In this document: one piece after another, positions 1 to 64,000 of the stretch
How the letters are laid out: the number at the start of each line of letters is the position of its first letter
Numbering within the stretch: the first letter of the stretch is position 1
IMG/VR virus record: IMGVR_UViG_3300028048_000063
Location: 1-64,000 of that record
Strand: one strand, 5' to 3'
From: a virus
Lineage: Duplodnaviria > Caudoviricetes
Length of the DNA: 64,000 nt
Program-made: the position numbers and the translations under genes
The notes under the pieces: model-generated
Seen by the model: the letters and a program-made list of their open reading frames with translations, nothing else
What the model was told of the DNA's origin: nothing
Databases searched by the model: none

Positions 1-1
1 C

Positions 2-190
2 AGAGAAGGCAAAAAAGTTGGGCTTCGAGACATCTGGTTTCTTTCAGACGACGAAAACGATGTTGATGAAAGCGAAGTAACAAGATATTATATAGAAAAA
101 TTATTAGATATGGGATACGACATAGATAATAATGATGAAGTATGTATCGGAACAATCGTAACAGATTGGTACAATAAAAACATAGGATAA
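2..190 (+). CDS. hypothetical protein, 5'-truncated by window edge
   Basis: Frame open from position 2 (REGKKVGLRDIWF...WYNKNIG) to TAA at 188-190, directly upstream of the next GGAGG RBS. Confidence 0.6.
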   Translation, partial: REGKKVGLRDIWFLSDDENDVDESEVTRYYIEKLLDMGYDIDNNDEVCIGTIVTDWYNKNIG

Positions 191-205
191 TAGGAGGTAA
201 ATAAT

Positions 206-415
206 ATGGATTACAGAGAATATTGGAAAGAAGAACTTCAAGGCGTAATTGAGTGTTATAGCGATGAATACGCAGAAGAAACTGGTATCAACAAATTAAC
301 AAGCCAAGATATGGACGAGCTTGCAGATATTGTTATGAATAGTGATTATCTCTGGCAGACAATTGATAGAGAGTTACGAGATATCATTGAAGACTACTGC
401 AACAGAAATAAATAA
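206..415 (+). CDS. small acidic hypothetical protein (paralogue of 759..1181)
   Basis: AGGAGG RBS; 69 aa; N-terminal DYREYWKEE. Confidence 0.8.
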   Translation: MDYREYWKEELQGVIECYSDEYAEETGINKLTSQDMDELADIVMNSDYLWQTIDRELRDIIEDYCNRNK

Positions 416-428
416 GGAGGTATTAATT

Positions 429-746
429 ATGAGTAAAAGTAAGATTACATTAAACAGAGCAATTTATATTATTGAAAACATACTTAACTGGGGATGGGAA
501 CACGATGATGAGTTCAGAGAATGTTTAGTAAACGCAATGGAGCTAACTCCAGACGAGATTGCTGAACTCGACCTAGAAGAATACACACAAAAAGACGCAC
601 AAGACCCGCTCGGGATCGGTTTAAGTAAAGAGGAGATTTTGTCATATAAATCTGCATACGACAAAGGACATCTCGACAAGACAGATATTATGGCAGACGG
701 CTTCACAAAAACCGAAGTTGAACAAATTTTAAATTATAACGCATAG
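429..746 (+). CDS. acidic hypothetical protein
   Basis: AAGGAGG RBS at ~414-420 supports the ATG at 429 (MSKSKITL) rather than 342. Confidence 0.8.
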   Translation: MSKSKITLNRAIYIIENILNWGWEHDDEFRECLVNAMELTPDEIAELDLEEYTQKDAQDPLGIGLSKEEILSYKSAYDKGHLDKTDIMADGFTKTEVEQILNYNA

Positions 747-758
747 GAGGTAAATGTT

Positions 759-1181
759 ATGTCAGATTGGAAAGAATATTGGAAAGAAGAAATTAAAAGC
801 GAGATCGAAGGAGATCGTGACAAACTCGTGCAAAAACTCGAAGATAAAGACCTAGACATTATTGTCGAGAATTTTATGGAAGATGAAGAAGTCTGGGCGA
901 AGATCAAAAAAGGACTCTGGTTCTATATCAATGCACAGGCATATGATAAAGAATATATGGTTCCAACAATGAACATAAGCAGGAACAGATACACCAGAAT
1001 TGATTCGTACCTATTTAATTCAAAAAATGATTCAGGCGAATTAAAATATATTAAAGATTTAACAAAAGTCTTCGGAGGATATGAATTTAAATATAAGGGC
1101 TTAAGTTCTTTAACAGAAGACACATACTTCATAACAGATGAAACAATGGAAGTAATTAAAACTAAAAAATTCCCATATTAA
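759..1181 (+). CDS. hypothetical protein (N-terminal half paralogous to 206..415)
   Basis: AGGAGG RBS; DWKEYWKEE motif. Confidence 0.8.
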   Translation: MSDWKEYWKEEIKSEIEGDRDKLVQKLEDKDLDIIVENFMEDEEVWAKIKKGLWFYINAQAYDKEYMVPTMNISRNRYTRIDSYLFNSKNDSGELKYIKDLTKVFGGYEFKYKGLSSLTEDTYFITDETMEVIKTKKFPY

Positions 1182-1197
1182 AAAGGAGGGCAGGAAA

Positions 1198-1500
1198 ATG
1201 TTACAAATTAGCGATGAATTAATGAACAGAATTGAAGAGTATCCAGAATTAGCAAGATGTGTACGTGACTTTATGGAAAATGATGGATGTAATCCAGATC
1301 CATTGTATTTAACAGATTTAACAGTGTACGTCAGAGAATTAAATGTAGACGAACCAGAATTATTCGGCTGGGATGAAGAAACAGCAGAAGACTTCTATAG
1401 CTGGGGACACAACTCAAGATACGCACATGTACTTGAACCAATGATGGCTATGGATTTAGAACATCATATCGGATGTATAGCAGACTATTTAAAAATATAA
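1198..1500 (+). CDS. acidic hypothetical protein
   Basis: AAGGAGG RBS, 100-aa ORF in a tightly packed operon. Confidence 0.8.
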   Translation: MLQISDELMNRIEEYPELARCVRDFMENDGCNPDPLYLTDLTVYVRELNVDEPELFGWDEETAEDFYSWGHNSRYAHVLEPMMAMDLEHHIGCIADYLKI

Positions 1501-1519
1501 TAAAAAGGAGGACAATATT

Positions 1520-1867
1520 ATGTCAGAAACAAAGAATGAATTAATTACAGTAATTATGAAGCAACCAGGAAAAAATCCAGAAGTAGTAACAAACTTCGAC
1601 AACTCATTAAAAAGATATCAAAAAGCAGTAGATGGCTATATTGAAACAATACCACTTCCAGGTATGGAAGATCAGGTAGATATCGTACTAAATGATGAAG
1701 GTAAATTAAGGGGCTTAGAGCCAAATATAGCTATACCAGAATACAGCGATATCGCAGTCGGTACGATTATAGTGGTTGGTGTAACGCCAGATCTTGATTG
1801 GAGAAGTCTAACACAAGACGAGATTGATTACGCAACAGACTATTTAACAAATTATAGCATTTGCTAA
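1520..1867 (+). CDS. DUF3846-like protein
   Basis: Pattern KQPGKNPEV...NSLKRYQKAVDGYIE...IVLNDEGKLRGLEPN...GTIIVVG...SLTQDEI matches this phage/ICE family from memory. Confidence 0.75.
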   Translation: MSETKNELITVIMKQPGKNPEVVTNFDNSLKRYQKAVDGYIETIPLPGMEDQVDIVLNDEGKLRGLEPNIAIPEYSDIAVGTIIVVGVTPDLDWRSLTQDEIDYATDYLTNYSIC

Positions 1868-1877
1868 GATATTTTAG

Positions 1878-1906
1878 TTGACTTTTATGCTTCAAAGGAG
1901 TATAAT
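1878..1906 (+). promoter_or_regulatory. sigmaA/sigma70-type promoter
   Basis: TTGACT-17 nt-TATAAT upstream of the 1976 ORF. Confidence 0.8.
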
Positions 1907-1975
1907 ACTTACAGCAACAATCAAATAGCAATACAAAAACAAATTAAAAATATTTATTTATAGGAGGACACGAAT

Positions 1976-2761
1976 ATGCCAAATTGGGTTATGAACAGAA
2001 TTATCCTTGCAGGAAAGGATGCAGAAACAGTAGCAAACAAGATCTTATCAAAAGATCAAAACACAGGTAGAGAGTATATGGACTTCAACAACATCGACAG
2101 AATGCCAGAGAGTTTAAACTGTATATGTGGATCTTGTACCACACCTGCACTTGAATACTACCTCACGACAATCAATCCAGATATGCCGGAGTATAAAGGT
2201 GAAAAACTTTCTAAAGCAAAGTACGCCAAATATCTTAAAGCAGTTAATTCTGCTGACAAAGAACGAAAGGTGTACGGCAAGAACGAGTTTGATGTACAAC
2301 CAACAGACTTCGACACTATGGGTGGTGAAAAGGGCTATCTTACTTACGGTAAGACTATAGCAGATAACAGAGCCAACTATGGATGCAGTACCTGGTACGA
2401 ATGGAGCAGAGCACATTGGGGTGTAAAATGGAACGCATCTGAAAGCAGAGTACAACATGATGATGATGAAGTAATAATATACTTCGAGACACCTTGGGAT
2501 GGAGTTACAAAGCTAATATGCAAGTTAGCACAGATGTGTAAAGATGCTCAAGTCACTATCAACTACGACTTTTCTGAAGAGCAGGTTGCTTTTTATGAAA
2601 AACACATGTACTTCGAACATGGAGAGCTCATAAATGGCTGTTATTACGACGAAGGTAGTAAAGAAGCTACAGAGCACTTCATGGAACTCTGGGGACTTCA
2701 AGATGAATTCTACTGGAGTGAAGAAGAAGGATGCTACAAAGCAAAATGGCTTGATGACTAA
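1976..2761 (+). CDS. DUF1281/YubB-like (ferredoxin-like fold) protein
   Basis: MPNWVMNRI start, WYEWSRAHWGVKWNA and FETPW motifs. Confidence 0.75.
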   Translation: MPNWVMNRIILAGKDAETVANKILSKDQNTGREYMDFNNIDRMPESLNCICGSCTTPALEYYLTTINPDMPEYKGEKLSKAKYAKYLKAVNSADKERKVYGKNEFDVQPTDFDTMGGEKGYLTYGKTIADNRANYGCSTWYEWSRAHWGVKWNASESRVQHDDDEVIIYFETPWDGVTKLICKLAQMCKDAQVTINYDFSEEQVAFYEKHMYFEHGELINGCYYDEGSKEATEHFMELWGLQDEFYWSEEEGCYKAKWLDD

Positions 2762-2847
2762 TAGATAGCAACCAATAACAACACACAACCGTATGGCCTC
2801 GGAACGATCTGGGGCTATACGCACAAAAACACACAGGAGGTAGAAAT

Positions 2848-3153
2848 ATGGGAGCATATCAAGAGTTATATTACAGCGTAAATCCAAACATGGACATCGA
2901 CAACGCAACATGGTTCAAAGATCTATTTAAAGACGCCTGCAGAGGCTGTGAGAGAGAAGGAAAATATCTTAAGATCTACTTCGCCACAGAATCAGAAGCA
3001 AGATCATGCATGGATAGAGCGACAGACAGAAACATCAACAACTATCTAATACGAGAATTCGGAAATGAATACTATATAGTAGAGATTCCGATGAACTGGC
3101 AAGAACACAGACCAACCCGCATGTATCCAAGACATAGACAAATATTGACATAA
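2848..3153 (+). CDS. hypothetical protein
   Basis: AGGAGG RBS, 101 aa. Confidence 0.75.
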   Translation: MGAYQELYYSVNPNMDIDNATWFKDLFKDACRGCEREGKYLKIYFATESEARSCMDRATDRNINNYLIREFGNEYYIVEIPMNWQEHRPTRMYPRHRQILT

Positions 3154-3164
3154 CATAAAAAGTC

Positions 3165-3193
3165 TTGACAAACAAACAGGGATACAGTATAAT
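3165..3193 (+). promoter_or_regulatory. sigmaA-type promoter (ATACAG-TATAAT variant)
   Basis: TTGACA-17 nt-TATAAT. Confidence 0.85.
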
Positions 3194-3228
3194 ATGTATA
3201 AAGAAATAAAGAAAGGAGGAAACACAAC

Positions 3229-3906
3229 ATGAATGCAATAACAAACATCGTAACAACAGGCTTGCTGGCGGCAACAATGCTCGGAGTTGGAACTGCAGGC
3301 ACAGCAGTAGCAGCCTCAGAAGAACAGGCTCAGCAAAAGATGGATCAGTACAACTATCAGATCGTCCATGAGATCAACACCGAAGACATATACAGGATCA
3401 ACGGTGAACCGTGTACGTACGAAGAGTGGATCGCATACTTAGAATGGATCCAAAGCCTTCCAGACGGCGAAGTGATCGTGATAGATCCAGAACCAACACA
3501 AGACGTACCGCCACAAATCGAAGCCAACAAAATTCTATACGCAGACTCAGACGAATTCGCACAAACTGTAACAACAGAAGGGGCTGAAATTCCATACCTG
3601 GCAGTATACAACGGCGGATCAAAAATGGCAGAGATCCTGAGACTAGAAAACATACCTTATGTCGTCGGATCCAGAAGCAACAACTTCCCTGAGCTAACGA
3701 AACTGAATCTAGATTTTCACTGTATAAACAGATCAACTTCAACAGCATTTGAATTCGACGGCGCAGGAGTATACATACTGACAAACGTACGTATAGAAGA
3801 AGTAACAACAGAACCAGGACAAAACAGCTATATACCTGTATACAAGATCACATTAACCTGCGCACAGGCATATAGACCAGCTGACATATTAATAGGAGGT
3901 GAATAA
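3229..3906 (+). CDS. putative exported protein with signal peptide
   Basis: Hydrophobic N-terminus ending AVA-A (Sec-type cleavage site); AAGGAGG RBS. Confidence 0.75.
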   Translation: MNAITNIVTTGLLAATMLGVGTAGTAVAASEEQAQQKMDQYNYQIVHEINTEDIYRINGEPCTYEEWIAYLEWIQSLPDGEVIVIDPEPTQDVPPQIEANKILYADSDEFAQTVTTEGAEIPYLAVYNGGSKMAEILRLENIPYVVGSRSNNFPELTKLNLDFHCINRSTSTAFEFDGAGVYILTNVRIEEVTTEPGQNSYIPVYKITLTCAQAYRPADILIGGE

Positions 3907-3908
3907 AA

Positions 3909-4022
3909 ATGTGGACAGCAGTGGTAATTATTATAGTATTATTAGTCGTAGTCTTCTCGGCATCAAAAGCGATAGTACAACACGGTATTCTCCCGAAGGA
4001 TAAAGATAAGCACGACAAATAA
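3909..4022 (+). CDS. 37-aa single-pass membrane peptide
   Basis: GGAGG RBS; MWTAVVIIIVLLVVVFSASKAIVQHGILPKDKDKHDK; below the ORF-track cut-off. Confidence 0.6.
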   Translation: MWTAVVIIIVLLVVVFSASKAIVQHGILPKDKDKHDK

Positions 4023-4104
4023 TACAGACATGTAACAACCAACAATAGCAAAACAGGGACCATGAAGTGAACATGGGGAATTGAGAGAAAAGGAGGACAC
4101 AAAT

Positions 4105-4284
4105 ATGGGAACATTATTATTCGCAGTAATAGCAATTGTAGTCATGATGGTAGTAGCAGTAGCAAGCTGGATCATTGAGTTGGTTCGCGATACTAGTGGC
4201 TGGCCAATCATCCCTAGAATCCTAGCTGTCGGAGCAATAATCGGACTTGTGATTTATTGCATAGTAGACTGTTGTAGGGGCTAG
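4105..4284 (+). CDS. small two-TM membrane protein
   Basis: AAGGAGG RBS before the ATG at 4105; two hydrophobic segments. Confidence 0.7.
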   Translation: MGTLLFAVIAIVVMMVVAVASWIIELVRDTSGWPIIPRILAVGAIIGLVIYCIVDCCRG

Positions 4285-4297
4285 TAAAGTATACTAA

Positions 4298-4327
4298 GAT
4301 CTGGGCTAAAAACCCAGGTCTTTTTTT
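4298..4327 (+). terminator. intrinsic terminator closing the plus-strand gene block
   Basis: GATCTGGG-ctaaaaa-CCCAGGTC stem followed by T7. Confidence 0.85.
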
Positions 4328-4329
4328 AT

Positions 4330-5090
4330 ACTTGAAAACCCCGTAAAAACTACAGGAAAACTATGAATAAATACACAAAAATTCATAGGAATCCGAAAAT
4401 AGAGTTAAAAATATGGTAGTGGGAGGGTGGGTATATATATACAATTATAGAGGTCATATAATCATATGATCTCAAACCAGGAGGGGTCGATACAAAGGCC
4501 TCTCTTGGTCTCGTAAGAGACAAGAATAGAGAGGAGAAATACTTCTCTCTATTTATCAGGCGCTCCGGGTCGTTTCCCCGTGCCCGTACTTTCTTTTCTA
4601 GACAGACAGCTCCCCAACCCGCCATCCCCCCCACATATATTACACCCCACAAACAAAAAAATTTTACCAGCCCCCGCCTAACTCCCTATATTTTTTTATA
4701 CGGACCTATTTTTCTTTCCAACCTCCTGGGGCTCTTTTTTCTTGTGACGCTCTGTAAGCCTCTCTGTGCGTCTTTGTCCCTCTCTCGACAAATATATCTA
4801 TCCGTCCCCTTATATCTCTCTATACGCCTCTACATCGCTCCACAGCCCTATATACGCGTTTCCTTGCATATACACGCACGCACCCGCATACATACATACC
4901 TACCGCCCTAGCTCCAGCCCCACCTATAAAAAAAATATATAAAGCTCCGCCCACCGCTATATCCCTATATAGCAGCAGATCTATTTATATATAAAAATAT
5001 ATATACCTACATACCTATCTATCTTCCTTCCAGGATAGGTACATAAGTATAAGTATGAATAGAAGTATGCCCATAGCAGCAGATCTAGAT
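4330..5090. other. non-coding, strand-skewed region at the convergent strand switch (candidate terminus/packaging region)
   Basis: No credible ORF; C/T-rich plus strand with homopolymer and dinucleotide tracts; function inferred only. Confidence 0.45.
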
Positions 5091-5267
5091 CTATAGATTC
5101 TTATACAGATCTTCGACTGCCTGTATCAATACATCGTCCTCTGTATAGTACAATATAGACTCAGGTACAGCGTTACAGATAAGCTGACCGAGACGGAGAT
5201 CCGGATGCTTCTCCCAGATCTCTTTGATCTTATTTAGTATGTCTTCAATTCTTGCTGGGTCTCTCAT
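5091..5267 (-). CDS. conserved small phage protein (MRDPxRI...W...PDLRLGQL type)
   Basis: Recognisable motif; true start at the ATG at 5267. Confidence 0.75.
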   Translation of the reverse strand: MRDPARIEDILNKIKEIWEKHPDLRLGQLICNAVPESILYYTEDDVLIQAVEDLYKNL

Positions 5268-5268
5268 A

Positions 5269-5499
5269 TTATGCTTCCTTATCTTGGTCCTTCTCTTCGC
5301 CAGAATCGTGCTCAGCTTCCCACGCGTCAACCTCAGCGATGATCTCACGACCTCTGCGTGTTAAGTTACCTTCGTCGTCAACGAGCCAGCCCTTCATCAT
5401 CTCCCAGTGCCAGCCACGTGTCTCTGGATGCCTATATTCGTCGACAAGCATCTTTTTGCTCATCATGATAAGGTCTTCTACTATATTATCTGTTGCCAT
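5269..5499 (-). CDS. hypothetical protein
   Basis: 76-aa ORF in a tightly packed operon. Confidence 0.7.
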   Translation of the reverse strand: MATDNIVEDLIMMSKKMLVDEYRHPETRGWHWEMMKGWLVDDEGNLTRRGREIIAEVDAWEAEHDSGEEKDQDKEA

Positions 5500-5731
5500 C
5501 TCTGTCGCTCTCCTTCTCTTTCTCGGCAGATTCCTCTGTCTCTTTCTCTTCCTGGGCCTCTGTAGCTTCGTTTATCGCTGCATTGACCTTGCTGTCGAGT
5601 AATGATTCATAGATCCCTAGAACTTGCTGTACACGCGCATATAACTTCTTAACGAGAGCCGCATCCTTACGACTCTTCATGCTCCATATGACTGTGTTGA
5701 AGTCTTGCTCTAAATTGTGATTGATCTTCAT
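5486..5731 (-). CDS. hypothetical protein
   Basis: GGAGG RBS, 81 aa. Confidence 0.7.
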   Translation of the reverse strand: MKINHNLEQDFNTVIWSMKSRKDAALVKKLYARVQQVLGIYESLLDSKVNAAINEATEAQEEKETEESAEKEKESDRDGNR

Positions 5732-5733
5732 GC

Positions 5734-6012
5734 CTATGCCTCCACGTTTTTCTCTGCATCAGCAGCAGCTACTTCAAACTTACCTCTGCCAAGATATTGC
5801 TTTAAAAAGTTGACTAGACCTTCGTCCGCAAGTGCGTAGTCATCGATGGATATAGATAAAGATCCATCTTTACCTTCGTTGAGCTCGATACAGCCTTGCA
5901 CTGTATATAGGATTCTCTGTAACTCTCCGTTTGCGTCTTGAGCTTTATATAGCTCTTCCTCTGTCTCTGTTAATTTGTTTAATACGTATTGCTCGCATGT
6001 CTTTACTTCCAT
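5734..6012 (-). CDS. hypothetical protein
   Basis: AAGGAGG RBS, 92 aa. Confidence 0.75.
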   Translation of the reverse strand: MEVKTCEQYVLNKLTETEEELYKAQDANGELQRILYTVQGCIELNEGKDGSLSISIDDYALADEGLVNFLKQYLGRGKFEVAAADAEKNVEA

Positions 6013-6264
6013 TTTTAAGTGCCTCCTTATATGTTTATATTTGTATGTAGATATAGATAGATATAGCAGCAGATCTATGCAGAGATATCTCTAGAGATAT
6101 ACCCCCTTCGAGAGAGATAGAAAGATCTATGTCTACCCCCCTAGGGGCGCAGGTTTCTCTAGCTATATACGTGTCTATCTGTGCCTGTCTGTATCCCTCT
6201 ATGCCTGTCTCTGTATCTGTCTATATCTTGCTATAAATGTACATATCTATCTCTAGATACTAAT

Positions 6265-6293
6265 ATTATACTGGATATTGATAAAAAAGTAAA
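6265..6293 (-). promoter_or_regulatory. phage promoter family member
   Basis: TTTACT-17 nt (ending ATCCAG)-TATAAT. Confidence 0.7.
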
Positions 6294-6788
6294 GAAAAAT
6301 ATAAAACTTTGTTACTCCCTTTTTTCTCACGCATAATGCGTGCATGCATATATGCGCGCGTGCGAAGAGAGATAGGTATATCTGAATGAATATGTAGAGC
6401 TGTGTGCGGCTGTGTAAGTCTTTGTATATATGTAGATGTGTGTAGGTATGTGTCTGGATCTGGATATATATGTGTATATGTATAGGTATATATAAATTAA
6501 AGAAAAGAGAATGAAAGAAAAAAAGAAAGAAAGGTTTATAAAGAAAGAAAACGTAATATATATAAATATATATTACTAAAAAGAAAGCAAGAGACGAGCT
6601 GTTGCTCAGCTTCGCTTCGCCCCAGAAACAAATCAACGTCCGGCGACTCTGGAGTCCCAGCGCCGGCCGAGATTAGAGTTGCACAGCATAGCTGTTGTTT
6701 TGTTTGTGTGTTTTTTGAGCTGTGGAGGAAGGCAGCTATACGTGCTGCTTGCTTTCGCGGTGCTCAGCTGCGCAGCACTAGGGTGCTG

Positions 6789-6847
6789 TTCCATAGAATT
6801 TCCACCGAATTCCACGGGATTTCCACGAAAATGACAGGTATTTCCAC
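6789..6847 (+). repeat. helically phased TTCCA(C/T) repeats (iteron-like)
   Basis: TTCCAT at 6789 and TTCCAC at 6800, 6810, 6821, 6842. Confidence 0.65.
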
Positions 6848-6875
6848 CCGTTTTACCATGAAACCGCAAAAAAAT

Positions 6876-6903
6876 AAAAAAAGGAGGGTTTTTAGTCCTC
6901 CTT
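6876..6903 (-). terminator. intrinsic terminator after the helicase-nuclease gene
   Basis: AAGGAGG/CCTCCTT stem followed by a long T run on the minus strand. Confidence 0.8.
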
Positions 6904-6917
6904 CTAAATATTATTAA

Positions 6918-9206
6918 TTATAAATTAATTTTAACGAATTTGCCACTGACCGTATCATAAACAATAACTGTTTTAATTTTTAGGTCTGAGCGTTTTGTTG
7001 ATAAATAATGATAAGCCAATACCTGTTTTACCATAGATTTATCTATATAATTAGTTGTCTTGATATCAATAATTGTATCTTGATTAATATAGTCGGCGAG
7101 ACCTGTAATATGTTTGATACTTAAATTAGGATCATAAAGCTTATTATCAGACGTAAATTGAGTTGTAATATTAAACTCTTTTTTAACAAAATCTGCTGCT
7201 TTAGTTCCGAGTTCAACCACTGTTTTAACAAAATCTATATAGCTTTTTTTAATCAAGGATTGAATACTAATAGTTGGAATTAACTTTGCAATTTTAGATC
7301 CATAAGCTTCTTCCATCAACTCACGATATTTTAGCATGCAAGCTCTTATAATTAAATTATCATTAACAAAACTATCATCTTGGATACCCGCTTCTTTACG
7401 TGCTTGTATTATATGTTTATTTAAATAAAGATTCCCATATACTAAGTATTTAGAATAATATTCAACACAGTAACCTAGACATCTATTACATTTAGCATCA
7501 AAATTAAAATCATTATGTCCTGTAAAAAGGCTGTCCACTACGCTATTAATTTTTTGTTTATATTTTTTTTCAATAAAACTATTAAATTTAGAAGCTTTAT
7601 TTATTTTAGATGTCACTGCTTTATCTTCTATCCAAATCTCTTTATTGTTATTATTTTTACTATGTTTCATAATATCTGTTCCAATGATAGCAGATTCTTT
7701 ATCATTAAAAACTTTTGTATATGGAAAATAAGGTAAGGTATTAGCCATTAGATCAACAAGAGATTCAGCTTTAATATAATGACCCGTAAGTACTGGAATT
7801 AATGGGATGCCTTTAATCGCAGTATACATCGTTACTCTAGCTCGCCTTTGTTTATATAAATCCAATACGTTTTCAACAAGCTCCTTTTCGTCTTCTCCAC
7901 TGACATAATTAAAACGAGAAATTTCAACTGTTGTTGATGATAATTGTGATAGATCTTTTATTTTATAATAATAGTAAATATTACCAAATCTTACGCCAAC
8001 CAATTGTTCATTTTTAATGCGTTCCGTTTTGTAGAAATCACTTTCAGGATTAATAATGTTAAACCCAGTTTTTTTATCTTTTAAAACCTTAAAAGTACCA
8101 GTCACACCATCAAGTTCTATAATTTTTAAACCATTTGGAAGTATTCCTTTTTTAACTTTAATAACAGAATCGGTCTTTAATTGTTCAACTGAAATAGTAT
8201 CACAGAAAGCAGAAACCAATTCACCGTCTTCGTCTTCGTCAATGTGCATTTGCGCAACGTTGTAATATACAAAACACTGTCTAGTGTTTTCTAATAATTT
8301 TTCGTTTTTTGAATTAAAAATGTCAATATCGTCTCTATATAATAAAGCATTACGTCTGCATCTACCAATAAGTTGAATGGTTGTTTTATTATTACTTGGT
8401 TGATTATCCAAAAATAGTACGTGAGCTCTTCTAATATCAATACCTTCAACAATTTTAAATTTATTAATAATTACATCATAACTATTATCATCTTGACAAA
8501 GATCGGACATATTAAAATTTTCTTCTGTGATATTTATATATCGTAACTTGTATTCTTGACAGAGTGTAATAACAATATTTGTTAAATTATCATCGATGCA
8601 TCTAAAAATTGCACATGGATTATAATTTAAAACATTAATATGTTGTTGTTTTACCTCTAAAAGCTTTTTGATAGCATCTTCTGGAGTCCCAGTACTTTGA
8701 TGGACCGTGCGAAGCATCATGGTATTAGCAAAATTACATTTAATATCAGCATTATCTGGAGTAGCTGTAAAATTAATTGTCTTAAAAGCTTTATCCTTAA
8801 GCAAATTTTCCCAGCGATTTGTATTAATATGTCCCTCGTCTCTAATCCATATAAAATTTGTATTTTTTGGAATTAAATTTAAAATATCATTAGCTTGAAG
8901 TTTACTGGAAATAGTATATTGTTGACACCCATAAACGACGAAATTGTCATTTGCACAATCATGCTGTATACTTGTACTAATTTGTCTATCGAGTTGACCT
9001 TTAGATAACGTTGTAATAACAAAAAAAACATCTGGCATAAGATTGATAAGTTTAGCCATCATCTTTGTTTTTCCTGTACCAGTAGGACTTTGAAAATTAA
9101 TAACTTTCATATAGTCTTCAGTATTGTTATTAATCTTATCAATTAATTCATTAATATAATAGTTTTGTGTCTCGTTAATTTCTTTGAAAGCTTCTTTTTT
9201 CGTCAT
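6918..9206 (-). CDS. SF2 (ResIII/DEAD-like) helicase fused to a C-terminal PD-(D/E)XK nuclease
   Basis: Walker A SPTGTGKT, DEGH, TATP, VEGIDI, QLIGRCRR; C-terminal GLADY...IIDIKTT...QVLAY. Confidence 0.8.
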   Translation of the reverse strand: MTKKEAFKEINETQNYYINELIDKINNNTEDYMKVINFQSPTGTGKTKMMAKLINLMPDVFFVITTLSKGQLDRQISTSIQHDCANDNFVVYGCQQYTISSKLQANDILNLIPKNTNFIWIRDEGHINTNRWENLLKDKAFKTINFTATPDNADIKCNFANTMMLRTVHQSTGTPEDAIKKLLEVKQQHINVLNYNPCAIFRCIDDNLTNIVITLCQEYKLRYINITEENFNMSDLCQDDNSYDVIINKFKIVEGIDIRRAHVLFLDNQPSNNKTTIQLIGRCRRNALLYRDDIDIFNSKNEKLLENTRQCFVYYNVAQMHIDEDEDGELVSAFCDTISVEQLKTDSVIKVKKGILPNGLKIIELDGVTGTFKVLKDKKTGFNIINPESDFYKTERIKNEQLVGVRFGNIYYYYKIKDLSQLSSTTVEISRFNYVSGEDEKELVENVLDLYKQRRARVTMYTAIKGIPLIPVLTGHYIKAESLVDLMANTLPYFPYTKVFNDKESAIIGTDIMKHSKNNNNKEIWIEDKAVTSKINKASKFNSFIEKKYKQKINSVVDSLFTGHNDFNFDAKCNRCLGYCVEYYSKYLVYGNLYLNKHIIQARKEAGIQDDSFVNDNLIIRACMLKYRELMEEAYGSKIAKLIPTISIQSLIKKSYIDFVKTVVELGTKAADFVKKEFNITTQFTSDNKLYDPNLSIKHITGLADYINQDTIIDIKTTNYIDKSMVKQVLAYHYLSTKRSDLKIKTVIVYDTVSGKFVKINL

Positions 9207-9251
9207 TGTTTTTTACCTCCATTATTTTTAATCTCTTTTCACCTTATTAAA

Positions 9252-9280
9252 ATTATACTGGATATTATAATAAAAGTCAA
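9252..9280 (-). promoter_or_regulatory. phage promoter family member
   Basis: TTGACT-17 nt (ending ATCCAG)-TATAAT. Confidence 0.85.
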
Positions 9281-9282
9281 TT

Positions 9283-9309
9283 AAAAAAAGGAGGATCTTA
9301 ATCCTCCTT
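9283..9309 (-). terminator. intrinsic terminator
   Basis: AAGGAGGAT/ATCCTCCTT stem, T run on the minus strand. Confidence 0.8.
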
Positions 9310-9337
9310 CTCATGCTTCGGTTCTATCTTAAAATAT

Positions 9338-9583
9338 TTAGTCGTCTGCAGAGTTGTTTAGTCTTTTTTGTAAAAGCTCATAAACCTTAGATTTTTTATC
9401 GTATATAGCATTAATTTTATAAACTGGTTTGCCGCCAGATATGTCGACCTGGAGATCTTTAAGGATTGCCTCGAGAAGTTCAAATTCATTAACGATTATA
9501 TCTATCTCTTTTTTATATGCATATTCATCCATAAAATTAAAATTCTGGAGAGCGATTGAGTGCCATGCTTCTTTACCTGTCAT
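9338..9583 (-). CDS. hypothetical protein
   Basis: GGAGG RBS, 81 aa. Confidence 0.7.
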   Translation of the reverse strand: MTGKEAWHSIALQNFNFMDEYAYKKEIDIIVNEFELLEAILKDLQVDISGGKPVYKINAIYDKKSKVYELLQKRLNNSADD

Positions 9584-9935
9584 TTGTGGTGTCCTCCTGT
9601 ACTTTTGTTTTTAAATCATAAAAGTCATCCATGAGTGTGTTCACATAATTCTCGATTTCGACCACATCTTTGGAGTTACATGGGAGCTCGAGGCGGATCA
9701 CATTTTTATCTTCATCATAAGATCCTACGAGATACCAACCTAGAAATTTTCCGAGCACGGAAATATCTTTTTTTAACTCTTCCAAGAAGTCGATTTTTTG
9801 CTGGATCTTGGCGACCTGAAACTCACTTGTTATCACTTCGAGATCGCATTGAAGTTTTACTATTTCTTTGTCTAATAATTCTAATTTTTCTTTTACTGTT
9901 TTCATGTGTTTACACTGCTCCTTTTTTATTGTCAT
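9573..9935 (-). CDS. coiled-coil hypothetical protein
   Basis: 120-aa ORF; alternative start at 9905. Confidence 0.7.
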   Translation of the reverse strand: MTIKKEQCKHMKTVKEKLELLDKEIVKLQCDLEVITSEFQVAKIQQKIDFLEELKKDISVLGKFLGWYLVGSYDEDKNVIRLELPCNSKDVVEIENYVNTLMDDFYDLKTKVQEDTTNDR

Positions 9936-10246
9936 TAGCTTTTGTAACCATCGTAAATTTCTAATGTATAGACATCAGTTTTTCCTGTTAAAGGATCGTC
10001 ACCAATATAGTCTATAACAACAGGAAGTTGTAACTCTTTCACTAAGGATCCTAAGTCATTTGGATCAACAGTAATAAAAGTAGTGATTGAAGATTTTGAC
10101 TCCATTTCACCATCTTCAGAAGGAACATCAAAATCGTCTTCGACGAACTGAATACCTATACAAAAAGATTCTATCAAAGGTAAATAAGATTCATCTAATA
10201 CCCTTGACCAAAAGCTTGATTTTGTGTTATAAATTAAAAATTCCAT
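9935..10246 (-). CDS. acidic hypothetical protein
   Basis: GGAGG RBS; C-terminal LEIYDGY motif. Confidence 0.7.
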   Translation of the reverse strand: MEFLIYNTKSSFWSRVLDESYLPLIESFCIGIQFVEDDFDVPSEDGEMESKSSITTFITVDPNDLGSLVKELQLPVVIDYIGDDPLTGKTDVYTLEIYDGYKS

Positions 10247-10278
10247 ATGTTTATATCCTCCTGTATTTGGACTTTATT

Positions 10279-10353
10279 TGGAGCTGGAGGTGAGAGTCGA
10301 ACTCACAACCTGCTGATTACAAATCAGCTGCTCTGCCATTGAGCCACTCCAGC
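10279..10353 (-). tRNA. tRNA-Thr(UGU)
   Basis: Cloverleaf GCTGGAG...GCTGA-TT-TGT-AA-TCAGC...GTTCGAC...CTCCAGC-T-CCA. Confidence 0.93.
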
Positions 10354-10359
10354 AGATTT

Positions 10360-10447
10360 TGGCGGAGAGTACAGGGCTCGAACCTGTACAAGTCTTGCGA
10401 CTTGGAGAGATTAGCAATCTCTTGAGATACCATTACTCCAACTCTCC
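10360..10447 (-). tRNA. tRNA-Ser(GCU)
   Basis: GGAGAGT acceptor, AGAGA-TT-GCT-AA-TCTCT anticodon arm, long variable arm, G73, encoded CCA. Confidence 0.93.
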
Positions 10448-10540
10448 GTAAGTGCCGGCACAACCCGGCGAGCAATCATTTCGATTGGAGTTCCCCGACT
10501 TTAATTTTCTCACACTTCGGTATCGGGTGGTGGATTTTTG
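10448..10540 (-). ncRNA. candidate structured ncRNA between tRNAs (unassigned)
   Basis: GC-rich spacer with stems CCCGAT/GTCGGG, CAATC/GATTG and GCCGG/CCGGC; no family recognised. Confidence 0.35.
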
Positions 10541-10617
10541 TGGGTGCAGAGGTAGGATTCGAACCTACAACCTTCAGGTTATGAGCCTGAGAAGCTACCG
10601 TTTGCTAGCACTCTGCG
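10541..10617 (-). tRNA. tRNA-Met(CAU), initiator-like
   Basis: C1:A72 mismatch, TCAGG-CT-CAT-AA-CCTGA anticodon arm, GTTCGAATC T-loop, encoded CCA. Confidence 0.88.
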
Positions 10618-10621
10618 ATGA

Positions 10622-10702
10622 TGGTGGACCTGGTCGGTGCTGCCCCGACGTTCTGTGGAGTGCACTTCGGCTTTAACCACAGTCGAAACTTTTCTCAGGC
10701 CC
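10622..10702 (-). ncRNA. minimal tmRNA-like RNA (tRNA-like domain only, no mRNA-like domain)
   Basis: GGGCCTG/CAGGTCC acceptor with G3:U70, A73-CCA, stemless D region ending TTTCGAC, helix CTGTGG/CCACAG, 3-nt AAC linker, T-arm GTCGG-GGCAGCA-CCGAC. Confidence 0.75.
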
Positions 10703-10704
10703 GA

Positions 10705-10977
10705 TTAATCGAATATGAATCCTCTAACTTGAATACATCCTTCTGGAGTATCTAGAATTCGATCAAAGCAATAATTGAATGTCGACGCATATTCTGTCAA
10801 CTCTCCACAAGTTGAATTCTTGCCAAAATATAAAGGTTCATTTGTTTCTTCGTCTACGTATGTTTTCAGATATTCGTTTACATCTTTCTCGGCTTCTTTT
10901 AATGTATCATAGAAACCTACAAGATACCAGTTATTATATTCGTCTACAAAAACTACTTCATATTTCTTTAATTCCAT
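10705..10977 (-). CDS. hypothetical protein
   Basis: Probable start MELKKY at 10977 after GAGGGG. Confidence 0.7.
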   Translation of the reverse strand: MELKKYEVVFVDEYNNWYLVGFYDTLKEAEKDVNEYLKTYVDEETNEPLYFGKNSTCGELTEYASTFNYCFDRILDTPEGCIQVRGFIFD

Positions 10978-10996
10978 ACTGAATAAAACCCCTCTT

Positions 10997-11578
10997 TTAT
11001 TGTATTTTTTCACAGAATTCTGCTGCTTTTGCGGCTAGATCTGATAATGTCCCGTTGTTGTCAATTACATAGTCGTAATTGTAATTTAATACATCTGCAT
11101 CAGCATGATTTGAACAAGTGGCCTCTTCTGCTGAAGCACGGTGAATAAATAATGTTTTGGCATTAACACGTTTAACCATCTTTGCTATTTCTTCAGGTTC
11201 ACGGATATGTACAAAAACTACTAAATTATTGTACTCCTCACCATATGTTTTTTTATGAAAAATATGATCAGAAATTGACTCCATGATTTTGTTATATGGG
11301 ACGTCGTTCCAACGTGTTAAGAGGTCTTTTAGATCGCTCAAGAACTTACGATCTTTCTCTGTTTTTGTGCCATCCCAACCAGCTTGTTTTGCGATCGATT
11401 TAACGAAATCTACTGAGGAAACAGCATAGGATCTATTCTCTCCAAGATATTGTTGGCAGAGTTGTGTAAATGTGTCTTTACCTGATCTTTTAGCTCCGTT
11501 CACACAGATCACTTTACAGTACTTTTTTACTGTTTCTTCATTTAATGAATTCTTTAAATTATTGTATTCGTTAGTCAT
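10997..11578 (-). CDS. deoxynucleoside monophosphate kinase-like P-loop protein
   Basis: NGAKRSGKDTF Walker A, HIREPEEI, C-terminal YDYVIDNNGTLSDL. Confidence 0.8.
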   Translation of the reverse strand: MTNEYNNLKNSLNEETVKKYCKVICVNGAKRSGKDTFTQLCQQYLGENRSYAVSSVDFVKSIAKQAGWDGTKTEKDRKFLSDLKDLLTRWNDVPYNKIMESISDHIFHKKTYGEEYNNLVVFVHIREPEEIAKMVKRVNAKTLFIHRASAEEATCSNHADADVLNYNYDYVIDNNGTLSDLAAKAAEFCEKIQ

Positions 11579-11885
11579 GATGCTCCTCTTTTAACCACTC
11601 CTTTAATTTCTTTATTGCTTCTTTACATTCACTGCAAATTATTTCATCACTGTTTTTAACAAATTCTATATTATTCCCACAAATAGCACATCTTTTTGCG
11701 ATTGCTGATATAGATGATTTTTCTACAACACACCCACTTTCTCTTGGACATCTTACAAGATAAGGTTTAGAGCAACTATAATATTCATCTCTATCTTTAT
11801 CAACTAAATCATCTGGTGTTGTAGATGAAGATGTTGTATAAGTATTTATTTTTGTAAAATATATACACCCATTACATTTAATCAT
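11571..11885 (-). CDS. Cys-rich (Zn-finger-like) hypothetical protein
   Basis: CxxC motifs (CNGC, CAIC, CSEC). Confidence 0.7.
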   Translation of the reverse strand: MIKCNGCIYFTKINTYTTSSSTTPDDLVDKDRDEYYSCSKPYLVRCPRESGCVVEKSSISAIAKRCAICGNNIEFVKNSDEIICSECKEAIKKLKEWLKEEHHD

Positions 11886-12192
11886 TGTATAACCACTCCT
11901 TTATCTTTTTGTATTCTTTTCCTGTTAATCCAAACTTTAAATGGAAATAGTCATCATCATCTATGTTATCAAAAACGCAACCACTCTTTATAAATACATC
12001 TTTTATACGAGTTTTAATTATCTCTAATACTTCTAGATCTTCTACGGTTTTGTCTAATTCTTTATAAGAAGTTTCATAACTATTTATGGTTATTGACATA
12101 GGTGGACAATACAACCCTTCTGGTTTGAAACACCCTGTATTACTCATATAATAAGGGCAACTATCATTACATCCCGTTCTTATCTCTCTCAT
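11878..12192 (-). CDS. Cys-rich hypothetical protein
   Basis: CNDSCPYY...CFKP...CP. Confidence 0.7.
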   Translation of the reverse strand: MREIRTGCNDSCPYYMSNTGCFKPEGLYCPPMSITINSYETSYKELDKTVEDLEVLEIIKTRIKDVFIKSGCVFDNIDDDDYFHLKFGLTGKEYKKIKEWLYND

Positions 12193-12401
12193 TTATCTTC
12201 CTCCGTAATTATCGATATTCCTGCGATTTCGTCTGCATTAAAATAGTATTTTGTATTACCATCTTCCACGACATACTTATATTCGTCATAGACGAATGAA
12301 TCGTTGAGTTTGAATATACCTGTGCAGATAAATGCATAGCTCGTTACAAGCTCTACTTCTTTGTTTAGAAAGTTTTGAAATACGTCTCCTGGTAGCTTCA
12401 T
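12189..12401 (-). CDS. hypothetical protein
   Basis: Start MKLPGD in ATGA overlap with the upstream stop. Confidence 0.65.
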   Translation of the reverse strand: MKLPGDVFQNFLNKEVELVTSYAFICTGIFKLNDSFVYDEYKYVVEDGNTKYYFNADEIAGISIITEEDK

Positions 12402-13012
12402 TTTTCCTCTCTTGGTAGATCCCAAAGTTTATAGAAATCTATGCCTGTATCTATCTCAATTTTTTCGTTACCTTCATATCTATAACAATGTGGTATATCC
12501 TTTTTTGTTAATCTGCAAGCTAGTTTATATTCGTTAAAATTGTTTCTATATTGGTTGTCACCTTCTACTTTATCGAAACACTTTTCGCACATATATTCTA
12601 TCCAACCTTTTGTTTCATATCTTGCAGGTTTACCGCAGATAAAACAATATCCCATAGATAGTAATTCATAGCGATTAATTACTTTTGCTGTTTCTGGTCC
12701 TTCTCCGTTATTATATAATCTTAAAGTTCCATATTTTTCTTTTATTTCAGTGAATTCAAAAGTTTTTAAGATCCCGTCTTTGATGAGAGCTTTTCTAAGA
12801 TCTTTTTTGAATTGCTTACCGAAAGCTTTGCGCCATCCTGAGGCGATGTAGCTATATTCTGAGAAGTCCCAGTACTTCTTTCCTGTCCATACATTACGTG
12901 GTTGAAGGAAAGGATATTTAATAAACAAGAAAGCATTATATATGCATCTTGCTGGTTTTGTTAATTGATACTTAAAGAAGTATTTAATATTTGACTTTGT
13001 AATTTTCTTCAT
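12398..13012 (-). CDS. conserved phage hypothetical protein (IKEKYGTLRLY motif with Zn ribbon)
   Basis: EIKEKYGTLRLY, CFICG...CEKC. Confidence 0.75.
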   Translation of the reverse strand: MKKITKSNIKYFFKYQLTKPARCIYNAFLFIKYPFLQPRNVWTGKKYWDFSEYSYIASGWRKAFGKQFKKDLRKALIKDGILKTFEFTEIKEKYGTLRLYNNGEGPETAKVINRYELLSMGYCFICGKPARYETKGWIEYMCEKCFDKVEGDNQYRNNFNEYKLACRLTKKDIPHCYRYEGNEKIEIDTGIDFYKLWDLPREEK

Positions 13013-13042
13013 ATATATGCCTCCTTATGTGTTTCTCTATAT

Positions 13043-13071
13043 ATAATACTGGATATTTTATTTTTTGTCAA
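13043..13071 (-). promoter_or_regulatory. phage promoter family member
   Basis: TTGACA-17 nt (ending ATCCAG)-TATTAT. Confidence 0.8.
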
Positions 13072-13351
13072 CTTCGTAATTAAAAAGACTTTTAATTGTC
13101 TTCTTATATGTGTCTATTTCAAGGTAGTGTTGTAAGAATCCTGGGAAGATCCTGATCACTCCATCTTCAATGTCAAGTCGTACATCGTCTAGTCTATAAC
13201 AGTCATAAATATCAATCACGTTACCATCTTTATCTACAATATCAAAAAGATCATAAGTTTTTCCATCACAAACTATCTTACCATCGTGATACGTACTTGG
13301 TTTTAGATATACATGACCTGTTATTATCTTATTTTTCTTCTCGTTCTTCAT
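13058..13351 (-). CDS. hypothetical protein
   Basis: 97-aa ORF. Confidence 0.65.
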   Translation of the reverse strand: MKNEKKNKIITGHVYLKPSTYHDGKIVCDGKTYDLFDIVDKDGNVIDIYDCYRLDDVRLDIEDGVIRIFPGFLQHYLEIDTYKKTIKSLFNYEVDKK

Positions 13352-13502
13352 CTTCCTTCTTCTCCTCTTTTTGATATCTTTTTAGGATATTATGTTTCTC
13401 TTTATATTCTTCTACCACTCCACCAAAAATTGCAAATATTGTAATAATTGCAGTAGATATTAAGATCCCAATACATACTAATGTGTCAGTTAATACATTC
13501 AT
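13329..13502 (-). CDS. 57-aa membrane protein
   Basis: GAGGTG RBS; MNVLTDTLVCIGILISTAIITIFAIFGG then a charged tail; below the ORF-track cut-off. Confidence 0.6.
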   Translation of the reverse strand: MNVLTDTLVCIGILISTAIITIFAIFGGVVEEYKEKHNILKRYQKEEKKEDEEREEK

Positions 13503-13512
13503 TTAATCACCT

Positions 13513-14574
13513 CTAATCCTCGTTATATTTTATTTCGCTCTCAAATATTTGCCCCTCTTTAATTCCATATACAAGTGAATTATTACTAATGCACTTATTT
13601 AACAGTTCATTATAAGATTGTTCATTATATATTATACAGTTATTCGAAAATGGGGTAAAGAAAGCTGCTTTATTTCCACATTTCTTATCACATTGTTTGT
13701 AAGTCTTGTTATATAATTTTTCATCATTTTTATCATATACTCCATCTTTACCACACAACGTATAACAACCTTCTTTATCGACAAGTGGTTTGTCATTTTC
13801 CATTATAACGTTTTTTAATACTACTTCATATCTAGGTGAAATCCAAGAACCTCTATCAAAAATAAAAGCTTCATTATTTTCAACTTCTTTACCTATAATA
13901 GTTTTTACAGCATTAAACATATCTCTAGCACATTCTTTTTGTAATTCTTTCTCGATCCCTTTGTCTCTCCAGTGTTTATCCCAGAATCTCTTTGCTTTCT
14001 CTCTACTTACATATTCAGTATTGTAATCAGCATAACACATTTCTCTATAGAATGCTAGATATGGCTCTTTTGCTATGTAATAAATATTATCGCACATCTT
14101 ATTAAAAACCCAGTCAACAAAACCATCATCTTTTAAACTAAATTTAAAGTCAAAAGCATATGTAGATGCACTTGGCTTAAACTTATCAATTTCTTCTTCA
14201 AACTGTGTAAAGAGACTGCAATACACTCTATCTGTCCTATACTCTTTCTTTTTCTTATCTTTGGTTTCTTCTGTAGAAACTGGACTCCACCAAATACCAT
14301 ATAACCAGCCAGGTGTTTCTTTAATATGAAAGTGAACAACAGAATTAGTTCCAAAACCAAATATAAAATAACCATCTTGATAGTTTACATCTTCAACAGT
14401 AATTTTAATCCCTTTATATTTCCACTGTGTTTTATCAAACTCTTTTTGAATATCTTTGAAGAGTTTTTCGGTTGCTTGTTTATAAATATCTGCAAATCCT
14501 TTTTTATCTTCAGACTTTACACCTTTTTCATAAATATCTACTAATTTTTCAACTGTATTTGTTAAATTTGCCAT
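13513..14574 (-). CDS. hypothetical protein
   Basis: 353-aa ORF with GAGG RBS. Confidence 0.8.
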   Translation of the reverse strand: MANLTNTVEKLVDIYEKGVKSEDKKGFADIYKQATEKLFKDIQKEFDKTQWKYKGIKITVEDVNYQDGYFIFGFGTNSVVHFHIKETPGWLYGIWWSPVSTEETKDKKKKEYRTDRVYCSLFTQFEEEIDKFKPSASTYAFDFKFSLKDDGFVDWVFNKMCDNIYYIAKEPYLAFYREMCYADYNTEYVSREKAKRFWDKHWRDKGIEKELQKECARDMFNAVKTIIGKEVENNEAFIFDRGSWISPRYEVVLKNVIMENDKPLVDKEGCYTLCGKDGVYDKNDEKLYNKTYKQCDKKCGNKAAFFTPFSNNCIIYNEQSYNELLNKCISNNSLVYGIKEGQIFESEIKYNED

Positions 14575-14575
14575 A

Positions 14576-15037
14576 TTAATCCTCTTTATATAAATCGTAT
14601 TTATTATTTAATGTCACAGGACAATATATCCTATATTGATCCTTTAAATTGTTAGTATTATATTTAATACGTTGCTCTTTGAAAAAATCATTATAATATT
14701 TTATCTTATGTTCGAATGGTAGCTTAACTATTCTGATATTGCTGTAATGTGCAAAGTAAGGATCGTTGCTATCATATTGTTTTTTAACTTGATTTGTCCA
14801 TATTTTATCATTACAAGCAAAGAATATTCTTTCGGATCCAGAATAATCTGTACCTATAAGGATCCAGACATATTTGTAAGTTTTATCTTCTAACCACCAG
14901 TGTTTTTTTCTATTATTAGTTGTGTTGATAAACTGAAAAGGAATATGATAATTATATTCAAACTTATTTATTTGACAGTGTTGAATACAAATATGTTGTC
15001 CGTCTACTCTCTTTAAATCAAAACAAATTGTTGCCAT
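14576..15037 (-). CDS. hypothetical protein
   Basis: 153-aa ORF. Confidence 0.7.
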   Translation of the reverse strand: MATICFDLKRVDGQHICIQHCQINKFEYNYHIPFQFINTTNNRKKHWWLEDKTYKYVWILIGTDYSGSERIFFACNDKIWTNQVKKQYDSNDPYFAHYSNIRIVKLPFEHKIKYYNDFFKEQRIKYNTNNLKDQYRIYCPVTLNNKYDLYKED

Positions 15038-15038
15038 A

Positions 15039-15518
15039 TTAATCCCACCATTTTCCTCTATTTTGCGCTATTAATGTATATGCTTTTAAAATATCTGCTT
15101 GTTCTTTTTCCTCTGCTTGTTTCATCATATCAAGATATGTTTGACGGTTTTCTTCTGAGTCCCATTCAAAACGTATTGTAGGGCATACCGTTGATTTGCC
15201 GCCAAAAAATAATATTTGTTCACCCTCAATTGCTTTGCAATGATCATGATGAAAATCGAAAGCGTCCTGATCGTAATCGCTTGTTTCAATTTTCTTAAAT
15301 ACGTCTAAAACTTCTTGAATTTCTGCAACGATTGGTTCACGAGTTTCATCTACTTGTGCAACGTTCTCAGGATCTGAATAATACTCAAGCATAAGTTCAA
15401 GCTTGTGCACAATTATCTTTTCGAGATAACCATAGTCCCAGTCAAAATCTTCTTTAACTATTTTTTTCCATCTTTTTTTCCAATTTTTATGATGTCCATT
15501 TCTAACAAACTTATTCAT
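15039..15518 (-). CDS. hypothetical protein (DFDWDY...WWD type)
   Basis: AAGGAGG RBS supports the start at 15518. Confidence 0.75.
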   Translation of the reverse strand: MNKFVRNGHHKNWKKRWKKIVKEDFDWDYGYLEKIIVHKLELMLEYYSDPENVAQVDETREPIVAEIQEVLDVFKKIETSDYDQDAFDFHHDHCKAIEGEQILFFGGKSTVCPTIRFEWDSEENRQTYLDMMKQAEEKEQADILKAYTLIAQNRGKWWD

Positions 15519-15766
15519 TAATAAATTCCTCCTTCCAAAGAACATCTAAATACTTTTCTGAGTGTTCTTAACTCTAAATACTTTGTATGTGCGCCTATCT
15601 CAACAGTAGGAAGTGTCTCTTGGATAATATAGACATTCCTAAAAAAGAACTTTCTGTATTTATGGGTTTTTTCTTTAAATTCATCTATATCTTTAGTCCA
15701 ATAAACAGATCTAAATCTTACGTGATGTGGTTTCTTTGTTTTAATTATTTTTGTGCGCATATACAT
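15518..15766 (-). CDS. basic hypothetical protein
   Basis: 82-aa ORF, TAATG coupling to the next gene. Confidence 0.6.
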   Translation of the reverse strand: MYMRTKIIKTKKPHHVRFRSVYWTKDIDEFKEKTHKYRKFFFRNVYIIQETLPTVEIGAHTKYLELRTLRKVFRCSLEGGIY

Positions 15767-15772
15767 CCCCTC

Positions 15773-15976
15773 TTATTTAATATCGTGCTTATTAAGTAAA
15801 TATACAAGTTGCTCAATGTGTTTTCTTGTGCTGTGAATTTCTTTTACTAATACTTCCTTAGCATCTGGTAAAGTACCGTCTTCTCTAAGGTTCTCTGTAG
15901 TGACGTGAAATTCTAAATCATAAAGTTTTACTGATGTTTCTTGTAACTTCTCTGTGAGTGTTTTTGTTTTTGCCAT
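15773..15976 (-). CDS. hypothetical protein
   Basis: AGGAGG RBS, 67 aa. Confidence 0.7.
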   Translation of the reverse strand: MAKTKTLTEKLQETSVKLYDLEFHVTTENLREDGTLPDAKEVLVKEIHSTRKHIEQLVYLLNKHDIK

Positions 15977-16010
15977 GTGCGTATCCTCCTATATATTAGT
16001 CTATATAAAT

Positions 16011-16039
16011 ATAATAATGGATAACATACAAAATGTCAA
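16011..16039 (-). promoter_or_regulatory. phage promoter family member
   Basis: TTGACA-17 nt (ending ATCCAT)-TATTAT. Confidence 0.75.
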
Positions 16040-16077
16040 CCATTATTATACTTTTTTTTAAATTTATTTAGGATTTT

Positions 16078-16710
16078 TTAGAAGAAGACATCTATGTCTG
16101 AAATGATTTCATCAACAACTCCGTAGTTGATTTGATCCTCTGCATACAAGTACCATTCTTCTTTCTTGTGTTTAGCAAGGGTCTTTTGGTCGATCTTTGT
16201 TCTGTCAATAATATAGTCACGCATTACTTGTACAAAGTGCTTATAATCATTCATCTGTGCTTCTGTTTGTTCATATGTGCCTTGTGTGCCACCACTACCA
16301 GAGTGTGCTAATGCTGTAGAGTTTTTAAGACAGAATCTCTTATGTCCTGCTAATAATAAGAGTAAACCTGCGCTCATAGCTGCACCCATATTGAATGTCC
16401 ATACAGGTGTCTTACTTAATGCGATAGCGTCTAATACGCTGAAGCAAGCTTGTCCTTCTCCACCATAACTAAAGATTAAGAGTTTAATTGGCTTACGTTT
16501 CTCTACTGGGATTCCTTGGTCTTCTTTGTTAAACAAAAGGATTAAACGTGAGATTTCGAGTGTTGAACCATCGATTTCGTCATCAATCCAAATAATTCTA
16601 TTCTCTAATTGAATATAATAATTTAGTAATTCTGGATTTGGGAATTTTTGATCATCTGTTGGTATTCCTAATGTTGTTTTTGTTGCTGTTGTTTCTTTTT
16701 TTACTGCCAT
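16078..16710 (-). CDS. clpP: ClpP-family serine protease
   Basis: IFSYGGE, GAAMSAG (catalytic Ser), LAHSG (His), AEDQINYGVVDEI; RBS spacing favours the start at 16710. Confidence 0.88.
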   Translation of the reverse strand: MAVKKETTATKTTLGIPTDDQKFPNPELLNYYIQLENRIIWIDDEIDGSTLEISRLILLFNKEDQGIPVEKRKPIKLLIFSYGGEGQACFSVLDAIALSKTPVWTFNMGAAMSAGLLLLLAGHKRFCLKNSTALAHSGSGGTQGTYEQTEAQMNDYKHFVQVMRDYIIDRTKIDQKTLAKHKKEEWYLYAEDQINYGVVDEIISDIDVFF

Positions 16711-16724
16711 GTTTGTCATCCTCC

Positions 16725-17195
16725 TTAATGTGTAGTATTTTTTAGTTGATTTAAGTATTTTATTTGCTTATCGTAAACGATATCTCGCTGTGTGACGTTG
16801 GTATTAAACCACACGATCCTGTAAAACTTTTTCTTACCTGTGAAGTTAAACTTGACGCCATAAGTGATACTACCGTTATGTTCTTTATCTATTTTTTCTA
16901 TGCTTTCAACATAGTTGAGGTTGATTACATTTCCTTTAATTGTTTGTGTTGTAGGAAACGTAATTTTCTCCTCTTCCTGTGTAGTTTCAGGAGTGTCGAG
17001 TATATTAAAGAAGTCTACATCATTTTCTTGAGATAGATCGAAGATATCTGGTTCACAAAACGGATCTTCAATATCACCATCATATTCGCCATAAAACAGA
17101 TCGTCAAAATTTACATTCTTCAATCTTTCAATAAATTCCTCTGCTTCTGCGAGAACTTCTTCTAATGTTTTCTCTTTTTTTTCTTCTTCTGCCAT
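16725..17195 (-). CDS. hypothetical protein with acidic N-terminal half
   Basis: AAGGAGGAG RBS, 156 aa. Confidence 0.75.
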   Translation of the reverse strand: MAEEEKKEKTLEEVLAEAEEFIERLKNVNFDDLFYGEYDGDIEDPFCEPDIFDLSQENDVDFFNILDTPETTQEEEKITFPTTQTIKGNVINLNYVESIEKIDKEHNGSITYGVKFNFTGKKKFYRIVWFNTNVTQRDIVYDKQIKYLNQLKNTTH

Positions 17196-17219
17196 AGCTC
17201 CTCCTTGAACTATACTAAT

Positions 17220-17248
17220 ATAATACTGGATATTTCTATAAAAGTCAA
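17220..17248 (-). promoter_or_regulatory. phage promoter family member
   Basis: TTGACT-17 nt (ending ATCCAG)-TATTAT. Confidence 0.8.
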
Positions 17249-17249
17249 T

Positions 17250-19082
17250 TTATTTCTCAATATATTTGCATGATGGGTATCCTGAGCATCCCCAGAATGT
17301 ACCATACTTTGATTTTCTACGTACTAATGGTTTACCACAGTTTGGGCAGATCTTTGTTTCTGGCACAACCTTTTTTACTGAATCTTCAAGTTTGGTATAA
17401 AACTCTTGCAAGAAATCTAAATAAGGCTTTTTACCTGTTGCAATAAGGTCTAGATCTGATTCTAATTCTGTTGTATAATGTAAATTAATTAGATCTGGAA
17501 AAGACTTATCTAAAAATGCAGATAATTGCATACCTTTCTCAGTAGGTGTAATCAACTTATTTTCTAAAGTACAATATCCCCTGTTTTCAGCAAGGATTGT
17601 TTTAAGAATTGTCGCAAATGTAGATGGTCTTCCTATACCTCTTTTATCTAACTCTTTGATGAATGTTGCTTCTGTATATCTCTTTGGAGGTGTGGTTTCC
17701 TTTGGCTCTACCTTTAATTCTGTCTTTTGAAGGATCTCTTTCTCAGTAAAAACTTCTTTAACCACTTCATCTTTGGATATCTCATCTTCTGTGTCTACAT
17801 GTATTTTTCTATATCCATCGAAGATGATCTCTTTAGAGTGCATAACAAATCTATGATCACCATTAGCAATATTGTATTGTGTGTCGCTAATGATAGCTGG
17901 AGCCATAGAACTCATTACAGTTCTTTCCCAAATTAATTTATAGATCTTGAGAAGGTTTTTATCGGAAATATAATCTTCTAAATCCTTTGGAGTCATATCT
18001 AAATTAATAACACGAAGACATTCATGAGCTTCTTGACTTCCTTCTGTTTTTGTACCTTTCTTAACAGGAGCATAGTATTGTTTTCCATATTTCGCTTTTA
18101 CATATTTTTCTAGGGTTTCTGCAAACTCTGGAGACATACTTGTGTCATCTGTTCTAATATATGTAATTAAAGCTGTATGAGATCCCATAATACTAATACC
18201 CTCGAAAAGCTTTTGAGCACAGCTCATAGCCGTGTCGATCGACATGCCATAAACCTTATTTGCTTCCTGTTGGAAAGTGCTAGTTGTAAATGGTGGTTTA
18301 GGGCTTTCTTTTTGCTCTTTTTTCTCAATAGAGCAAATTGCAAAATCCTTATTTTTACAGTCGTTTATGATCTGATCACATGCCTCTTTTGTAGGTAAAC
18401 GTTTAATTTCTTTCTTACTGGTTCCTGTATATTTTGCTTTAAATTTAGTCTTATTTTTTTCAAATAATAGGTAAAGATCAAAGTATTTTTCAGGTACGAA
18501 ATTTCTAATTTCCTCCTCTCTTTCTACTACAAGTTTAAGACCAGCAGATTGACATCTTCCTACAGATCTAGCTTGGATGTTATCTCTAGCTATGTTTGTG
18601 AGTCTATATCCAAGCATCTTATCAATAGCTGCACGTGATTTTGCAGCATCAACTAAATTGTCGTCTATCTTTCTTGGAGAATCTAAAGCTGCCAATACGG
18701 CAGGCTTTGTTACTTCATGGAAGGTAGCACGGGCATATTTTGATTCAGGTATTTTAAGCTGAGTTTTTAAATGCCATGCAATAGCTTCTCCTTCTCTATC
18801 TGGGTCGCTACAAATAAACACTTTTTCAGCATTTTGTACTGCTGCCTTAAGCTTTTCTACGATATCTTTTTTAGAAGGCATAACACTATAGTTAATCTTA
18901 AAATTGTGCGTAGGATCTATTCCTGTATTCCAATAAGATCCACCGTCTTTGATTTCTGTAATATGGCCTGCCGAAGCCAGAACGGTAGCATTTGTATATC
19001 CACCGTCTTTTAAAATTTTTTTAATTGTAGAACATTTATTAGGTGACTCTACAAGTATTAAAATTTTTGCATCTTTTTTCAT
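17250..19082 (-). CDS. topA: type IA DNA topoisomerase I
   Basis: VESPNK, SDPDREGEAIAWH, SVGRCQS, ITYIRTD (catalytic Tyr), QEAHECLR, GIGRPSTF, C-terminal Zn ribbon CPNCG...GCSGYPSC. Confidence 0.95.
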   Translation of the reverse strand: MKKDAKILILVESPNKCSTIKKILKDGGYTNATVLASAGHITEIKDGGSYWNTGIDPTHNFKINYSVMPSKKDIVEKLKAAVQNAEKVFICSDPDREGEAIAWHLKTQLKIPESKYARATFHEVTKPAVLAALDSPRKIDDNLVDAAKSRAAIDKMLGYRLTNIARDNIQARSVGRCQSAGLKLVVEREEEIRNFVPEKYFDLYLLFEKNKTKFKAKYTGTSKKEIKRLPTKEACDQIINDCKNKDFAICSIEKKEQKESPKPPFTTSTFQQEANKVYGMSIDTAMSCAQKLFEGISIMGSHTALITYIRTDDTSMSPEFAETLEKYVKAKYGKQYYAPVKKGTKTEGSQEAHECLRVINLDMTPKDLEDYISDKNLLKIYKLIWERTVMSSMAPAIISDTQYNIANGDHRFVMHSKEIIFDGYRKIHVDTEDEISKDEVVKEVFTEKEILQKTELKVEPKETTPPKRYTEATFIKELDKRGIGRPSTFATILKTILAENRGYCTLENKLITPTEKGMQLSAFLDKSFPDLINLHYTTELESDLDLIATGKKPYLDFLQEFYTKLEDSVKKVVPETKICPNCGKPLVRRKSKYGTFWGCSGYPSCKYIEK

Positions 19083-19459
19083 TATTCTTCTCCACTCTCT
19101 CCAATTAAATATATATTACCATCAACTGAATAAATCTCCTGAGTATCTATAAGATAATCCTGTATTATTTTTAGAGCATATTCTATAAGTGTTACATAGT
19201 TTGGGTTATCTGTATCAAGTTTTTGGTCTGCTTTTTTAGTCCACATAAGACTAAGGTGTCTGTACTGTTTCTTAGGCCAATAAGGACAACAATAAGAGTC
19301 GGTTCCTGTGTCTATTGCTGCTTTGAACAAATATACTTTATTATTATCTATATTTTTTATTTTCACGTCCCAATAATATGTATCATATGTATTTCCATAG
19401 ATTTTTACAAACCTGTTGTTAATTTTGTGTATTGAAATTTTTTTAAGTTTAAGCTCCAT
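19082..19459 (-). CDS. hypothetical protein
   Basis: 125-aa ORF with AGGAG RBS. Confidence 0.7.
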   Translation of the reverse strand: MELKLKKISIHKINNRFVKIYGNTYDTYYWDVKIKNIDNNKVYLFKAAIDTGTDSYCCPYWPKKQYRHLSLMWTKKADQKLDTDNPNYVTLIEYALKIIQDYLIDTQEIYSVDGNIYLIGESGEE

Positions 19460-19463
19460 ATAT

Positions 19464-19802
19464 TTACTCTCCTACATTGTTTCCTAACCACTCTTTAATA
19501 AGGTAATCATACATGTCATCTAAAGAAGCTAATTGTGGCATGTGGGCTATTTGTTTTTGTTTTTCTTCTTCCGCTAAATCGTCAAATTCATAAAGATAAT
19601 AACCAATTAAATCATCTCGATCGTCGAATTCTTCTTGTAGTATTTTTACCAATAAGTCTTCGTATTCTGTGTAAATAAAAGCAGGCATAGGAAACCTATC
19701 ATCTCCACACATTTTTTCTAATACTGTACAGAACTCATCTTCTTTTTTTCTTTGTTCTTTAATAAAATTTATTACTTCTACAAATCTTTCTCTCTTCATC
19801 AT
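19464..19802 (-). CDS. hypothetical protein
   Basis: AAGGAGG RBS, 112 aa. Confidence 0.75.
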   Translation of the reverse strand: MMKRERFVEVINFIKEQRKKEDEFCTVLEKMCGDDRFPMPAFIYTEYEDLLVKILQEEFDDRDDLIGYYLYEFDDLAEEEKQKQIAHMPQLASLDDMYDYLIKEWLGNNVGE

Positions 19803-19813
19803 ATGTGTCCTCC

Positions 19814-20356
19814 TTAACTAAAATCCCAGTCAGGTGTTAGATCGTATGGTCCGTCTGTTCTATAATGGGGTACTAACATAGGTATAAACTGCTTCCATTC
19901 TTCTGCGTTTCGTGTATCCCAGATAGAGCTTGAATGCGCTAATAATCCATTTAATCCTCTGTCGGCGTGGTTTTCTTTTAATTCTTCTTCGCTTAATAGT
20001 GAATTACCTTTTCTATCCACGATGGTTTTTATCATTTCATCAGAGGAAATTATCTCATCATATTCATCTTTAATAAAATATTCATGAGAATTAAATAACT
20101 TTTTCCAGTCTTCTAAATTATAAATATTTATAAAAGGATAAATACAAAGATCAAAATGCCAGCCACAGGACGATTTACCAATATGTAAACCTTCTTGTTC
20201 GACCGTACATTTATCAAAATCTAAGACACAAGCGCTTTTATCGAGCTCTCCTGTTCCCATTTTGTATATATCTCTTTCGATATATTGACCAAGTCTATTG
20301 ATCGGAAGGATCCAAGGCGTGCTATCTTTTTTATGTAAATAATAATTGCAACCCAT
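19814..20356 (-). CDS. conserved phage hypothetical protein (MGCNYY...LHIGKSSCGWHF type)
   Basis: Recognisable HIGKSSxGWxF and IKDEYD motifs. Confidence 0.75.
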   Translation of the reverse strand: MGCNYYLHKKDSTPWILPINRLGQYIERDIYKMGTGELDKSACVLDFDKCTVEQEGLHIGKSSCGWHFDLCIYPFINIYNLEDWKKLFNSHEYFIKDEYDEIISSDEMIKTIVDRKGNSLLSEEELKENHADRGLNGLLAHSSSIWDTRNAEEWKQFIPMLVPHYRTDGPYDLTPDWDFS

Positions 20357-20359
20357 AAT

Positions 20360-20611
20360 TTACCACTCCACTCTAATTTCATAAGAACTATATTGTTTTT
20401 CTAATTTATAACCTAATTCTTCTAACTTTTTCTCTGCGTTTTCAAGTGCGGTTTTACTTATATATAACTTTGGAAGTCCGTATATTAATACTTTTTCATT
20501 TCTCATAGCGCATTCTCTAATATGTTTCATTATATCATCAAAAAGATAATCAGAATTATCTGCTATCGCTGCTGCTTCTTTTGCTGTTAAAACATCTTTT
20601 GTTAAGTCCAT
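20360..20611 (-). CDS. hypothetical protein
   Basis: 83-aa ORF with AAGGAG RBS. Confidence 0.7.
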   Translation of the reverse strand: MDLTKDVLTAKEAAAIADNSDYLFDDIMKHIRECAMRNEKVLIYGLPKLYISKTALENAEKKLEELGYKLEKQYSSYEIRVEW

Positions 20612-20613
20612 AA

Positions 20614-21177
20614 TTATTCTCCTTTCTTATTTGAATTGTATTTACAAGTGTCACATTCATTATCACAATTCTCACCTTGTTCATCATTTGCAATACAGTT
20701 TACAGTGTCATACTTTGTATCAAATACTTCTGCATATTCTGGATTATTTTTCTTTACCCATTCTTCCCATTCTTTTTGTTCATTTTCGTCATACCAGTGC
20801 CCATATTCATTCTTTTTATAATATGGATGTTCTTTTAGGAAATCATCTAATGCTTCTTTTGCATCATCTTCATCCCAACAAAGCATAGTAGAATTATCTG
20901 GAAGTTCTAATACTGTTGCAACTGTTTCACCTTCATTTACAAATTCAAACTTTGGTGAATTATCATCAAAAAATACATCACACCATTGAACAATTACACA
21001 ATAACTATCACTGGTTATATTAATATTTGTGTAACCGCCAGTATGACTTTTTTCTTTGACTTCATTTGACTTCATATCTTGTTGCATTAAAAACTCAACA
21101 AACTCTCCCACCATTCCTGCTTTAACTTCTTCTGGTGTGAATGCTTTTTCATTATATGGTATTATCATTGGTTTCAT
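20614..21177 (-). CDS. hypothetical protein with C-terminal Cys cluster
   Basis: AGGAGG RBS; C...CDNECDTC tail. Confidence 0.75.
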   Translation of the reverse strand: MKPMIIPYNEKAFTPEEVKAGMVGEFVEFLMQQDMKSNEVKEKSHTGGYTNINITSDSYCVIVQWCDVFFDDNSPKFEFVNEGETVATVLELPDNSTMLCWDEDDAKEALDDFLKEHPYYKKNEYGHWYDENEQKEWEEWVKKNNPEYAEVFDTKYDTVNCIANDEQGENCDNECDTCKYNSNKKGE

Positions 21178-21189
21178 TTTTATTTCCTC

Positions 21190-22056
21190 CTAGTCTAAAA
21201 ATAGTGAATAATCTTTTTTTCTTATGTACTTTACTAATGCTATATTATTTTTAAAAGTATTATTATAATCCTGTTCAGATATTTCTATCTCACCAGTTTC
21301 ATAGTTAATAACTTTTGGTGTTGTCCAATGTGGTTTAGCCCCAGCTTGCCAATACCAATCTATATCAAAATGATCATCAATTGGATAGTTTACAAAGCCT
21401 CTTCTGTTTTCATTAAAATCAACACAATCTACAATTTCACGGTCTTCAGGATTATAATATCTTAAAACAACTTCTCTGTAATGGTCTTGAAGTTTTTTGT
21501 TATATCCTTCCCACATTTTTGAGTCATATCCATGATCATACATCTCATCCCTTTCTTGTAATACAAAGTTCTTTTTACTAATCACTACATACTCACTATC
21601 TTCACTACTATAAGACATAGCAATAACATAAGGATAATATGGAATTAAATCTAAAATTGTATCGAAGTGTATGTCGATCGTGATATATACTCCGTGTTTA
21701 TTTAATTCTTTTAAAGTGTCGTAATCTCTGCCCCAGTATCTGTATGTGTATGTGACGATATTTCTATATCCGCCCTTCTTACGTTTGTCTGGAACTGTAT
21801 CAAAATATTCAATAACCTCGAAATGATCGCATTTTTCAGCGACCATCATTTGATTTTGTTCTGTAACTGTAATTAATTGATGTTGGTGAATTACTCCACC
21901 TGTTTTTTGCTTAAAAATTTCAAAGCACTCTAATTCATCTGAATAGAGAACATGTGCTTTCTTAATTTCTTCTGGATCGTCTGATCCATCTGCTGTGCGA
22001 TGCTTCTCCATCATCATATGATCGTATAAGTCGCACTTACCACTAAATTTTGACAT
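21190..22056 (-). CDS. hypothetical protein (MSKFSGKCDLYDH type)
   Basis: 288-aa ORF with AAGGAG RBS and own promoter. Confidence 0.8.
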   Translation of the reverse strand: MSKFSGKCDLYDHMMMEKHRTADGSDDPEEIKKAHVLYSDELECFEIFKQKTGGVIHQHQLITVTEQNQMMVAEKCDHFEVIEYFDTVPDKRKKGGYRNIVTYTYRYWGRDYDTLKELNKHGVYITIDIHFDTILDLIPYYPYVIAMSYSSEDSEYVVISKKNFVLQERDEMYDHGYDSKMWEGYNKKLQDHYREVVLRYYNPEDREIVDCVDFNENRRGFVNYPIDDHFDIDWYWQAGAKPHWTTPKVINYETGEIEISEQDYNNTFKNNIALVKYIRKKDYSLFLD

Positions 22057-22124
22057 ATTTTCTTCTCCTTTCCCTTTTGGGTTATAAAATTGGCCTTTTG
22101 AGCCTTTTCGAGTTTCTTATTAAT

Positions 22125-22153
22125 ATTATACTGGATGTTTTATAAAAAGTCAA
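22125..22153 (-). promoter_or_regulatory. phage promoter family member
   Basis: TTGACT-17 nt (ending ATCCAG)-TATAAT. Confidence 0.85.
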
Positions 22154-22155
22154 TT

Positions 22156-23028
22156 TTATTCTTCTAAAACCAACACATTTACAAATCCAGATAATACTGT
22201 ACATGAATCTATCGCTATTACATTCTCTCCATAGAAGATCGTGTTGTCTTTGTCGCTGCCACCATAATGCCAATGAAAGTCACTGGCGTGCCAATGCCCG
22301 CATACTAATCTTTTACCCTTCTCAATCTCTTTATCAAAATATCCATCATCGATTAACCAGTAAGGGCATTTCCAGGTGGCTTCTACCCATTGTCTAGGTG
22401 TCGCGCATTCTCTCCAATTTGGTTCATATCTTGCAAAATCACAATAGGTTCCATGACTTTCGTAGAGTGGTATAAATGCATGTGTGATTATATAGTCGTT
22501 TAATTCAAGATAATTCACCCACTCGTCGCTTTCAAAAATCCATTCAATTAACTGCGACTGCTTTAAATCATTTCTAATCATATTCCAGGTTCTTCTGTCT
22601 AAAGCATGTTGGAAGTAATCATTAAATTTTTGTACCTCTATCCAATTCATATTAAAAATTGAATAATTATCAGGATCAGACCAAAATTTATTATAGTTGT
22701 TAAATACTTTAGTCTTTGGGTGTCTATCTTTATATAACTGGAACATTGTAAAAACTGTCCCGTTAGAAAAATCATGAGACTGTGGGAAAACCTTGTCTAC
22801 TAATTGTTTTAATAAGTATTCGTGATTTCCCCTAATTAAAACTCGTCTCTCTTTAGGGATGCTTCTTACAAATTTTAATATTTCAGCAGATTCCTCTCCA
22901 CGATCAAAAAGATCTCCGTTTAATACAAAACAATGTTCAGGATTATTTATATCATATCCTGCCTTATCTAATCCCTCTTTAAGTTCTGTATAAAAACTAT
23001 GTGTATCCGATACTATAAAATATTTCAT
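22156..23028 (-). CDS. calcineurin-like metallophosphoesterase
   Basis: SDTH, GDLFDRG, RGNHE, THA, CGHWH motifs. Confidence 0.9.
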   Translation of the reverse strand: MKYFIVSDTHSFYTELKEGLDKAGYDINNPEHCFVLNGDLFDRGEESAEILKFVRSIPKERRVLIRGNHEYLLKQLVDKVFPQSHDFSNGTVFTMFQLYKDRHPKTKVFNNYNKFWSDPDNYSIFNMNWIEVQKFNDYFQHALDRRTWNMIRNDLKQSQLIEWIFESDEWVNYLELNDYIITHAFIPLYESHGTYCDFARYEPNWRECATPRQWVEATWKCPYWLIDDGYFDKEIEKGKRLVCGHWHASDFHWHYGGSDKDNTIFYGENVIAIDSCTVLSGFVNVLVLEE

Positions 23029-23029
23029 A

Positions 23030-23179
23030 TTAATCTCTCCCGCTTTTTATTATTATAACGATAATCGCTGTGATGAAAGCTAACCCTAAAAAGATAGCTA
23101 TTGATAACATCACAGGATTGTTTAACCTTACAGTTCTAAAGTTGTCTGCAGGTGCTGATAATAATAAGTTTGATATCAT
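23030..23179 (-). CDS. 49-aa membrane peptide
   Basis: GGAG RBS; MISNLLL...VMLSIAIFLGLAFITAIIVIIIKSGRD. Confidence 0.5.
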   Translation of the reverse strand: MISNLLLSAPADNFRTVRLNNPVMLSIAIFLGLAFITAIIVIIIKSGRD

Positions 23180-23229
23180 TTATTTTTTACTCCGTTTTTT
23201 GCCCAATAAAATGGTGTTTTTATTCGGCA

Positions 23230-23523
23230 CTATTTTCCGAAAACTTCGATGTGCTTAAGTCTAACTGCTTCCTCTTTATAAGCGTCCGCAAGTTCGATTA
23301 AATAGCTCATACCTTCTGCTTCATATCTCTCTACTTCGACGAAGACTACGATCTTAGTTTTGATCTCTGCGAGAAAATATATAAAGTTAAGTAAATCATC
23401 TGCCCAGAAGAACAAACGCTCTTCTTTAAAGAATTCATAAGGTTCTTCTTTTGTTGATAATACAAAGTATTCGTTGTAATATGCTTTTTTAATATTATTG
23501 TTTGCTTCGTTTATTGTTGTCAT
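23230..23523 (-). CDS. hypothetical protein
   Basis: AGGAGG RBS, 97 aa. Confidence 0.7.
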   Translation of the reverse strand: MTTINEANNNIKKAYYNEYFVLSTKEEPYEFFKEERLFFWADDLLNFIYFLAEIKTKIVVFVEVERYEAEGMSYLIELADAYKEEAVRLKHIEVFGK

Positions 23524-23526
23524 GTT

Positions 23527-23778
23527 TTATATCCTCCTAGTACCTATCTCTGCTTCGTTTATTTTATTATATACTTTCAATGTATATTTCTTATCGTATA
23601 TATTATAATGTATATCGAATAATAAGTCAACTAAATTAACCGTAACCTTAAAAATCCCTACACACTCATTATCGATCTCTGTATAGCTGCATGGATCTAT
23701 AACTGGGATAACTTCTACGTCTGTTGTTGTTAATATATATTGTTGTATAACTTTGATCATTTCTTTTAATCTATTCAT
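23527..23778 (-). CDS. hypothetical protein
   Basis: AGGAGGAG RBS, 83 aa. Confidence 0.7.
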   Translation of the reverse strand: MNRLKEMIKVIQQYILTTTDVEVIPVIDPCSYTEIDNECVGIFKVTVNLVDLLFDIHYNIYDKKYTLKVYNKINEAEIGTRRI

Positions 23779-23786
23779 AGCTCCTC

Positions 23787-24140
23787 CTAGACGTGTATAT
23801 TCCTTAAATTAACGTCTGCCGCTTGTAGTGTTGGCCTTTGTGGTTTCTTTCTAAAAGCCCATTGTTCGATCCCGTCGACAACTACGCGCTCCATCCACCA
23901 AGACCCCCCTACGATACGTAGAGTTGGATCTACCACAGGCTCCGCGTTAGCGATTTTCTGATAAATTAAGACGGTAGCTTTTTGTACAAATTCCGCCACA
24001 GGGATTAGTCCCTCTCTATTTAATATGAATTTTATATTACGAAGACTGAATCCACCTTCTTTTAAAGCTTCTTCAGTCTCCTCTAATAAATTATATACCT
24101 GTGCTTCCGAATCCATTATCACCTCTATCTGTATCTTCAA
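23787..24140 (-). CDS. hypothetical phage protein (NLLEET...WWMER..DGxExW type); start uncertain
   Basis: ORF overlaps the dUTPase 3' end. Confidence 0.6.
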   Translation of the reverse strand: MKIQIEVIMDSEAQVYNLLEETEEALKEGGFSLRNIKFILNREGLIPVAEFVQKATVLIYQKIANAEPVVDPTLRIVGGSWWMERVVVDGIEQWAFRKKPQRPTLQAADVNLRNIHV

Positions 24141-24507
24141 GTGAATCTACTTGCTCTAATTCTATTTCTGGGATTGGTAAGATAACTAATTGTATAAGTT
24201 TATCACCCTTTTTGACTTTATGATTGAAACTTCCGTGATTATAAAGCTTTACAACGATTGGTCCTGTGTATCCTGAGTCAATCACACCTGTTCCAGTTAG
24301 ATCATGTTTAACGTTTAACCCACTTTTTGACTTTAAAAATCCGACATATCCTTCAGGAATTGCAATATGAACACCCGTATCGAATACTTTTGAATCGTGA
24401 GCTGGGATCAAAGTGTTGTCTCTTGATTTAAGATCAAACCCTGCATCTGTTTTATATGCTTTAATAGGCATATATGCGCCTTCGTCTAATGTAACTTTTA
24501 ATTTCAT
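24091..24507 (-). CDS. dut: trimeric dUTPase
   Basis: All five motifs: AGFDL, KSG, GVIDSGYTG, QLV, RGDNGFGSTG. Confidence 0.95.
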   Translation of the reverse strand: MKLKVTLDEGAYMPIKAYKTDAGFDLKSRDNTLIPAHDSKVFDTGVHIAIPEGYVGFLKSKSGLNVKHDLTGTGVIDSGYTGPIVVKLYNHGSFNHKVKKGDKLIQLVILPIPEIELEQVDSLEDTDRGDNGFGSTGI

Positions 24508-25676
24508 TTGTTTTCTACCTCCTTAAGTGTCTCTAATAACTTATCTATATCTTTAACAGTTGTATATTTTGTGAACGAAACACGAATTGTGTTTCTAATT
24601 TGCTTCTCTGTACGTCCCATTCCTACTAAAACATGTGATCCATTGAAACCACCTTTGGTCTCATCAACCTCTTCTGTGCAAGCAGATCCACCTGCAACAG
24701 CAATTTCTTGTGTTCCAAGTACTGAAGCAAGCTTATCATAATCACACATATTAGAGCAATCGAGACTTATAATATTTTTTTGGTCTGGAACTATGGTCAA
24801 TTTAATTTTTGGAAATTCAAAAATCAACCTCTTCATTAAGTAATTGTATAAATATACATAATGTTGTGCATAATCTGTAGCTTTATACATTTCTTTAACT
24901 GCAGCTGCTGTTCCGACAATTCCTGCAACGTTTGAAGTGCCTCCTCTGCGACCAAATTCTTGAGATCCTGCATTAATGAGAGGCATTGGACGATCCTCTG
25001 GATCACAAACCAGGATACCAACACCCGTTGGTCCGTAAATTTTGTGTGCAGAAAATGTTAAATATGTCGCTTTTGGGAAAATTGTTTTCAAACAAATGTT
25101 TGTACCACCATATCCTACACTTTGTGTGCAGTCAACAAGAGTTTTGATGCCCAGTTCTGCGGCCTTGTCGGAAATTACTCCAGCTTCATTATAGGTTCCG
25201 AGTTCATTATTAACTGAAGATGTACATATAAGGCATGTACTTTCTCTAATATATGGAGCAATAACATCCCATCTTAATCCTTTACTGTCTGGGGTTATGT
25301 AATCAACACAACACCCAAACTCTTCTAATTGCTTACAAGCATTAGTGATTGAGTCATGTTCAAAAGCTCCACAAATAATATGTGTAGATTTATGATCAAT
25401 TAGAAGTTGTTTAAGAGCTGTCATTTTAATAACCCAGTTATTTCCTTCTGTTGCACCAGATGTGAATATAATATGATCTGCAGAAGTTCCTATAACCTCT
25501 GCGATATCCTCTCTGGCGTCTTCTACGGCCACGTGAGCTTCGATACCATAATCATGGACAGATTGACTGTTGCCAACAAAACCGTCTGTTAAAAACGGTT
25601 TCATGGCGTCTAGTACAACTTTACTTATTGGAGTGTTTGCTGCTCCGTCTAAATATGTTTCTGCTTTTACTTTCAT
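24504..25676 (-). CDS. iscS: cysteine desulfurase (IscS/NifS family)
   Basis: YLDGAANTP, FTSGATEGNN, VNNELGT, SAHKIYGPTGVG (PLP Lys), GGSACT (catalytic Cys), IRVSF. Confidence 0.92.
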   Translation of the reverse strand: MKVKAETYLDGAANTPISKVVLDAMKPFLTDGFVGNSQSVHDYGIEAHVAVEDAREDIAEVIGTSADHIIFTSGATEGNNWVIKMTALKQLLIDHKSTHIICGAFEHDSITNACKQLEEFGCCVDYITPDSKGLRWDVIAPYIRESTCLICTSSVNNELGTYNEAGVISDKAAELGIKTLVDCTQSVGYGGTNICLKTIFPKATYLTFSAHKIYGPTGVGILVCDPEDRPMPLINAGSQEFGRRGGTSNVAGIVGTAAAVKEMYKATDYAQHYVYLYNYLMKRLIFEFPKIKLTIVPDQKNIISLDCSNMCDYDKLASVLGTQEIAVAGGSACTEEVDETKGGFNGSHVLVGMGRTEKQIRNTIRVSFTKYTTVKDIDKLLETLKEVENK

Positions 25677-25951
25677 AATCCTAATAATCCTTTTAATTTA
25701 CGATCACTTAAATCTCTACATCTGTTTTCAACAAAACGGACTAATTGCTTATAAGATAAGTTTTTGTCTGTCCTGAGTGTGATAACATCTGATTTTGTTG
25801 GGTGATCTGATAATCTGAACATCAATGAATATTGATCAGAATAAATTTTAAAATACCAAGAATCTGTAGAGATAGATTTTCTCTCCTCGATCTTGTATCC
25901 CTTTTTGCTAACTGTTTGCTCGATAATGTTTGTTATGTTTTCCATTTTCAT
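25673..25951 (-). CDS. hypothetical protein
   Basis: GGAGG RBS; STDSWY...FRLSDH. Confidence 0.7.
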   Translation of the reverse strand: MKMENITNIIEQTVSKKGYKIEERKSISTDSWYFKIYSDQYSLMFRLSDHPTKSDVITLRTDKNLSYKQLVRFVENRCRDLSDRKLKGLLGL

Positions 25952-25986
25952 ATTAATTTACCTCCGTTGTTTTGTTTGATATTAAT

Positions 25987-26015
25987 ATTATAATGGATAT
26001 TATCGTAAAAGTCAA
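25987..26015 (-). promoter_or_regulatory. phage promoter family member
   Basis: TTGACT-17 nt (ending ATCCAT)-TATAAT. Confidence 0.8.
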
Positions 26016-26016
26016 T

Positions 26017-28419
26017 TTAATGTTCTTTTTTATATAACTCATATAAAGCATCCTTGATCCAAGTTTGCTTTACTTTAATATTGCTTACTCTTGTAGCTTG
26101 ATTTATAGCTGTCGGTTGACCTATCAATGCGCAGTACTCACGAGCTCTCGTAATTGCTGTGTATAACCATTCTCTCATAAGTAGTGGGAATGCACTATTA
26201 TCTAAAGCAACAATAACATAACGTGCCTGAGATCCTTGAAGTTTATGACAGGTACAAGCATATGCTAGCGAGATATCACCCCACTCGTCTCTTGGAATTA
26301 AGATCTGGTCATTGTCGTTTAACTCAATAATCATGTTTTCGTAATCAATATCTACAATATGTCCCATATTACCATTAAAGATTGCGACTTCTTTTCCGTA
26401 AATATTTCTGGCATGATAATTGTTCTTTGTGACCATAATTCTGTCGCCAGGTTTATATGTAACTTCAAATCTTTGTCCGCCATCGCTTATCTCGATCGTT
26501 ACACCTTTCTTTTGTTCTGCATTTACAATAGCTTGAACTTCTACATTAAAATATCTACAGCTATTCATACCTTTAGAACGAACAGGAACAACAATCTGGA
26601 TATCATCTGCTGGGATCTTTTTATTATAATATAAGTCTTTAAATTCTTCAAGAACTTTTCCATGAACTATTGCAGCTTCAGCAGAACTTGTTAGTTTAAA
26701 GTCTTGCAATTCACCACGTACCTCAGATCCTGCGAAATCACTCTTTACGATAGACTTACCTTCACAAATGTGAATAGATTGTGTAATAATACCACTTTTG
26801 AGTGCTTGTCTTTGTATGACGGTAAGTGTATTTGTAGGTATGTATCCAGATTTGATACAATCGCTGAGAATATTACCAACAGAGATAGGTGGCAATTGTT
26901 TAATATCTCCCAACATAATAAGTTTGCTACCCTTACGAATACTTGAAATTAAAGATAAGAACAATTCTTCCCCAACCATTGAAGTTTCGTCCAAAATAAT
27001 TACATCTTCTGTAAGAGGATTGCTTTCATTTCTGGCGAAACGTTCTTGATCAGGTAGATAATTTAATAATCTATGAATTGTCTTTCCTTCTAACCCCGTG
27101 TATTCTGTTAACAAACTAGAAGCTCTTCCTGAGAGTGCGCATTGAGCGACTTCATAACCGTAATGTTCAAAAATACGAATTAAAGGTTTTAATGTACTAC
27201 TCTTACCTGTACCAGATTGTCCTGTAAGGATTGCTACGTTATTATTTAGAATACTCCAAATTGCTTTCTTTTGTTCAAAGGTATATTCAAATCCTTGTTC
27301 TTTTTCGGTTTCAGCAATAATCTGATCGCAGACTACCTTGTCAAAACTGAAAATACTTGGAGCTTTTTTGAGTCTCTTTAATTGATCAACAATTTTTTGC
27401 TCTACAACTCTCAAGCTAAATAATCCGATATAACCATTATCTTTTTCATAATAGAAGTTAGGAAGTTTAAGATCTTTTTCACCGAACTTAATCTTCTTAT
27501 ATAGCTCTTCAAAGCCCTCTGGGCCCACTGTGCGCTCTTTTATGAGGTTAAGAAGGTTCTCCTTCGAAATAGGTGCACATACGTTTAAAACGTCTTCTAC
27601 GAAGCCACGGATCTGTACACGAGAGTTTCCTTCTTCGTTAGCCATCTTATCAAGTCTGTATAAACAGTATGCCATACATCTTTCTGGACAGTCTGTGGTA
27701 AACCCTTGAGCTAGGGCTATTCTATCTGCTCTTTCCCAACCATAGCCTTTGGCTAATTGAATTAATGAATAAGGATTTGTTTTAATGATATCTACCACAA
27801 CATCTGGAGATCCAAATTGTGCTATCAGTTTATCAATAGCATTTTTTGTAAGACCATATTCTTTTAATTCGATATAAGCTCTACTACTATTGACGTTTTC
27901 TGAATATTTGGCACACATACGGTTTGCCGTTACAGGGCCAATACCTTTAATCTTTGTTAAAGCCCCAATGTTCCTTTGGAATAATAAATCTACAGGATTA
28001 TCATATTCAGAGAATAGTAATTCAACTTGTCTATCTGTCATGAAGAAACTGAAGAACTTTTTTTGGTCTTCTGGATTGTCCATGTTGTAGGCTAGGTGCA
28101 TATCTAAACATTCATATTGAGGACCCCACTCAGGATCAAACACTAATTTTCCTGTGAAGATATACTCCATATCATATTCAACTTTAGGGAGATTTCCTGT
28201 GACAACAATGCTTCCATCATAAGCAGAAAAACACTCAACCGTGAGTTGTCCTTCTAAAACCTCTTCTACGTTTAGTAATACGATCGCATATTCTCCTGAG
28301 TTGTGAGGTTTATTTTTTGGATAACGATAATTATGCAAAGTTACCTTTGCAGTTACTAATTGGTTGAGTAATTGTTTTGTTTCACTCATTAATGGTTTTG
28401 CTAATCTTTTTTTTGTCAC
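26017..28419 (-). CDS. recD2: RecD2-like SF1B helicase
   Basis: HhH IKGIGPVTA, GQSGTGKS, TIHRLL, DETSMV, GDIKQLPPI, AYACTCHKLQGSQ, LYTAITRA; GTG start at 28419 after AAGGAG. Confidence 0.9.
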   Translation of the reverse strand: MTKKRLAKPLMSETKQLLNQLVTAKVTLHNYRYPKNKPHNSGEYAIVLLNVEEVLEGQLTVECFSAYDGSIVVTGNLPKVEYDMEYIFTGKLVFDPEWGPQYECLDMHLAYNMDNPEDQKKFFSFFMTDRQVELLFSEYDNPVDLLFQRNIGALTKIKGIGPVTANRMCAKYSENVNSSRAYIELKEYGLTKNAIDKLIAQFGSPDVVVDIIKTNPYSLIQLAKGYGWERADRIALAQGFTTDCPERCMAYCLYRLDKMANEEGNSRVQIRGFVEDVLNVCAPISKENLLNLIKERTVGPEGFEELYKKIKFGEKDLKLPNFYYEKDNGYIGLFSLRVVEQKIVDQLKRLKKAPSIFSFDKVVCDQIIAETEKEQGFEYTFEQKKAIWSILNNNVAILTGQSGTGKSSTLKPLIRIFEHYGYEVAQCALSGRASSLLTEYTGLEGKTIHRLLNYLPDQERFARNESNPLTEDVIILDETSMVGEELFLSLISSIRKGSKLIMLGDIKQLPPISVGNILSDCIKSGYIPTNTLTVIQRQALKSGIITQSIHICEGKSIVKSDFAGSEVRGELQDFKLTSSAEAAIVHGKVLEEFKDLYYNKKIPADDIQIVVPVRSKGMNSCRYFNVEVQAIVNAEQKKGVTIEISDGGQRFEVTYKPGDRIMVTKNNYHARNIYGKEVAIFNGNMGHIVDIDYENMIIELNDNDQILIPRDEWGDISLAYACTCHKLQGSQARYVIVALDNSAFPLLMREWLYTAITRAREYCALIGQPTAINQATRVSNIKVKQTWIKDALYELYKKEH

Positions 28420-28471
28420 TTTTATCTCCTTATTATTATAGTAAAAAAAGAAGGATCTTTTTCCAATATAG

Positions 28472-28500
28472 ATTATACTGGATATGATCCCTCTTGTCAA
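28472..28500 (-). promoter_or_regulatory. phage promoter family member
   Basis: TTGACA-17 nt (ending ATCCAG)-TATAAT. Confidence 0.85.
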
Positions 28501-28511
28501 CTAAATATAGA

Positions 28512-30035
28512 TTATTTTGGCTTATTCCTTTTATATCTTATACTTAGACTGCCATCTGTTGAGACCCCTTCGATCTTTCCGACACCTTGTGTAAACGGAG
28601 TTTTAGTAGATCTAACATGGAACATATTATCTTTTCGTACGCCATAAACAATTAATTTGCTTCCTCGTTTAAACCATGACTCATCAAATACAGTTTTCTT
28701 TTTTGTTTCAGGATCTAATTTACTAAGCTTTGCATTGAAATCTACAAAAGTCTTAGCAAAGAATTTAGCATCTACGACACCATCTGGAGTTAGCAAGCTA
28801 ACTGTATGACGAATGTTGTTGTTCCCTATTACTGTGCCAACAATGTTGCAGTACTCTGTATTCTTAGGATCTTCTGGTAAATCAAAGAAATTACGGACAT
28901 CATACTTTTGTTTATTGACGTTCCCTAATTCATGACCGCTATGATAATAACACATAGTTTCCATCTCCCAAGTAGATGGTGTACCTAAACAATATTTATC
29001 AATGAGCTTTTGTTTGAAGTCATCTTGTAATAATTGTTGATATGCTAGTCTACCACTCTCTGAATTGAAGAAATCCATCAATGGTTTGATACTTTCATCA
29101 TAAACACGTGTAAAGCTAGCTTTTTTCATGAATACGGAGTTATCTGGAAGATCTCCATATTCGCTCTTTGATAAACTAAGTTTAGATTTGAAGAATGTAT
29201 TGAAAAATCTAATACAAGCTTCTTCAGTTAAGACATATCTATTCGAATTTTTATCGAATTGATTTTTATCTATATATTGTTTAAACTTAAACATTCTAAT
29301 TTGTTCATTGAACTGTGGAATGTCTATACTTAGTTGTAATGCTTTTTTGATCTGTACAGATGTTAACTTGTCTTTTAATTCGATCTCTTTATCTGCCAAG
29401 ATTTGTAAATAACGATTAATAATATACATACGAGTATTATTTGGGTAGAGGGAGTCGAAACATCCTGCCTTGATCAACCCAAGCATTTGGACTGGAGTAG
29501 GGTTAACTTTTTCGACAAAGTCCTCAACCTTTTGATATGGTCTGCCCTTAAAGATCCTGTCTAAAAGATCTGGGTTAACCACATTAACTGTTTGTAAACT
29601 ATATAATATGCTATTATTTTTAACGTCTGGAATAAAGTCAACTTGAGCAGTATTAATGTCTGGGAGTTCTACAATAATGCCTTTATGTTGAGCGTCAGAA
29701 ATAGCTTTTGCAACTTTTCTGTAATCAGGAGCAGATCTTTTAACTTTTACACCATCTGAAGATTCTTCAGACTCTTCTTCGTCTGTTTCTTCTTCTATGG
29801 TTTCTTGTTCCATTTCATCTTCTTCTGTAAGCTCCTCTAAGCCATCTGTGTAGTTCCCCGCATTAATACACAAACATGCGCATTGCCAATAAAGTTGATT
29901 CCAACGAGTTGCTAGATTCATTTCTTGTAATGCGATAAGGCTATAAGGTAATGTATGATTCAATGAGAAAGAATACCCCAATTGAGGTTCTATACAACGT
30001 TTCCATACATAATCTAAAAATTCTTTCCTTGCCAT
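28512..30035 (-). CDS. dnaE: DNA polymerase III alpha subunit, C-terminal half of a split gene
   Basis: LGYSFSLNHTLPYSLIA (= GYGFNKSH motif), ELPDIN, LIKAGCFDSL, WEMETMCYYHSGHEL, OB fold; own RBS and promoter. Confidence 0.88.
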   Translation of the reverse strand: MARKEFLDYVWKRCIEPQLGYSFSLNHTLPYSLIALQEMNLATRWNQLYWQCACLCINAGNYTDGLEELTEEDEMEQETIEEETDEEESEESSDGVKVKRSAPDYRKVAKAISDAQHKGIIVELPDINTAQVDFIPDVKNNSILYSLQTVNVVNPDLLDRIFKGRPYQKVEDFVEKVNPTPVQMLGLIKAGCFDSLYPNNTRMYIINRYLQILADKEIELKDKLTSVQIKKALQLSIDIPQFNEQIRMFKFKQYIDKNQFDKNSNRYVLTEEACIRFFNTFFKSKLSLSKSEYGDLPDNSVFMKKASFTRVYDESIKPLMDFFNSESGRLAYQQLLQDDFKQKLIDKYCLGTPSTWEMETMCYYHSGHELGNVNKQKYDVRNFFDLPEDPKNTEYCNIVGTVIGNNNIRHTVSLLTPDGVVDAKFFAKTFVDFNAKLSKLDPETKKKTVFDESWFKRGSKLIVYGVRKDNMFHVRSTKTPFTQGVGKIEGVSTDGSLSIRYKRNKPK

Positions 30036-30078
30036 GTTTTCTCCTTTAGGGGCGTGATATTTCACACGCCCTCTATAT

Positions 30079-30107
30079 ATAATACTGGATTATTAAATAA
30101 AAGTCAA
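30079..30107 (-). promoter_or_regulatory. phage promoter family member driving the DnaE C-terminal half
   Basis: TTGACT-17 nt (ending ATCCAG)-TATTAT. Confidence 0.8.
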
Positions 30108-30115
30108 GTTTTATT

Positions 30116-33100
30116 TTATGATAGAGATGATAATGTTACCTGAGTAAATCCGGTTACAGATGCATATGTAGTGTAAGATGACCATCCGCTATCATTTTGA
30201 TAAGTAGATAATAATGTAGATGGCACCGATACAGCAACTCCAGTAGTAGTGGAATTAACAAAAATATTTGAACGGAATTGGATAGAAGCACGACGAGATG
30301 TTTGCCTTAAGCTTAACGAACGGAGATTAGTTGATTCAAATAAACCTGATCCTAATGCGGCGGTATTTGATGCTCCAGGTTCCACTAATGTACTATAAAT
30401 TGTGACACTTTGTAAATATGAACATCCTTTAAAAGCATACACACCAAGTGAAGTAGATATATTAGTATTACCAATAGATATTGTTTGAAAAAGGATGTTA
30501 TTACAATTCTGGAATGCGTGTTCTCCAATAGAAGTAACGTTGGATATATTAAAACTACTTATTGTTGAACAACCGTAAAACCCGTAAGCTGGCACTGTTG
30601 TTCCAGTTATAGTAACAGTATGTAAATCATCAGGCAAGCATGCCGAATAAGAATTTCCATCTGATCCTTGTTGCGTAATTATAGTACCCCCTGTATATTG
30701 AGTCGAGCCAAAGATGTAACCAAATAATTGTTCACTTGCGGTAGATGTTGTAGCAGATTTTCCAACAAACGGTAATGTTATGGAATAAATTTCTGGACAA
30801 TTATTAAAAGCCTCACTACCAATGCTAGTAACTGTGCTTGGAATAGCAACTGCAAAATCATCATTCATTGCATGTAAACTTGTACAGTTTTTAAATGCGC
30901 TATCTCCAATGCTTTGGATTGAAGGTAAAATGAGTGAATCCACTCTATTACAACCATAGAAAGCATTGTTTCCTACAGTTGTAATAGTGTTTGGTAATGT
31001 ACAAGATCTAACTCCTGAGCAATTATAAAAAGCACAATCTCCTACTGCTGGTACAGATCCCTTAACCTTAATAGTATTTAATATAGAACATCCATAAAAA
31101 GCCCCATACATAAGTTTACCGCCAGATACGGTAACGCTACGCAAATTGTTTGGAATATAATACCCCCTCGATCCTGTTGACGAATAATATTGATATGTTA
31201 AGGTTCCGCCTTGGTATTCATCTGTACCAAAAAGATAACCGAACAAAGTGTTTTCGCTTGCTTGTGTCGGATTTACCGAATTACCAACATAAGGTATTGT
31301 GAGTGTTCTAAGACCACTACATCCATTTAAAACGGATCCTAATATTGTTGTAACAGACGTTGGTATTGTTAAAGATGTGAAATGAGTACAATTTTTAAAC
31401 GCTCTTGTACCAATCTGTATAACCGAATTTGGAATATTAATATTGTTGAGGTTAGAGCAGTTAGCGAACATTTCTTCGCCAATATTCGTTAAATTATTTG
31501 ACAATATAGCAGTTGTTAAATTACTGCATCCTCTAAACACACCTGTTCCAACGGTTGTTATACTATTTGGTAACGTAATGGAAGTTAATCCAGCACAATT
31601 TTCAAATATACCATAAGGTAATGATACGACAGAGTTATTTAATGTCACGTTGGTTAAACCAGACGCAGTAAAACACATATCTCCAAAACTTGTTATATTT
31701 GATAATATAGATAAAGAGGTTAATGCTGCAGTTTGATAGAATGCTTGTTGACCAAAAATAGTAATGGTTGATGGTAAAACTATATTTGTTAAACCAGTGC
31801 AGTATGCAAAAGCAGCGTTGCTAACAGTAGTGGCGTCTCCGTTTATTGTAATATGTGTCACATGTGAACACCCTTGGAAGGCGTGTGAAGTTATATCTCC
31901 TCCAAGAACCGTAATATTTGTTAAACTCAGAGGTAAATAATAATTAAATCCGGATAATGTTACTTTATAACTTTCAGAATATTGTCGCCCCCCAAAGATA
32001 TGCATAAAATAACGACCACTACTAGTTTGGTCTGCTCCAATAAATGGTATTGTAATGTTTGTTAAACCATAACAACCGCTTACACAAGAACCCCAAATAT
32101 ACGTTAAAGTAGATGATGACAATATTAAGTTTTGAATATGAATACAATCATAGAACGCCCCATAATATATTTTTAAAGCACGTGTAATCTCAATTTGTGT
32201 TAAACTATCAGGAATATAGTATGTTTCAGAATACACAGAAGTAGAAGAACCACCATCGTAATAAACTTGTGTTACAGGACTACTACCAGTGTAATTATTA
32301 GTACCAAAAATATACCCAAACAAAGTAGATCTACTTGCGCTTTGTTCGTTTTTGTTTCCACCAACAAATGGTAATAATAACGTCGTAAGTTTGCCACACC
32401 CATAGAAAATTCCTTCAGCTAGTGTAGTAAATGTGCCATCAAGTTTGACCGATGTAATTTCACTACAGTTATAAAACACATCAGAACCTACATTTGTTAA
32501 GTTTGGTAAGTTAAATGCTGCAACCATTTTACTACAATTGTAAAACACCTTATTAGGTAATTGTGTGATATTATTATTTAAATGTGTCGTAGTATTACCT
32601 ATTTCCATACCCACTATTTCACTACATCCTTCAAAAGCGCTTTCGCCAATGCTTGTTATATTTGGTAAATTAAAACTTGATGCTAATAAACCACAATTTT
32701 TAAATATTCTTGGATTAATAGTTGTAATTGTAGAACTGATTGTCGCTGAAGGTATTTTAGCACATCCGTCAAAGGCGCCTTCTCCAATACTTGTCATATT
32801 CAAATTAAATGAAGAAGTTAAATTCGAACATCCGTAGAAAGCTTCTGCAGGAATTACAGAAATTTTTTGACTATTTAATGTTACTGTAATTAAACTCGAA
32901 CAATTATAAAATACTCGTGCCCCTAATGTTGTTACATTTGACAAAGTAAATTGTGAGGTAAGTAATGGACATTCAGCAAAAGCTTGTTCCTCGATATTTT
33001 CCAAATTATAGTTCGATATATCGATAGAAGTTAAATTTGAACAATGATAAAAAGTTTTTTTCCTAATTACAGTATGTACTCCGGCTATGGTTATTTCTTG

Positions 33101-36100
33101 GATATTTTGACAATTAGAGAAAGCTCCATACAACATTATTGAATTTGCTCCTGCTATATTTACGTATTTTAATGATGTTGGTATGTAATAATCTGCGGTT
33201 TGACTGTCTGACCATGCTTGTGTCGTAGGAGATAATGCACCTATATAACTAGTAGATCCAAAAATAACGCCAAACAAAGTATTGGCAGAAGCAGTAGAAG
33301 AACTTCTTTGAGTACCGACAAATGGTAACAATAATGTTTCAAGCTTACCACACCCATAAAAAGCGCCAGCTTCTAATGTCATAAATGTACCATCAAGTTT
33401 TAGTGATGTAATTTCACTGCAATTATTAAATACACCAGAACCAACAGTTGTTAAGTTATCTAAATAAAAATCAGATTCTAGTTTTTGGCAATTATAGAAA
33501 ACCTGATCTGGCAATGTTGTAATTAGTGTGTTCTTGTTTACACCATTGTGATCAGTATTAATATTGATAACTTCAATTTTTTCACAATTATAGAAAGCAC
33601 GTGCTCCAATATTAGCTAGATTAGGAAGTACAAAATCAGATTCTAATTTTACACAATTATAAAATACATTTTCTGGTAGTTTAGTAATATATGTATTGCT
33701 AATGCCATTTCCATGTGTGTCGATATTTGATATTAATTCACAATTGTAAAAAGCGCTTGCTCCTATTTTTGCTAACTTTGGTAACATAAAATTAGACGTA
33801 AGTTTAATACAATTATTAAAAGCGCCTGTACCTATACTTGTAAGATCATTTGAATTAGTAATTGATATAGTTGTTAATTTTTTACAGTTATCAAAAGCTC
33901 CTGATCCCACCCTTGTTAGGCTACTGTCAAAAACTACTTCAGTAAGATTTGTATATTTTAAGAATGATCCATCTGGTATAATACTATCATTTTTAATTGT
34001 AATTTTACGTATATCTGATGGAATATAATAATTAGATGAATATATCTCACCATTATCAGCATAGAATTTTAATGTTGATACGATATTATGATCAGTATCA
34101 ACAAGATTTTTACCAAATATATTACTAAATGGCACTGCGTATTCTTTTTTAGATATTCCTTCGGATATATTTTTATCGCTACTGCATGATGTTGTTATTG
34201 TTTGTAAGGCAGTATAATTACTTAAAGCACTTTGACAAATAAATTTTGTATATTCATTGATATCAACGCTATTAATATCTTTACGTTCTGGGTTTGTTGA
34301 TACCAAAATCATATATGGACTATTTCTACTACCGATATATCGCAATCCCTGGCCGTCTTCCGTTAATTGTAATTTATCACATTTTTCAAATGCTGAAGTA
34401 CCTACACTTTTTAATCTATTAGTTGTATCTGATAATGAAATTTTAATTAATTCTTTTTGATTGTAAAATGCGTATGGCTTGATTCTTGTAACTTCAGGTA
34501 TCTCTATATCTGTCTCTGTGCCTTCATAAGCGACAACAGATGATGTGTCATAATCTATCCCGCCATTACCATCTGATTGACCGTATATAATAAAATCTGA
34601 GTCTGTCTTTTTTAATACACCTTTATCCTTGTCTTGTGAGTCTAAGACAACCTCTGCTGCGTAATATCCAAGATATCCTAAAGTAGGACTTCCTAATAAC
34701 AAAGCAGCACTATCATCCACAGATTCTGCACCAAGATTTGGAGCATATACCTCAACAATATTAAAGCAACAAGCAAAACTATCTTCTTTAACAACTGTGT
34801 CTTTGTCGAAATATACTTCAATTTTTCTTAAGTTATTGCAATCATAAAAAGCTTGTTCTCCAATATACTTTACAGTAGCTGGGATCATAACCTTATTATT
34901 ATTAAAATCATCTGCATCGATATCTTCTACGATACCGAGGCTTCTACATTGCAAGAATGCTCGATCACCGATATATGCTAATTGACTGTTGGATGGATCA
35001 ATAACTATTCTTTTTAATTTTATACAGTTATTAAAAGCACCAGTGTCTATTTTTGTAACAGTGTTTGGGATAGTCGTAGTTTCCAATTCGTCGCAACTAG
35101 AACATATGTTTGCAGGAATTTCTGTTATACCACTACCGAAAGTAATTGACTTTAGACTCTTGCAATCCTCAAAGCATCTAGGCCCGATATATTTTACAGA
35201 ATCAGGAATAACTATATTAATAAGCTCTGCGCTATTTTTAAATGCTTCACTACCGATATATACAACAGTGTTTGGTATAGTAATTTCTGTTAAATTACAA
35301 TCATAAAAAGCATTATTTAAAATAAATTTTGTAGTATTAGCCAACTCACCATTGTAATTACCTAATATTGTTTTGTTTGTGTCTAGATATCCTTCGTGTT
35401 TAGTTTGTATATCTACAGCTACGGCTTGATAATTACCTGTCATTAATGTATTGACCGCTTCATCAACACCTATTAAAATTTTATTAGTAGCACCAAGATA
35501 TTTACCCATGCCATCTCTACTGATATTTAAATTACTACAACCAGAGAAAGCATCACGACCCACATAATTAATGTCAGCATTATTATTGATATTTACTGTC
35601 GTTATACTTAAATCGTTAATAAAAGCATAATCAGAAATATCACTGTTAATTAAAACAGTTGTAAATGGAGTATCTGATGTATTACATAAATTCTTACTAT
35701 AATATACAGGATTAGAATATTTTGATTCAAATTTAATCTGACCCCAATTTAGAATATTTGGCGTCCTTACCATTCCACCTTGTGTAAAACTACAATTTAA
35801 GAAAGCCCCGTTTTTAACCTCTTTAACGTTAGCTTTTAATGTAAGTTTTTGGAATCGGTAACATACAAACGTAAACGATTGAATGACTTGAGCATTAATC
35901 TGGATATCGGATCCAAAGTTTATAATCTGACAAGTACCCTGTTTAACGCTTAATGGGTTTGCATAATAGTTTTCAAATTCAATACTAGCCCATTCATCTA
36001 CTGTACCTAAATATTGTAAATTGGTAGTGATTTTACAGTGCTTAAAAACATCTTTTTGTATTTTTTTTAATTTTTTATTTAATGTTAAACTAAATAAAGT

Positions 36101-36298
36101 TGTATAACTTTGTCCTGTTGGTGGATCAAAAGCTCCGGAAGCGATGATTTCTGTGTTACTATTAATAGTAACCGATGTATGCTGTGGATCTAAGTTTTCA
36201 TACTTTTTAAGTATCAAATATAAATTATCAGATGTACCAAGATATGTATATTTTGCGTAACTTTCTTCAACCTCAGTTTCAATTAAAAGTTGATCCAT
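30116..36298 (-). CDS. BspA/TpLRR-type leucine-rich-repeat protein, 2060 aa
   Basis: Dozens of LxxIxIPxxVxxIGxxAFxxCxx repeats punctuated by LPFVG...LFGYIFG...YYIP modules; no obvious signal peptide. Confidence 0.92.
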   Translation of the reverse strand: MDQLLIETEVEESYAKYTYLGTSDNLYLILKKYENLDPQHTSVTINSNTEIIASGAFDPPTGQSYTTLFSLTLNKKLKKIQKDVFKHCKITTNLQYLGTVDEWASIEFENYYANPLSVKQGTCQIINFGSDIQINAQVIQSFTFVCYRFQKLTLKANVKEVKNGAFLNCSFTQGGMVRTPNILNWGQIKFESKYSNPVYYSKNLCNTSDTPFTTVLINSDISDYAFINDLSITTVNINNNADINYVGRDAFSGCSNLNISRDGMGKYLGATNKILIGVDEAVNTLMTGNYQAVAVDIQTKHEGYLDTNKTILGNYNGELANTTKFILNNAFYDCNLTEITIPNTVVYIGSEAFKNSAELINIVIPDSVKYIGPRCFEDCKSLKSITFGSGITEIPANICSSCDELETTTIPNTVTKIDTGAFNNCIKLKRIVIDPSNSQLAYIGDRAFLQCRSLGIVEDIDADDFNNNKVMIPATVKYIGEQAFYDCNNLRKIEVYFDKDTVVKEDSFACCFNIVEVYAPNLGAESVDDSAALLLGSPTLGYLGYYAAEVVLDSQDKDKGVLKKTDSDFIIYGQSDGNGGIDYDTSSVVAYEGTETDIEIPEVTRIKPYAFYNQKELIKISLSDTTNRLKSVGTSAFEKCDKLQLTEDGQGLRYIGSRNSPYMILVSTNPERKDINSVDINEYTKFICQSALSNYTALQTITTSCSSDKNISEGISKKEYAVPFSNIFGKNLVDTDHNIVSTLKFYADNGEIYSSNYYIPSDIRKITIKNDSIIPDGSFLKYTNLTEVVFDSSLTRVGSGAFDNCKKLTTISITNSNDLTSIGTGAFNNCIKLTSNFMLPKLAKIGASAFYNCELISNIDTHGNGISNTYITKLPENVFYNCVKLESDFVLPNLANIGARAFYNCEKIEVININTDHNGVNKNTLITTLPDQVFYNCQKLESDFYLDNLTTVGSGVFNNCSEITSLKLDGTFMTLEAGAFYGCGKLETLLLPFVGTQRSSSTASANTLFGVIFGSTSYIGALSPTTQAWSDSQTADYYIPTSLKYVNIAGANSIMLYGAFSNCQNIQEITIAGVHTVIRKKTFYHCSNLTSIDISNYNLENIEEQAFAECPLLTSQFTLSNVTTLGARVFYNCSSLITVTLNSQKISVIPAEAFYGCSNLTSSFNLNMTSIGEGAFDGCAKIPSATISSTITTINPRIFKNCGLLASSFNLPNITSIGESAFEGCSEIVGMEIGNTTTHLNNNITQLPNKVFYNCSKMVAAFNLPNLTNVGSDVFYNCSEITSVKLDGTFTTLAEGIFYGCGKLTTLLLPFVGGNKNEQSASRSTLFGYIFGTNNYTGSSPVTQVYYDGGSSTSVYSETYYIPDSLTQIEITRALKIYYGAFYDCIHIQNLILSSSTLTYIWGSCVSGCYGLTNITIPFIGADQTSSGRYFMHIFGGRQYSESYKVTLSGFNYYLPLSLTNITVLGGDITSHAFQGCSHVTHITINGDATTVSNAAFAYCTGLTNIVLPSTITIFGQQAFYQTAALTSLSILSNITSFGDMCFTASGLTNVTLNNSVVSLPYGIFENCAGLTSITLPNSITTVGTGVFRGCSNLTTAILSNNLTNIGEEMFANCSNLNNINIPNSVIQIGTRAFKNCTHFTSLTIPTSVTTILGSVLNGCSGLRTLTIPYVGNSVNPTQASENTLFGYLFGTDEYQGGTLTYQYYSSTGSRGYYIPNNLRSVTVSGGKLMYGAFYGCSILNTIKVKGSVPAVGDCAFYNCSGVRSCTLPNTITTVGNNAFYGCNRVDSLILPSIQSIGDSAFKNCTSLHAMNDDFAVAIPSTVTSIGSEAFNNCPEIYSITLPFVGKSATTSTASEQLFGYIFGSTQYTGGTIITQQGSDGNSYSACLPDDLHTVTITGTTVPAYGFYGCSTISSFNISNVTSIGEHAFQNCNNILFQTISIGNTNISTSLGVYAFKGCSYLQSVTIYSTLVEPGASNTAALGSGLFESTNLRSLSLRQTSRRASIQFRSNIFVNSTTTGVAVSVPSTLLSTYQNDSGWSSYTTYASVTGFTQVTLSSLS

Positions 36299-36337
36299 AT
36301 TTTTTCCTCCTATTTTTTTATTTTTTAATTTATATAT

Positions 36338-36365
36338 AAAAAACCATATTAGTTTTAATATGGTT
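36338..36365 (-). terminator. putative intrinsic terminator after the DnaE N-terminal half
   Basis: AACCATATTA/TAATATGGTT 10-bp stem then a T run on the minus strand. Confidence 0.6.
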
Positions 36366-36377
36366 GAATTTTTTTAT

Positions 36378-38768
36378 TTACTTATCTTGCAGCCCTTTTC
36401 TAAAGAAATCTTCTTTTAGTTTTATCAACTGCTTTTGTTGTTTTTTTGCTATAGCTTTACGGGCAGCATTTGCTTCGCCAAGCGTAAATCCACAGACCTG
36501 TGGATCCATTAATATCCTCATGAGAACTTCCTGGGAACCAGAAACACCGTTAGTACCTTGTAAATACTTTTTCATAATCTCTATCTCATCATCTGTAAGT
36601 CCTTCCTCGTACATCTCTAATAACCATGCCTCAGGATTATCTCTGAAACGCACATAACGATCGATAGGTTGTTCTATATCTTCTGTTTGTAGCCTCATGA
36701 TCGAGTTAACTTCTGCTAATTGCATAACATTTTCTGGTCTTGCTTTTTCAATACAAACAGCCCCAACCTGTGTATCAAATTGGAATAGATCACTAATCTT
36801 TCCTTCTGCTGCATTTTTCCACATCTGTGGATCCTTGTATTCAAGTACGTCTGGATGTATGTATTTATCATACGTTGCACGTAAACTTCCTTGCCATTCA
36901 ATTAAACCATCTCTTAATAAAAGCTCTAAGCATTTAGCTATTTTCGATTGTGCGTTTGTACGCAATACGTCCATTTTTAATGCACCCATATCATCAGAGT
37001 CATGCATATTAAATGCTGTAATCTTAACTTTATTAGGAGCTCTCATTAAACTGTTTTGAGCGAGATAACCATCATTAAAAACATATAATGCACTAGCATG
37101 TATACTTGCATTTGTAGGGATACCTTCAACCTTTCTAATAGCTTCGAACAAACCAGGATATGCTCTAATTTTATCTTCAAATCCTGCAACAGCTTCAAAA
37201 CCCTGCTCTTCGTCTCCATATAAACATTGATCTAAGGTATAAGAATTACCTCTATGAAAAGGCACAAGGGCTGCTAAAGCTTGCATTTCATCGCTATTAT
37301 ATCCAAGTCCTCTACCACAACATAAAATAGCTGAACGTAAGGACTCGGTCTTGAATGTTGCGCAGTTGAGAACATTATCTTCTCCGTAGGTTTTTTTAAG
37401 AAGTTCTGTAATATCTTTTGTTCTCTCTGGTTGGAAGTCTTCATCCACATCTGGAAGCTCTACTCTTTCTTTATTTAAGAAACGCCAATATGGAAGATCA
37501 TACTGTAAAGGATCTGCTTGAGTAATACCTAATAAATAATTAATATAGAAACCACAAGCGCTACCTCTGCCGACTCCACATAAGCTTACATTCCAAGCTA
37601 TGTCTACTATATTTTTTGTAAGATTTAGATAAGCACTTAGCTTTTGACCTAGACGTGTACTAATATAATCTAAAATGTCTAATTCGGTATTTATTCTATC
37701 TATTTTGATATCATCAAGTACTACATTCTTATTTTTAATACCCTGTTCGATTTGATACATTAAATATACATCTTGTTGGTCATCGCTCTCATAAAACTTC
37801 TTAATCATCGGATATTTTCCATTTTCGCAAAAGTTATATAATATTTGCGATAAAGTAAATTCAGGAATTTTAATTTTTGGAACGATAGTACCGTGTCTAA
37901 AATCAATATTTTCTATCTGATCGGCAATTTTACAAGTATTTTCAAAAGCTTTTTTGATTTGGTCTTCTGTTAATCCGCCAGCCATTAAAATAGTTTTCAT
38001 TTCATCTTCTGTCATGATATAAGTAAAACGATAAAACTTTTCAGTTTCACGATCTTTACTTTGTCTACTATTCAAGAAAGCTGAGTGAATACCAAAATCA
38101 TTTTTATCTAAATAATGACTATCTGTTGTAACGATATATGGAATGTCATAATGTTCCGCCATTTTAATTAATACACCGTTGACTTTAATTTGTTCTTCAT
38201 TATCTGATGGTTGTAATTCTAAAGAGAAATTATCTTTGCCGAAGACTTTAATACACCAACGTATAAACTCGTTTGCTTTACTTACGTCATGTTCTAAGAT
38301 TTTATTAGGTAAGAACCCACCCAAACAAGCTGTAGATCCAAAAATGTGTCCTGGGTTAGATCCTATAACCTTCTCGATATCTTGATATGTTGTTGGAACT
38401 CTCATAATGCCTTTTTCAAAATATCCACGTTCCCATGCGATAGAAGATAATTGTTTAAGTTGGTACCACCCTTCTAAATCTTTAGCCAATAAGATAAAAT
38501 GATAATACTTATTAGTATTACCTATCTCACTTTCATCAATAAGATAAATTTCATTTCCAAAAATAATCTTAAAATCTGGATTTGTGTCTTTAATTTTATC
38601 TTTCGTTTTAAGTATATCTATCGCTGAAGATAGAGCTTCATGGTCTGTAAAAGCTATACCAGAAAAACCAAGAGATATGGCTTTATTTACCATATCTTCT
38701 GGTCTGTTTATACTATCTAAAAAACGAATATTTGACGAATACGTGTGATTATGAAGTGATGTAAACAT
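36378..38768 (-). CDS. dnaE: DNA polymerase III alpha subunit, N-terminal half (PHP plus palm/thumb/part of fingers)
   Basis: HNHTYSS, FTDH, TTDSHY, GVGRGSACG, RFLNKERVELPDVDEDF (catalytic Asp pair), KMDVL, LFQF, ARKAIAKK. Confidence 0.92.
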   Translation of the reverse strand: MFTSLHNHTYSSNIRFLDSINRPEDMVNKAISLGFSGIAFTDHEALSSAIDILKTKDKIKDTNPDFKIIFGNEIYLIDESEIGNTNKYYHFILLAKDLEGWYQLKQLSSIAWERGYFEKGIMRVPTTYQDIEKVIGSNPGHIFGSTACLGGFLPNKILEHDVSKANEFIRWCIKVFGKDNFSLELQPSDNEEQIKVNGVLIKMAEHYDIPYIVTTDSHYLDKNDFGIHSAFLNSRQSKDRETEKFYRFTYIMTEDEMKTILMAGGLTEDQIKKAFENTCKIADQIENIDFRHGTIVPKIKIPEFTLSQILYNFCENGKYPMIKKFYESDDQQDVYLMYQIEQGIKNKNVVLDDIKIDRINTELDILDYISTRLGQKLSAYLNLTKNIVDIAWNVSLCGVGRGSACGFYINYLLGITQADPLQYDLPYWRFLNKERVELPDVDEDFQPERTKDITELLKKTYGEDNVLNCATFKTESLRSAILCCGRGLGYNSDEMQALAALVPFHRGNSYTLDQCLYGDEEQGFEAVAGFEDKIRAYPGLFEAIRKVEGIPTNASIHASALYVFNDGYLAQNSLMRAPNKVKITAFNMHDSDDMGALKMDVLRTNAQSKIAKCLELLLRDGLIEWQGSLRATYDKYIHPDVLEYKDPQMWKNAAEGKISDLFQFDTQVGAVCIEKARPENVMQLAEVNSIMRLQTEDIEQPIDRYVRFRDNPEAWLLEMYEEGLTDDEIEIMKKYLQGTNGVSGSQEVLMRILMDPQVCGFTLGEANAARKAIAKKQQKQLIKLKEDFFRKGLQDK

Positions 38769-38803
38769 AACATTCCTCTTGTATTTATTATTTTTATACT
38801 AAT

Positions 38804-38832
38804 ATTATACTGGATATTATTCTAAAAATCAA
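38804..38832 (-). promoter_or_regulatory. phage promoter family member
   Basis: TTGATT-17 nt (ending ATCCAG)-TATAAT. Confidence 0.8.
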
Positions 38833-39308
38833 CTATTTTGTTCAGGTTTATAATATGTTCTAAAAACTAATATATCGTCTTCTAAACTTTCATCAACACC
38901 TGGACAGAAGTTTAAAAAGTCTTGATTAAGACTATTTAAAACACGTGGGTTTAATTTTTTAGCATAATGTCTTTCGTTTTTCCCGTATGTTTTTGTGTCC
39001 CAGAATACATGATTATCTTGGTCTATGTCTAAGGAATATTCTGACCACATTGTTTCAATAAAATCTTTGATTTTTTGAAGTGTTTTAAAGTTACATGCCA
39101 AATTATCTAATGGAACGATATTCTTTCCTTCCTCTGCTTTATATTTTTCAATAAAATCAGTCATACCACATGCCCTATAAAAAGAGATCATGCTACAGAT
39201 AGGGATGTCATCAGCATCTTCTTTTCGCCAATCTTCTAGTTCATCAAAGTCGAGGTCGATTGTTGCTCTAACTTTTTCTTCAAATAATACTTTATCTTTT
39301 TCTTCCAT
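38829..39308 (-). CDS. hypothetical protein
   Basis: AAGGAG RBS, 159 aa. Confidence 0.75.
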   Translation of the reverse strand: MEEKDKVLFEEKVRATIDLDFDELEDWRKEDADDIPICSMISFYRACGMTDFIEKYKAEEGKNIVPLDNLACNFKTLQKIKDFIETMWSEYSLDIDQDNHVFWDTKTYGKNERHYAKKLNPRVLNSLNQDFLNFCPGVDESLEDDILVFRTYYKPEQNS

Positions 39309-39317
39309 AATATCTCC

Positions 39318-40313
39318 TTATAACTCGATCTTCTCTTCTTCTGTTTTATTTTGTGCTTGTTTCTTGAGTTCATGATTCATGATACTCTCGTGATTTTCCA
39401 TACCTCTCCATTTATGAGATACGGCGTGTGTCTTGTTCTCACGTGTCCATAAAGAATAATATGGGCATAAGTTTTTACCAGCCTCTGGTTGATTTGGATT
39501 TGTTGGACAGAAATTACACCAATGACATAGTGGTGATGGGTTTGGTTCGTAATTACCCGCATCAATACCTGTGAATATTTCGTCTAACTTTTTCATACCA
39601 CGCTGCATAAATCCTGGCGTACCAGCTTTTTGTTTTGTTTGACAGAATGGTAAATCATAAAAACATTCTATATCTTCATATGGAACATTTAATGTTGTAT
39701 GCAGAGCATAAACATATACTACAAATTGTAATGGTGTCACAAGCTCTGCGTCTTTAAATAACTTGCCCTTTGTTTTAATATCTTCTACGATGTATTTACC
39801 AGTGTTCTTATTATAGAAAATTCTATCAATAAAACCACTGAGAGTATAACCATTATACGTTACTGAGAAGAATTTTTCCATATCATAGACTTCTAAACCA
39901 GGATTATCTTTAATATAATTTTCTAATCTATAAATACCAAAGTTTAAATAATCCTCTACCTTTGTATTATAAGAAACGCCATTGTCATCTGGTTCGTAAA
40001 ATTCTTCCTTATATTTTTCTTTTAAGATGTTTATTCCATAAACACCGCCCTTTGTATCATATGGTGATGTCTTAGGAATATTGATGTTATAAAATTCGTC
40101 TTTCAATTGGTCATAGTTTATTTCTTCATGATTTTTTAAGCTTCTAGCTATGCTTTCTTCTATATAGTGCAATGTCGTACCTAAATCTGCTGCTAATGAA
40201 TCAACATTAACAAAATGACCGTCAAGGTATGAAAGCTTGTATTTCCATGCGCAGCTATTGTAAACGTTTAGTCGTGAATACGAATATTTAACTGGCTTTT
40301 TATATTCTGCCAT
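39318..40313 (-). CDS. Cas4/RecB-like PD-(D/E)XK exonuclease with probable Fe-S cluster
   Basis: SYSRL...C, GTTLH, E, GFIDRI, EDIKT, QFVVY, CHWCNFC...C. Confidence 0.85.
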   Translation of the reverse strand: MAEYKKPVKYSYSRLNVYNSCAWKYKLSYLDGHFVNVDSLAADLGTTLHYIEESIARSLKNHEEINYDQLKDEFYNINIPKTSPYDTKGGVYGINILKEKYKEEFYEPDDNGVSYNTKVEDYLNFGIYRLENYIKDNPGLEVYDMEKFFSVTYNGYTLSGFIDRIFYNKNTGKYIVEDIKTKGKLFKDAELVTPLQFVVYVYALHTTLNVPYEDIECFYDLPFCQTKQKAGTPGFMQRGMKKLDEIFTGIDAGNYEPNPSPLCHWCNFCPTNPNQPEAGKNLCPYYSLWTRENKTHAVSHKWRGMENHESIMNHELKKQAQNKTEEEKIEL

Positions 40314-41433
40314 GTTTCTTTCCTCCTTTTTTTATTTCTTCGTTATATGTGTATAACTTTATCCTATTATGATAAAGTTGTTCAAATATCTCTTTTCCAC
40401 AGTCTGTAGGCGAAGCTTTATATGGTGTTAAATGATCATAGTCCATAACTACGGATACATTAACATATGGCAATAAAGGTGATACTGTTTTTAATAATTT
40501 TTCTTCGTATTGTGTAGTATCCTCACTGCCTTTGCCACCCTCGAACTCTCTGTCATATCCGAGTACAATTTCTTCAACTCCTAAGTCTAATAATAAATTC
40601 ATTTGCTCCTTAGAAAATGAGGATCCACAAGTTGCTACTGCCCAACAATTCTCTACTCCATACATTGTAGCTAACTGTAAAACAGATTTTTCTGACTCTG
40701 CAACAAATGCCTTTTTAATTCGTGCAATTGTATCCTTATTTTCAAATAATCCAAATAAATTTTTACCAAGACTGTGCTTATATATATCTCCCTGTATAAT
40801 TACGGGCATATATTTCTTTCCAGCATCAACTTCGATAGGGTCGTAAGATCTTCCTCTGATACCAACTAATTCTCCATCAATATTCCTATGTGGGATTATA
40901 ACTTTGTGTAAAGCTGAGTCTACACGGATCCCATAATATCTCATAACATCCTTACTTATACCATCTTTAAGCCATTCTGTTGGGGCTGCTAATGGATAAA
41001 AATATTCCAATAGATTTTCGTGGATTGGTGGGATTGTTACGTCTTCTTTTTCAACTTTTGCATAGTCTTGAATTTTTTGAAAAATATCCCAATCGTCAGT
41101 TAATTCCGTACTTTCGACTTCTTCAAACCCTATTTCTCGCAAATTAAAGAACTTTACGATATAGTCTAAAGCTCCTTTAAAATCCGTATCTAAAGTGCTT
41201 TGAACTACCTCGAAAATGTCTGGACTTTTCCCACATGTATAGCAATGGAATAATTTAGTTTCTGGATAATAATATAACTTGTCTTCACTATCTCCTTTGT
41301 GACAAAGATAGGTATTAAATGTTGGATGTTCGTAACGGTCATACCCACATCTATCTGTTCCCTGTAAGAAGCAGCAAAGTTTGATAATATCTTCAGTTGT
41401 TAATCTTTCTTTGATTTTGTCTGACGTTAACAT
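40300..41433 (-). CDS. DnaG-type DNA primase
   Basis: N-terminal Zn-binding CH...FHCYTC, IPHRN...VGIRGR, TOPRIM AESEKS and GYDRE. Confidence 0.85.
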   Translation of the reverse strand: MLTSDKIKERLTTEDIIKLCCFLQGTDRCGYDRYEHPTFNTYLCHKGDSEDKLYYYPETKLFHCYTCGKSPDIFEVVQSTLDTDFKGALDYIVKFFNLREIGFEEVESTELTDDWDIFQKIQDYAKVEKEDVTIPPIHENLLEYFYPLAAPTEWLKDGISKDVMRYYGIRVDSALHKVIIPHRNIDGELVGIRGRSYDPIEVDAGKKYMPVIIQGDIYKHSLGKNLFGLFENKDTIARIKKAFVAESEKSVLQLATMYGVENCWAVATCGSSFSKEQMNLLLDLGVEEIVLGYDREFEGGKGSEDTTQYEEKLLKTVSPLLPYVNVSVVMDYDHLTPYKASPTDCGKEIFEQLYHNRIKLYTYNEEIKKGGKKHGRI

Positions 41434-41445
41434 ATTCTCACCTCA

Positions 41446-44157
41446 TTAAAAATCAAAACCGATATCATCATCTTCATCCGAGGTACCTGTATAAGCATTC
41501 TCGAATTTCTCTTCCTTTGTACTATCTAATAAGATTTCAATGTTAGTATCTTCAATAGGAAGAATAATACCTTTACTATCTGTCACGAAGCAATCTGTCC
41601 ATTGGCATACGGATCTATCAAAGTATCCATATAATTTAATATTTTGATAACTACCTGCACGAACTTTATAAATATTAATAACAAAGTTTGGAGCAAGCTC
41701 AAATCCTCTAGCGCAATAACTATCAATAATCGACTGATCAATTTCTCTAACAGGCATAAGAATACAACCAACGTCTACCTTATCTGCTAATGATTTTGCA
41801 GATCTTAAATAAGATGCGTCTAGATCTTTAGCATTCTTATAATCACCTGATAATTGCGAAGCTGTCCATATATAAATACCCAATGTTTTAGCTGCATCTT
41901 TTAATGCAGATGAGAACATAAGTAAAATTTGGTCAGTTCTAAGTCCTTGTACTTTTGTTTGTCTAGCTGCAGATGATGTTATTTTTAAAGTTTCACCTAA
42001 GTAGTCAAATATTACATAATTGACGTTATATAATTGTTTGTATTTTTTAATAATGTTAATAATATCGTTAACATCATAATTGGTAATACTTACAAAATAT
42101 AGATTAGATTGTTCAATTAATTCTATAGCTCTATCAACTCTTTCTTCTTCTCCTGGGGCATATCTACCATCTTTGATATGGTTTTCAGGAACACCACCAA
42201 CGAAAGCCATCCACATTTGTTGACATTCATTTTCTTCTAACTCAGTGGAAATAACTAATACGGACTCTTGCATATTTGTCTTTATCCATGCCTGACGTTG
42301 TACGTCATAATATTCAGGTATAGCAAGATGGCAAGCTTCCGAATTACCGATACGTGTATTGTGCGTAACGATAAAATTCTCCGTCAAGAACAAGTGTTCG
42401 TTATTATCCACTAAGAAACAAGTCATGTCCTCCTGATATCCTAAATCCTCAATTTTAATCATTGGATTGCTTCTATGTTTGTGCGTACCTTTATTATTTT
42501 TAGACTTTTCATACCATGATTGCATTTTTTGGCGTTTTAAACTAAGTTTGAATAATCTATTTTTTAATTCAGGACTACCCATAATTTGTACTAAATATCC
42601 TATGTTAGTGGATTTATGAGTATCAACAAAAATAGATGTTGAGAACCCTAGACTTTGGGCTAATTCAGTAACATCATCTCTTAATTGAGGACTAATTGTA
42701 AAGAAAGATACTCTGCCTCTTTTATCAACACAGCCATCTGTATCTAATAACCCATTTAATAATTCAAATCTATTGTCAATACTATCTTCTAAATATACAC
42801 GCGGTATAAATTTAGTCTGGCTATTTGTATTAATAAGATCTGGATGTTCTTTTAGGGCGTCTCTCACCCAAACATTTTTACTTCCTTTTTTACGGTTAAT
42901 ATTAGAACTTATATCACTAAGATTGTTAAAACTAAAAGTCCATGCATAAGTAGTTTTATGTTTTTTAACTGACCAATTCATTGTGTTACCAATAATAGAA
43001 GGTAATTCTTCATTTGCAGAAGAAAATTCAAGCCCTTTATTAGATTCTTGTTCTTTAAGACAACCGTCTCCTAAAAGTAATCCTAGGATATATGGTGGTA
43101 AAAAGTGCTGTTTTGGGGAATACTCAAGAGCTTGTTGTTGTGGTACCAATATGGTGTATTCACCATTTTGACGTAACGGTTTGTCGTTCATAATCTCTTT
43201 TAAGGTCTTTGTATAAAATATCCTGTCTTCTACAGATTTGATACGCTGACCATTAGAATTATAACTCCACAAATGTTCATCACTACAACGACATGTTCTT
43301 CCGTCTCTAAAAGTTATTTGGTATACTTCTTGTTTACCTTGTGGATATACGCCCAATACTTTAGTAGGATGTCCTTTGGCATCAAATAAATAATCTCCAA
43401 CTTTAATATCTTGTACATTTTTCCATCCTACAGTAGTTGGTATTCTACTACTATTTGGTAACGCTTTGCCGTACCCACTTGGAGCTGACTCTAAGAATAA
43501 ACAACCTCTACGTTGCCCACGTACGATTGTTGTAAGCTTTGGAGAGACTAATGGTAAACCCATTTCAGGAGTTTGTTTAAATCTTTCTTTTAACTCTCTT
43601 AGTCCATCTCCAGCCTTATTTTCAACACGGTCGCTATTACTACCATATTTCTCTTTTGCTAGGATTATCTTTGTTTCTTCTTTCAATAAAATATCGTTTA
43701 TGCTTAAAGCATCAAAATTCTCATACATTCTAGCACTCTCTACTGGATCCACAATATCAGGATCATAGATATCTCGTGTATCAATTCCTTCAGCTTTTAA
43801 GTTATTTATTAAACTATATTTTTTTAGAGTTTGATAATAATAATCAAACTTCTTTTCATCATAAATATTGAGAGCATTCTGTATATACTCTACACCCTTG
43901 TTGTTGCAAAAAACTTTATACTGTACAGTATATTGTTTTAGAAATTGATCTATGTCTATATAGTCAATTTTTTCCATTCCCTTTTTCGCCAAATATTCGA
44001 TAGCCCCGAACAAAATCTTATGAAATTGTTCTGGAAAATCTTCTATTGAAAAGCTATAATTATTATTAGCAAACAATAATGGATTTTTAATTAGTGCCGC
44101 TAATACATGAATTATCGCTAATTTATTGGAAGCTGCATTGTTAACTTCTTGCGACAT
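41446..44157 (-). CDS. dnaB: DnaB-like replicative helicase containing an intein
   Basis: Walker A APSGYGK|T split by the intein, ISTEL, IFDYL, TASQLS, KSLADKVD, KVRAG. Confidence 0.9.
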   Translation of the reverse strand: MSQEVNNAASNKLAIIHVLAALIKNPLLFANNNYSFSIEDFPEQFHKILFGAIEYLAKKGMEKIDYIDIDQFLKQYTVQYKVFCNNKGVEYIQNALNIYDEKKFDYYYQTLKKYSLINNLKAEGIDTRDIYDPDIVDPVESARMYENFDALSINDILLKEETKIILAKEKYGSNSDRVENKAGDGLRELKERFKQTPEMGLPLVSPKLTTIVRGQRRGCLFLESAPSGYGKALPNSSRIPTTVGWKNVQDIKVGDYLFDAKGHPTKVLGVYPQGKQEVYQITFRDGRTCRCSDEHLWSYNSNGQRIKSVEDRIFYTKTLKEIMNDKPLRQNGEYTILVPQQQALEYSPKQHFLPPYILGLLLGDGCLKEQESNKGLEFSSANEELPSIIGNTMNWSVKKHKTTYAWTFSFNNLSDISSNINRKKGSKNVWVRDALKEHPDLINTNSQTKFIPRVYLEDSIDNRFELLNGLLDTDGCVDKRGRVSFFTISPQLRDDVTELAQSLGFSTSIFVDTHKSTNIGYLVQIMGSPELKNRLFKLSLKRQKMQSWYEKSKNNKGTHKHRSNPMIKIEDLGYQEDMTCFLVDNNEHLFLTENFIVTHNTRIGNSEACHLAIPEYYDVQRQAWIKTNMQESVLVISTELEENECQQMWMAFVGGVPENHIKDGRYAPGEEERVDRAIELIEQSNLYFVSITNYDVNDIINIIKKYKQLYNVNYVIFDYLGETLKITSSAARQTKVQGLRTDQILLMFSSALKDAAKTLGIYIWTASQLSGDYKNAKDLDASYLRSAKSLADKVDVGCILMPVREIDQSIIDSYCARGFELAPNFVINIYKVRAGSYQNIKLYGYFDRSVCQWTDCFVTDSKGIILPIEDTNIEILLDSTKEEKFENAYTGTSDEDDDIGFDF
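42358..43464 (-). mobile_element. 369-aa class-3 (Ala1, WCT) intein with LAGLIDADG homing endonuclease
   Basis: Starts ALPNSSRIPT, block B SDEHLW, LGLLLGDG and LNGLLDTDG, block F MTCFLVD, ends IVTHN, +1 Thr. Confidence 0.9.
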
Positions 44158-44167
44158 TTTATATCTC

Positions 44168-44662
44168 CTATAAATCTTCTATTCTATAGTTAATTTTATC
44201 TCTTGGGTTGGTTTGTGTTTTTTGTAAATCTGATTGTTTAATAACGATTTTATTCTCTGGTACGTTTATATCTACAGTTTTATTTATTTCTTTAATTTTA
44301 TTCATTTGTAAAACGTATGCACGTGCGTTTTCATATTGATCTCTAATTGTGTATACAACACCACTGACACTGCCAGTATAACCACAGATCTCATAATAAT
44401 ACCATAAGGTATTCTTAATCCCTTTAAGTTTTTTACCATTGGCGAGTTCTCTATCGATACCCATAACAACTTCTTGAGGGATCTCAGAAATAGCAAACAA
44501 TTGTTTTATATATGTATAGAGTTCTTGTTTGTCTTGTTCTGTCTTTAATAATTCTTCCTGAATAGTTTGATAACAGGAGTAGCAATACCCTTTGCCTTCG
44601 TAGGTATACTTTAACCCTGTTATCTTATTCTTACAAGAATTGCATATGAAAACGTTAGCCAT
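44168..44662 (-). CDS. Zn-finger hypothetical protein adjacent to DnaB (possible loader/accessory)
   Basis: CNSC...CYSC; position only. Confidence 0.65.
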   Translation of the reverse strand: MANVFICNSCKNKITGLKYTYEGKGYCYSCYQTIQEELLKTEQDKQELYTYIKQLFAISEIPQEVVMGIDRELANGKKLKGIKNTLWYYYEICGYTGSVSGVVYTIRDQYENARAYVLQMNKIKEINKTVDINVPENKIVIKQSDLQKTQTNPRDKINYRIEDL

Positions 44663-45519
44663 TAAGCACCATATCCACCTTCAATTAATTTTTGATGTAT
44701 TGCTAATACTGTATCGTATTGATCTTGTGTGGCTGCATTACACTTAAATGTTGTATCTCCTGTCACAGCTTTTACAATTTCATTGTATTCAGCAATGCTC
44801 TTCTTTTGAGTGTTCATATTTTTAACCATTTTACCTATATCAGATATAAGGGTTTTTAAAGGTGTTTTCTCGGAACTTGAATTAGTTGTTGATACTGACT
44901 CTACTTTTGCTCCTGAGGCTGCTACAGGCTCTGAGGATTGATTCTCATCGTTTGTAGCTACTGTGTTGACCATCTTTTTAGCTACAGCGCCTGTTGTTGG
45001 TAATTTCCATGAGAAAACTTTAACATTAGTCTTAGCATTACAGATTTCAAGTTCTGTAATAACTCTTGTATCCTCATTATATGCAATGTGTGTTACAACA
45101 TACTTTGCATAAGGATCTGCTAAATAATATTTACCATTTCTTTCAACTGTACTAACGTCTGCCCAAATTAAAGGACTAGAATAGAGCTCTCTGCCTATGC
45201 CGAGACGGCTACAACAACGTTTGAAAGCATCAGATGCCTCAGCTTTCTTTTCGTTACCATCGCCTTGTTCAGACTCAATACCGCAGTCGCTTTTATAAAC
45301 AAAGTCTTGAGAAGCATCTTCTCTAATACCAATTTCACAGAATAAGTTGCCCTTAACCTCAAAATATCTATTAGTCCAATTCATTGGGCCAACAGCGGCA
45401 TCTAAAATTTTAGCATCTGTACGACTTGTCTTATACAAAAGCATAAGTGCGCCTGTTTTTGTTACTTGTTTGACTTTGACTTCAATGTCTTCTGATGTTA
45501 ATAGTGGAAAATTAATCAT
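44662..45519 (-). CDS. Rad52/Sak-like single-strand annealing protein
   Basis: ILDAAVGPMNW, CEIGI, KSDCG, KAEASDAFKRCCSRLGIGRELY. Confidence 0.85.
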   Translation of the reverse strand: MINFPLLTSEDIEVKVKQVTKTGALMLLYKTSRTDAKILDAAVGPMNWTNRYFEVKGNLFCEIGIREDASQDFVYKSDCGIESEQGDGNEKKAEASDAFKRCCSRLGIGRELYSSPLIWADVSTVERNGKYYLADPYAKYVVTHIAYNEDTRVITELEICNAKTNVKVFSWKLPTTGAVAKKMVNTVATNDENQSSEPVAASGAKVESVSTTNSSSEKTPLKTLISDIGKMVKNMNTQKKSIAEYNEIVKAVTGDTTFKCNAATQDQYDTVLAIHQKLIEGGYGA

Positions 45520-45551
45520 GTTTGGTTCCTCCTTATTTTCCGTTTGTTAAT

Positions 45552-45580
45552 ATTATACTGGATCATTTATTTTTTTTCAA
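45552..45580 (-). promoter_or_regulatory. phage promoter family member
   Basis: TTGAAA-17 nt (ending ATCCAG)-TATAAT. Confidence 0.75.
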
Positions 45581-46216
45581 CTAGTTTTTATCTATATTTA
45601 AAAATTTTGAGTAAAAACTTTCTCCTAAGCTTGCTACTGGAATAAATCTTCCTTTTTCACCTGCTAAATGAATTACTCCTAATTTTAATTTTTCTTGATC
45701 AGATATATATCCTGATTGTACTGCCCCTCTTGCATATAAATTCAATTGAGCTGTGACGAGTTGACGGTGTATTGTTGATGTTGTCTTAAAGTCTGCTAAT
45801 GTTAATTCATTATTAACTGTACATAATAAATCAAAACGTCCTGCAGATACAGGGATATGGTTATCGTCATATAAGACTATGACCTTCTCTGTTAAGATAG
45901 GTTTGATCTTATATATTTCTTCTACAAAAGTAAAATAATTACTTGTTTCTTGATATGAAAAACTTAAAGGAATATCGGGACTTTCTTTACGCATCTCTAT
46001 CAATTCTTGTAATTCGTTATGAACGGCTGTGCCATAATCGGCGGCCCTCTTTAATACCTCTGGATTTACATTGGCATAAGGATTGCCATACACCTTTGAT
46101 AATAAAGTTGTAATACTTGGCAATTCCTTATCGTCAACGAAATACTGATGTGTCTCTGGATAAAAATCCACAGACACGCCAGTTGGTAATAGAAAAGTTT
46201 CTTTTTCTGTTATCAT
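45581..46216 (-). CDS. PD-(D/E)XK exonuclease
   Basis: PSITTLL, GTAVH, TE, AGRFDLL, DFKTT, QLNLY. Confidence 0.85.
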   Translation of the reverse strand: MITEKETFLLPTGVSVDFYPETHQYFVDDKELPSITTLLSKVYGNPYANVNPEVLKRAADYGTAVHNELQELIEMRKESPDIPLSFSYQETSNYFTFVEEIYKIKPILTEKVIVLYDDNHIPVSAGRFDLLCTVNNELTLADFKTTSTIHRQLVTAQLNLYARGAVQSGYISDQEKLKLGVIHLAGEKGRFIPVASLGESFYSKFLNIDKN

Positions 46217-46221
46217 TAATT

Positions 46222-46611
46222 TTACTCCTTATTGAGTGGGGTTACTCTTAAAGACTCGCTAACAGAAGAAACTTTTACATATTGTTTATATAAGTCAGGA
46301 TTTTCTGTCTTAAAATCTTTAGTGTTAAATGTCTCTCTAGTAGTCTCTGGGATATATGTATATCTAATACCATTAGCCTCTAAACTACCTTCTCCAGATT
46401 CAAAATATTGATCCTTGAGACATGCTTTGATATTACTATCAATGTTCTTTTTTAAATCTTCTAAGTATTTTGTTACTGCAATAAGATTTAAATAGCTGTT
46501 ATTGAAATCTGCAGATACTAACATATCTTTGTCAATTTGAACATCTGCAAGACTTACAATACTGTTCATTTGTGTGTCGATGTTTACTGGTAAGTTTGTA
46601 TTTTCGCTCAT
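46222..46611 (-). CDS. hypothetical protein (recombination-module accessory)
   Basis: C-terminal FNTKDFKTENPDLYKQYVK...SLRV motif. Confidence 0.7.
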   Translation of the reverse strand: MSENTNLPVNIDTQMNSIVSLADVQIDKDMLVSADFNNSYLNLIAVTKYLEDLKKNIDSNIKACLKDQYFESGEGSLEANGIRYTYIPETTRETFNTKDFKTENPDLYKQYVKVSSVSESLRVTPLNKE

Positions 46612-46626
46612 GATAATACCTCTTTT

Positions 46627-47568
46627 TTAGAAATCAAGATCATCTGCTGTCACAGTTTGCTTTTGCACTGGTTTACTTACCGGAGCTGTTGCTGCAGCCT
46701 TTTCACCGTTTGCTGTCATTTTTACTTCTCTTGCAGCTAATCCGTTCTTTACGAAGTCTAATGTGACGCTTCCTTCTTCGCCTTGATGGATAGGTGTCTT
46801 TGATCCACCCATAATTCTTCTTTCTCTAACAAAAGTTGTTTCGAATTGAGGAGTTGATGCACCTCTACCAAAGAATTCAGAATTATCGGATCCAGCAACT
46901 TGTGTACGTTCTTGAAGACTGATTAAATCACCTTTGATATTAACAGTGTCATAAATATTGTAATTTTTGCCGATATAATTTGCAATATTGTTTTCTGAAA
47001 CTGCAATAAAGTCAATCTTGTCAACAGATCCGTCATATTTTGGAAGTAATCCTTCAATAACAATTCTTCCTGTCTTCTTGCCGTTTTCATCTTCTTCGTC
47101 AGTCATTTTGTTAATGAAAATGTCTACGTCAAATTCTGCACATGGTGTAAATGGTGCGTCTGCTTTTGAGAAACCTGCTCTGAATCCTTTTAGTGTAACT
47201 AAAGAACGAACTCTTTCACCTGTTCTCGTTGCATATTCATCAAAACGTGCCATTGCCCAGATCTTGCTTGCTGCGTTTGCTGCCATGTTAAAATCTGCTT
47301 CTGGATTTTCTTTTAAGAAAGAAGCTACTGTAATTGTGTTATCTGGTAACAATTTTAATAAAGAAGCATAATCTTTTGAATCTTCACCACTTGCGGTTTT
47401 TTCTGCTACGTAGAATTGTACCTTGTGACTGCTTAAAGCATCTGTTGCGATAATTACAGAACCTCTAATAACTTGATCTCCTCTAGAGTTTACGATTTGT
47501 TCAAGATTGTTCTCTTTTAAGTATCCAACGATTTTTACTGTGTTTGTTTTTGTTTTCTTGTCTGCCAT
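46627..47568 (-). CDS. ssb: single-stranded DNA-binding protein (tandem OB-fold type)
   Basis: NTVKIVGYL start, beta-rich body, acidic tail DDLDF, located in the replication module. Confidence 0.7.
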   Translation of the reverse strand: MADKKTKTNTVKIVGYLKENNLEQIVNSRGDQVIRGSVIIATDALSSHKVQFYVAEKTASGEDSKDYASLLKLLPDNTITVASFLKENPEADFNMAANAASKIWAMARFDEYATRTGERVRSLVTLKGFRAGFSKADAPFTPCAEFDVDIFINKMTDEEDENGKKTGRIVIEGLLPKYDGSVDKIDFIAVSENNIANYIGKNYNIYDTVNIKGDLISLQERTQVAGSDNSEFFGRGASTPQFETTFVRERRIMGGSKTPIHQGEEGSVTLDFVKNGLAAREVKMTANGEKAAATAPVSKPVQKQTVTADDLDF

Positions 47569-47629
47569 AGTTTGTTACTCCTTTGTGTATTAATATTGAT
47601 TATTTGTGAAAGATTTCTCTTTCGATTAT

Positions 47630-47658
47630 ATTATATTGTATATTATTTCAAAAGTCAA
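47630..47658 (-). promoter_or_regulatory. phage promoter family member opening the replication operon
   Basis: TTGACT-17 nt (ending ATACAA)-TATAAT. Confidence 0.75.
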
Positions 47659-47675
47659 CAACAACTTTTAAAAAC

Positions 47676-48047
47676 TTATTTAATAGTTAGAGTTACTTGA
47701 TCGTTTAATGCATATTTAATTGAAGATACAGTTGATCCGCTATAAATAAAATACATCCATCCTACTTGATAAGTACCAGGATCTGATGTTAAAAAAGCTA
47801 ATTTAACTCCAGATAAACTTGGTTCTTCAGGTACTGTAGTCTCAGCAACTCCGTTTGTTAATAGAACCCACGCCGACCCATTTGATCTATACATTTCATT
47901 TGTGTCAGATAAAATATAGATTTTATTTGGATCAACTTCTGCTGGTATTAATCCAGCCCAATCTGGTCTATCTATAACCTCTGTTCGTGAAGAGACTGCG
48001 ATGTCTATTGCTTCACCTGTATGACTTGATGTATAAATTCCTGCCAT
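47676..48047 (-). CDS. putative small tail-tip/fibre-associated protein
   Basis: YTSSHTGEAID start; last gene of the tail operon. Confidence 0.55.
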   Translation of the reverse strand: MAGIYTSSHTGEAIDIAVSSRTEVIDRPDWAGLIPAEVDPNKIYILSDTNEMYRSNGSAWVLLTNGVAETTVPEEPSLSGVKLAFLTSDPGTYQVGWMYFIYSGSTVSSIKYALNDQVTLTIK

Positions 48048-48061
48048 AATTTTCCTCCTTT

Positions 48062-49315
48062 TTAACTTACCACGAATGGTAGGTTATTTAAATTACTAAA
48101 ACTAATACTCATTTGATTAGAAAAATCTAAAGAACACGACACCGATTGTAATAAGAATCGTTCATACGTAAGATTAAAGAAATCATCTGAGATCGTTATA
48201 ACATTATTAACCTCTAAAAATGGGTTAAATACTACATTAGCAGAAGTTGTACTTTTTAAGATTAATACTTGTCTAAGCTCATATTCTGCACGTTCGTCTG
48301 CTAATACTTGCGAATATATGTTTGCGTCATTAATAATATTGCCAGTCCTGTATCCAATCCTCTTTCCACATAATGGAGAGGCCGGATCGTCATTTTTTTT
48401 ATCAGAAAGATAAGTGCCATTTGACTCAGAGCTACCAATAACTATAACACGATTAATAATTGAATTATAATCTAAGCTAAAGTCTAATTGAGATATATCA
48501 CCTTTGGAAGTCTCAAAACTGTAAATAAGTGGTTTATCTTGATCTGTTGTAACTTCATTAATTGGTATATATACTAAATTACCATTAGAATTATAAAATA
48601 CTTCTGCCGATAATTGTGTTGCAATTTCTAACAACAATGAAGCAAAATTTTCTCCAGCATTTTTTGAAATTTTAGCTTGTGTCTTCTTACCATTAAAGCT
48701 TGAATGATATATTAGGTCTTGTGGATCAAGAACAGATCCGTTTCCCATATCTGTTCTTAATATATCATGAATTAAGCTTTGTATATCGGTCCCTGTGGGA
48801 ATTTCATAGGTTGAAGATAAAGTACCTGTGCTGCCTTCAAATAAAGAAAATTTGTCAGCAGCAGAAATACTTACTGTTCTAGATGACTCGGTCATAGAAG
48901 GGGTTATGCTATTAATAACAAAAACCCCTTTTTTAAACCAATAAATTACGTCATCTGAAACACGTAGCCCCATATCAAAACGTAATCTTGTCCCTGCCCA
49001 GAAGGTATTGATATTCGGAGTATATTTTCCATCATAATTATACAGCGTAAAGCTCAGAGATCTTCTTTGACCATTTTGATAATTTTCGCTATAACTTCCC
49101 CCAATACCTATATCTTCTAGTGGGATTTCATAATTTATAGTTTCATCTGGATATAGTACAAAGATCCTAAAACATGATGTAGTAATATTATTTTTTATTC
49201 CCCATTTAATTGTTTCTACATCGGTATCAAGACTTACCATACCACCTTTCTTTTCTGTAGTGACCAATACTGTGTCGCCACTAGCAGAACTAATATATTG
49301 TGTAATTGCGTTCAT
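48062..49315 (-). CDS. putative baseplate hub/tail protein
   Basis: RRSLSFTL, GVFVI, DKFSL, FYNSNGNL, INRVIVIG, PFLEVNNVI pattern; lies downstream of the tape-measure gene. Confidence 0.65.
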   Translation of the reverse strand: MNAITQYISSASGDTVLVTTEKKGGMVSLDTDVETIKWGIKNNITTSCFRIFVLYPDETINYEIPLEDIGIGGSYSENYQNGQRRSLSFTLYNYDGKYTPNINTFWAGTRLRFDMGLRVSDDVIYWFKKGVFVINSITPSMTESSRTVSISAADKFSLFEGSTGTLSSTYEIPTGTDIQSLIHDILRTDMGNGSVLDPQDLIYHSSFNGKKTQAKISKNAGENFASLLLEIATQLSAEVFYNSNGNLVYIPINEVTTDQDKPLIYSFETSKGDISQLDFSLDYNSIINRVIVIGSSESNGTYLSDKKNDDPASPLCGKRIGYRTGNIINDANIYSQVLADERAEYELRQVLILKSTTSANVVFNPFLEVNNVITISDDFFNLTYERFLLQSVSCSLDFSNQMSISFSNLNNLPFVVS

Positions 49316-49341
49316 AAATCACTACTCCTTTATTATTTTTA

Positions 49342-52300
49342 TTATTTATGATATGGGGAAGACCACTCAGGTAACCCAATATTTGCTTTAATCTTGCTAT
49401 CATTATCTGTATAATCGCCGTAAATAATAATATTATCTACGGTATCAACTTGTCGCCATTCAAAACTGACGGTGTCTGGTGTCTTGTAAATGAAATTTTG
49501 TGGAGTTGTTGAATTACTAATTAATTGTACTATCCAAGAACGTCCTTTAATATCTCTTAATAATTTTGGATTTTTAGAATAACAGAAATCATACCACTGT
49601 TCAAGCATTTTGGCTTTTTCATTAGATGATAAAGGTATAATTCTACTCTTACCCAAACGTTCTGTATAAGCTACTTTGGAACTTAATATTAATTCGCTAC
49701 CTATAAGCGCTGAAACAGATCCAGATTCATAATTTTTATTACCAAAACCAAATTTAGAGAAACGACCTAGCGTAGCGAATTCTTCTTTACTTATGTTTTG
49801 TGTTTGAGAACCTGTTTCTAAATTATATTTAAATAGCCAAATGTTGTTATTATCAACTTTATACTGTTTCTTAATAATTGGTGCGTCTATATCTATTTCT
49901 TCAGGTATTAACTCAGCAATAGACCAACACTCCCAATGTTCATGTACTGGAGCTCCTGTACCAACAGAGGTATCTTCATTACCAGGCGCCAAATATCCAG
50001 CGTAGGTATTATCTTGTACTATTCTGAAATTATCTTTAGTACGCCAAATTTGACCTTCAAAATTTGCATATGTTTGTTCAGTCGTATCTAAACCATATTC
50101 TAGTGTTTTAGAAGTTGTAGGATAAATAATATATTGATATGAGCGATCATTAGCTATATTAAAATCTCTAAACCATTGTCTGTTATCAGATATCAACACA
50201 GGTTGCCACTGTCCTTTATATGTTCTAAAGGCTTCTGTAAGTGTGAATGTTCCATCAGTATATCCGCCAGTACTTACATCTCCAACTTGAGGAGGATTAA
50301 ATTGATAAGTATGTGTTGTATCTTTATCTATGTACACATAGGACTGATTTAATGGTACAGGTGTATCATAGTGATAAATTGGGCCACTTGTTTTATTCAT
50401 ATAACATAATCCATCTTCTGGATTGTAATAACACTCTATTTGGTGACCAGGGTTTTGATATACATCATATTCTCGTCTATAAATGCTATACAAATAAATA
50501 TTGTCTTCGTCTTCTTTCGTAAATTTAGATTCTTTATAATGTACAATATTTGAATGTGTTGAACAATCATATGTAACTGTAAATTCGCCACCTTCATGAA
50601 TAAAACTAGAGATCACACCAGGATTAATTTCAAGGATTAATTCATATGTAATTATATCTCCAAAATTGTTTTCTACCAATAATACTGCACGATAAATTAC
50701 ATCTTCAGCTAAATCATTAGATAACCCAAAGAAAACGACGCCCATATCTTTATCATAACGTTTACCTGTATCTTGTACAATATTACCATCTTCATCATAC
50801 AAAATCCATTGATAGCTTTCCCAAGCAGATTGTCCTAAACCATTATAAACACCCTGCAATTTAACTGATCTTCCTGTTACGATTGCTTGTGCTTTATAAT
50901 CTACTGTTAATAAATTTTTTGTACCACCCTCTTGATCATAGACTAAAAATTCTAATGAAGCAGGATCTGTATATTGTGGTCTTACATAGAAATAAAAACT
51001 ACCCCCGACAATACGCAAATCACTGTATGACTCATTATTTTTCTTTAGAGTAATATATGGAGTTTGATATGAATAAAATGGATTTTCGTCAGATGTTTTA
51101 AAGAAAGATCTAATATCATATGTCCAAGGTATTGTATCATCATCTTTTTTATACGAAGCTAATGTTAGTGGAGATGCTAATTCATTATGAGTAATATAGA
51201 AAATTTTATCGTTGAAGCTTTTTATAGTAATCCATCTAGTAGGATCCGTTGGATCACCTTCTGTAGTATATTGTACAGTTTTATTATTTAGTAAAGCTAG
51301 CTTCATATTGTTTTGTAAAGTTTTCCATGGTGATATAAAAGTTTTTGTGGATGTATTATATAACACAACAGCTGTATGTAAATCCCAACTTTCTACTATG
51401 GAATTGTCACTAACTTTTAATACATCTTCCTTGTATTGATCCCCATCTAAAATATAATAATATCCATTTTCTATAGAGGTAATATTTTTTAAAGTATAGG
51501 TATTGTTAGATACTGTGTCTACCGTACCATACTTTTTGTCTTGATATAATATTGTATCACCAACACGAATTGTTTTACCGTCTACTACTAAATTATCATG
51601 AGTATCACCTGAAGTACTATTATTATCATATAAATTAAAAGTTTTAGTTAATTTTTGTGGAAATAGTAATGCAGGTTTTTCTTGTGTGAAATATAATAAA
51701 CTTGTACCAGATGTAGTATTATTAATATCCCATAATGTGCCGCCAGCAGAAGCCAACGACTGCATATTCATATTACGGCTATCGTTTGTACCATTTTGAC
51801 AATAAATAACCTTACCTAAATAATTTGCCCATTGATTATAACCATTAACTCTTTTTAAACACCACTTAGTCTCAGGATCTGAAACTCCAGGCGTTTCTGA
51901 TTGTACGGTAATTGCGTTGATCTGATAGACACCATTTTCATATTTACGGTTTTGTTTTGCTAACAAAATTAAATCGCCATCATTAATTAAATTTACATAG
52001 CTTTGATTATTTATATTGGTGATATCTATAGTAATATAACGGTTTGTAACACTAACTGTTTTATCTGAGGCATCAATTGTCCAGGCTTTCCATTTTTGAT
52101 TTAACAATCTCTCTTCTTCTTGTGTACCAGTTGTCTCGATCGTATATCCAGTAAAATCTACGTTTTCATTAAAACAAAAATTAACAATATCTGTATCTAA
52201 AATTTCATTAGGATTAGAAGAATACTTAAAGAATTGACAATACTTGGCATTAGTTGGATTTATATCGGCCGTTGTTAATGTATCTTCACGTGGGTATACA

Positions 52301-53499
52301 TGTCCATATACAGAATCATATGTCTTAATATATGTACGTGTACCGCCAGACATTATAGCTATAGGAGCTGTACCAGATACTTCGATATATTTCCCTTGTA
52401 ATACTACAGGAGCATTGTCAATACCTTCTGGTAAATAGATTTCACCATTTGCATCATCATCACTGCTAGCTATTTGTATACGGTTTGGTGTAGTTCCCAT
52501 AATTTTACCTGAAGATAGCGTCATATCAAGCCACTCTGGGTTTACATCACTATATATAATAGATTTTGCATCAATATGCTCATCGTCAGATATGGAGTTA
52601 CCCTGATATAAAGTAATTTCCCACTTATAAGTACTATTGTTAGAATCTAATAATACTATATTATTATTAGAAATATCTTTCCATGTACCACCTGTCGAAC
52701 TTTTAATATATATAATATGATTAGATCCATCTTGTGTAATTTGATATGTATAATTATGTAGAGTTTTGCCTTTAGTTAATGTGATTTGCTTTTCCATTGT
52801 AGGTACATTAATCTTAACAAGTTTAGTGGTCATGTCTACTGTTGTGGAATTTAGATGACCAGTAACTTCATATAGACCAGAAATATCAACATTGGCATTA
52901 TTAATTTCTTTACTACCAAGTACGAGAACAACCTCTCCAATCAAAATGGATTCACTATCAAGCATAATATTATTAGCTTTAATGTCTTCTGCACTTGCAT
53001 CTGGCCAACTGTATGTCAATGTTTCTGTAGTGGTATCATAATCCCAATATTGTATGTCGTCCATCTTTGTATCAAGACCTGTTTCCGTTTCTGAAGCAAT
53101 CACATGATCTGCTAAATATTTTGGTTGATAATAAACTGCGTTGTAAGAACTTAACACTTTATTATCTGCACTTTGGAAAAATGGTATTCTTAAAGTTGTA
53201 CCATTTAATCCAGAGTTTATAGTTAATTTTTCTGAATCGTACCCCAACGATGAAATTTTTAGCTCATCAACTGGACTAATATATCCTTCTATAGCTTCGC
53301 CATTTTCATCAACAGGGAATACTTGTTTATTGTCACTAGATAAAATCCTAATTTTATATCCAGTAATTTCCGTATTTGAGCTATCTATTTGACAAGTTAG
53401 AAATTGAACTGGTTGTGACGTATAATCTTTATATTGTGCAGTTCTAATATCTATACTATTCAAAAATGGGTAGCATAATGTTGCTTTATATACTGCCAT
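49342..53499 (-). CDS. large tail/baseplate structural protein
   Basis: 1385 aa, beta-rich, ILLAKQNRKYENGVY motif, C-terminal Dit-like KNPKLLRDIKGRSWIV; directly after the tape-measure gene. Confidence 0.65.
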   Translation of the reverse strand: MAVYKATLCYPFLNSIDIRTAQYKDYTSQPVQFLTCQIDSSNTEITGYKIRILSSDNKQVFPVDENGEAIEGYISPVDELKISSLGYDSEKLTINSGLNGTTLRIPFFQSADNKVLSSYNAVYYQPKYLADHVIASETETGLDTKMDDIQYWDYDTTTETLTYSWPDASAEDIKANNIMLDSESILIGEVVLVLGSKEINNANVDISGLYEVTGHLNSTTVDMTTKLVKINVPTMEKQITLTKGKTLHNYTYQITQDGSNHIIYIKSSTGGTWKDISNNNIVLLDSNNSTYKWEITLYQGNSISDDEHIDAKSIIYSDVNPEWLDMTLSSGKIMGTTPNRIQIASSDDDANGEIYLPEGIDNAPVVLQGKYIEVSGTAPIAIMSGGTRTYIKTYDSVYGHVYPREDTLTTADINPTNAKYCQFFKYSSNPNEILDTDIVNFCFNENVDFTGYTIETTGTQEEERLLNQKWKAWTIDASDKTVSVTNRYITIDITNINNQSYVNLINDGDLILLAKQNRKYENGVYQINAITVQSETPGVSDPETKWCLKRVNGYNQWANYLGKVIYCQNGTNDSRNMNMQSLASAGGTLWDINNTTSGTSLLYFTQEKPALLFPQKLTKTFNLYDNNSTSGDTHDNLVVDGKTIRVGDTILYQDKKYGTVDTVSNNTYTLKNITSIENGYYYILDGDQYKEDVLKVSDNSIVESWDLHTAVVLYNTSTKTFISPWKTLQNNMKLALLNNKTVQYTTEGDPTDPTRWITIKSFNDKIFYITHNELASPLTLASYKKDDDTIPWTYDIRSFFKTSDENPFYSYQTPYITLKKNNESYSDLRIVGGSFYFYVRPQYTDPASLEFLVYDQEGGTKNLLTVDYKAQAIVTGRSVKLQGVYNGLGQSAWESYQWILYDEDGNIVQDTGKRYDKDMGVVFFGLSNDLAEDVIYRAVLLVENNFGDIITYELILEINPGVISSFIHEGGEFTVTYDCSTHSNIVHYKESKFTKEDEDNIYLYSIYRREYDVYQNPGHQIECYYNPEDGLCYMNKTSGPIYHYDTPVPLNQSYVYIDKDTTHTYQFNPPQVGDVSTGGYTDGTFTLTEAFRTYKGQWQPVLISDNRQWFRDFNIANDRSYQYIIYPTTSKTLEYGLDTTEQTYANFEGQIWRTKDNFRIVQDNTYAGYLAPGNEDTSVGTGAPVHEHWECWSIAELIPEEIDIDAPIIKKQYKVDNNNIWLFKYNLETGSQTQNISKEEFATLGRFSKFGFGNKNYESGSVSALIGSELILSSKVAYTERLGKSRIIPLSSNEKAKMLEQWYDFCYSKNPKLLRDIKGRSWIVQLISNSTTPQNFIYKTPDTVSFEWRQVDTVDNIIIYGDYTDNDSKIKANIGLPEWSSPYHK

Positions 53500-53530
53500 A
53501 TTTTTTCCTCCTTTTTATATTTTTTTTAAA

Positions 53531-53658
53531 TATTTAAGATGAAAAAATTGTAATATTAATATTCTCATCTTAAATAAAAATATTACAATATATTTACACT
53601 ACAATATTCTTATTTAAGATAAGAATATTTTATTACCAAAGGGCATGAAGCCCTTTGG
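53531..53658. repeat. cluster of perfect inverted repeats between the tape-measure/RNAP gene and the tail gene
   Basis: 12 bp (53531-42/53565-76), 11 bp (53547-57/53579-89), 11 bp (53603-13/53619-29), 9 bp GC-rich (53636-44/53650-58). Confidence 0.75.
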
Positions 53659-53674
53659 ATTTTTCGTTCATTAT

Positions 53675-56600
53675 TTATGATCTACGCATATTTTTTGTTA
53701 AATTTGCTCTAGTCTTAATTGAATCAACAAACGCCTCAGCATCGAAAGATCCGTCAGCAGTTACGTTCATTGTAAGTGAATTAATATTAAATGATTCATC
53801 TACAACATCAGCTTGACTTGAGCCAATATGATCTGGCATAATTGATGGTCCAATGAGACGTAAAATTGCAGGAGCAACTTCGCCAAGAGCCCACAAATTC
53901 TTAGTAATATCAGCAGGAACTATACCTGTACGAGATGGCAAAGCTGTTATGGTACCAGAAGGAGTAATAATCGCTTCTGTACCAAGCTCATTAATTAATG
54001 ATGTTTGAATTCCATTAATTCCTAATGTTCCATATTTGTGTTCTTTAGCTGTATCTGAATGAACTAATCCGCCAGAAACCCAGTCAGTACCAACATTTTT
54101 TGCAACCTTGAGAGCAGTGTAAGAACCATCAGAATTTACTAATACATATTCATGACCACCAAGCATACCCCCAATAATCAGTTGTTGACCAGATGTTAAA
54201 GATACGTCTTGAGATAATTGCTTAAATAATTTTTCTGGGGTTCTGAGGTTCTTATAATCTTTCCACATATTGCGTCCTTTATAACCAGCAACCTCTTTTA
54301 AGTTATAATGGTTGACTGTCCCGTCTGCATTTAAAACAAAGGCAATTGCATTTTCCTCTGTTTGGAACCCATTTCCACCAGACCAAGCATCAGCACCACC
54401 ACCATGATCTTGAAAAATATCTTGGACAATCCAATTTGCAATACTTGTTGCTTCATTTTGCTCTGAATCGTAAAGTGTACGAACCCAATCCCCTTTATCT
54501 CCTAAATTATAAACAGTTGCATCATATTTTTCTAATCCAGTAGTTTGCGTTTTAGCACTACCTGCATTAATTACAGAAGCTTTCTCTCCTGGCTGTTTTC
54601 CAAAAGTAGATGTTAATCCTTCTGTTTCACTGTAAGAAATGTTGCTATATTGATCTTTATTTCCTTGATATTGATTTATAGCCGCAGCTTGGATTTGATT
54701 CATTGTTCCACCTAAAGATTCTGCCTTTTTTGCTTGTTTTTGATATTTCAACAATGCATCAGCAGTGCCAGTGTTTTCATACTCTAAAAGTAATTTTGCA
54801 GCCTCGTCAACTGCTTTGTTAGCTTGTTCTTCTTGTGTACCGAATTTATCTTCGAGCATATCTGATAGCTTTTTTACAGAACCTTGTGTTGCAGCTGATG
54901 CGCTAGCAAGTCCTGTCATATTGTTTTGGAAGCCACCTTCACCAGATTTAAGTATATATTCTTCAAAAGCTTCGCTTTCTTTACGTTGTAACTCTAAAGT
55001 TTGCTCTGCGTACATATTATCCCACTGATCTTTAATTGTTTGTAAAATATTGGTTTGCTGTTCAAGCATTGAGATTTGCTTATTTTGTTGTACATTTTCT
55101 AGATCTTCTTGAGCTTTAGCGATAGCGCCTTGGTCGGCTTCATATACGAAACCAACACCCGCTCTATACACACGTTGTTTTTCATTAAGAGCATTGTCTA
55201 GTCGTAATTGTGCTTCTATTAATTGATTTTGATATTCTCTTTGTTTATTTATTTCTTGTAAAGCTGATTTTTGAGCTTCTAAGTTAGACAATTGTTTTTC
55301 TAATTCTTTACTCTGTGTCTCTGCATATCTTTGTAAAAATTCTTTGTAGGCATCAGAAACAATATTATACTCATCACCAACTTCTTTAATAATTTGTTTA
55401 AGCTCTGTGACTCCAGATACACTTTCATCATATCCTAAGACTCTGTCCCACAATTTTTGTAAATTTTCTGCACCAATTGTTTCTATTAAATCTTCAATAT
55501 CTTGTGCTTTCTTAGCATCTGTTTCTCTTATTTTATTAATGCCAGACTTAATAGTGGCGTACCCTACATCGTCCTTAGTCTTTAATTCTTCATAGAAAGC
55601 GCTGGAATTCATAAGTTCACTAAATTGAGAATTGAATCCAGCCTCAATTAAACCACCAATCTTTTTCATAATTTGTTCCATTAATCGAGGAGTATCTGAC
55701 ATGTATGCGATAAGCTCTGGATATTTAGATACCAATTCACTCATCCATTTAGTAGCAGACTTTGTACTATCTGCAATTTCAGACATTAAAGAACCGTATT
55801 CTTCAATAGAAGTTACGTCTTCTGTTGTTGATTGTAAAATTTCAGATAATTTTAGCATTCCTTGAGAACTTTCCATGCTCGCAAGTTCGTCAACAGACAC
55901 ACCTAACGCATTTGCAAAGTTTTGTAAACGACGTTGTACATATTCGTCTGCTGCGTCTTGACGTAATGTTTCAGACAACGTATATGCTTTACCAGAAAGG
56001 ACTTTTTCAAAACCTTCGTCTGCTGCAGAAAGCTCAGACTCAATCATCTGTTTAGCATATTCTGTAACATCCCCGGCTGGATTATCTTTATCTGTAAACG
56101 TATAATATCCTTGTAAAGCACCACTTTCTAATAATTGATCAGCGACTAATTTAATAATAGTAGAGGCTCCAATATTCTTTTTTTGTTCATCAGATAATTC
56201 ATCTATAAAAGATCCAACTCCCGCTAAACGTTCTTCTTCTGTAGCTAATCTCCATTGATTTGTTTGTGAGTCTTTAATAAATTGAGCTTGTGCTATTGCT
56301 TCTCTTGTTCTTTCTTTATTAGTAGTTTTAATATTTTGTAATATCATAGAAGTTGTATCAGATATTACTGAAAGCATTTCATCAACGCTAGTTAGACGAG
56401 CCTCTGCCCCTTCTACTTTATTATCAATATCTTGTAATATTTGATTACGTTCGTTTCTAAGATCTTCTTCTTTTTCAAAAACATTTTTAGCATTCCATTC
56501 TTGGAATTCCTCTTCTTGTTTTTTAGCAATAGCTGCTTCTGTCTCTTTAGTTCCGATAGCTGCGCTACCAACAGTACTTAAGACAGCACCGCCAGCTAAA

Positions 56601-59600
56601 AGACCTGCCCCAAGCAATGCGCCGACACCCGTCGCCATTAAAGCTGTGCCTACTGCCATCATAGCCGCACCACCTACAGTAGCTGCTACTGTGCCTCCGT
56701 GGTTTTTACCACTTAAAGCATCTGCTTTACCTTCGTTGGAAAGTCCTGTAGCAGAGTCATATCCTTTTTGACCTTTTCTATATGCAAGATACTTATTTTT
56801 ACTTATATCAGTATTTTGTTGCTTGTATAATGCGGCTTCCCTTGCTTTAGCATTCGCTTCATTTTCTGTTTGTAATTGTGCTATTTTTAGCCTTCTAGCA
56901 GCATCTTTTCTCTCTTTTTCGTTACCGTTTTCATATTTATCTAATAAAGAATATACTGTTTCTCCTCCTAACTTTTGTTGTATTTTAAGACGAGCTTCTT
57001 GATTATCTTCATTATATAATGTTGATGTAATTGCTTCTATGGCTTCTCTCATTTTTTCTGAACTAAAGTTATCGTTAGAAGCAATATCAGATAATGTATT
57101 AACGCTACCTGAAATATCTTTCATAGCTGAAACAATTTTAGATGATTTTTCGGCTAATGTATCCATGCTGTCTTTGACGCGATCAATAGATGCCATTACT
57201 TTTTGAGCATGGGCTTCGCCAATAATCTGGCCCACAACAGGAACTAAAGTTGTCCATGCTTGAGCGATTTTACCACCTTGCTTACGTGCTGCTTCACTAG
57301 ATTGTACATCCTTCCCTTCTGCGTTTTTATGTGTCTGTCCAATCATTTGATATGCTGTCCATCCAGCCATAACTTGATTAAGAGCAATAGATGCGCCAGC
57401 TACAGCTGCACCTGCAGCAGCACCGCCACCACCAGCTTTAGCTACGCCTTTAGAGAAATTGGCTGATACTTTACCACGGAAGGTATTTGGAGATAATGCT
57501 TTTGAAGCTTTACCTGGTCCAATAGATCCAACAGATGCTGGCTGTTGCATATTCCAAATTTGGCTAGCTTTTTTAAGATCTCTATTTTTTAATAATGCTC
57601 CCCATGCACGAATTTTTCTAGTACGATATAATTGATTCTCTTTTGCAGTATTAGCATATTGTGTATTATAACGATCAATATCTGTCGCTGTTAAATTAGA
57701 CAAATCACCTTTTTCTTTTGCTGCTAATGTATCATTAAATTTAGATTGATAATATGCTTTAGCATGATCAGAAGGTGTACCTTTTTCTAAATCAGAATAA
57801 TATTGCAATTTAGAATCAAATACGCTATTAACAAGAGTGTTGTTTTTAGCACCAGTGCCCATATTTAATCCGGTTGAAACTACAGCGCCTGTATTATTAA
57901 CATTGTTAGCTTGCCCACCTGTGCCTAGGAAACCTCGAATACGTTGTTGTAATTTTTGACGCATTGTTAACGTATTATTCGATCCGCCACTTGTTAAACG
58001 TTTGGCTAAGACACCAGCTTCTCCTCTTAAGAACATTCTCATCTTGCTACCAAAATTTAAACCTTGAGGAAGATCTGATATTCTACCAAAAACATCTTTT
58101 CCTAAAATTTTATTTAATCCTTTAGCGATAAATGATTTGCCAGATAATGCTCTGAAGTTTTGTATAGTAAAGAAGATATTAACTAAATGCTTAATTAATT
58201 TTGGTAATAACTCGACAAGTTTAGTGCCAAATTTTACTATTTTTGTTAATAATTCATTGACCTCAGATCTGTTCATGAAGTCTTGCAATGCCGCGGTAAA
58301 TGAGTTTTTAGCTGCTTCAAAAGATTCTTGGTATGCATTACCATACTTCTTTTCAGCAGTACCTTTAGAATTTTCTGAAACTTCTAATAAATCTTCATAT
58401 TTATCCCAGTTTTGTAATAATGTTACGAAAGCTTCTTGTTGTCTAATACCAGCAAAAGCGGTAGCAACGGCTTTTTGAGAAACTCTATCTAGGGTTCCCC
58501 ATTTTTCTGCAATCTCACCTAAAACTTCGTCGAAATCTTTAAATTCAAGGTTACTCTTTCTAATAGAGATACCGAGTTTATTTAAAACTCTTTCAACATC
58601 GTTGATATTTACACTTTCATCTGAAGATTCAGAATCGACATTTAATTTACCATAAGCACCAGCTTTAACATTACCATAACGTGAAATAATAGTTTTTAAA
58701 GCCTGACCAGCACTTGATCCTGACATCTGTGTTACGTCAGAAATTGTTGCTACATATGCAGCAGCTTGGTCGATGTTTACACCTGCCAAACTACCTAAGT
58801 TAGCAAATTGTGCTAAACCTTGTGCAATTTCACCAGCAGATGTTGCTGCCTTCATATCAATAGCTGTTAATTTATCAACAACATCCATTGATTCAGAAGC
58901 TTGTAACTTGAACCCCTTCAACGCACTTGTTAAGCTTTGTGTTGCTGTAGAAGCATCCATCATACCTAACTTGCTTAAATACATTGAGGATTTAACAAGA
59001 TCAAGAACTTCTGCAGTCTCATAACCCTGTCTCAACCATTCTACAGCACTACTTGCAACTTCTGTTGTTGTTGCCCCTATAGCTTTACCAAGGTTTGCAT
59101 ACTCTGTAATTAAAGCTCTCGTACTTGTTTTACTATCACCAGTAACGATTCGCAAATTTGCCATAACTTTATCAAGAGCTATAGCTTGAGCGATTAACTT
59201 AGATATACTTTGTATTAATCTCCTTAAAACCATATGGAGACCATAGCCTTTGGCTAATCCAGCTACAGTTGCGCCGATTTTGCCTTCAAAACGATCAATG
59301 ACACCAGGTTTATTATTTAAGACTTTTAGTCTTTCACTATATAACAACCTAGCTTTATCTTCTTCTAAAGCATTTTGATCGTCTTTGCCTTCATGCTTAG
59401 ATTGTAATTCATAATTTTGTTTTTCTTGCTCTGCAACTTCAAGACGAGCTTGTAATTCTTCACGTTCGATTTGTAATAATCTTCTCTGTGTAGGATCTGT
59501 CGTTCTATTATAACTTTCAGTATTTTTATCTAAATTAAATAATGCTTCATAATATCCACCGTATGCCTTGAAAGCTGCTGATTGACGCTGTGTTTTTCCT

Positions 59601-62600
59601 TGTGCTATACCTAATTTAGTAAGTCCTTCTGCTGTTTGATCAACATATGCAGCATTTGGGGCACTCTTTTGAATATTATCGAGAATATTTTGTAATCTAG
59701 TTTTTTCTGCTTGTGTTAAACCTTTCTTAGTAGCTAAAACTTTTTGAATATTCTTTTGATAGCTATCGATATAGTTATTGATTTCTGTGTCTAGTGTATT
59801 CTTTATATTATTTAACTCTAACTCTAGTCTACTTCTCTCTTCTGGGCCTAGTATAGCATTCTCATCATTTAATTGTTTATCAATAATAGCATATCGTTGC
59901 TCAAGACTTGATTTTTGACTGTATAGTTCTTGTAAATCACTTAAGTTATCATATACACCCTGTTTCTTTTGTAATGCTTGGATAGTTTTTAATTTTTGTT
60001 TATATGTTTTAAAACTAGTAGTATCTCCACCGAGCGACTTATCTCCATATATAGCTTCTTCTCTGTCTATTATAACTTGATTTAAAGCAATTGCATCAGA
60101 TAGCGCTGTGATTTGTTCATCTATCTCACTAGTATCACGCCCATTCTTAGCTAAGCCTGTTTGTTTAATTTTTAATTCGTCTAACGCTTTTTGATATTTT
60201 ATATTTTCTTTTTGCGCTTTAAACCACTTATTTAGGCCGAATGTTCCTTGTCTGTGTTGTTGCTTCCAGTCATTATCTGTTGAGCTATTTATTACAGTAT
60301 TAAATCGTTGTTTAAACGTATCAAAGTCGTCAGTCATTAAAGAATGAACCAAAATTCCTGCATCTTTATCGCTTAAACCTATTTCTGTAAAACTCTTAAT
60401 CATATCTTGCTGTGAAGCAAATTTCCCCGCTCTAACGATACCTAAAGCTTCTAAAATACCATTAGTACCTTTGTTAGTGAAGAAATTATCACGCAACTGT
60501 GTTAACTCTGTTTGTTCCTCTGGGGTGATTGTATGATCCGCTTTTTTATCTTCTAAAGCGTTCATTCTTAATGCATCGTTTCTGTATTTCACCATAGCTT
60601 TATGGGCCGCTAATTGCTGAGCTTTTAATTGCGTTGTGGTACCGCTTCCTTGTGATGATACAGATGTAATATATTGTTGAACGTGTTGTAATGCTTGGAT
60701 TTGTTCTGCTTCGTCTTTATAAATAGCACTACTAGGATTTTTACGCATTCTGGCGAATATCTCTTGAACGAAAGGATCTTGAATGGCTCTCTTAAGATCT
60801 ACACGACTAGCTTCTGTAATACCAGTCATTGCACCTTTATTTAAGAATATTTCAATATCGTCTGCCAATCCAGCCATTGTTAAAATTTCTTGTACTGTCT
60901 TAGCATCTCCACCATTTAATGTATATAACGCTTCCCAGATATCGGCACCTTTACCAACTGATTTTCCATCAGTATAACCTCTGAAGCTACCTTTTGCGCC
61001 AAAAAGCGAGTCAAGAAGTTTTTGGTTCTTTTGAGTAATATGTCCTTTACCTGTCCTGGTATCAGTTCGAATTTTACGTAAAACAGATTTTTCTTGATTT
61101 GTTAATGTTTCTTCTAAGATACCTTGCAATCCAGTAGCCATAGAAGCATAGAACATTGTTTGTAAAATATTAGTTCCGGTCGGAGCCCCGGCTTTATTGG
61201 CAGTTTTAATATCCCCAATACTCCAAATTAATCTACCAGTTTGCTCAGCTTTAACCTGCGTTTGTAATTTATCTAAAACTTGTTTTTCATCTTTAGATAA
61301 TTTACTCTTATCTACACTAGCTAACGCTTTTTCTAAATTATCTCTTGATAAATTTTCAGTATCGCCAGGTACCCACTGATAAGCAGCAGCTTCTGCCGCC
61401 AATGATTGCCAATATGTTGAGCCAACATCTCGTCTCCCCCAACCAAAAATAGAATTATCAATACGGCCATAGCCTCTACCATAATCTGTTAAAGCCCCTA
61501 TCAGTCCAACTTCAGAACTAAACTTAGCATTTTTCAATGCCTTAGCGTCAATTGTTGTCCTACCTCCTTGGGTTTTAGTTAAACCAAGAGCTCTAATAGT
61601 ATTCACGGCTAATGATAAACCTAATTTTTTAAGATCATTTTCTGCATCTAAAAGATCAGAAGCCACACCAGTTGGATTATATCTCCTCATGACGTCAAAA
61701 TATTTTTTTATTTGTACGCCAGCACCACCATGGTCTTCTTTATCTTTTTGATTGGGTTTTTTATTCCACTTTGTGTTTAAAGTGGTACCAATCTTTTCAT
61801 TTAATTTCGTAACTTCATCATCCGTAATTGTATCAAAAAGACCTTTACTAAATATATCCATTAATTCAGCTGGACTTTCTAAAAGATCTTGTGCAATTTT
61901 ATGAGCAATATTACCTTTTTCAATAATTCTAAATGTATTTAAATATTGCTTTTGTGCTTCTAATGAACCAAAATCTAAATTTTTATCAACAATATCTCTG
62001 GTTTGTGCTTCATAATCGTAATGATTTTTGTTGTAATAATATGGTAATGTATTACCTAAAATACGAGTAGGGGTTAAAGCGCTCTTATCAAAATCGAAAC
62101 TCCCACCTTTAGCAGCAAAACCTTTATATGCTGCCATGGTATTTAATCCCATACTTCTACGATTAAATAATTGTTCAGTAGCTTGTTTATTTATTTCGTT
62201 TAATTCTAATTCTTGCTGTTTAAGACTTACGGAATCTAAATAGTCTTGTGTAAACCAGAACGTTTTACCATCGTCTGATATGATCGCCCCATTAGCAATC
62301 ATCTTTTGAATTTGCTCGTCAGTAAATCGACCATTTGGTCCAGCTGCTTTACCAACATTAAAAAACGTATTTTCTGAAGCTTTATAAATTGTAGCAGCTT
62401 TTGGTAAAATAGCACGCTTGTTAGCCCATATGTCGGTTAAAGATGCGGCCTTAATTGTTTTACCATTTTCACCTAAAATAGATATTGGATTTTTCTTTAA
62501 TGCACTATTTAAATAATCTACAGCATTGCCTATACTGTTTTCTGTTATTTTAATATTACTTAAAGCTTTTTCTGCTTTCTTTGGATCTATAAATTCATGT

Positions 62601-64000
62601 TGATCATTCATCTTTAGATCAGGCAATATACTCTTTAATGTATTACCATCTAACCCAAAAATGCTACCTAAACCGTTTAAATACCCTGTCTGATCTTGAA
62701 ATTTTTCGGCCAATAATAACATTTCAGCAATTGGCAAAATTCCCAATCTGGTTTGAGCTTGATCGTCCCCGAATAATCCTAATCTACCGCTTTTAAAAAT
62801 CCCAGCTTTTTGTGCTTTTTTAATAATGTTCTTAACTTTTGCACCGCTATCCCATGTGTTTTTATCATTGATTGCGGCGTATAAATCTGATAACTGACTT
62901 TCGAATCCAATTGCTTCATCTGCTGACATCTTTTTTGCAGATATACTCGCTTGTTCAAATATACTTAAAAAATGCCCTAATAAGTTTGATGCCGCAGAGA
63001 ACTTACTTTCTTCTGCCGTGCCCCATGACGATGACTTATCATGCATAGCATTCATGAATCCTTGACGAACATTACTAAACATACCAACATATGCCTTACC
63101 AGTCTTAGTTAAAATAACATCTCGTGCCTGGTCTTCTTCTGATGGGAATAAGTCCTCTAATGTTTTTTTATCTGGTGTCTTAGGACGTCCTTCGTTAAAT
63201 AAACGTTCGTATGCAGTCAATCTTGCTACAGTATCTTGCATAGCTTTTACTTTATCAAGCTGACCCGCACCAACAAGTGCACCAACAAGTGTGTCTCCAT
63301 CAAAGTCTGCGTTTAATAATCTAATTAAAGATTCATCACCGCCTACTATACTATGTTTTTCTTTACCCCATAAAGGGTTAACTAACAATTTTGCAGCTAA
63401 AACGTCTTTATCACCTAATAAACTTGGATATCTATTAAGCAAAACAGCTAAACCTCTAGATAAACTTTGGTCTGTACCTTTACCAAGAGTTATGCTATCA
63501 ATAATTTTATTTTTTAGCCAGCCTTGTTGAGATCTTACTAATCGTTTGTCAAATCCTTCTTTATCCTTATTTTCTTCTACAAATTTTTGTAATCCTGTGT
63601 CCATTTGGGCTTGTACTTCTTCTTTTGTTAAACCCATAATGTCCATATAGTAAGCCATTAATTGATCTGACCATCCTTCAACTTCACCTTCTGCTGGACT
63701 AAGAAGTTGATTCATCATATGTCTGGAGACAACTATAGCATTCTTTGTATATGCCTGTAAATTTGCATTTACATCTATAGGAACGCCAGCTTGTTGTGCT
63801 TGCGCTTGTCTCTGCATTATCTTATCATAATCAATTGTTGCAAAGTCAATAACTTTTCCTTGGAAGGAATGTCCTAAAGCAACTTTAGTAGCTTGGTCAT
63901 ATGTAGAAGAATCTTTTAATGTCAATTGTTCTAATTCTTTATCACGAAGTTCTTGAACTTTTTCTGCTGCTTTTGTTGCTATTTCTTTTCTATTTGTTCC
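53675..64000 (-). CDS. giant tape-measure protein fused to a double-psi beta-barrel RNA-polymerase region and a PD-(D/E)XK nuclease-like domain (5'-truncated)
   Basis: Frame open to the window edge; VLLNRYPSL and NADFDGD; GNIAH/GRID/GDIKT/QTMFY; TP901-type TMP core (EVASSAVEWLRQG...VVDKLTAID...SGSSAGQALKTIISR); TM segments; C-terminal INELGTEAIITP. Confidence 0.88.
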   Translation of the reverse strand, partial: GTNRKEIATKAAEKVQELRDKELEQLTLKDSSTYDQATKVALGHSFQGKVIDFATIDYDKIMQRQAQAQQAGVPIDVNANLQAYTKNAIVVSRHMMNQLLSPAEGEVEGWSDQLMAYYMDIMGLTKEEVQAQMDTGLQKFVEENKDKEGFDKRLVRSQQGWLKNKIIDSITLGKGTDQSLSRGLAVLLNRYPSLLGDKDVLAAKLLVNPLWGKEKHSIVGGDESLIRLLNADFDGDTLVGALVGAGQLDKVKAMQDTVARLTAYERLFNEGRPKTPDKKTLEDLFPSEEDQARDVILTKTGKAYVGMFSNVRQGFMNAMHDKSSSWGTAEESKFSAASNLLGHFLSIFEQASISAKKMSADEAIGFESQLSDLYAAINDKNTWDSGAKVKNIIKKAQKAGIFKSGRLGLFGDDQAQTRLGILPIAEMLLLAEKFQDQTGYLNGLGSIFGLDGNTLKSILPDLKMNDQHEFIDPKKAEKALSNIKITENSIGNAVDYLNSALKKNPISILGENGKTIKAASLTDIWANKRAILPKAATIYKASENTFFNVGKAAGPNGRFTDEQIQKMIANGAIISDDGKTFWFTQDYLDSVSLKQQELELNEINKQATEQLFNRRSMGLNTMAAYKGFAAKGGSFDFDKSALTPTRILGNTLPYYYNKNHYDYEAQTRDIVDKNLDFGSLEAQKQYLNTFRIIEKGNIAHKIAQDLLESPAELMDIFSKGLFDTITDDEVTKLNEKIGTTLNTKWNKKPNQKDKEDHGGAGVQIKKYFDVMRRYNPTGVASDLLDAENDLKKLGLSLAVNTIRALGLTKTQGGRTTIDAKALKNAKFSSEVGLIGALTDYGRGYGRIDNSIFGWGRRDVGSTYWQSLAAEAAAYQWVPGDTENLSRDNLEKALASVDKSKLSKDEKQVLDKLQTQVKAEQTGRLIWSIGDIKTANKAGAPTGTNILQTMFYASMATGLQGILEETLTNQEKSVLRKIRTDTRTGKGHITQKNQKLLDSLFGAKGSFRGYTDGKSVGKGADIWEALYTLNGGDAKTVQEILTMAGLADDIEIFLNKGAMTGITEASRVDLKRAIQDPFVQEIFARMRKNPSSAIYKDEAEQIQALQHVQQYITSVSSQGSGTTTQLKAQQLAAHKAMVKYRNDALRMNALEDKKADHTITPEEQTELTQLRDNFFTNKGTNGILEALGIVRAGKFASQQDMIKSFTEIGLSDKDAGILVHSLMTDDFDTFKQRFNTVINSSTDNDWKQQHRQGTFGLNKWFKAQKENIKYQKALDELKIKQTGLAKNGRDTSEIDEQITALSDAIALNQVIIDREEAIYGDKSLGGDTTSFKTYKQKLKTIQALQKKQGVYDNLSDLQELYSQKSSLEQRYAIIDKQLNDENAILGPEERSRLELELNNIKNTLDTEINNYIDSYQKNIQKVLATKKGLTQAEKTRLQNILDNIQKSAPNAAYVDQTAEGLTKLGIAQGKTQRQSAAFKAYGGYYEALFNLDKNTESYNRTTDPTQRRLLQIEREELQARLEVAEQEKQNYELQSKHEGKDDQNALEEDKARLLYSERLKVLNNKPGVIDRFEGKIGATVAGLAKGYGLHMVLRRLIQSISKLIAQAIALDKVMANLRIVTGDSKTSTRALITEYANLGKAIGATTTEVASSAVEWLRQGYETAEVLDLVKSSMYLSKLGMMDASTATQSLTSALKGFKLQASESMDVVDKLTAIDMKAATSAGEIAQGLAQFANLGSLAGVNIDQAAAYVATISDVTQMSGSSAGQALKTIISRYGNVKAGAYGKLNVDSESSDESVNINDVERVLNKLGISIRKSNLEFKDFDEVLGEIAEKWGTLDRVSQKAVATAFAGIRQQEAFVTLLQNWDKYEDLLEVSENSKGTAEKKYGNAYQESFEAAKNSFTAALQDFMNRSEVNELLTKIVKFGTKLVELLPKLIKHLVNIFFTIQNFRALSGKSFIAKGLNKILGKDVFGRISDLPQGLNFGSKMRMFLRGEAGVLAKRLTSGGSNNTLTMRQKLQQRIRGFLGTGGQANNVNNTGAVVSTGLNMGTGAKNNTLVNSVFDSKLQYYSDLEKGTPSDHAKAYYQSKFNDTLAAKEKGDLSNLTATDIDRYNTQYANTAKENQLYRTRKIRAWGALLKNRDLKKASQIWNMQQPASVGSIGPGKASKALSPNTFRGKVSANFSKGVAKAGGGGAAAGAAVAGASIALNQVMAGWTAYQMIGQTHKNAEGKDVQSSEAARKQGGKIAQAWTTLVPVVGQIIGEAHAQKVMASIDRVKDSMDTLAEKSSKIVSAMKDISGSVNTLSDIASNDNFSSEKMREAIEAITSTLYNEDNQEARLKIQQKLGGETVYSLLDKYENGNEKERKDAARRLKIAQLQTENEANAKAREAALYKQQNTDISKNKYLAYRKGQKGYDSATGLSNEGKADALSGKNHGGTVAATVGGAAMMAVGTALMATGVGALLGAGLLAGGAVLSTVGSAAIGTKETEAAIAKKQEEEFQEWNAKNVFEKEEDLRNERNQILQDIDNKVEGAEARLTSVDEMLSVISDTTSMILQNIKTTNKERTREAIAQAQFIKDSQTNQWRLATEEERLAGVGSFIDELSDEQKKNIGASTIIKLVADQLLESGALQGYYTFTDKDNPAGDVTEYAKQMIESELSAADEGFEKVLSGKAYTLSETLRQDAADEYVQRRLQNFANALGVSVDELASMESSQGMLKLSEILQSTTEDVTSIEEYGSLMSEIADSTKSATKWMSELVSKYPELIAYMSDTPRLMEQIMKKIGGLIEAGFNSQFSELMNSSAFYEELKTKDDVGYATIKSGINKIRETDAKKAQDIEDLIETIGAENLQKLWDRVLGYDESVSGVTELKQIIKEVGDEYNIVSDAYKEFLQRYAETQSKELEKQLSNLEAQKSALQEINKQREYQNQLIEAQLRLDNALNEKQRVYRAGVGFVYEADQGAIAKAQEDLENVQQNKQISMLEQQTNILQTIKDQWDNMYAEQTLELQRKESEAFEEYILKSGEGGFQNNMTGLASASAATQGSVKKLSDMLEDKFGTQEEQANKAVDEAAKLLLEYENTGTADALLKYQKQAKKAESLGGTMNQIQAAAINQYQGNKDQYSNISYSETEGLTSTFGKQPGEKASVINAGSAKTQTTGLEKYDATVYNLGDKGDWVRTLYDSEQNEATSIANWIVQDIFQDHGGGADAWSGGNGFQTEENAIAFVLNADGTVNHYNLKEVAGYKGRNMWKDYKNLRTPEKLFKQLSQDVSLTSGQQLIIGGMLGGHEYVLVNSDGSYTALKVAKNVGTDWVSGGLVHSDTAKEHKYGTLGINGIQTSLINELGTEAIITPSGTITALPSRTGIVPADITKNLWALGEVAPAILRLIGPSIMPDHIGSSQADVVDESFNINSLTMNVTADGSFDAEAFVDSIKTRANLTKNMRRS

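Follow-up and report, generated by a model that had tools for sequence, protein, structure and literature searches.

The literature that we searched contains one phage tmRNA reduced to its tRNA-like domain (TLD), that of mycobacteriophage DS6A ('TLD only'; Mao et al. 2009, cited in PMC4131195 and PMC11915505), and the 2025 tmRNA database holds nine entries classed as 'standard, no CDS' among 97,179 sequences (PMC11915505). According to these sources, a DS6A-like molecule strongly inhibited tmRNA in E. coli, perhaps through titration of SmpB (PMC4131195, PMC11915505), and this inhibition was independent of chargeability (PMC4131195). Tag-less tmRNAs also exist in mitochondria (jakobid and oomycete; RF02544) and, at about 65 nt, in plastids (PMC11915505). 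They share the tRNA-like domain and the missing tag frame with the element described here, but they are mostly permuted and occur together with an imported SmpB, whereas a phage-borne RNA must use the SmpB of its host.

We analysed a window of 64,000 nt from a 150,079-bp viral record, which is rated 100% complete, has about 33% GC and comes from an uncultured phage. At 10622..10702 on the minus strand the window contains, as judged from sequence, fold, homologues and covariation, a mini-tmRNA gene that is limited to the tRNA-like domain and measures 81 nt with its encoded CCA. The initial annotation had claimed a tmRNA cut down to its alanyl tRNA-like domain without a tag and was aware of no characterised phage example; the first claim is supported by the homologues and by the link to DS6A, and the second is superseded by the published DS6A 'TLD only' molecule (PMC4131195, PMC11915505), to which the window element adds a new member. 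The window element is very probably a functional 'TLD-only' mini-tmRNA gene of the DS6A kind.

The minus-strand letters quoted in the initial annotation match the window exactly, and the minimum-free-energy fold reproduces the layout that it proposed. The acceptor stem is formed by the 5′ strand G1-G7 at 10696..10702, including G3 of G3:U70, and the 3′ strand with U70 at 10626..10632 (7 bp). It is followed by a stemless D region of 13 nt at 10683..10695, which ends in UUCGA, lacks GG and matches the RF00023 consensus ...GGaUUCGAC; the identical D region is found in five homologues (L012, L023, L098, L121 and L144). Helix P2a has 6 bp between 10677..10682 and 10653..10658, with five of the six pairs changing on both sides in the family, and the 3′ strand is likewise placed by family covariation. 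Between the two strands, an 18-nt loop (10659..10676) stands in place of the pseudoknot/mRNA ring, as had been claimed, and contains a mini-hairpin of the pairs 10671:10662 and 10670:10663. The linker AAC at 10650..10652 (GAC in the family and in the tmRNA consensus) leads to the T arm at 10633..10649, with a 5-bp stem and the 7-nt loop GGCAGCA, which is of the kind seen in alpha-type and permuted tmRNAs. The discriminator A73 and the encoded CCA occupy 10622..10625. Thus the AlaRS identity elements G3:U70 and A73, the encoded CCA, the stemless D region with UUCGAC, helix P2a and the 3-nt linker are all present as first described.

The first two linker bases face A20 and G19 in a G.A junction of the tmRNA type, and the Rfam tmRNA model counts G19:A, A20:G and C21:G as part of P2. 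In the window the 3′ side of this junction reads G-A-A-C versus the consensus G-G-A-C, so one position is A.A and not A.G; the first linker base in the family is G in 16 of 20 members, C in two and A in two. The folding energy of the window element is -29 kcal/mol (z = -2.1), and 5 of 200 shuffled sequences folded equally well. The single-sequence fold therefore only weakly beats chance, and the strong evidence is comparative.

The phage genome encodes a DnaE-type polymerase, TopA, RecD2, an intein-bearing DnaB and ORFs of 1385-3416 aa, and we found no close cultured relative, including by blastn against 50,697 phage records. The mini-tmRNA is present in a single copy (97 bits with the family model R2 described below) and is the first gene of a minus-strand array, followed by tRNA-Met (CAU; 10541..10617), 4 nt downstream, a 93-nt spacer (10448..10540), tRNA-Ser (GCU; 10360..10447) and tRNA-Thr (UGU; 10279..10353). 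The three tRNAs were called by both ARAGORN and Rfam, they are the only tRNAs that ARAGORN found in the whole genome, and all share an encoded CCA with the mini-tmRNA. The same order of mini-tmRNA and tRNA-Met recurs in the viral contig L087. Upstream, an ORF of 102 aa without a family match (10705..11013) ends with its stop codon 2 nt before the mini-tmRNA, and since it lies on the same strand, the two are likely co-transcribed. Promoter-like and terminator-like sites near the tRNA cluster were at chance level.

The spacer contains scrambled fragments of the mini-tmRNA: 12 6-mers and six 7-mers are common to both, in scrambled order (shuffle p ~0.0004), and just three of the 3186 genome windows compared did as well. 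The spacer does not fold significantly (z = -0.6); its k-mers suggest that it may be a second copy that has decayed or been rearranged, and tandem mini-tmRNA copies are present in two viral contigs (L151 and L152). The tRNA-Met (10541-10617, minus strand) has C1 opposite A72, a mismatch typical of bacterial initiator tRNA. Its anticodon stem, however, ends in just two G-C pairs at the foot and its discriminator is C, so that it may be either an initiator or an elongator. Two replication genes of the window were also noted: the DnaB-like helicase (41446-44157, minus strand) carries a LAGLIDADG/Hom_end intein, and the DnaE-type domains are split over two ORFs (36378-38768, and 28512-30065 on the minus strand) that flank an ORF of 2060 aa, with PHP, NTPase and finger domains on one and HHH_6 on the other.

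Formal annotation tools gave no call for the window copy. ARAGORN (window and whole genome; no tag peptide) and Rfam at gathering thresholds were both negative, and blastn against the 50,697 phage records matched the true tRNAs and not the mini-tmRNA. An exact 26-mer from the 5′ half of the element was absent from the viral contigs searched. With E up to 10 on 96 nt around the element, a search of 4,227 Rfam families returned three matches, two of them to tmRNA families (tmRNA_permuted, 17.1 bits; alpha_tmRNA, 11.1 bits) and the third a chance-level 15-nt snoRNA. The two tmRNA matches span the T arm and the 3′ acceptor strand only and lie far under threshold (cut-offs of 47 bits for RF00023 and 47/50 bits for RF04321/RF01849). 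On 601 nt, likewise with E up to 10, the tmRNA_permuted match was at chance level only. RF00023 gave no match to the window copy at all, the mitochondrial tmRNA model RF02544 gave none at E up to 10 on the 96 nt, and the tRNA model RF00005 gave none at E up to 10, with ARAGORN silent as well. The window copy fails the Rfam tmRNA threshold because of its unusual T-loop and the missing GG in the D-loop. Being below every Rfam tmRNA threshold, its assignment rests on homology.

Through motif scans, we found homologues of 79-82 nt in 22 viral contigs and four bacterial MAGs. Two scans covered viral contigs, one fixing only the T-loop and CCA and the other only the D-region and loop motifs; a third scan, of bacterial genomes, contributed the MAGs (Victivallales/Lentisphaeria and Bacillota). 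The acceptor stem was left unconstrained in the second and third scans, and the conservation of D-region and loop motifs among their matches is partly search-driven, while the matches of the first scan show it independently. A covariance model built from the window sequence alone (R1) recovers all homologues at E 1e-19 to 1e-7, the E-values of R1 and R2 being rough. Further matches of the genome scan, in Methylomonas, Hyphomicrobiales, Clostridia, Hydrogenedentota and Bacteroidia, were rejected as chance (best R1 E 0.17-0.18), and those representatives that were run through Rfam gave no match.

Pairing holds at 98.6% of the stem cells in an alignment of 20 distinct homologues; shuffled sequences reach 69% and slid registers 39-48%. 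Both partners have changed in 13 of the 18 stem pairs, and the covariation score of 0.77 (versus 0.19) was reached by none of 500 shuffles. Fitting the alignment to the model biases it towards pairing, but such a bias accounts neither for the slid-register result nor for the many double changes. G1:C72 and G2:C71 are kept in 20 of 20 sequences and G3:U70 and A73 each in 19 of 20, while acceptor positions 4-7 covary; the T stem is 100% paired, with four of its five pairs changing on both sides. The initial annotation had called for homologues and covariation in phage databases, and these are now found. The sequence that departs from G3:U70 and A73 is a copy without the 3′ acceptor strand in a related phage (L127:1529-1608, minus strand), an apparent pseudogene, in which the 5′ half and the T arm are intact and the 3′ acceptor strand and CCA are gone.

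The window element could itself be a decaying tRNA-Ala-like pseudogene without function, as the silence of ARAGORN and Rfam, the non-canonical T-loop and the decayed look of the adjacent spacer might suggest. Against this, covariation is strong in all three helices, distant phages and MAGs retain the loops, the D region and the junction are of tmRNA type, the homologue L135 is scored best by the tmRNA model within the tRNA clan, and the truly broken copy in L127 looks different. A tRNA-Ala shares G3:U70 with A73, the stacking of the T arm on an acceptor stem of 7 bp, and the position in an array, but it has a D stem, an anticodon stem-loop of tRNA dimensions and an anticodon, all three of which the mini-tmRNA lacks. 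The covariation contradicts the pseudogene reading, which we consider very improbable.

The ssrA gene is a frequent integration site of phages, which carry its 3′ end along. The element might then be an attP remnant of host ssrA, or a full-length ssrA that collapsed during assembly, and many of the T-loop-pattern matches in viral contigs are indeed tmRNA 3′ ends. This explanation is contradicted by the data and is the least probable of those considered here, as the 5′ and 3′ halves form a closed, covarying fold, the gene stands on the gene strand within a tRNA array, and homologues of 79-82 nt occur in more than 25 independent contigs.

The assignment to tmRNA is carried by family members that pass the Rfam threshold. 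Five homologues score above the RF00023 cut-off of 47 bits (L135, 63.3; L159, 64.1; L151, 58.3 and 54.9; L160, 57.6 bits). Of the checks foreseen in the initial annotation, tmRNA models and ARAGORN were negative on the window copy, and the tmRNA model was positive on these relatives. These sequences align end to end with model positions 1-374, with about 306 interior positions deleted. For L135, the tmRNA model outscores the other tRNA-clan families; L160 and L151 are near the window copy (74-79 bits with R1), with one base different in the D region. One-piece tmRNA (RF00023) and the mini-tmRNA have in common G3:U70, A73, CCA, the UUCGAC D region, P2a and a G.A junction followed by C ahead of the T arm, and the roughly 306 interior positions of the former (P2b-d, four pseudoknots, resume codon and tag frame) are reduced to 12-18 nt in the minis.

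We built the family model R2 from the window element and 20 homologues with DS6A left out. R2 finds the DS6A TLD-only tmRNA (L005:28478-28560) at 55.3 bits (E 2e-12), whereas tRNAs and tmRNA 3′ ends reach at most 29 bits in the same search; R1 did not find DS6A. Since a model built without DS6A still finds it, the window element belongs to a known but barely described kind and is not the first phage example. DS6A has the same plan: G3:U70 lies in a 7-bp acceptor, the D region is stemless, 13 nt long and closes with UCGA, P2a has 6 bp and is capped by a short loop (20 nt versus 18), the 3-nt linker ends in AC, and a T arm of 5 bp and 7 loop nucleotides precedes A73. It differs by its canonical UUCGAUU T-loop and a GG in the D region, ends in CUA without an encoded CCA, lacks the exact CCGAAG motif, and lies outside any tRNA array in a GC-rich temperate actinophage. 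These data show a conserved, covarying RNA family with members that pass the Rfam tmRNA threshold and with DS6A among them.

The T-loop had been likened to the GGCAGUA of alphaproteobacterial tmRNAs; the type is right and the exact letters are off, since alpha_tmRNA has GGCgGUA as its consensus. Exactly GGCAGCA is found in genuine permuted tmRNAs of viral contigs (L019, L037, L053, L025 and L013; 75-122 bits). The loop is not diagnostic of tmRNA in its own right, because ordinary phage tRNAs carry GGCAGCA too. Two-piece tmRNAs of Alphaproteobacteria and relatives (RF01849, RF04321), some of them phage-borne, share the GGC-R-G-Y-A T-loop and a D region without GG, but they are circularly permuted, consist of two RNAs and have a tag frame, whereas the mini-tmRNA keeps the standard order in one piece without a tag. 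Among minis with U/A-type T-loops, 10 of 11 have GG in the D region, compared with one of eight among those with RGCA-type loops (Fisher p 0.0012, the sequences not being phylogenetically independent), and eight of ten permuted tmRNAs with GGCAGCA are also without it. As the loss of GG tracks the RGCA T-loop in both minis and permuted tmRNAs, the odd T-loop is a natural variant, and by this comparison the D-loop and T-loop of the window copy read as a coherent tmRNA elbow without decay.

In the 18-nt loop, the motif AAA-N-CCGAAG-Y-G-N-AC is conserved, also in homologues found with the T-loop-only pattern, and it was kept while all three stems turned over. It contains a 2-bp hairpin, the closing pair of which is GC in nine, CG in five, UA in three and other or unpaired in three of 20 sequences; these positions were free in every search pattern. 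The first loop triplet is GCC in only 9 of 20, and we rejected the idea that it is a vestigial or conserved alanine resume codon, as it covaries as a base pair. Pairing of the loop with a separate coding piece was also rejected, because no complement of at least 9 nt exists elsewhere in the genome. The segment after P2a in full tmRNA (P2b/PK1, Rfam consensus), from which the loop might descend, has only a loose resemblance to it. A 68-nt member in L073 (6363-6430, plus strand; R2 45.7 bits) has P2a capped by 6 nt without CCGAAG, and therefore the loop module is not universal.

Instead of SmpB, the loop hairpin and the tRNA-like body might attract another host or phage protein that ordinarily recognises tRNA or tmRNA, serving it as a decoy or dock; RNase R, defence nucleases and modification enzymes would be candidates. 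Retention of the loop motif and its covarying closing pair through the turnover of the stems would fit such a role, as would the separate, mobile character of the minis with respect to resident tmRNAs, and phage proteins that handle tRNA/tmRNA fragments and RNase R are known (PMC11662646). Yet the partner is only hypothetical, the genome contains no complement of the loop, DS6A and L073 are family members by R2 without the exact motif, and the conserved tmRNA-specific junction points to SmpB. We regard the dock as an improbable main role.

The gene is unevenly distributed. Four carriers (L012, L024, L077 and L127) are related to this phage, with DnaE about 50% and RecD2 about 42% identical. 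Among the closest complete relatives, G003 lacks the mini-tmRNA and G004 has only a 20-bit match at tRNA level, while the more distant complete genome G009 has it; the mini-tmRNA is therefore a patchy accessory gene and, judged by this distribution, dispensable. Synteny by two neighbouring proteins revealed four related phages with no tRNAs or element at the locus and no significant match genome-wide. Family members often sit within tRNA arrays. In L121, a tRNA-like RNA (2493-2575, plus strand) with a GGCAGUG T-loop, a 3′ ACCA and a poor acceptor stem ends 5 nt upstream of a mini-tmRNA (2580-2660) and may be a tandem companion RNA.

All four MAGs hold at least one mini, and three of the four hold a normal full-length tmRNA (130-162 bits). 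The T-loops of mini and resident tmRNA differ inside the same MAG; we therefore consider the minis a separate mobile lineage and no recent copies of host genes, and on the same ground the idea that a mini copies or closely mimics the resident host tmRNA is not supported. In the Victivallales/Lentisphaeria MAGs G006 (C33, C252 and C184) and G007 (C62), we observed three to five or more 81-nt minis each, beside one normal tmRNA, with paired mini copies about 700 nt apart; these contigs may be prophages or mis-binned phage DNA.

Considering the gene order and the conserved features, we propose the following course during infection. The mini-tmRNA would be transcribed with the three downstream tRNAs, RNase P would cleave at G1, and trimming of the 4-nt spacer would expose the encoded CCA. 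Host AlaRS would recognise G3:U70 and A73, and host SmpB would bind the tmRNA-type elbow and junction, with UUCGAC facing G-N-A-C. The mini could then compete with host tmRNA for SmpB, and possibly for AlaRS and EF-Tu, resulting in less SsrA tagging and less of the linked mRNA decay. Such an RNA would depend on host factors, since the 150-kb phage genome encodes no SmpB, AlaRS, RF-1/ArfB or Pth and contains no full-length tmRNA (no RF00023 match, and no tmRNA of any form by ARAGORN); a search for smpB or a separate coding piece elsewhere in the genome, which the initial annotation had suggested, found neither.

As the mini lacks a resume codon and has neither a tag frame nor a stop codon, competition for SmpB would be its most likely effect, and competitive inhibition is the main mode of action that we rank first, with the case for it evenly poised. 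The A.A junction and the non-canonical T-loop may alter the affinity of the window copy for SmpB. Taken as a whole, a gene of the DS6A kind competing with host tmRNA seems the best explanation of the sequence data, and a fairly probable one. As read from the alignment, the family shows purifying selection on structure, alanine identity and the loop hairpin. Inhibition by the DS6A-like molecule reportedly did not need charging (PMC4131195), yet G3:U70, A73 and the loop hairpin are kept, which suggests more than passive titration.

The alanylated mini might instead act on stalled ribosomes with an empty A site, together with host SmpB and EF-Tu, as a tag-free rescue or alanine donor: the chain would end in one Ala, or several after repeated entries, and be released by a host factor without an SsrA degron. 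G3:U70, A73 in 19 of 20 members and a mostly encoded CCA would be expected if charging is under selection, and by the DS6A-type experiment summarised in PMC4131195 charging is dispensable for a passive SmpB sponge. In mitochondria and plastids, tag-less tmRNAs are conserved alongside SmpB, and tmRNAs with a two-residue Ala-Ala tag exist (PMC11915505). The phage genome, on the other side, has no release function (no RF-1/ArfB, no Pth), and there is no conserved resume codon, the first loop triplet varying with its pairing partner. We know of no experiment that shows peptidyl transfer to any bacterial TLD-only tmRNA. This role is rather doubtful, yet a serious rival to competition. Its extended form, in which the minis are alanine-charged RNAs that act on the ribosome and end or Ala-tail non-stop chains without adding the SsrA degron, with the N-C-[CGAAGY]-G-N' hairpin as the dock of a specific partner, is a speculation from sequence that we hold to be unlikely. 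If it were true, it would mean a phage-specific rewiring of rescue and a bacterial model for the tag-less organellar tmRNAs.

The TLD-only type is now found also in a large, low-GC, uncultured phage, and the family extends across many viral contigs and some bacterial MAGs. Standard annotation by ARAGORN and Rfam gathering thresholds can miss members with an alpha-type T-loop. The family alignment offers experimental handles, namely the near-invariant G3:U70 and A73 and the covarying loop hairpin, and it bears on what a message-less tmRNA does on or off the ribosome, likewise for the tag-less mitochondrial and plastid tmRNAs. For phage biology, the element suggests that small RNAs of phages repeatedly target ribosome rescue.

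Several other small RNAs with the GGCAGCA T-loop were observed in the viral contigs. Ordinary-looking phage tRNAs (Phe-GAA, Ala-UGC, Val-GAC and Met-CAU; L008, L014, L021, L027, L062 and L071) carry it in place of UUCGAAU, which suggests that GGCAGCA is a recurrent alternative elbow in phage tRNAs. Tiny RNAs of 56 nt (L011:17-72, L054:6294-6349, L046 and L064) combine a G3:U70 acceptor, a GGCAGCA T arm and ACCA with a short connector, and look like even smaller genes of the alanine-minihelix type (about 19-21 bits with the family model). In addition, 74-nt tRNA-like genes with the same T-loop and an apparent UUA anticodon were found in L017 (3078-3151), L047 and L048 (1241-1314), and these are possible ochre-suppressor tRNAs.

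Follow-up and report, generated by a model that had tools for sequence, protein, structure and literature searches.

A DnaE-type DNA polymerase encoded by two genes on either side of a leucine-rich-repeat gene in a cattle-gut phage

Divided polymerase genes and the dnaE locus of the window phage

In cyanobacteria with split DnaE, each half carries a fragment of the naturally split DnaE intein, and protein trans-splicing ligates the two. Split inteins with a homing endonuclease between them have been described as 'fractured genes' (PMC2677866). A second kind of divided gene, the genes-in-pieces, comprises nrdA-a/nrdA-b with mobE in Aeromonas phage Aeh1, the T4 topoisomerase genes 39/60 with mobA, and the split PolB genes 43A/43B of Aeromonas phages 25 and 44RR (PMC2988022). 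In these systems function is kept by non-covalent assembly, and the split nrdA of Aeh1 and the gp43A/B of the Aeromonas phages are active as separate polypeptides (PMC2988022). Amongst Pol III alpha-type enzymes, the group 2.2 jumbo phages encode a minimal catalytic module in two distant genes (Iyer et al. 2021, PMC7824862).

We analysed a window of 64,000 nt from a 150-kb cattle-gut phage, in which dnaE is present as two minus-strand genes with a giant leucine-rich-repeat (LRR) gene between them. Three minus-strand ORFs were identified, at 36378-38768 (N-half), 30116-36298 (LRR) and 28512-30065 (containing the C-half), so that the 6.3-kb gap between the DnaE halves is occupied by a single gene. 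The original observation of a gene split into halves 6.3 kb apart was borne out by the ORFs, the Pfam domains and the junctions, and the N-half end and C-half start that it quoted match the ORF translations exactly. The features of the locus are as follows.

36378..38768, minus strand: DnaE N-half, 796 aa, assigned from the ORF, its translation and Pfam; PHP, palm and first part of the fingers
36337..36365, minus strand: AU-rich 10-bp hairpin with a U run, weak and terminator-like, 13 nt past the N-half stop
30116..36298, minus strand: BspA-type LRR gene, 2060 aa; AGGAGG Shine-Dalgarno (SD) sequence at 36306-36311, ATG start
30079..30107, minus strand: promoter-like TTGACT-17-TATTAT in the 80-nt spacer from the LRR stop to the C-half start
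30050..30071, minus strand: hairpin GGGCGTG..CACGCCC, 7 bp and G+C-rich, immediately 5' to the ribosome-binding site of the C-half
28512..30035, minus strand: DnaE C-half, 507 aa; ATG at 30035, SD AAAGGAG at 30041-30047; Pfam HHH_6

The N-half contains the PHP domain (PF02811, E 1.7e-26, residues 5-187), the palm (PF07733, DNA_pol3_alpha, E 4.7e-48) and positions 13-162 of the 166 of the fingers model PF17657 (DNA_pol3_finger), and aligns to residues 7-787 of Taq Pol III alpha and 13-730 of the E. coli protein. It ends in a variable loop, ..KEDFFRKG, with the terminal residues ..FFRKGLQDK and the stop codon TAA. The C-half proceeds from its start, MARKEFLDYVW, through GYSFSLNH, an acidic linker and an HhH domain (HHH_6, E 3.8e-12) to the C-terminal region; a phmmer search of the C-half against the PDB returned no match. 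The fingers motif GYSFSLNH occupies C-half residues 20-27, and the fingers domain is thus complete but divided between the halves. A GTG at 30065 was considered as the C-half start and rejected, as the ATG at 30035 has its SD 6 nt upstream; this choice of start gives the length of 507 aa.

It had been proposed that the N-half has a terminator and the C-half its own promoter and ribosome-binding site. The hairpin and U run past the N-half are present (-9.2 kcal/mol, z -3.3 versus shuffles), but the structure is weak and was not reported by a terminator scan that requires three G-C pairs. For the C-half, the ribosome-binding site stood, whilst the promoter fared no better than chance: TTGACT-17-TATTAT matches the consensus at 10/12 positions, and 59 sites of this quality were found versus 63 expected from shuffles of this AT-rich DNA, so that the function of the site is unproven. 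The G+C-rich hairpin folds at -16 kcal/mol (z -5.7) and leaves the ribosome-binding site free; it may serve as a 5' stabiliser, as a processing site or as the end of the LRR transcript. The C-half may be transcribed separately.

The LRR gene is in a different reading frame from both polymerase halves, and its product matches Pfam LRR_5 in 16 stretches (E 2e-228; BspA-type). Its relatives in deposited phages are only remote (23-30%), and no LRR homolog was found within 10 kb of dnaE amongst about 160 related loci. The 3' end of the gene (30116-31055) is divergent in two other cattle-gut assemblies. Neither an endonuclease gene nor a remnant of one was found in the gap or elsewhere in the genome of the window phage. 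The split dnaE lies in a replication module with a RecD2-like helicase, a nuclease, a primase and DnaB. We also observed an intein in this DnaB.

The locus and its relatives resemble the genes-in-pieces in that an essential enzyme is encoded by two ORFs, the gap holding an endonuclease gene, nothing or other DNA depending on the genome, and in that the intact gene is fully accounted for by the two ORFs, which have their own stop, SD and start. The differences are that the enzyme here is a C-family (Pol III alpha-type) polymerase, for which the activity of the pieces is predicted; that the endonuclease found in the gap of dnaE relatives is LAGLIDADG, not HNH or GIY-YIG; that the window gap holds a giant LRR gene in the place of the endonuclease; and that the split allele extends over a very wide clade with many changes of state. 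The jumbo-phage module is likewise a catalytic unit of the Pol III alpha type, which two stand-alone proteins are predicted to reconstitute (PMC7824862). However, it lacks the PHP, HhH and C-terminal domains of the full-length replicase in the window, is cut between the NTP-binding and Mg/template-binding subdomains and not in the fingers, and accompanies a PolB main replicase, whereas the window enzyme is the only polymerase in its genome. In the SPbeta-like Staphylococcus phage KT429160, DnaE is annotated as two genes, dnaE_2 / dnaE_1 (482 aa, 828 aa), but the break lies about 300 residues further upstream, with a spacer of ~460 nt.

The junction between the halves

The closest named relative is YorL of SPbeta (SPBc2), to which the N-half is 40% identical and the C-half 31%, the latter figure referring to its C-terminal 500 residues. 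YorL shares the order PHP, palm, fingers, HhH and C-terminal region, but is a single chain of 1305 aa, whereas the window polymerase is cut in the fingers loop and its pieces lie 6.3 kb apart. On YorL, the N-half can be aligned as far as nt 109395 (query residue 792) and the C-half from nt 109390 onwards (query residue 7), a gap or overlap of no more than two codons at the join. When the junction was aligned with fused relatives, no residue was extra or missing. The predicted seamless joining of the halves was therefore confirmed on both YorL and the fused close relatives.

The break was predicted to fall about 20 residues from the cyanobacterial split, and we measured 21 residues from the break to GY|SF downstream, a position which we take to be the cyanobacterial DnaE intein site. 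The two systems are alike in having two separated dnaE genes with a break in the same part of the fingers, but the window halves carry no intein residues, and the product should therefore remain two chains.

Covalent joining of the halves, whether through trans- or cis-splicing of RNA over the 6.3-kb insert or through a protein ligation that escaped recognition, appears very improbable. The halves do share a reading frame (38768 - 30065 = 8703, a multiple of 3), which would occur by chance in one case in three. Against this, their ends lack intein-like residues and align residue for residue to the fused forms, and no intein Pfam domain was detected in either half, although inteins were detected in the N-halves of relatives. 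No Rfam intron was found at E<=1 on either strand of 28000-39400; a gene interrupted by a group I or group II intron was accordingly rejected, the C-half also having its own SD and ATG. The spacers around the LRR gene measure only 79 and 80 nt, the remainder of the gap being one intact LRR ORF, and the relatives in which the halves are adjacent show double stops and shifts of frame, and have an SD and an ATG of their own. Finally, no contig with a joint from 36380 to 30035 was found in RNA or DNA runs, the RNA data being the assembled contigs of one metatranscriptome, which may contain DNA. The residue-exact alignment, the Rfam search and the absence of a spliced RNA contig uphold the proposal that the break contains neither intein nor intron.

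The LRR gene contains internal repeats, and contigs built from short reads break or jump within the gene, which could suggest that an assembler wrongly placed it within dnaE. We discount this almost entirely, as contigs of three studies bridge the junctions. Contig X1, possibly the source of the window, spans the whole stretch; X2, from a second study, covers 35191-36456 and bridges the junction of the N-half and the LRR gene; and X3 (9626 nt), from a different study, contains the C-half, the LRR gene and the N-half in the same order. Support over both junctions, at the level of contigs, thus includes an independent cattle-gut assembly that keeps the gene order.

Function and predicted association of the two halves

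The catalytic motifs are intact, with PDVDEDF of the N-half aligned on Taq PDIDTDF and LKMDVL on LKMDFL, and the residues D440, D442 and D600 are invariant amongst 18 relatives. The N-half gave the only DNA_pol3_alpha match in the 150-kb genome, in which no PolA, PolB or other DNA polymerase was found. Listed strain differences fell at third codon positions in 20/20 cases in the N-half and 18/19 in the C-half (38/39 in total). These observations argue strongly against a polymerase recently destroyed by the LRR insertion and now decaying, with replication performed by host enzymes, a scenario that has nothing in its favour beyond the interruption itself. Both ORFs are intact, the arrangement is retained in a second strain found in another study, and the nearest relatives that lack the LRR gene already show the split, at the same codon; we consider such decay barely credible.

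In structural modelling of the complex, the halves scored ipSAE 0.87, 0.85 and 0.87 versus 0.00 for the best control, with at least 83% of contacts agreeing between runs and a partner pLDDT of at least 81; the ipSAE mark used is reached by 58/80 solved complexes and 2/110 mismatched pairs. C-half residues 1-58 pack on N-half residues 605-795 in the model. The proposed complex of the halves is supported as far as association is concerned, but the score may reflect single-chain Pol III alpha structures that the model has memorised. The two proteins may form an active heterodimer.

Distribution, gap occupants and origin of the split

The same break, with a C-half start at MAR.. and each half with its own Shine-Dalgarno sequence and stop, recurs in dozens of relatives down to ~35% identity, most of them without any insert. 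Amongst the best 120 N-half matches, 52 stop in the same loop (45 of ~795-840 aa and 7 that bear inteins) versus 66 that are fused, and 62/120 stand-alone C-halves start MAR.., 19 residues before GYSF. The closest relatives without the LRR gene are already among the split forms, and the split predates the LRR insert. The original view of an old split and not a fresh disruption is consistent with this distribution and with purifying selection on both halves.

The state of the gene is labile, with at least 23-26 changes between split and fused on the N-half tree (132 rows). Loci L089 and L105 are 51% identical over the N-half and 84% over the C-half, and L021 and L101 69% and 94%, with breakpoints at the joint or shortly after it. 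Judged from these aligned pairs, the halves are shown to recombine as modules.

In the relatives whose loci were examined, the gap is empty, with stop/ATG overlap, or is filled by the gene of a LAGLIDADG homing endonuclease or by cargo of 5-7 kb. In L105 and L158 a LAGLIDADG_2 gene is the only occupant, and in L192 such a gene immediately precedes the C-half ATG (E 2e-16 to 3e-13; the three genes are 57-79% identical). The gap of L192 is 5.5 kb long with about 10 genes besides the LAGLIDADG gene, and that of L036 is 6.8 kb long with about 11 genes; these multi-gene cargoes are homologous and share an insertion point. As the window phage, L036 and L192 carry cargo at exactly the same point, the suggestion that the break is an insertion hotspot holds. 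HNH or GIY-YIG endonuclease genes are inserted at the GY|SF position in other relatives.

We favour, at a probability of about three in four, a replicase that is old, encoded by two genes and assembled non-covalently, and that belongs with the genes-in-pieces of homing endonucleases. The YorL/DnaE-type C-family polymerase, the only one of the phage, would be made as two polypeptides, each half with its own ribosome-binding site, and the break lies in a fingers loop that is variable and exposed at the surface. The fingers fold, which N-half residues ~605-795 begin, would be completed with no covalent bond by the first ~60 residues of the other half. The two-gene allele would be long-lived and circulate amongst gut and rumen phages that form a large clade. 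The split was most likely created by cleavage and repair through a free-standing LAGLIDADG homing endonuclease at the site, or is at least spread in this way. Once two genes were present, the space between them would be a safe place for extra DNA, such as the LRR gene here and, elsewhere, an endonuclease alone or 5-7 kb of small genes.

That the endonuclease caused the split is probable, yet endonuclease-bearing split loci number 3 versus 29 adjacent loci with stop/ATG overlap and SD (drawn from IMG/VR and JGI sets that share contigs, and not de-replicated), so the endonuclease could have invaded a gene already split, as has been argued for gene 43 of phage 25 (PMC2988022). It is conceivable, if unlikely, that the split arose without a mobile element: a small indel or point change in a loop that tolerates it would have introduced a stop codon and an ATG, the split would have persisted because it is neutral, and LAGLIDADG genes and cargo would have settled later in the ready intergenic space. 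The prevalence of empty gaps fits such an origin, as do the few codons that separate fused and split forms at the joint, and the same possibility was raised for split gene 43 (PMC2988022). However, the same site and MAR start recur across lineages, a ..TPN tail is common to split N-halves scattered over the tree, and in two separate lineages the C-half ATG is directly preceded by endonuclease genes that are homologous to each other; these patterns fit homing or recombination of one allele better than many independent mutations.

More tentatively, we speculate that the fingers-loop break is more than tolerated and is a selectively kept modular joint in the replicases of an entire clade of gut and rumen phages, seeded and spread by a LAGLIDADG endonuclease. 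Recombination at the joint might swap the catalytic N-module and the DNA/clamp-binding C-module from phage to phage, for example to match the replication partners of new hosts, and the gap could be a landing pad through which cargo genes, such as that of the giant LRR protein, come to lie within the replication operon.

The homing-endonuclease genes-in-pieces arrangement is new for full-length C-family polymerases, but opens no new category, because the split nrdA, topoisomerase and PolB genes of T4-like phages are precedents. If the two chains form an active replicase, this would be a natural, intein-free split site in a full-length C-family polymerase, present in dozens of phage lineages; the fingers domain would assemble from two chains, and protein engineers could adopt the break as an existing split point. 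In phage genomics, dnaE would be mis-annotated as truncated or duplicated in about 45% of the closest relatives. For genome evolution, the locus would represent a well-sampled case of a homing-endonuclease site in an essential gene that has become a recombination joint and a hotspot for cargo insertion.

Organization of the two polymerase genes

The source virus record is 150,079 bp in length and rated complete, and the window is its first 64 kb. Here the DnaE (Pol III alpha-type) polymerase is encoded by two separate genes, termed the N-half and the C-half, and a giant leucine-rich-repeat (LRR) gene sits in the gap between them.

Polymerase genes and neighbouring features
36378-38768, minus strand: DnaE N-half, 796 aa; Pfam PHP, DNA_pol3_alpha and DNA_pol3_finger (positions 13-162 of 166)
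30116-36298, minus strand: LRR gene, 2060 aa; Pfam BspA-type LRR_5 in 16 stretches
28512-30035, minus strand: DnaE C-half, 507 aa; Pfam HHH_6; ORF as called 28512-30065
26017-28500: RecD2-like helicase gene, in the replication neighbourhood of the polymerase

The true start of the C-half is the ATG at 30035, which lies within the called ORF and is preceded by an AAAGGAG Shine–Dalgarno (SD) sequence. The LRR gene is flanked by spacers of 79 and 80 nt, and the remainder of the gap is a single intact LRR ORF in a frame unlike that of the halves. The neighbours of the polymerase gene are the RecD2-like helicase, a PD-(D/E)XK nuclease, a primase and an intein-bearing DnaB; a class-V aminotransferase gene (24504-25676, minus strand) adjoins the replication module. 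Elsewhere, an ORF of 3416+ aa with a tape-measure (PhageMin_Tail) domain (53675-63925, minus strand) extends beyond the window end.

The original prediction held that the two halves, when joined, restore a continuous DnaE. The N-half end and C-half start that it quoted match the translations exactly and, relative to fused relatives, no residues are lost and none are added. Among named relatives, the fused YorL polymerase (1305 aa) of Bacillus phage SPbeta is closest, and on it the N-half match ends at nt 109395 (query residue 792) and the C-half match begins at nt 109390 (query residue 7). Alignment with fused close relatives places the break in a short variable loop flanked by ..LKKDFYEKG.. 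and ARKEFLDYVW, and the fused locus L003 reads ..EKGGQR-ARKEFLDY at the joint. Because no residues are missing or extra, the joint leaves no space for intein fragments. An Rfam search of 28000-39400, at the gathering cut-off and at E≤1, returned no intron and no ribozyme, in agreement with the predicted lack of flanking intein or intron; the sole match, a CRISPR repeat model (E 0.66), was taken as noise. Residues ~450-545 of the DnaB-type helicase (41446-44157, minus strand, 903 aa) form a LAGLIDADG/Hom_end insert that looks like an intein; this phage would thus accept an intein in its helicase, while the polymerase split involves none.

Of the catalytic motifs, PDVDEDF aligns with PDIDTDF and LKMDVL with LKMDFL of Taq Pol III alpha, and they are invariant across 18 relatives. 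No second DNA_pol3_alpha domain, PolA or PolB was found in the whole phage genome.

The split stretch was found in cattle-gut metagenomes from several studies, and one contig from the probable source run spans all of it. At contig level, both junctions are crossed by a 9,626 nt contig from a separate study (X3), which links the C-half, the LRR gene and part of the N-half, and the N-half/LRR junction is also spanned by a contig from a third study (X2). In two independent cattle-gut strains the 3′ end of the LRR gene (last ~900 nt, 30116-31055) is replaced or strongly divergent, and the C-terminal region of the LRR protein seems hypervariable. The polymerase halves of the same strains differ from the window by scattered transitions. 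By our own arithmetic over the listed differences in the two reading frames, the third codon position accounts for 20/20 in the N-half and 18/19 in the C-half, a near-exclusive pattern that marks both halves as being under purifying selection.

Age and lability of the split

Amongst the best 120 N-half relatives, 66 are fused, 45 are ~795-840 aa in length and 7 more are intein-carrying N-halves; all 52 of these split N-halves end at the same loop, give or take a few residues. The best 120 C-half relatives (278-888 aa) include 62 stand-alone proteins that start MAR.., exactly 19 residues before GYSF. Such stand-alone C-halves reach down to 33-35% identity, and one comes from a Priestia genome.

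We classified ~200 loci from IMG/VR, JGI metagenomes and GTDB genomes, a set that is not de-replicated and in which IMG/VR and JGI share contigs; the majority are fused. The N-half and C-half directly adjoin at 29 loci of the IMG/VR and JGI sets, and this adjacent-split type combines a change of reading frame with a stop (in many cases double), an SD sequence within the N-half end and ATG GCN AGR, as in L004 (..GAGGAAACATAATAATGGCC). The nearest relatives of the window with compared locus DNA (73% identity) are adjacent-split and lack the LRR gene, so the split is older than the LRR insertion. As had been proposed, it is not a fresh disruption; the same break recurs in many relatives. Split N-halves 83-98% identical to that of the window exist in a large collection and are known from protein sequences. 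The MAGs that contain related contigs are labelled variously as Clostridia, Bacilli, Methanobrevibacter and Bacteroidales, and given this disagreement no host is named.

An intein of ~410 aa, containing a homing endonuclease domain, lies near query residue 388 in the split N-halves P0059, P0062, P0063, P0066, P0071, P0116 and P0118, and in those of loci L036 (7553-11257) and L192 (7544-11302). An intein and a split that lacks one can thus coexist in one gene. In L045 (12037), L153 (10030) and L161 (7331) the N-half contains one in-frame stop, after which the frame continues; this may reflect recoding, sequencing error or decay.

Both the fused and the split state occur in related phages. On a FastTree phylogeny of 132 N-halves, the state needs 26 changes, 23 of them forced by well-supported branches, vs 44 with shuffled labels. 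An IQ-TREE phylogeny of 55 chosen rows, with the joint columns excluded, needs 19 changes; as these rows were picked to include discordant neighbours, a shuffle comparison is biased and only the forced-change count was used. The fused L089 and split L105 are 51% identical in the N-half and 84% in the C-half, and L021 and L101 are 69 and 94% identical, respectively, with the breakpoints of both pairs at the joint or at most ~140 residues after it. These alignments argue that some state changes are recombination, not repeated mutation. The ..TPN tail common to split N-halves from separate parts of the tree also indicates recombination. The direction of change could not be read clearly from the codon that fused forms have at the M position.

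Occupants of the break

The contents of the gap, taken from the locus DNA of related loci, vary at the same fingers-loop position (site A). In L105 and L158, one 330 aa LAGLIDADG_2 gene fills the whole gap and its stop overlaps the C-half ATG. A 337 aa LAGLIDADG gene in L192, 57-59% identical to this homologue, likewise overlaps the C-half ATG, and ~10 small genes separate it from the N-half stop. L036 contains cargo as in L192 (80-90% protein identity) plus a 791 aa SNF2-type helicase, and no endonuclease gene in the gap. Site A is thus empty in some relatives, while in others it contains an endonuclease, an endonuclease with cargo, or just cargo; in the window it contains the giant LRR gene. 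The suggestion that the break is a gene-insertion hotspot is borne out by cargo at the same point in the window, L036 and L192, and the gap serves as a cargo site.

A search for endonuclease remnants in the window gap and L036 gave chance-level matches only, and no copy of the L105 endonuclease is present anywhere in the phage genome. The LRR protein has no homologue at ~160 related dnaE loci, and its matches amongst deposited phages are LRR proteins of 23-30% identity only. A second, far smaller LRR_5 gene lies outside the window in the same genome (G000:C1:81950-82453, minus strand).

Other breaks are found in this polymerase family. More distant relatives (L032, L040, L043, L044, L114, L184 and others) are interrupted between GY and SF, 21 residues past site A, by HNH (L032, L114) or GIY-YIG (L040, L044) endonuclease genes; in cyanobacterial DnaE the intein sits at this position. 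L159 and L129 were left out of the site A cases: their break is ~30 residues upstream in the RK..AKK motif, no start codon precedes the downstream part and L159 is interrupted by a LAGLIDADG_3 gene. These two are probably intron-type interruptions, possibly group I introns. The SPbeta-like Staphylococcus phage KT429160 (L162, 3040-7437), whose annotation lists DnaE as two genes, dnaE_2 (482 aa) and dnaE_1 (828 aa), separated by a ~460 nt spacer, has a third kind of break.

Expression, predicted association and known systems

Candidate expression signals
3′ of the N-half stop, minus strand: AU-rich hairpin, 10 bp plus U run; -9.2 kcal/mol, z -3.3
directly 5′ of the C-half SD, which is left free, minus strand: G+C-rich hairpin; -16 kcal/mol, z -5.7
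5′ of the C-half, minus strand: TTGACT-17-TATTAT, a promoter-like match

The terminator proposed after the N-half was not called by a terminator scan. Of the ribosome-binding site and promoter assigned to the C-half, the former stands (AAAGGAG before the ATG at 30035), whilst TTGACT-17-TATTAT does not exceed chance expectation. This AT-rich DNA shows no excess of promoter-like sites (59 found vs 63 expected) and, with the terminator not called, independent transcription is not claimed; separate expression of the C-half is no more than plausible. A perfect 12/12 sigma-70 consensus, TTGACA-17-TATAAT, lies at 28472-28500 (minus strand), just past the C-half stop and before the RecD2-like helicase gene. 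Contigs of an RNA library (X6) are identical to the window on the N-half, C-half and LRR gene, and none is joined across the gap; as these are assembled contigs and the library may contain DNA, they cannot demonstrate expression or locate the ends of transcripts, and bins without coverage carry no meaning.

The association of the halves was modelled with N-half residues 330-796 and the entire C-half, using an 18-row alignment for each. The complex scored ipSAE 0.87, 0.85 and 0.87, vs 0.00 for the best of three controls, a pass that may be memory since single-chain Pol III alpha structures are solved. The ipSAE mark is reached by 58/80 solved complexes and 2/110 mismatched pairs, counts that hold only roughly here because our own alignments were supplied. 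The runs share at least 83% of contacts, partner pLDDT is at least 81, and C-half residues 1-58 pack on N-half residues 605-795. The C-half had no match amongst PDB sequences. The predicted model shows that the two pieces fit the known Pol III alpha fold; binding itself is not implied.

In T4-like phages, Aeh1 nrdA is split by mobE and still active, the T4 topoisomerase gene is split by mobA, and the split PolB products 43A/43B co-purify and polymerise (PMC2988022). The split DnaE of the window is of the same kind. The same review weighs two orders of events, an endonuclease that produced the split and one that entered a gene already split, and in the family of the window either may have happened. 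For some jumbo phages, a minimal Pol III alpha module encoded by two genes far apart has been predicted (PMC7824862), but the cut is different and the enzyme is another, accessory one. Fractured genes rely on split inteins (PMC2677866), whereas the DnaE halves have none. A search of the open-access literature yielded no paper on a full-length phage DnaE that is divided in its fingers loop.

Taken together, the sequence comparisons indicate that the window encodes a genuine two-gene replicase that is conserved, lacks an intein and belongs with the homing-endonuclease genes-in-pieces. Genes-in-pieces are already known, and judged by the open-access literature, a full-length phage DnaE cut in its fingers loop is a further case.

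Follow-up and report, generated by a model that had tools for sequence, protein, structure and literature searches.

The giant tape-measure protein (TMP) encoded at this locus raises the question of whether its N-terminal part is an RNA polymerase (RNAP) that the phage could deliver through its own tail. The gene comes from a record of 150,079 bp from an uncultured sample, and the window, that is, the whole stretch of DNA that was analysed, comprises its first 64,000 nucleotides (record bases 1-64000). A sequence-only reading had noted beta'-type polymerase motifs and a tape measure in one uninterrupted frame of more than 3,440 codons.

One reading frame joins the N-terminal module to a tape measure

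Within the window the frame is indeed open from 53675 to the edge (3,441 codons), and in the full record it starts at an ATG at 67213, yielding a protein of 4,512 residues, here called RNAP-TMP (Table 1). This ATG is preceded by its own Shine-Dalgarno sequence, AAAGGAGG, and a terminator-like hairpin. A frame check placed all the peptides quoted in the earlier reading in this single minus-strand frame, at the positions claimed for them. The gene sits in a tail module: two overlapping ORFs of 88 and 177 aa lie directly upstream, in the usual place of small chaperone-like ORFs, and a tail gene lies downstream, as had been claimed, encoding the 417-aa tail protein of phrog_1887; the same gene order is found in the relative L006. 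The C-terminal half of the protein is a bona fide TMP. Its core, earlier placed at about 58300-59170, is the PF10145 domain, and the tape-measure region matches annotated TMPs in 133 phage records by tblastn, mostly phages of Bacillota. For the Gly/Ala-rich transmembrane segments of the earlier reading, a Gly/Ala-rich and a hydrophobic segment were likewise recovered, the latter with a Kyte-Doolittle window above 1.5 at residues 3508-3554.

Table 1. Positions of the features in the record, whose first 64,000 bases are the window
Feature	Residues	Position	Strand	Remarks
RNAP-TMP gene (P0002), whole	4,512 aa	53675..67213	-	window part 53675..64000
N-terminal 1,071 aa	1,071 aa	64001-67213	-	beyond window; presumed beta-like half
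Best upstream candidate motif, HAGKKYGMPLSKGGMPVRYGYREFNSL	795-821	64751-64831	-	conserved in 6 homologs
Candidate beta'-like double-psi barrel (DPBB-A)	~1110-1313	63275..63886	-	HSFQGKVI to NADFDGDTLVGAL, ~130-aa insertion
HSFQGKVI		63848-63871	-	frame check
NAIVVSRHMM		63713-63742	-	frame check
VLLNRYPSL	1257-1265	63419-63445	-	counterpart of beta' LLNRAPTLH; R1261 and P1263 invariant; aligned to beta' 420-428
NADFDGD	1301-1307	63293..63313	-	candidate Mg-binding catalytic loop; N, D, D, G, D invariant in 8 homologs
KTGKAYVGMFSN		63071-63106	-	frame check
EQASISAKK		62930-62956	-	frame check
Post-catalytic motifs KTGKAYVGMFSNVRQ and FEQASISAKK	1370-1384; 1419-1428	62930..63106	-	candidate bridge-helix region
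PD-(D/E)xK (RecB/Cas4-type) nuclease-like motifs	1765-2022	61148..61921	-	E.GN..H..AQ, SEVGL, YGRID, IGDIKT, LQ..FY
Tape-measure region	2346-4288	54350..60178	-	PHROG TMP families 4211, 28, 14441, 167
PF10145 (PhageMin_Tail) core	2707-2921	58451-59095	-	104.7 bits vs gathering cut-off 33.2
Gly/Ala-rich segment and hydrophobic segment	3261-3278; 3506-3554	56552..57433	-	hydrophobic one probably membrane-inserting
Downstream genes		48062..53499	-	1,385-aa protein without family match; 417-aa tail protein (phrog_1887)
YonO-like RNAP (P0006)	969 aa	113787-116696		DFDGD at aa 549; PF05183 E 8e-9

The N-terminal module has 8 relatives, at 22-62% identity, from ENA and Logan metagenome assemblies; these 8 are all that the family has among 1.8 billion cluster representatives, and none comes from a cultured phage. 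The module (aa 1-1700) has no tblastn match in the 50,697 phage records of INPHARED, no shorter stand-alone homolog was found, a profile search for longer proteins returned nothing new, and scanning IMG/VR, GTDB genomes and JGI metagenomes with sequence patterns added no relatives. Annotation pipelines label RNAP-TMP proteins only as "minor tail protein". One relative, P0007 (1,766 aa), stops short of a fragment of a bacterial chorismate-binding gene that lies at the end of its contig, and no intron was found there.

The module and the tape measure form one polypeptide from a single ORF, as seen from PF10145, the PHROGs and the homologs. One might suppose that two neighbouring genes were run together by assembly or gene calling, the record being a metagenome-derived contig and some relatives having separate gene calls. 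Against this, P0003, P0004 and P0005, from three independent assemblies, are the same uninterrupted protein of 4,400-4,900 residues and align end to end with RNAP-TMP (N-terminal module identities of 61%, 44% and 32%, respectively); since the architecture recurs in independent assemblies, it is no misjoin, and the earlier claim of a fusion holds. Split genes are found in the relatives that encode P0008 and P0009, with group I introns lying in the gaps (RF00028; E values of 1e-14 to 1e-22). The splits in L007 and L009 fall inside the PF10145 region, not at the RNAP/TMP boundary, and we rejected the idea that such relatives have separate RNAP and TMP genes, the splits being introns in the TMP core. 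The gene studied here contains no Rfam element and no interrupting stop. An artefact is therefore exceedingly improbable, and the fusion is genuine and conserved.

Polymerase-like motifs of the N-terminal module

The polymerase assignment begins with a pair of motifs. Two-barrel RNAPs have an [RK]xP motif before the DxDxD loop, and RNAP-TMP has both: LLNRYPSL lies 36 aa upstream of NADFDGD, which we take to be the metal-binding DxDxD loop motif of beta'. The order and spacing of the pair are those of beta', as had been claimed, and the R, P, N, D, D, G and D of LLNR.PSL/NADFDGD do not vary among 8 homologs, even at 22% identity. Judged from these alignments, the beta'-type, putatively catalytic motif pair is under strong purifying selection. 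By itself the NADFDGD motif carries little weight, because, of 2000 shuffled versions of the protein, 15 contain D[FY]DGD (0.75%) and 276 pass a loose [RK]xP..DxDxD filter (14%); what exceeds chance is the invariance across the 8 homologs together with the profile matches to beta' subunits.

Those matches all point the same way. PF00623 (RNA_pol_Rpb1_2) is the sole Pfam family matched by more than one member of the module family, namely by 4 of 8, at a sub-threshold best E of 0.0025. Against 177,635 PDB sequences, the family profile has only three matches, all of them to beta' subunits of phage RNAPs (phiKZ, AR9), individually weak and covering the whole motif pair. With hhalign, residues 1256-1313 align to E. 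coli beta' 420-470 (E 0.003), and the stretch from DFDGD through to a common GxFSN motif aligns to a YonO-family profile (E 0.01). Structural matches of the barrel region, again individually weak, are to double-psi barrels and beta' chains, and the alignments to beta' are colinear over the whole stretch between its N-terminus and the catalytic loop. A BFVD search gave significant matches to other phage proteins (E 2.5e-6 and 6.5e-4), one annotated as a minor tail protein, and a search with ESM features listed a phage PF05183 RNAP cluster at 0.90. Nothing above threshold was found for residues 1-1700 in Pfam, the PHROGs or a phmmer search of the PDB; the ESM Atlas structure search gave TM scores of at most 0.26, and a wide VIA-align search returned mostly helical bundles. 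Of the double-psi barrel previously suggested, then, the sequence profiles and structural matches do point to beta', but the AlphaFold models are of low confidence at the barrels, the second (aa 550-1440; pLDDT 58) being worse than the first. Taking these findings together, a catalytic beta'-type barrel is supported by several concordant tests, each of them weak.

The remainder of the polymerase, including a beta-like barrel with two lysines, had been expected upstream of the window. A further 1,071 residues of the protein are indeed encoded there, but such a barrel was not located among them: PF00562 does not match RNAP-TMP, hhalign to E. coli rpoB is not significant, the profile A4 finds nothing in the PDB or Pfam, and an ESM feature search of residues 540-900 gave no usable match. 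Candidate regions are residues 594-647, 795-821 and the beta-rich 1005-1046. The motif at 795-821 could not be linked statistically to a beta subunit of any kind and has a pLDDT below 50 in both AlphaFold models, and the lysine-rich motif is absent from the P0009 alignment. Three mappings were considered for this barrel, K798-x7-K806-G against GDK-x7-KG, GGMPVRYGYREF against GGQRFGEME, and MPLSKGGMPV against MPYDENGTPV, none of them preferable to the other two.

Beyond the catalytic loop, the motifs that had been likened to the bridge helix and trigger loop are present and conserved (K, G, F, S, Q, I, S, K and K are invariant in 8 sequences), lie in long helices of the AlphaFold model and include the GxFSN that aligns with the YonO family; they are candidates for these elements, hhalign to beta' 700-960, the bridge-helix region, giving E 0.37 against 0.57 for a reversed-sequence control, no better than that control. 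The nuclease-like region also noted earlier retains conserved motifs (YGRID, IGDIKT and LQ..FY, with E1901, D2001, K2003 and Q2018 invariant in 6 homologs and about 80 aa from the D to the DxK) but has no Pfam or PDB profile match. A PD-(D/E)xK nuclease possibly follows the N-terminal module.

Phage lineage and related polymerases

The phage is SPbeta-like, which fits a Bacillota host. The earlier suggestion of such a host agrees with SPbeta-like genes and with TMP matches lying mostly in Bacillota phages; in L006, moreover, the YorF and YorH families adjoin the RNAP-TMP gene. By sequence, a separate YonO-like RNAP is encoded in the same genome (P0006, 27% identical to SPbeta YonO). In a six-frame search of the whole genome with E up to 10, the only match of PF05183 is at 114120-114734, in the P0006 gene, and the family does not match RNAP-TMP; hhalign against P0006 alone aligns the N-terminal module at the DFDGD motif only. 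RNAP-TMP thus shares with the YonO/PF05183 enzymes a phage lineage, DFDGD and the downstream GxFSN, whereas the true YonO homolog here is a separate 969-aa gene. SPbeta-type tape measures lack the RNAP-like N-terminal module (tblastn).

The closest parallel is gp96 of P23-45, a TMP-fused virion RNAP that transcribes the pre-early genes (PMC10770324). Both are giant ORFs (5,002 aa in gp96, 4,512 here) with an N-terminal DFDGD module, a C-terminal TMP and membrane segments, and both genomes have a second, stand-alone RNAP gene. According to its authors, the gp96 module has no detectable similarity to known RNAPs beyond DFDGD (PMC10770324), and this is equally so for the rest of the module here. 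The differences are considerable. DFDGD is at residue 779 in gp96 and 1303 here, where the motifs (LLNRxPSL, NADFDGD) follow the cellular beta' type. RNAP-TMP revealed no metallopeptidase, it has an additional nuclease-like segment, and its TMP core belongs to PF10145, the family seen in Bacillota phages. The phage itself has an AT-rich, SPbeta-like genome, in which the second RNAP is related to YonO and comes from a different family than gp64. The family profile aligns to residues 1-1200 of gp96 (hhalign) over only 18 columns around DFDGDTLV, with a probability of 2.5%. The proposal that the P23-45 strategy is used in a very different phage thus stands as regards the TMP-fused RNAP-like module, but not as regards gp96 homology beyond DFDGDTLV. 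In the literature covered by full-text searches, we found no TMP-fused RNAP outside the P23-45 group of Thermus phages.

The beta' subunits of phiKZ (7OGP) and AR9 (7S00/7S01) share LLNR.P(S/T)L ... NADFDGD at the same spacing; in contrast to multisubunit beta', the module here shares one chain with a tail protein, and all scores are sub-threshold. Neither zinc-binding nor clamp motifs of beta' were recognised in RNAP-TMP, and a beta partner was not identified. As in crAss-like phi14:2 gp66 and N4 gp50, the polymerase would reside within a very large particle protein and be delivered at infection, which is predicted for the present case; those two, however, are internal or ejected proteins of podoviruses rather than tape measures, and N4 gp50 is of the T7-like rather than the two-barrel kind. 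Neither was matched here in sequence or structure.

Proposed role and alternatives

We consider it rather likely that this is a TMP carrying an N-terminal single-chain two-barrel RNAP, delivered through the tail for early phage transcription. The N-terminal ~1,650 residues would be an RNAP of the two-barrel (cellular-type) class, followed by the possible PD-(D/E)xK nuclease, coiled-coil spacers, the PF10145 core, membrane-inserting segments and the TMP C-terminus. By analogy with P23-45 gp96 (PMC10770324), the protein would be housed in the tail lumen and ejected at infection; the hydrophobic segments might help form a channel through the envelope, and the end with the polymerase would arrive in the cytoplasm, where it would transcribe those phage genes that enter first, without host RNAP. 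Later transcription may then pass to the YonO-like, non-virion RNAP, the host enzyme or both. On this analogy, it is probable that the phage sends a polymerase of its own into the cell by way of the tail.

An active two-barrel polymerase could also be delivered with the TMP chiefly for another job, such as transcription-driven pulling-in of the genome, primer making or work on RNA templates, which we regard as a minority prospect. In T7 and N4 the genome is pulled into the cell by transcription, and QDE-1-type enzymes can act on RNA templates. The catalytic-barrel evidence applies equally to this alternative, the YonO-like RNAP already present could carry phage transcription, and the closest named neighbour in feature space is a PF05183 "RdRP" cluster. 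Yet gp96, the one precedent that has been studied, is a transcriber of pre-early genes (PMC10770324); the data do not separate the two roles, which are not exclusive.

It is improbable that the module is the relic of a polymerase, retained only to give structure or length to an unusually long TMP. The second barrel was not found, tape measures tolerate large insertions, and P0009 aligns without the lysine-rich motif; a relic, however, would be unlikely to keep its catalytic residues, so the invariance of the three aspartates, N, G and R..P down to 22% identity, amid surroundings that vary freely, counts against it, as do further short motifs that are equally invariant (K..G.FS, Q..IS.KK). We give still less credence to the view that there is no polymerase and that NADFDGD and LLNRYPSL are a chance resemblance in a large protein of unknown fold. 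The shuffle frequencies and the uniformly sub-threshold homology statistics would allow it, but tests of unrelated kinds single out the same 60-90 residues and one family, beta', and the motif pair is correctly ordered, correctly spaced and invariant across the family.

Returning to the tail-delivered early polymerase, we propose on sequence grounds that RNAP-TMP is a new, sequence-unrelated variant of the gp96 strategy, with probable Bacillota hosts. A bolder version, which we offer tentatively and with real doubt, is that the polymerase-TMP fusion arose independently at least two times: here a cellular-type beta/beta' enzyme, closest to jumbo-phage RNAPs, would have collapsed to one chain and become joined, together with a RecB-like nuclease, to the ordinary TMP of a siphophage of Bacillota. 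Large enzymes in general could then be delivered by way of the tail lumen, and these phages would run a host-independent cascade of two polymerases, the virion RNAP and then YonO.

So far, the P23-45 group of Thermus phages has been the sole known source of TMP-fused RNAPs. A second, sequence-unrelated lineage, if true, would make tail delivery of a polymerase, by way of a long non-contractile tail, a repeated answer rather than a thermophile oddity. It would also add to the picture of SPbeta and YonO; to our knowledge, YonO, the late polymerase, is the only one known in the SPbeta model system. Further, if the relatives infect well-studied Bacillota, the packing of a module of ~1,650 residues and its passage through the tail tube could be studied there.

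The proposed RNAP-tape-measure fusion and its relatives

The sequence-only reading had proposed that a single uninterrupted frame joins an RNA polymerase (RNAP) to a tape-measure protein (TMP). Between 53675 and the edge of the window the frame is indeed uninterrupted, and all the peptides quoted in that reading are found at their coordinates. In the full record (150,079 bp, of which the window is bases 1-64000), it reaches an ATG at 67213, lying 8 nt downstream of AAAGGAGG and with a terminator-like hairpin just upstream, to give a product of 4,512 aa (P0002) with NADFDGD at residues 1301-1307. The two overlapping ORFs directly upstream are laid out as in tail-assembly-chaperone pairs that use a programmed frameshift; the hairpin and a strong Shine-Dalgarno sequence lie between this pair and the TMP start.

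Only eight family members emerged when sets of 5.8 billion and 1.8 billion proteins were searched. The fusion is real: P0003, P0004, and P0005 (4,426-4,870 aa, all with PF10145) share the same end-to-end architecture, aligning with P0002 from the first residue to the last, and no stop, frameshift, or Rfam element occurs within the gene in this genome. Two shorter members, P0008 (2,781 aa) and P0009 (2,274 aa), end within the PF10145 region, with more TMP pieces coming after. Separate RNAP and TMP genes in these relatives are ruled out by the group I introns found in the gaps, one in the locus L009 and four in L007 (RF00028, E 1e-14 to 1e-22); hence, these relatives too carry the fused gene, with introns breaking it up. 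In L007, a DUF7487 ORF lies between the first two introns. A further member, P0007, is 1,766 aa long and terminates near the boundary of the RNAP module, beside a fragment of a bacterial chorismate-binding gene at the contig end. It could be a truncated prophage beside a host gene, which would offer a clue to the host, or a chimeric join.

Evidence for a probable RNA polymerase in the N-terminal module

Standard sequence searches with the N-terminus of P0002 returned no RNAP match; such searches were likewise silent for gp96 of Thermus phage P23-45, according to its authors (PMC10770324). The case for the proposed beta'-type RNAP is a convergence of weaker tests, none of which is decisive alone. 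Across eight sequences with identity down to 22%, invariant residues are found in LLNRYPSL (R1261 and P1263), around NADFDGD (N1301, D1303, D1305, G1306, and D1307), in KTGKAYVGMFSN (K, G, F, and S), and in FEQASISAKK (Q, I, S, K, and K). In a lenient Pfam scan of each member, PF00623 (RNA_pol_Rpb1_2), the beta' catalytic barrel, was the only family matching more than one, namely, four of the eight (best E 0.0025, aa 1212-1308). The family profile retrieved only three of 177,635 PDB sequences, all beta' subunits of phage RNAPs (phiKZ gp55 and AR9 beta'; E 0.13-0.18), aligned from G..LLNR.P through NADFDGD.L. With hhalign, aa 1256-1313 align to E. coli beta' 420-470 (E 0.003), and a six-member YonO-family profile aligns over 82 columns, from DFDGD to a common GxFSN motif (E 0.01). 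A phage cluster of PF05183 polymerases was also listed, at 0.90, by an ESM feature search. The D[FY]DGD motif occurs in 0.75% of shuffles of P0002 and by itself is not rare enough; taken together, these tests and the structure search below indicate a single fold and a single family.

A Foldseek search of BFVD with the N-terminal model gave significant matches to other phage proteins (E 2.5e-6 and 6.5e-4). These are A0A7R7G2L5 (part 2) and A0A8S5SD80 (part 1), one of them annotated as a minor tail protein of Siphoviridae sp. ctnpt50; UniProt may hold more unrecognised fusions of a tape measure with a polymerase.

The second barrel, which the sequence-only reading had placed upstream of the window, was not found by Pfam (no match to PF00562), hhalign to E. 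coli rpoB (not significant), a profile of aa 1-720 (no match in PDB or Pfam), or AlphaFold, where a second job on aa 550-1440 gave a worse model (pLDDT 58, below 50 at all second-barrel candidates). Three ways of mapping onto beta motifs can be drawn up, each incompatible with the others. The colinear beta' alignment, which begins at about aa 872, weakly suggests that aa 1-870 form the beta-like half. The earlier bridge-helix assignment performed no better than a reversed control.

Features of the giant protein, its relatives, and the genome (aa, residues of P0002; L002 and L004, stretches of the same record; other L numbers, loci of relatives)
Feature	Position	Strand	Remarks
88-aa and 177-aa ORFs	record 67302-68091; L002:14303-15092	-	11-nt overlap
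Candidate second-barrel site	aa 594-647		conserved
Candidate second-barrel site, HAGKKYGMPLSKGGMPVRYGYREFNSL	aa 795-821		conserved
Candidate second-barrel site	aa 1005-1046		conserved, beta-rich, confidently modelled
PD-(D/E)xK or RecB-Cas4-like motif series	window 61148-61921; aa 1765-2022	-	conserved motifs
Gly/Ala-rich and hydrophobic segments	aa 3261-3278 and 3506-3554		
Introns inside PF10145 core	L007:16758-19424; L009:18314-18591		none in window copy
C-terminal part of chorismate-binding enzyme after P0007	L011:15326-15763; L012:5846-6283	opposite	two independent assemblies
YonO-like single-subunit RNAP, 969 aa	record 113787-116696; L004:3788-6694	+	outside window; DFDGD at aa 549
903-aa protein	window 41446-44157	-	
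2,060-aa protein	window 30116-36298	-	
Three-tRNA cluster	window 10279-10617	-	Thr-TGT, Ser-GCT, Met-CAT

Nuclease-like region, tape measure, and phage identity

The previously noted nuclease-like region separates the polymerase module from the tape measure; in it, six homologs keep the series E.GN..H..AQ, SEVGL, YGRID, IGDIKT, and LQ..FY, with E1901, D2001, K2003, and Q2018 invariant. IGDIKT and LQ..FY resemble the (D/E)xK and QxxxY motifs of RecB/Cas4-type nucleases, but Pfam and PDB profile searches gave no match, and the assignment remains a lead. Both the make-up and the location of the C-terminal half are those of an ordinary TMP, in keeping with the proposed tape-measure core and downstream tail genes: aa 2707-2921 match PF10145 (PhageMin_Tail) with 104.7 bits (cut-off, 33.2), PHROG tape-measure families cover aa 2346-4288, and the gene is flanked by the small overlapping ORFs upstream and a phrog_1887 tail protein downstream.

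By tblastn, 133 phage records have an annotated tape measure that matches aa 2400-4512; most come from phages of Bacillota (Bacillus, Lactococcus, Staphylococcus, and SPbeta relatives). The genome also encodes a separate YonO-like RNAP (PF05183, E 8e-9; 27% identity to SPbeta YonO), whose relatives occur in Bacillus, Clostridium, Enterocloster, and Thomasclavelia phages. In five annotated phage relatives, a gene for an HU or histone-like DNA-binding protein lies one to three genes downstream of the YonO gene. Given this polymerase and the SPbeta families YorF and YorH in genes adjoining the giant ORF of the relative L006, the phage is an SPbeta-like siphophage, most likely with Bacillota hosts, in agreement with the host proposed earlier.

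Elsewhere in the window, the 903-aa protein matches DnaB-like helicase PHROGs at aa 603-862, and its aa 217-605 match PHROGs with the annotations large terminase, primase, or helicase loader; either a P-loop fusion or a helicase that carries an inserted element would fit. The 2,060-aa protein consists of a PHROG domain of unknown function (phrog_35892 and phrog_18805) repeated about ten times.

Comparison with P23-45 and a proposed role in infection

A single conserved polypeptide unites a beta'-type catalytic signature with a tape measure. Like P23-45, with its virion gp96 and non-virion gp64, this phage has two polymerases per genome, here built from different families; homology to gp96 does not extend beyond DFDGDTLV. 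By analogy with gp96 and general TMP biology, P0002 would take up its place in the tail lumen during assembly and be ejected on infection, its hydrophobic segments might contribute to a channel in the envelope, and its polymerase end could transcribe the first-entering DNA, before the YonO-like enzyme, the host RNAP, or both take over.

In full-text literature searches, TMP-fused RNAPs were described for the P23-45 group only, and the N-terminal module is absent from the cultured phages in INPHARED. Relative to the P23-45 strategy, the present version is new in its unrelated sequence, its phage lineage and probable host phylum, its cellular-type motifs, and, possibly, an extra nuclease.

Follow-up and report, generated by a model that had tools for sequence, protein, structure and literature searches.

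The locus considered here raises the question of what lies between the polymerase-like and the tape-measure parts of a giant phage protein. The window, i.e., the whole stretch of 64,000 nucleotides analysed, carries on its minus strand 3441 codons of a single ORF of 4512 residues (protein P0002), the start codon of which is situated outside the window at position 67213 of the 150-kb virus record. The first 244 nt of this record are repeated at its other end, such that the record ends were rejected as physical genome ends and the assembly is circular or terminally redundant. A preliminary description had placed a RecB/Cas4-like nuclease domain between the RNA polymerase and tape-measure regions, and this location is borne out by a polymerase motif upstream and a tape-measure domain downstream within the same ORF:

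53675..64000, minus strand: window part of the 4512-codon gene, which continues beyond 64000
63419..63445, minus strand: VLLNRYPSL, polymerase-like region, in the same ORF as PhageMin_Tail
63293..63313, minus strand: NADFDGD, metal-binding motif of two-barrel RNA polymerases; context, upstream of the nuclease
60689..62101, minus strand: whole predicted PD-(D/E)xK nuclease domain, PDDEXK_1-type, residues 1705-2175 of P0002; lower edge approximate
58451..59095, minus strand: tape-measure core, Pfam PhageMin_Tail PF10145 (E 5.5e-30), downstream of the nuclease (context)

The tape-measure core is also matched by PHROG tape-measure families. The N-terminal region can be assigned to the RNA polymerases only weakly, from short motifs and weak scores: NADFDGD is invariant among homologues and was aligned with the NADFDGD of E. 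coli beta-prime (hhalign, E 0.005), Pfam RNA_pol_Rpb1_2 gives a match below threshold in this region (E 0.012), and a tblastn search of the region against 50,697 phage records gave no match. Judged by these sequence features, the putative nuclease domain is placed between an N-terminal two-barrel RNA-polymerase-like region and the tape-measure core.

Concerning the nature of the domain, its fold is highly likely to be that of a nuclease, with the catalytic set intact (S/T-x-S/T, GxxxH, Glu, GxxD, DxKT, QxxxY), and residues 1705-2175 are very likely a PD-(D/E)xK nuclease domain of the RecB/AddA/phage-exonuclease (PDDEXK_1) branch, which is the best overall explanation of the segment. Because the full motif set is intact, the domain is probably a Mg2+-dependent DNase. 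Every motif listed previously was found, in the order given, in the minus-strand translation of ORF 53675..>64000. The interval drawn around these motifs (61140-62085) overlaps the domain but is too short, as the domain reaches around 450 nt lower, to about 60689; the closing hairpin falls outside that interval. The following parts are distinguished, in the order of translation:

62060..62074, minus strand: TPTRI, N-terminal S/T-x-S/T motif, invariant in 4 homologues
61901..61915, minus strand: GNIAH, G-x-x-x-H helix motif of RecB/AddB/Cas4-type nucleases; G and H invariant in subfamily A
61712..61738, minus strand: EDHGGAGVQ, conserved block within an insertion peculiar to the lineage, which separates GxxxH from the motif I Glu
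61505..61519, minus strand: SSEVG, motif I Glu (codon 61511-61513), the Glu invariant in subfamily A
61457..61468, minus strand: GRID, motif II Asp; G, R and D invariant in subfamily A
61235..61435, minus strand: helical insertion of around 65 residues in the beta2-beta3 catalytic hairpin, lineage-specific
61202..61225, minus strand: WSIGDIKT, motif III (D-x-K-T), beta strand (AF2 strand 290-300)
61148..61165, minus strand: LQTMFY, motif IV (Q-x-x-x-Y), in the next helix (AF2 helix 309-332)
60800..60859, minus strand: C-terminal beta hairpin closing the nuclease core (AF2 strands 415-423 and 429-434, pLDDT around 84)

The predicted site comprises residues D1919, D2001, K2003, Q2018, and Y2022 of P0002. 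As judged from the spacing of the motifs, the lineage of the window is set apart by two insertions, one of around 65 residues in the catalytic hairpin and another of around 50. The latter contains the EDHGGAGVQ block, of which E, D, G, G, and Q are invariant across the four subfamily-A sequences and the region of which is modelled at low AF2 confidence; the distance from GxxxH to the Glu amounts to 127-145 residues in this lineage, whereas it is 51-89 in other lineages. The insertion in the beta2-beta3 hairpin is modelled as three helices (pLDDT 79-89), differs in length and sequence between homologues, and is missing from the related domains G001, G003, and L021-L032. An insert of about 75 residues had been proposed at this place; with 81 residues between the D of GRID and the D of DIKT in P0002, as compared to 10-21 in related domains, its size comes to about 65, close to that estimate. 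An insertion at this position is unusual for the family and could affect activity.

The motif pattern by itself is only modestly unusual: when the 4512-aa protein was shuffled 2000 times, the full ordered six-motif pattern arose in 16 cases and a loose core of three motifs in 331. Conservation is the stronger test. None of the 12 named motif residues varies among four homologues with 28-45% identity, in an alignment of the window subfamily in which 53 of 471 positions are invariant overall. Across 13 aligned domains, the D and K of motif III and the Q and Y of motif IV are invariant without exception; for this comparison only the DxK and QxxxY columns were used, as the 13-sequence MAFFT alignment misplaces the upstream motifs of the window subfamily (GRID comes to lie under the GxxxH columns of the others). 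The upstream motifs were judged instead from alignments within the two groups (subfamily A and the 9 others) and from a spacing table. Among the 9 domains outside the lineage of the window, the only invariant columns are the G of GxxxH, E, D, D, K, Q, and Y, with SPS, SPT or TPT at the place of S/T-x-S/T and GTLAH, GLISH or GSITH at that of GxxxH.

Family membership is reached through these relatives. Giant tape-measure ORFs of related uncultured phages contain a compact version of the nuclease with canonical spacing at an equivalent place, 560-670 residues past DxDGD. Two sister domains exceed the gathering threshold of Pfam PDDEXK_1 (PF12705; 22 bits) with 32.2 (L032) and 30.9 bits (L024), and G003 scores 18.3 bits (E 0.0025); sister domains furthermore match the PHROG phage exonuclease families 69 and 298 (E 1.5e-7 and 4.9e-10) and NCBIfam AddA (E 2e-6). 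The window subfamily was linked to the 9 other domains by hhalign over the DxK-QxxxY block (P 83.6%, E 8e-6), and a second, colinear alignment covers TPTRI...GNIAH (E 0.008). The window segment itself gave no match to PF12705 at E values up to 1 and does not attain the gathering threshold, so that its membership in PDDEXK_1 is transitive and not direct.

The remaining sequence searches with the P0002 segment were likewise without a match in Pfam and PHROG scans, in PDB sequence searches with two subfamily profiles, in tblastn against the 50,697 phage records, and when viral, genome, and metagenome contigs were scanned with two profiles. From 1.84 billion representatives phmmer returned just the protein itself, a word-indexed protein search found no mid-length forms of 679-2000 aa, and ESM Atlas yielded nothing for the segment (best score 0.75, uninformative). 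A six-frame scan of the whole record with PF12705 matched only two stand-alone genes and not the P0002 segment. Both genes lie in the window (ORF 39318-40313, E 7e-20, with a C...CxxCxxC set; ORF 45581-46216, a weak match, E 8e-4), and their earlier use as stand-alone nucleases for comparison is justified, although hhalign gave no link between them and the shallow window profile.

The AF2 model of the full domain (mean pLDDT 61, pTM 0.61) has strands at SSE, past GRID, and at RLIWSIGDIKT, a helix over QTMFY, and a closing hairpin, i.e., the order strand-strand-(insert)-strand-helix-...-hairpin. GNIAH falls within helix 47-75, the motif I site corresponds to a short strand at 193-195, and strand 216-222 comes straight after GRID; the stretch around the motif I Glu and GRID is modelled with pLDDT under 50. 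With moderate confidence, the model agrees with an alpha-beta-beta-beta-alpha-beta core, and the predicted fold is restriction-endonuclease-like, as had been anticipated. In a VIA-align comparison with 48,161 chains, around 22 of the best 50 structural matches are PD-(D/E)xK nucleases, led by MGME1 (Z 7.1), RecE (5.8), and LHK-Exo (5.5) and followed by Cas4 SSO0001 (5.5), the AddA nuclease (5.5), Cas4 7mi4 (5.4), and RecB (4.8), with AdnA, Dna2, and ACE1 also among them, Z values of 5-7 being under the level for trusting any single match. Foldseek searches of PDB and BFVD with the full-domain model gave nothing significant. A first model, of residues 1690-2060, showed low-confidence helices where the motifs lie (pLDDT 56) and yielded no Foldseek match; it stopped before the closing hairpin and is regarded as a truncation artefact, not as counter-evidence on the fold.

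The PDDEXK_1 nucleases (PF12705, PHROG 69 and 298) share with the P0002 domain the ordered motifs S/T-x-S/T, GxxxH, E, GxxD, DxK[TN], and QxxxY as well as the predicted core topology. Despite this similarity, they stand alone or are joined to a helicase, whereas the P0002 domain is situated inside a virion tape-measure protein of 4512 residues. Human MGME1, E. coli RecE, and the lambda-exonuclease-like LHK-Exo are named exonucleases which, as the P0002 domain, possess extra helical elements besides the PD-(D/E)xK core; 120-162 of their residues were aligned to the domain model, but identity is only 12-16% and Z is moderate. Strict Cas4 (SSO0001, PDB 4ic1; PMC3466216) is alike in fold and catalytic motifs. 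Cas4 and AddB are, however, marked by a 4Fe-4S cluster with four conserved cysteines, which are absent from the P0002 domain: the 471 residues and the three closest homologues (together the four subfamily-A sequences) contain no cysteine at all. An iron-sulfur Cas4 is thereby ruled out and a strict Cas4 assignment was rejected; of the label "RecB/Cas4-like", the RecB part stands, as RecB/AddA-type PDDEXK_1, whereas the Cas4 part is loose.

Two further readings of the segment itself have to be weighed against this evidence. That it is no nuclease, and the motifs coincidental matches in a polymerase accessory or linker, would fit the lack of a direct family match of the window sequence, the occurrence of the loose core in 16% of shuffles, and the empty Foldseek searches. 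The invariance of all 12 predicted residues, the fold topology together with the enrichment of PD-(D/E)xK structural matches, and the homologous domains above the Pfam cut-off with their hhalign link (E 8e-6) largely refute this reading, which we consider the least probable of all. The domain might instead have kept the nuclease fold but cut hardly or not at all, being a structural or DNA-end-binding module which might, for example, hold the leading genome end or shield it from host RecBCD/AddAB. End-protecting virion proteins exist in other phages (e.g., T4 gp2), and the large insertion in the catalytic hairpin could disturb catalysis; inactive PD-(D/E)xK domains, however, usually lose their catalytic residues, whereas here the only columns without variation among 13 domains sharing 11-30% identity are those of D-x-K, Q, and Y, with E and the motif II D invariant inside each group, which makes such a module very unlikely.

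Concerning the arrangement, 17 giant tape-measure genes were examined, and in 14 of them a RecB-type nuclease with intact catalytic motifs is found between polymerase and tape measure. Because the domain sits between the polymerase-like region and the tape-measure core, the nuclease would be a virion component and should exit from the tail together with the tape measure at infection; this suggests that phages with the three-part design inject a nuclease along with their own DNA. In one relative, L024, the nuclease forms part of a tape-measure protein with no DxDxD polymerase motif, and a DnaQ-like DTETTG motif is also present, from which it follows that the nuclease need not depend on a polymerase.

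RNA polymerase-tape measure fusions are already known: the virions of the Thermus phage P23-45 contain gp96, an RNA polymerase fused to a tape measure, for which virion delivery and RNA synthesis have been shown, and such polymerases were described only in 2024, for a small group of Thermus phages (PMC10770324). The earlier statement that no fusion of polymerase, nuclease, and tape measure is described thus needs a qualification as to the polymerase and the tape measure, while the nuclease between both parts appears undescribed. Both gp96 (5002 residues) and P0002 (4512 residues) are giant tape-measure proteins in which an N-terminal DFDGD two-barrel polymerase region lies upstream of the tape-measure part. 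Similarity between the two polymerase regions is nevertheless limited to an 8-residue DFDGD stretch (blastp, E 3.9), and homology to gp96 was rejected, as nothing beyond DFDGD is similar in that region; the best match between the proteins anywhere has E 0.005 and lies in the C-terminal tape region. Furthermore, neither a DxK...QxxxY pattern nor a PDDEXK Pfam match (Peptidase_M23 only) is present in gp96, and its description makes no mention of a nuclease (PMC10770324). P0002 also resembles the "polyvalent proteins" which phages and conjugative elements inject; these are large, multidomain, and codelivered with DNA, and bring together enzymatic modules serving the first minutes of infection, as is here proposed for P0002 (PMC5512222); the terms "tape measure" and "RecB" are absent from the text of that study. 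In the literature, no description was found of a DNA-delivery protein that itself incorporates a nuclease.

As to the target, it is quite possible, if somewhat short of an even chance, that the nuclease acts in cis on the entering genome. It would be anchored where the tape-measure channel opens into the cytoplasm, and because of this tethering the entering phage genome would be the only nucleic acid within easy reach. Most likely, the leading DNA end would be processed by 5' resection or single-strand cutting, and the resulting 3'-tailed or single-stranded stretch could be a loading site for the sigma-less polymerase or, alternatively, be used by recombination or circularisation. That the nuclease specifically serves the fused polymerase is a less likely refinement, weakened by L024 with its nuclease but no DxDxD. 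Similarly doubtful is a fully coupled model, in which one ejected polypeptide would link channel formation, 5' resection of the leading genome end, and polymerase loading: the tape measure would form the channel, the tethered RecB-type nuclease would trim back the 5' strand while the leading end is emerging, the sigma-less two-barrel RNA polymerase would load on the 3' single-stranded tail, and the first genes would be transcribed without a promoter, the polymerase perhaps helping to draw the DNA in and the helical arm in the catalytic hairpin threading or handing over the strand.

An active nuclease could also be directed, after ejection, at nucleic acid of the host or of competitors, i.e., chromosome, plasmids, superinfecting phage DNA, or DNA and RNA of defence systems. 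L024, in which PDDEXK_1 and the DnaQ-like DTETTG occur without a polymerase motif, would suit such a general DNA-degrading payload, but RecB/Cas4-type nucleases mostly require ends or single strands, neither of which an intact host chromosome offers. Degradation of host or rival DNA has been proposed for injected polyvalent proteins with DNase domains (PMC5512222); the covalent link to the tape measure, which is thought to form a channel through the envelope, would on the contrary leave the nuclease with a short reach (as deduced from PMC10770324), and we hold this target to be rather improbable. Much more doubtful is that the domain is an RNA-acting endonuclease beside the polymerase which cuts or releases nascent pre-early transcripts, a reading reminiscent, solely in its layout, of the polymerases of bunyaviruses and influenza virus, to which a PD-(D/E)xK endonuclease is linked. 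The position directly past the polymerase-like region in 14 giant proteins and the cap-snatching endonucleases among the weaker structural matches (e.g., 7ewu, Z 4.8) would agree with it, but by sequence the domain is closest to families of DNA exonucleases (PHROG exonucleases, AddA, PDDEXK_1), the best structural matches are DNA end-processing enzymes, and the nuclease domain of L024 occurs without a polymerase motif.

If the nuclease cuts the entering genome, this bears on how injected sigma-less polymerases find a template, on how linear genomes are prepared for circularisation, and on how genome ends survive host RecBCD/AddAB; if host or rival DNA were attacked instead, a new kind of injected weapon would be at hand. 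Residues D1919, D2001, and K2003 offer a point-mutation handle on the predicted nuclease function. A design analogous to P23-45 gp96, but unrelated to it in sequence, exists in a clade of uncultured phages. The members of this clade are roughly 95-155 kb in size and possess SPbeta-like genes, and one related contig bears the label human gut metagenome.

The segment 61140-62085 lies on the minus strand within a single open frame running from 53675 to beyond the window end. It belongs to P0002, a protein of 4512 residues that starts at base 67213 of the 150,079-bp IMG/VR virus record. The nuclease domain covers residues 1705-2175, and the same ORF contains the following features, one on either side of the segment:

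window residues 1636-1850 of the P0002 ORF, minus strand: tape-measure core (Pfam PhageMin_Tail, E 5.5e-30)
same ORF as 61140-62085, minus strand: RNA_pol_Rpb1_2 over NADFDGD (Pfam, sub-threshold)

The ORF belongs to a large siphophage of the SPbeta-like kind whose host is uncultured, and it is surrounded by genes for YorF-like and YorH-like proteins, a DnaB with an intein, a primase, a nuclease of the Cas4 type and a split DnaE. In the DnaB-type helicase (41446-44157, minus strand), the intein includes a homing endonuclease of the LAGLIDADG type (Pfam LAGLIDADG_3, Hom_end, Intein_splicing). Although annotated as linear and lacking end repeats, the record has its bases 1-244 repeated at 149836-150079 with 99.6% identity; it therefore represents a circular or terminally redundant assembly, and its ends are not the physical genome ends.

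All six motifs from which the preliminary description had read a nuclease (TPTRI, GNIAH, SSEVG, GRID, WSIGDIKT and LQTMFY) are found in the claimed order in the minus-strand translation. Since 2000 shuffles of P0002 yielded a loose core pattern in 331 cases and the ordered set of six motifs in 16, the motif pattern alone is insufficient for a nuclease claim; conservation among homologues constitutes a test independent of it. Among 5.8 billion clusters, only three close homologues were found (P0003, P0004 and P0005; 4426-4870 residues each, all from Logan assemblies). In the nuclease domain (28-45% identity), 53 of 471 positions are invariant in the four proteins, and the 12 motif residues named beforehand are all among them. 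A block ED-x-GG-x-x-x-Q (61712-61738, minus strand), likewise invariant in all four, is situated between GxxxH and the motif I Glu, in an insertion peculiar to this lineage, where model confidence is low.

Concerning the fold, a first structure model ending at residue 2060 was poor. The alignment exhibits a conserved hairpin (DIEIFLNKG...ITEASRV) around 100 residues further on, which suggests possible closing strands of the core and would explain the poor model. A second model of residues 1705-2175, based on the four-sequence alignment (pLDDT 61, pTM 0.61), begins with a strand near SSE and a strand directly after GRID, continues with three confident helices that form the insertion, and then passes through a long RLIWSIGDIKT strand, the QTMFY helix and further helices into the closing hairpin. 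Foldseek found no significant match for it in PDB and BFVD. When 48,161 chains were searched exhaustively with VIA-align, MGME1 came first (Z 7.1), and the best 50 rows include RecE, LHK-Exo, Cas4 (twice), Hjc (three entries), AddA, AdnA, Dna2 and ACE1, as well as NucS, BpuSI, MspI, RecB and cap-snatching endonucleases; the non-nuclease rows are P450s and helical hairpins, matching helical parts alone. Single Z values are modest, and the weight of the comparison lies in the enrichment for one superfamily and, within it, for the end-processing exonuclease branch. A restriction-endonuclease-like fold is thus supported by the PD-(D/E)xK element order of the model and by around 22 PD-(D/E)xK entries among these 50 rows.

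Related phage contigs were reached via the stand-alone Cas4-type nuclease of the window phage, and two of them (G001 and G003) contain giant tape-measure ORFs. Within their N-terminal 2400 residues there is no BLAST similarity to P0002; NRxPT and DMDGD are found at about residue 1230-1250, followed after around 580 residues by a compact RecB-type core (e.g., QIADILYKVGNELIVGDYKT...LQVKDY). The DFDGD and DMDGD lineages thus have the same layout, though they are not BLAST-similar over this region. Scanning metagenome contigs with the tape-measure core yielded 12 loci, nine of which possess DxDGD and, 560-670 residues on, the same compact core with canonical spacing (10-21 residues). Against the Pfam PDDEXK_1 cut-off of 22 bits, the metagenome loci L032 (32.2 bits) and L024 (30.9 bits) lie above it, and G003 reaches 18.3 bits; further matches of the sister domains are PHROG phage exonuclease families 69 and 298 and NCBIfam AddA. 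Only G, E, D, D, K, Q and Y are invariant in the nine-sequence sister-domain alignment. By hhalign, the window subfamily matches this alignment over the DxK-QxxxY block (P 83.6%, E 8e-6) and, colinearly, over TPTRI...GNIAH (E 0.008). Because of this link to Pfam-matching domains, the window's segment is assigned by sequence comparison to the same family as a diverged member. It differs by two lineage-specific insertions, with 127-145 residues from GxxxH to E (51-89 elsewhere) and 75-89 residues from D to DxK (10-21 elsewhere). Of the earlier label "RecB/Cas4-like", membership of the RecB-type nuclease family therefore stands, whereas an iron-sulfur Cas4 is ruled out, since the domain contains no cysteine.

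In G001 (IMGVR_UViG_3300028591_000100; 154.7 kb), the conserved core of the tape-measure gene is split by around 1.3 kb (bases 108072-109390, L010) holding a 357-residue ORF (108218-109288); the interruption may stem from insertion of an intron or a homing endonuclease, or else from a frameshift or a fault of assembly.

The L024 giant (contig AUXO011896808.1, ORF from locus base 2696) carries PDDEXK_1 at residues 815-1025, but no DxDxD motif occurs in the whole region upstream of its tape core. FIQDTETTG in the N-terminus of this protein resembles the DnaQ-type ExoI motif (DTETTG), with no Pfam match there; the protein may combine two nucleases with a tape measure and lack a polymerase. The shorter N-terminal parts of loci L026 and L027 (1161 and 1781 residues) exhibit neither a polymerase motif nor a nuclease motif or Pfam match, which makes the N-terminal cargo modular in this family of tape measures.

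Fusion of an RNA polymerase to a tape measure is already published for Thermus phage P23-45 (PMC10770324). Its gp96 and P0002 have DFDGD in common, but gp96 lacks a nuclease motif of the P0002 type and the corresponding Pfam match; sequence kinship of the two was rejected, as nothing beyond DFDGD is shared. For the polymerase-like region (62114-64000, minus strand, and upstream), neither tblastn against 50,697 phage records nor a PDB sequence search gave a match. In a survey of injected polyvalent proteins, the DNases found were only ParB-like (PMC5512222), and our literature searches found no description of a tape-measure-embedded PD-(D/E)xK nuclease. The enzyme fold itself is known; what is new is the recurrent architecture in which it occurs.

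The catalytic set is the most conserved part of the domain, such that an active metal-dependent nuclease is expected. A covalent link ties it to a tape measure; the tape measure of P23-45 has been proposed to form a channel, with the fused polymerase encountering the incoming DNA at the inner opening (PMC10770324), so that the easiest substrate of the nuclease would be the end of the phage genome that enters first. Less likely, rival readings are an attack on host or rival DNA, the cutting of transcripts, and the binding of DNA ends with little or no cutting. The nearest families are end-processing DNA exonucleases. With its 5' strand resected, the entering end would retain a 3' tail. Core-type polymerases are able to start without a promoter on 3'-tailed templates, and the fused polymerase might start in this way on the resected tail. 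The tail could also serve as substrate for the phage's own Rad52-like annealing protein (44662-45519). Strict coupling of the nuclease to transcription appears doubtful in view of L024, with its nuclease and DTETTG but no DxDxD.

At 44662-46216 (minus strand), a 211-residue weak PDDEXK_1 nuclease adjoins a 285-residue protein with weak Rad52/Mgm101 similarity; together they look like an exonuclease/annealase recombination pair, and this putative pair is also kept in loci L001-L003. A 762-residue SF2 helicase (6918-9206, minus strand; ResIII E 1.5e-8, Helicase_C weak) exhibits a GxxD...DIKT...QxxxY pattern in its C-terminal third, and may be a helicase-nuclease fusion and so a fourth RecB-type nuclease of the phage.
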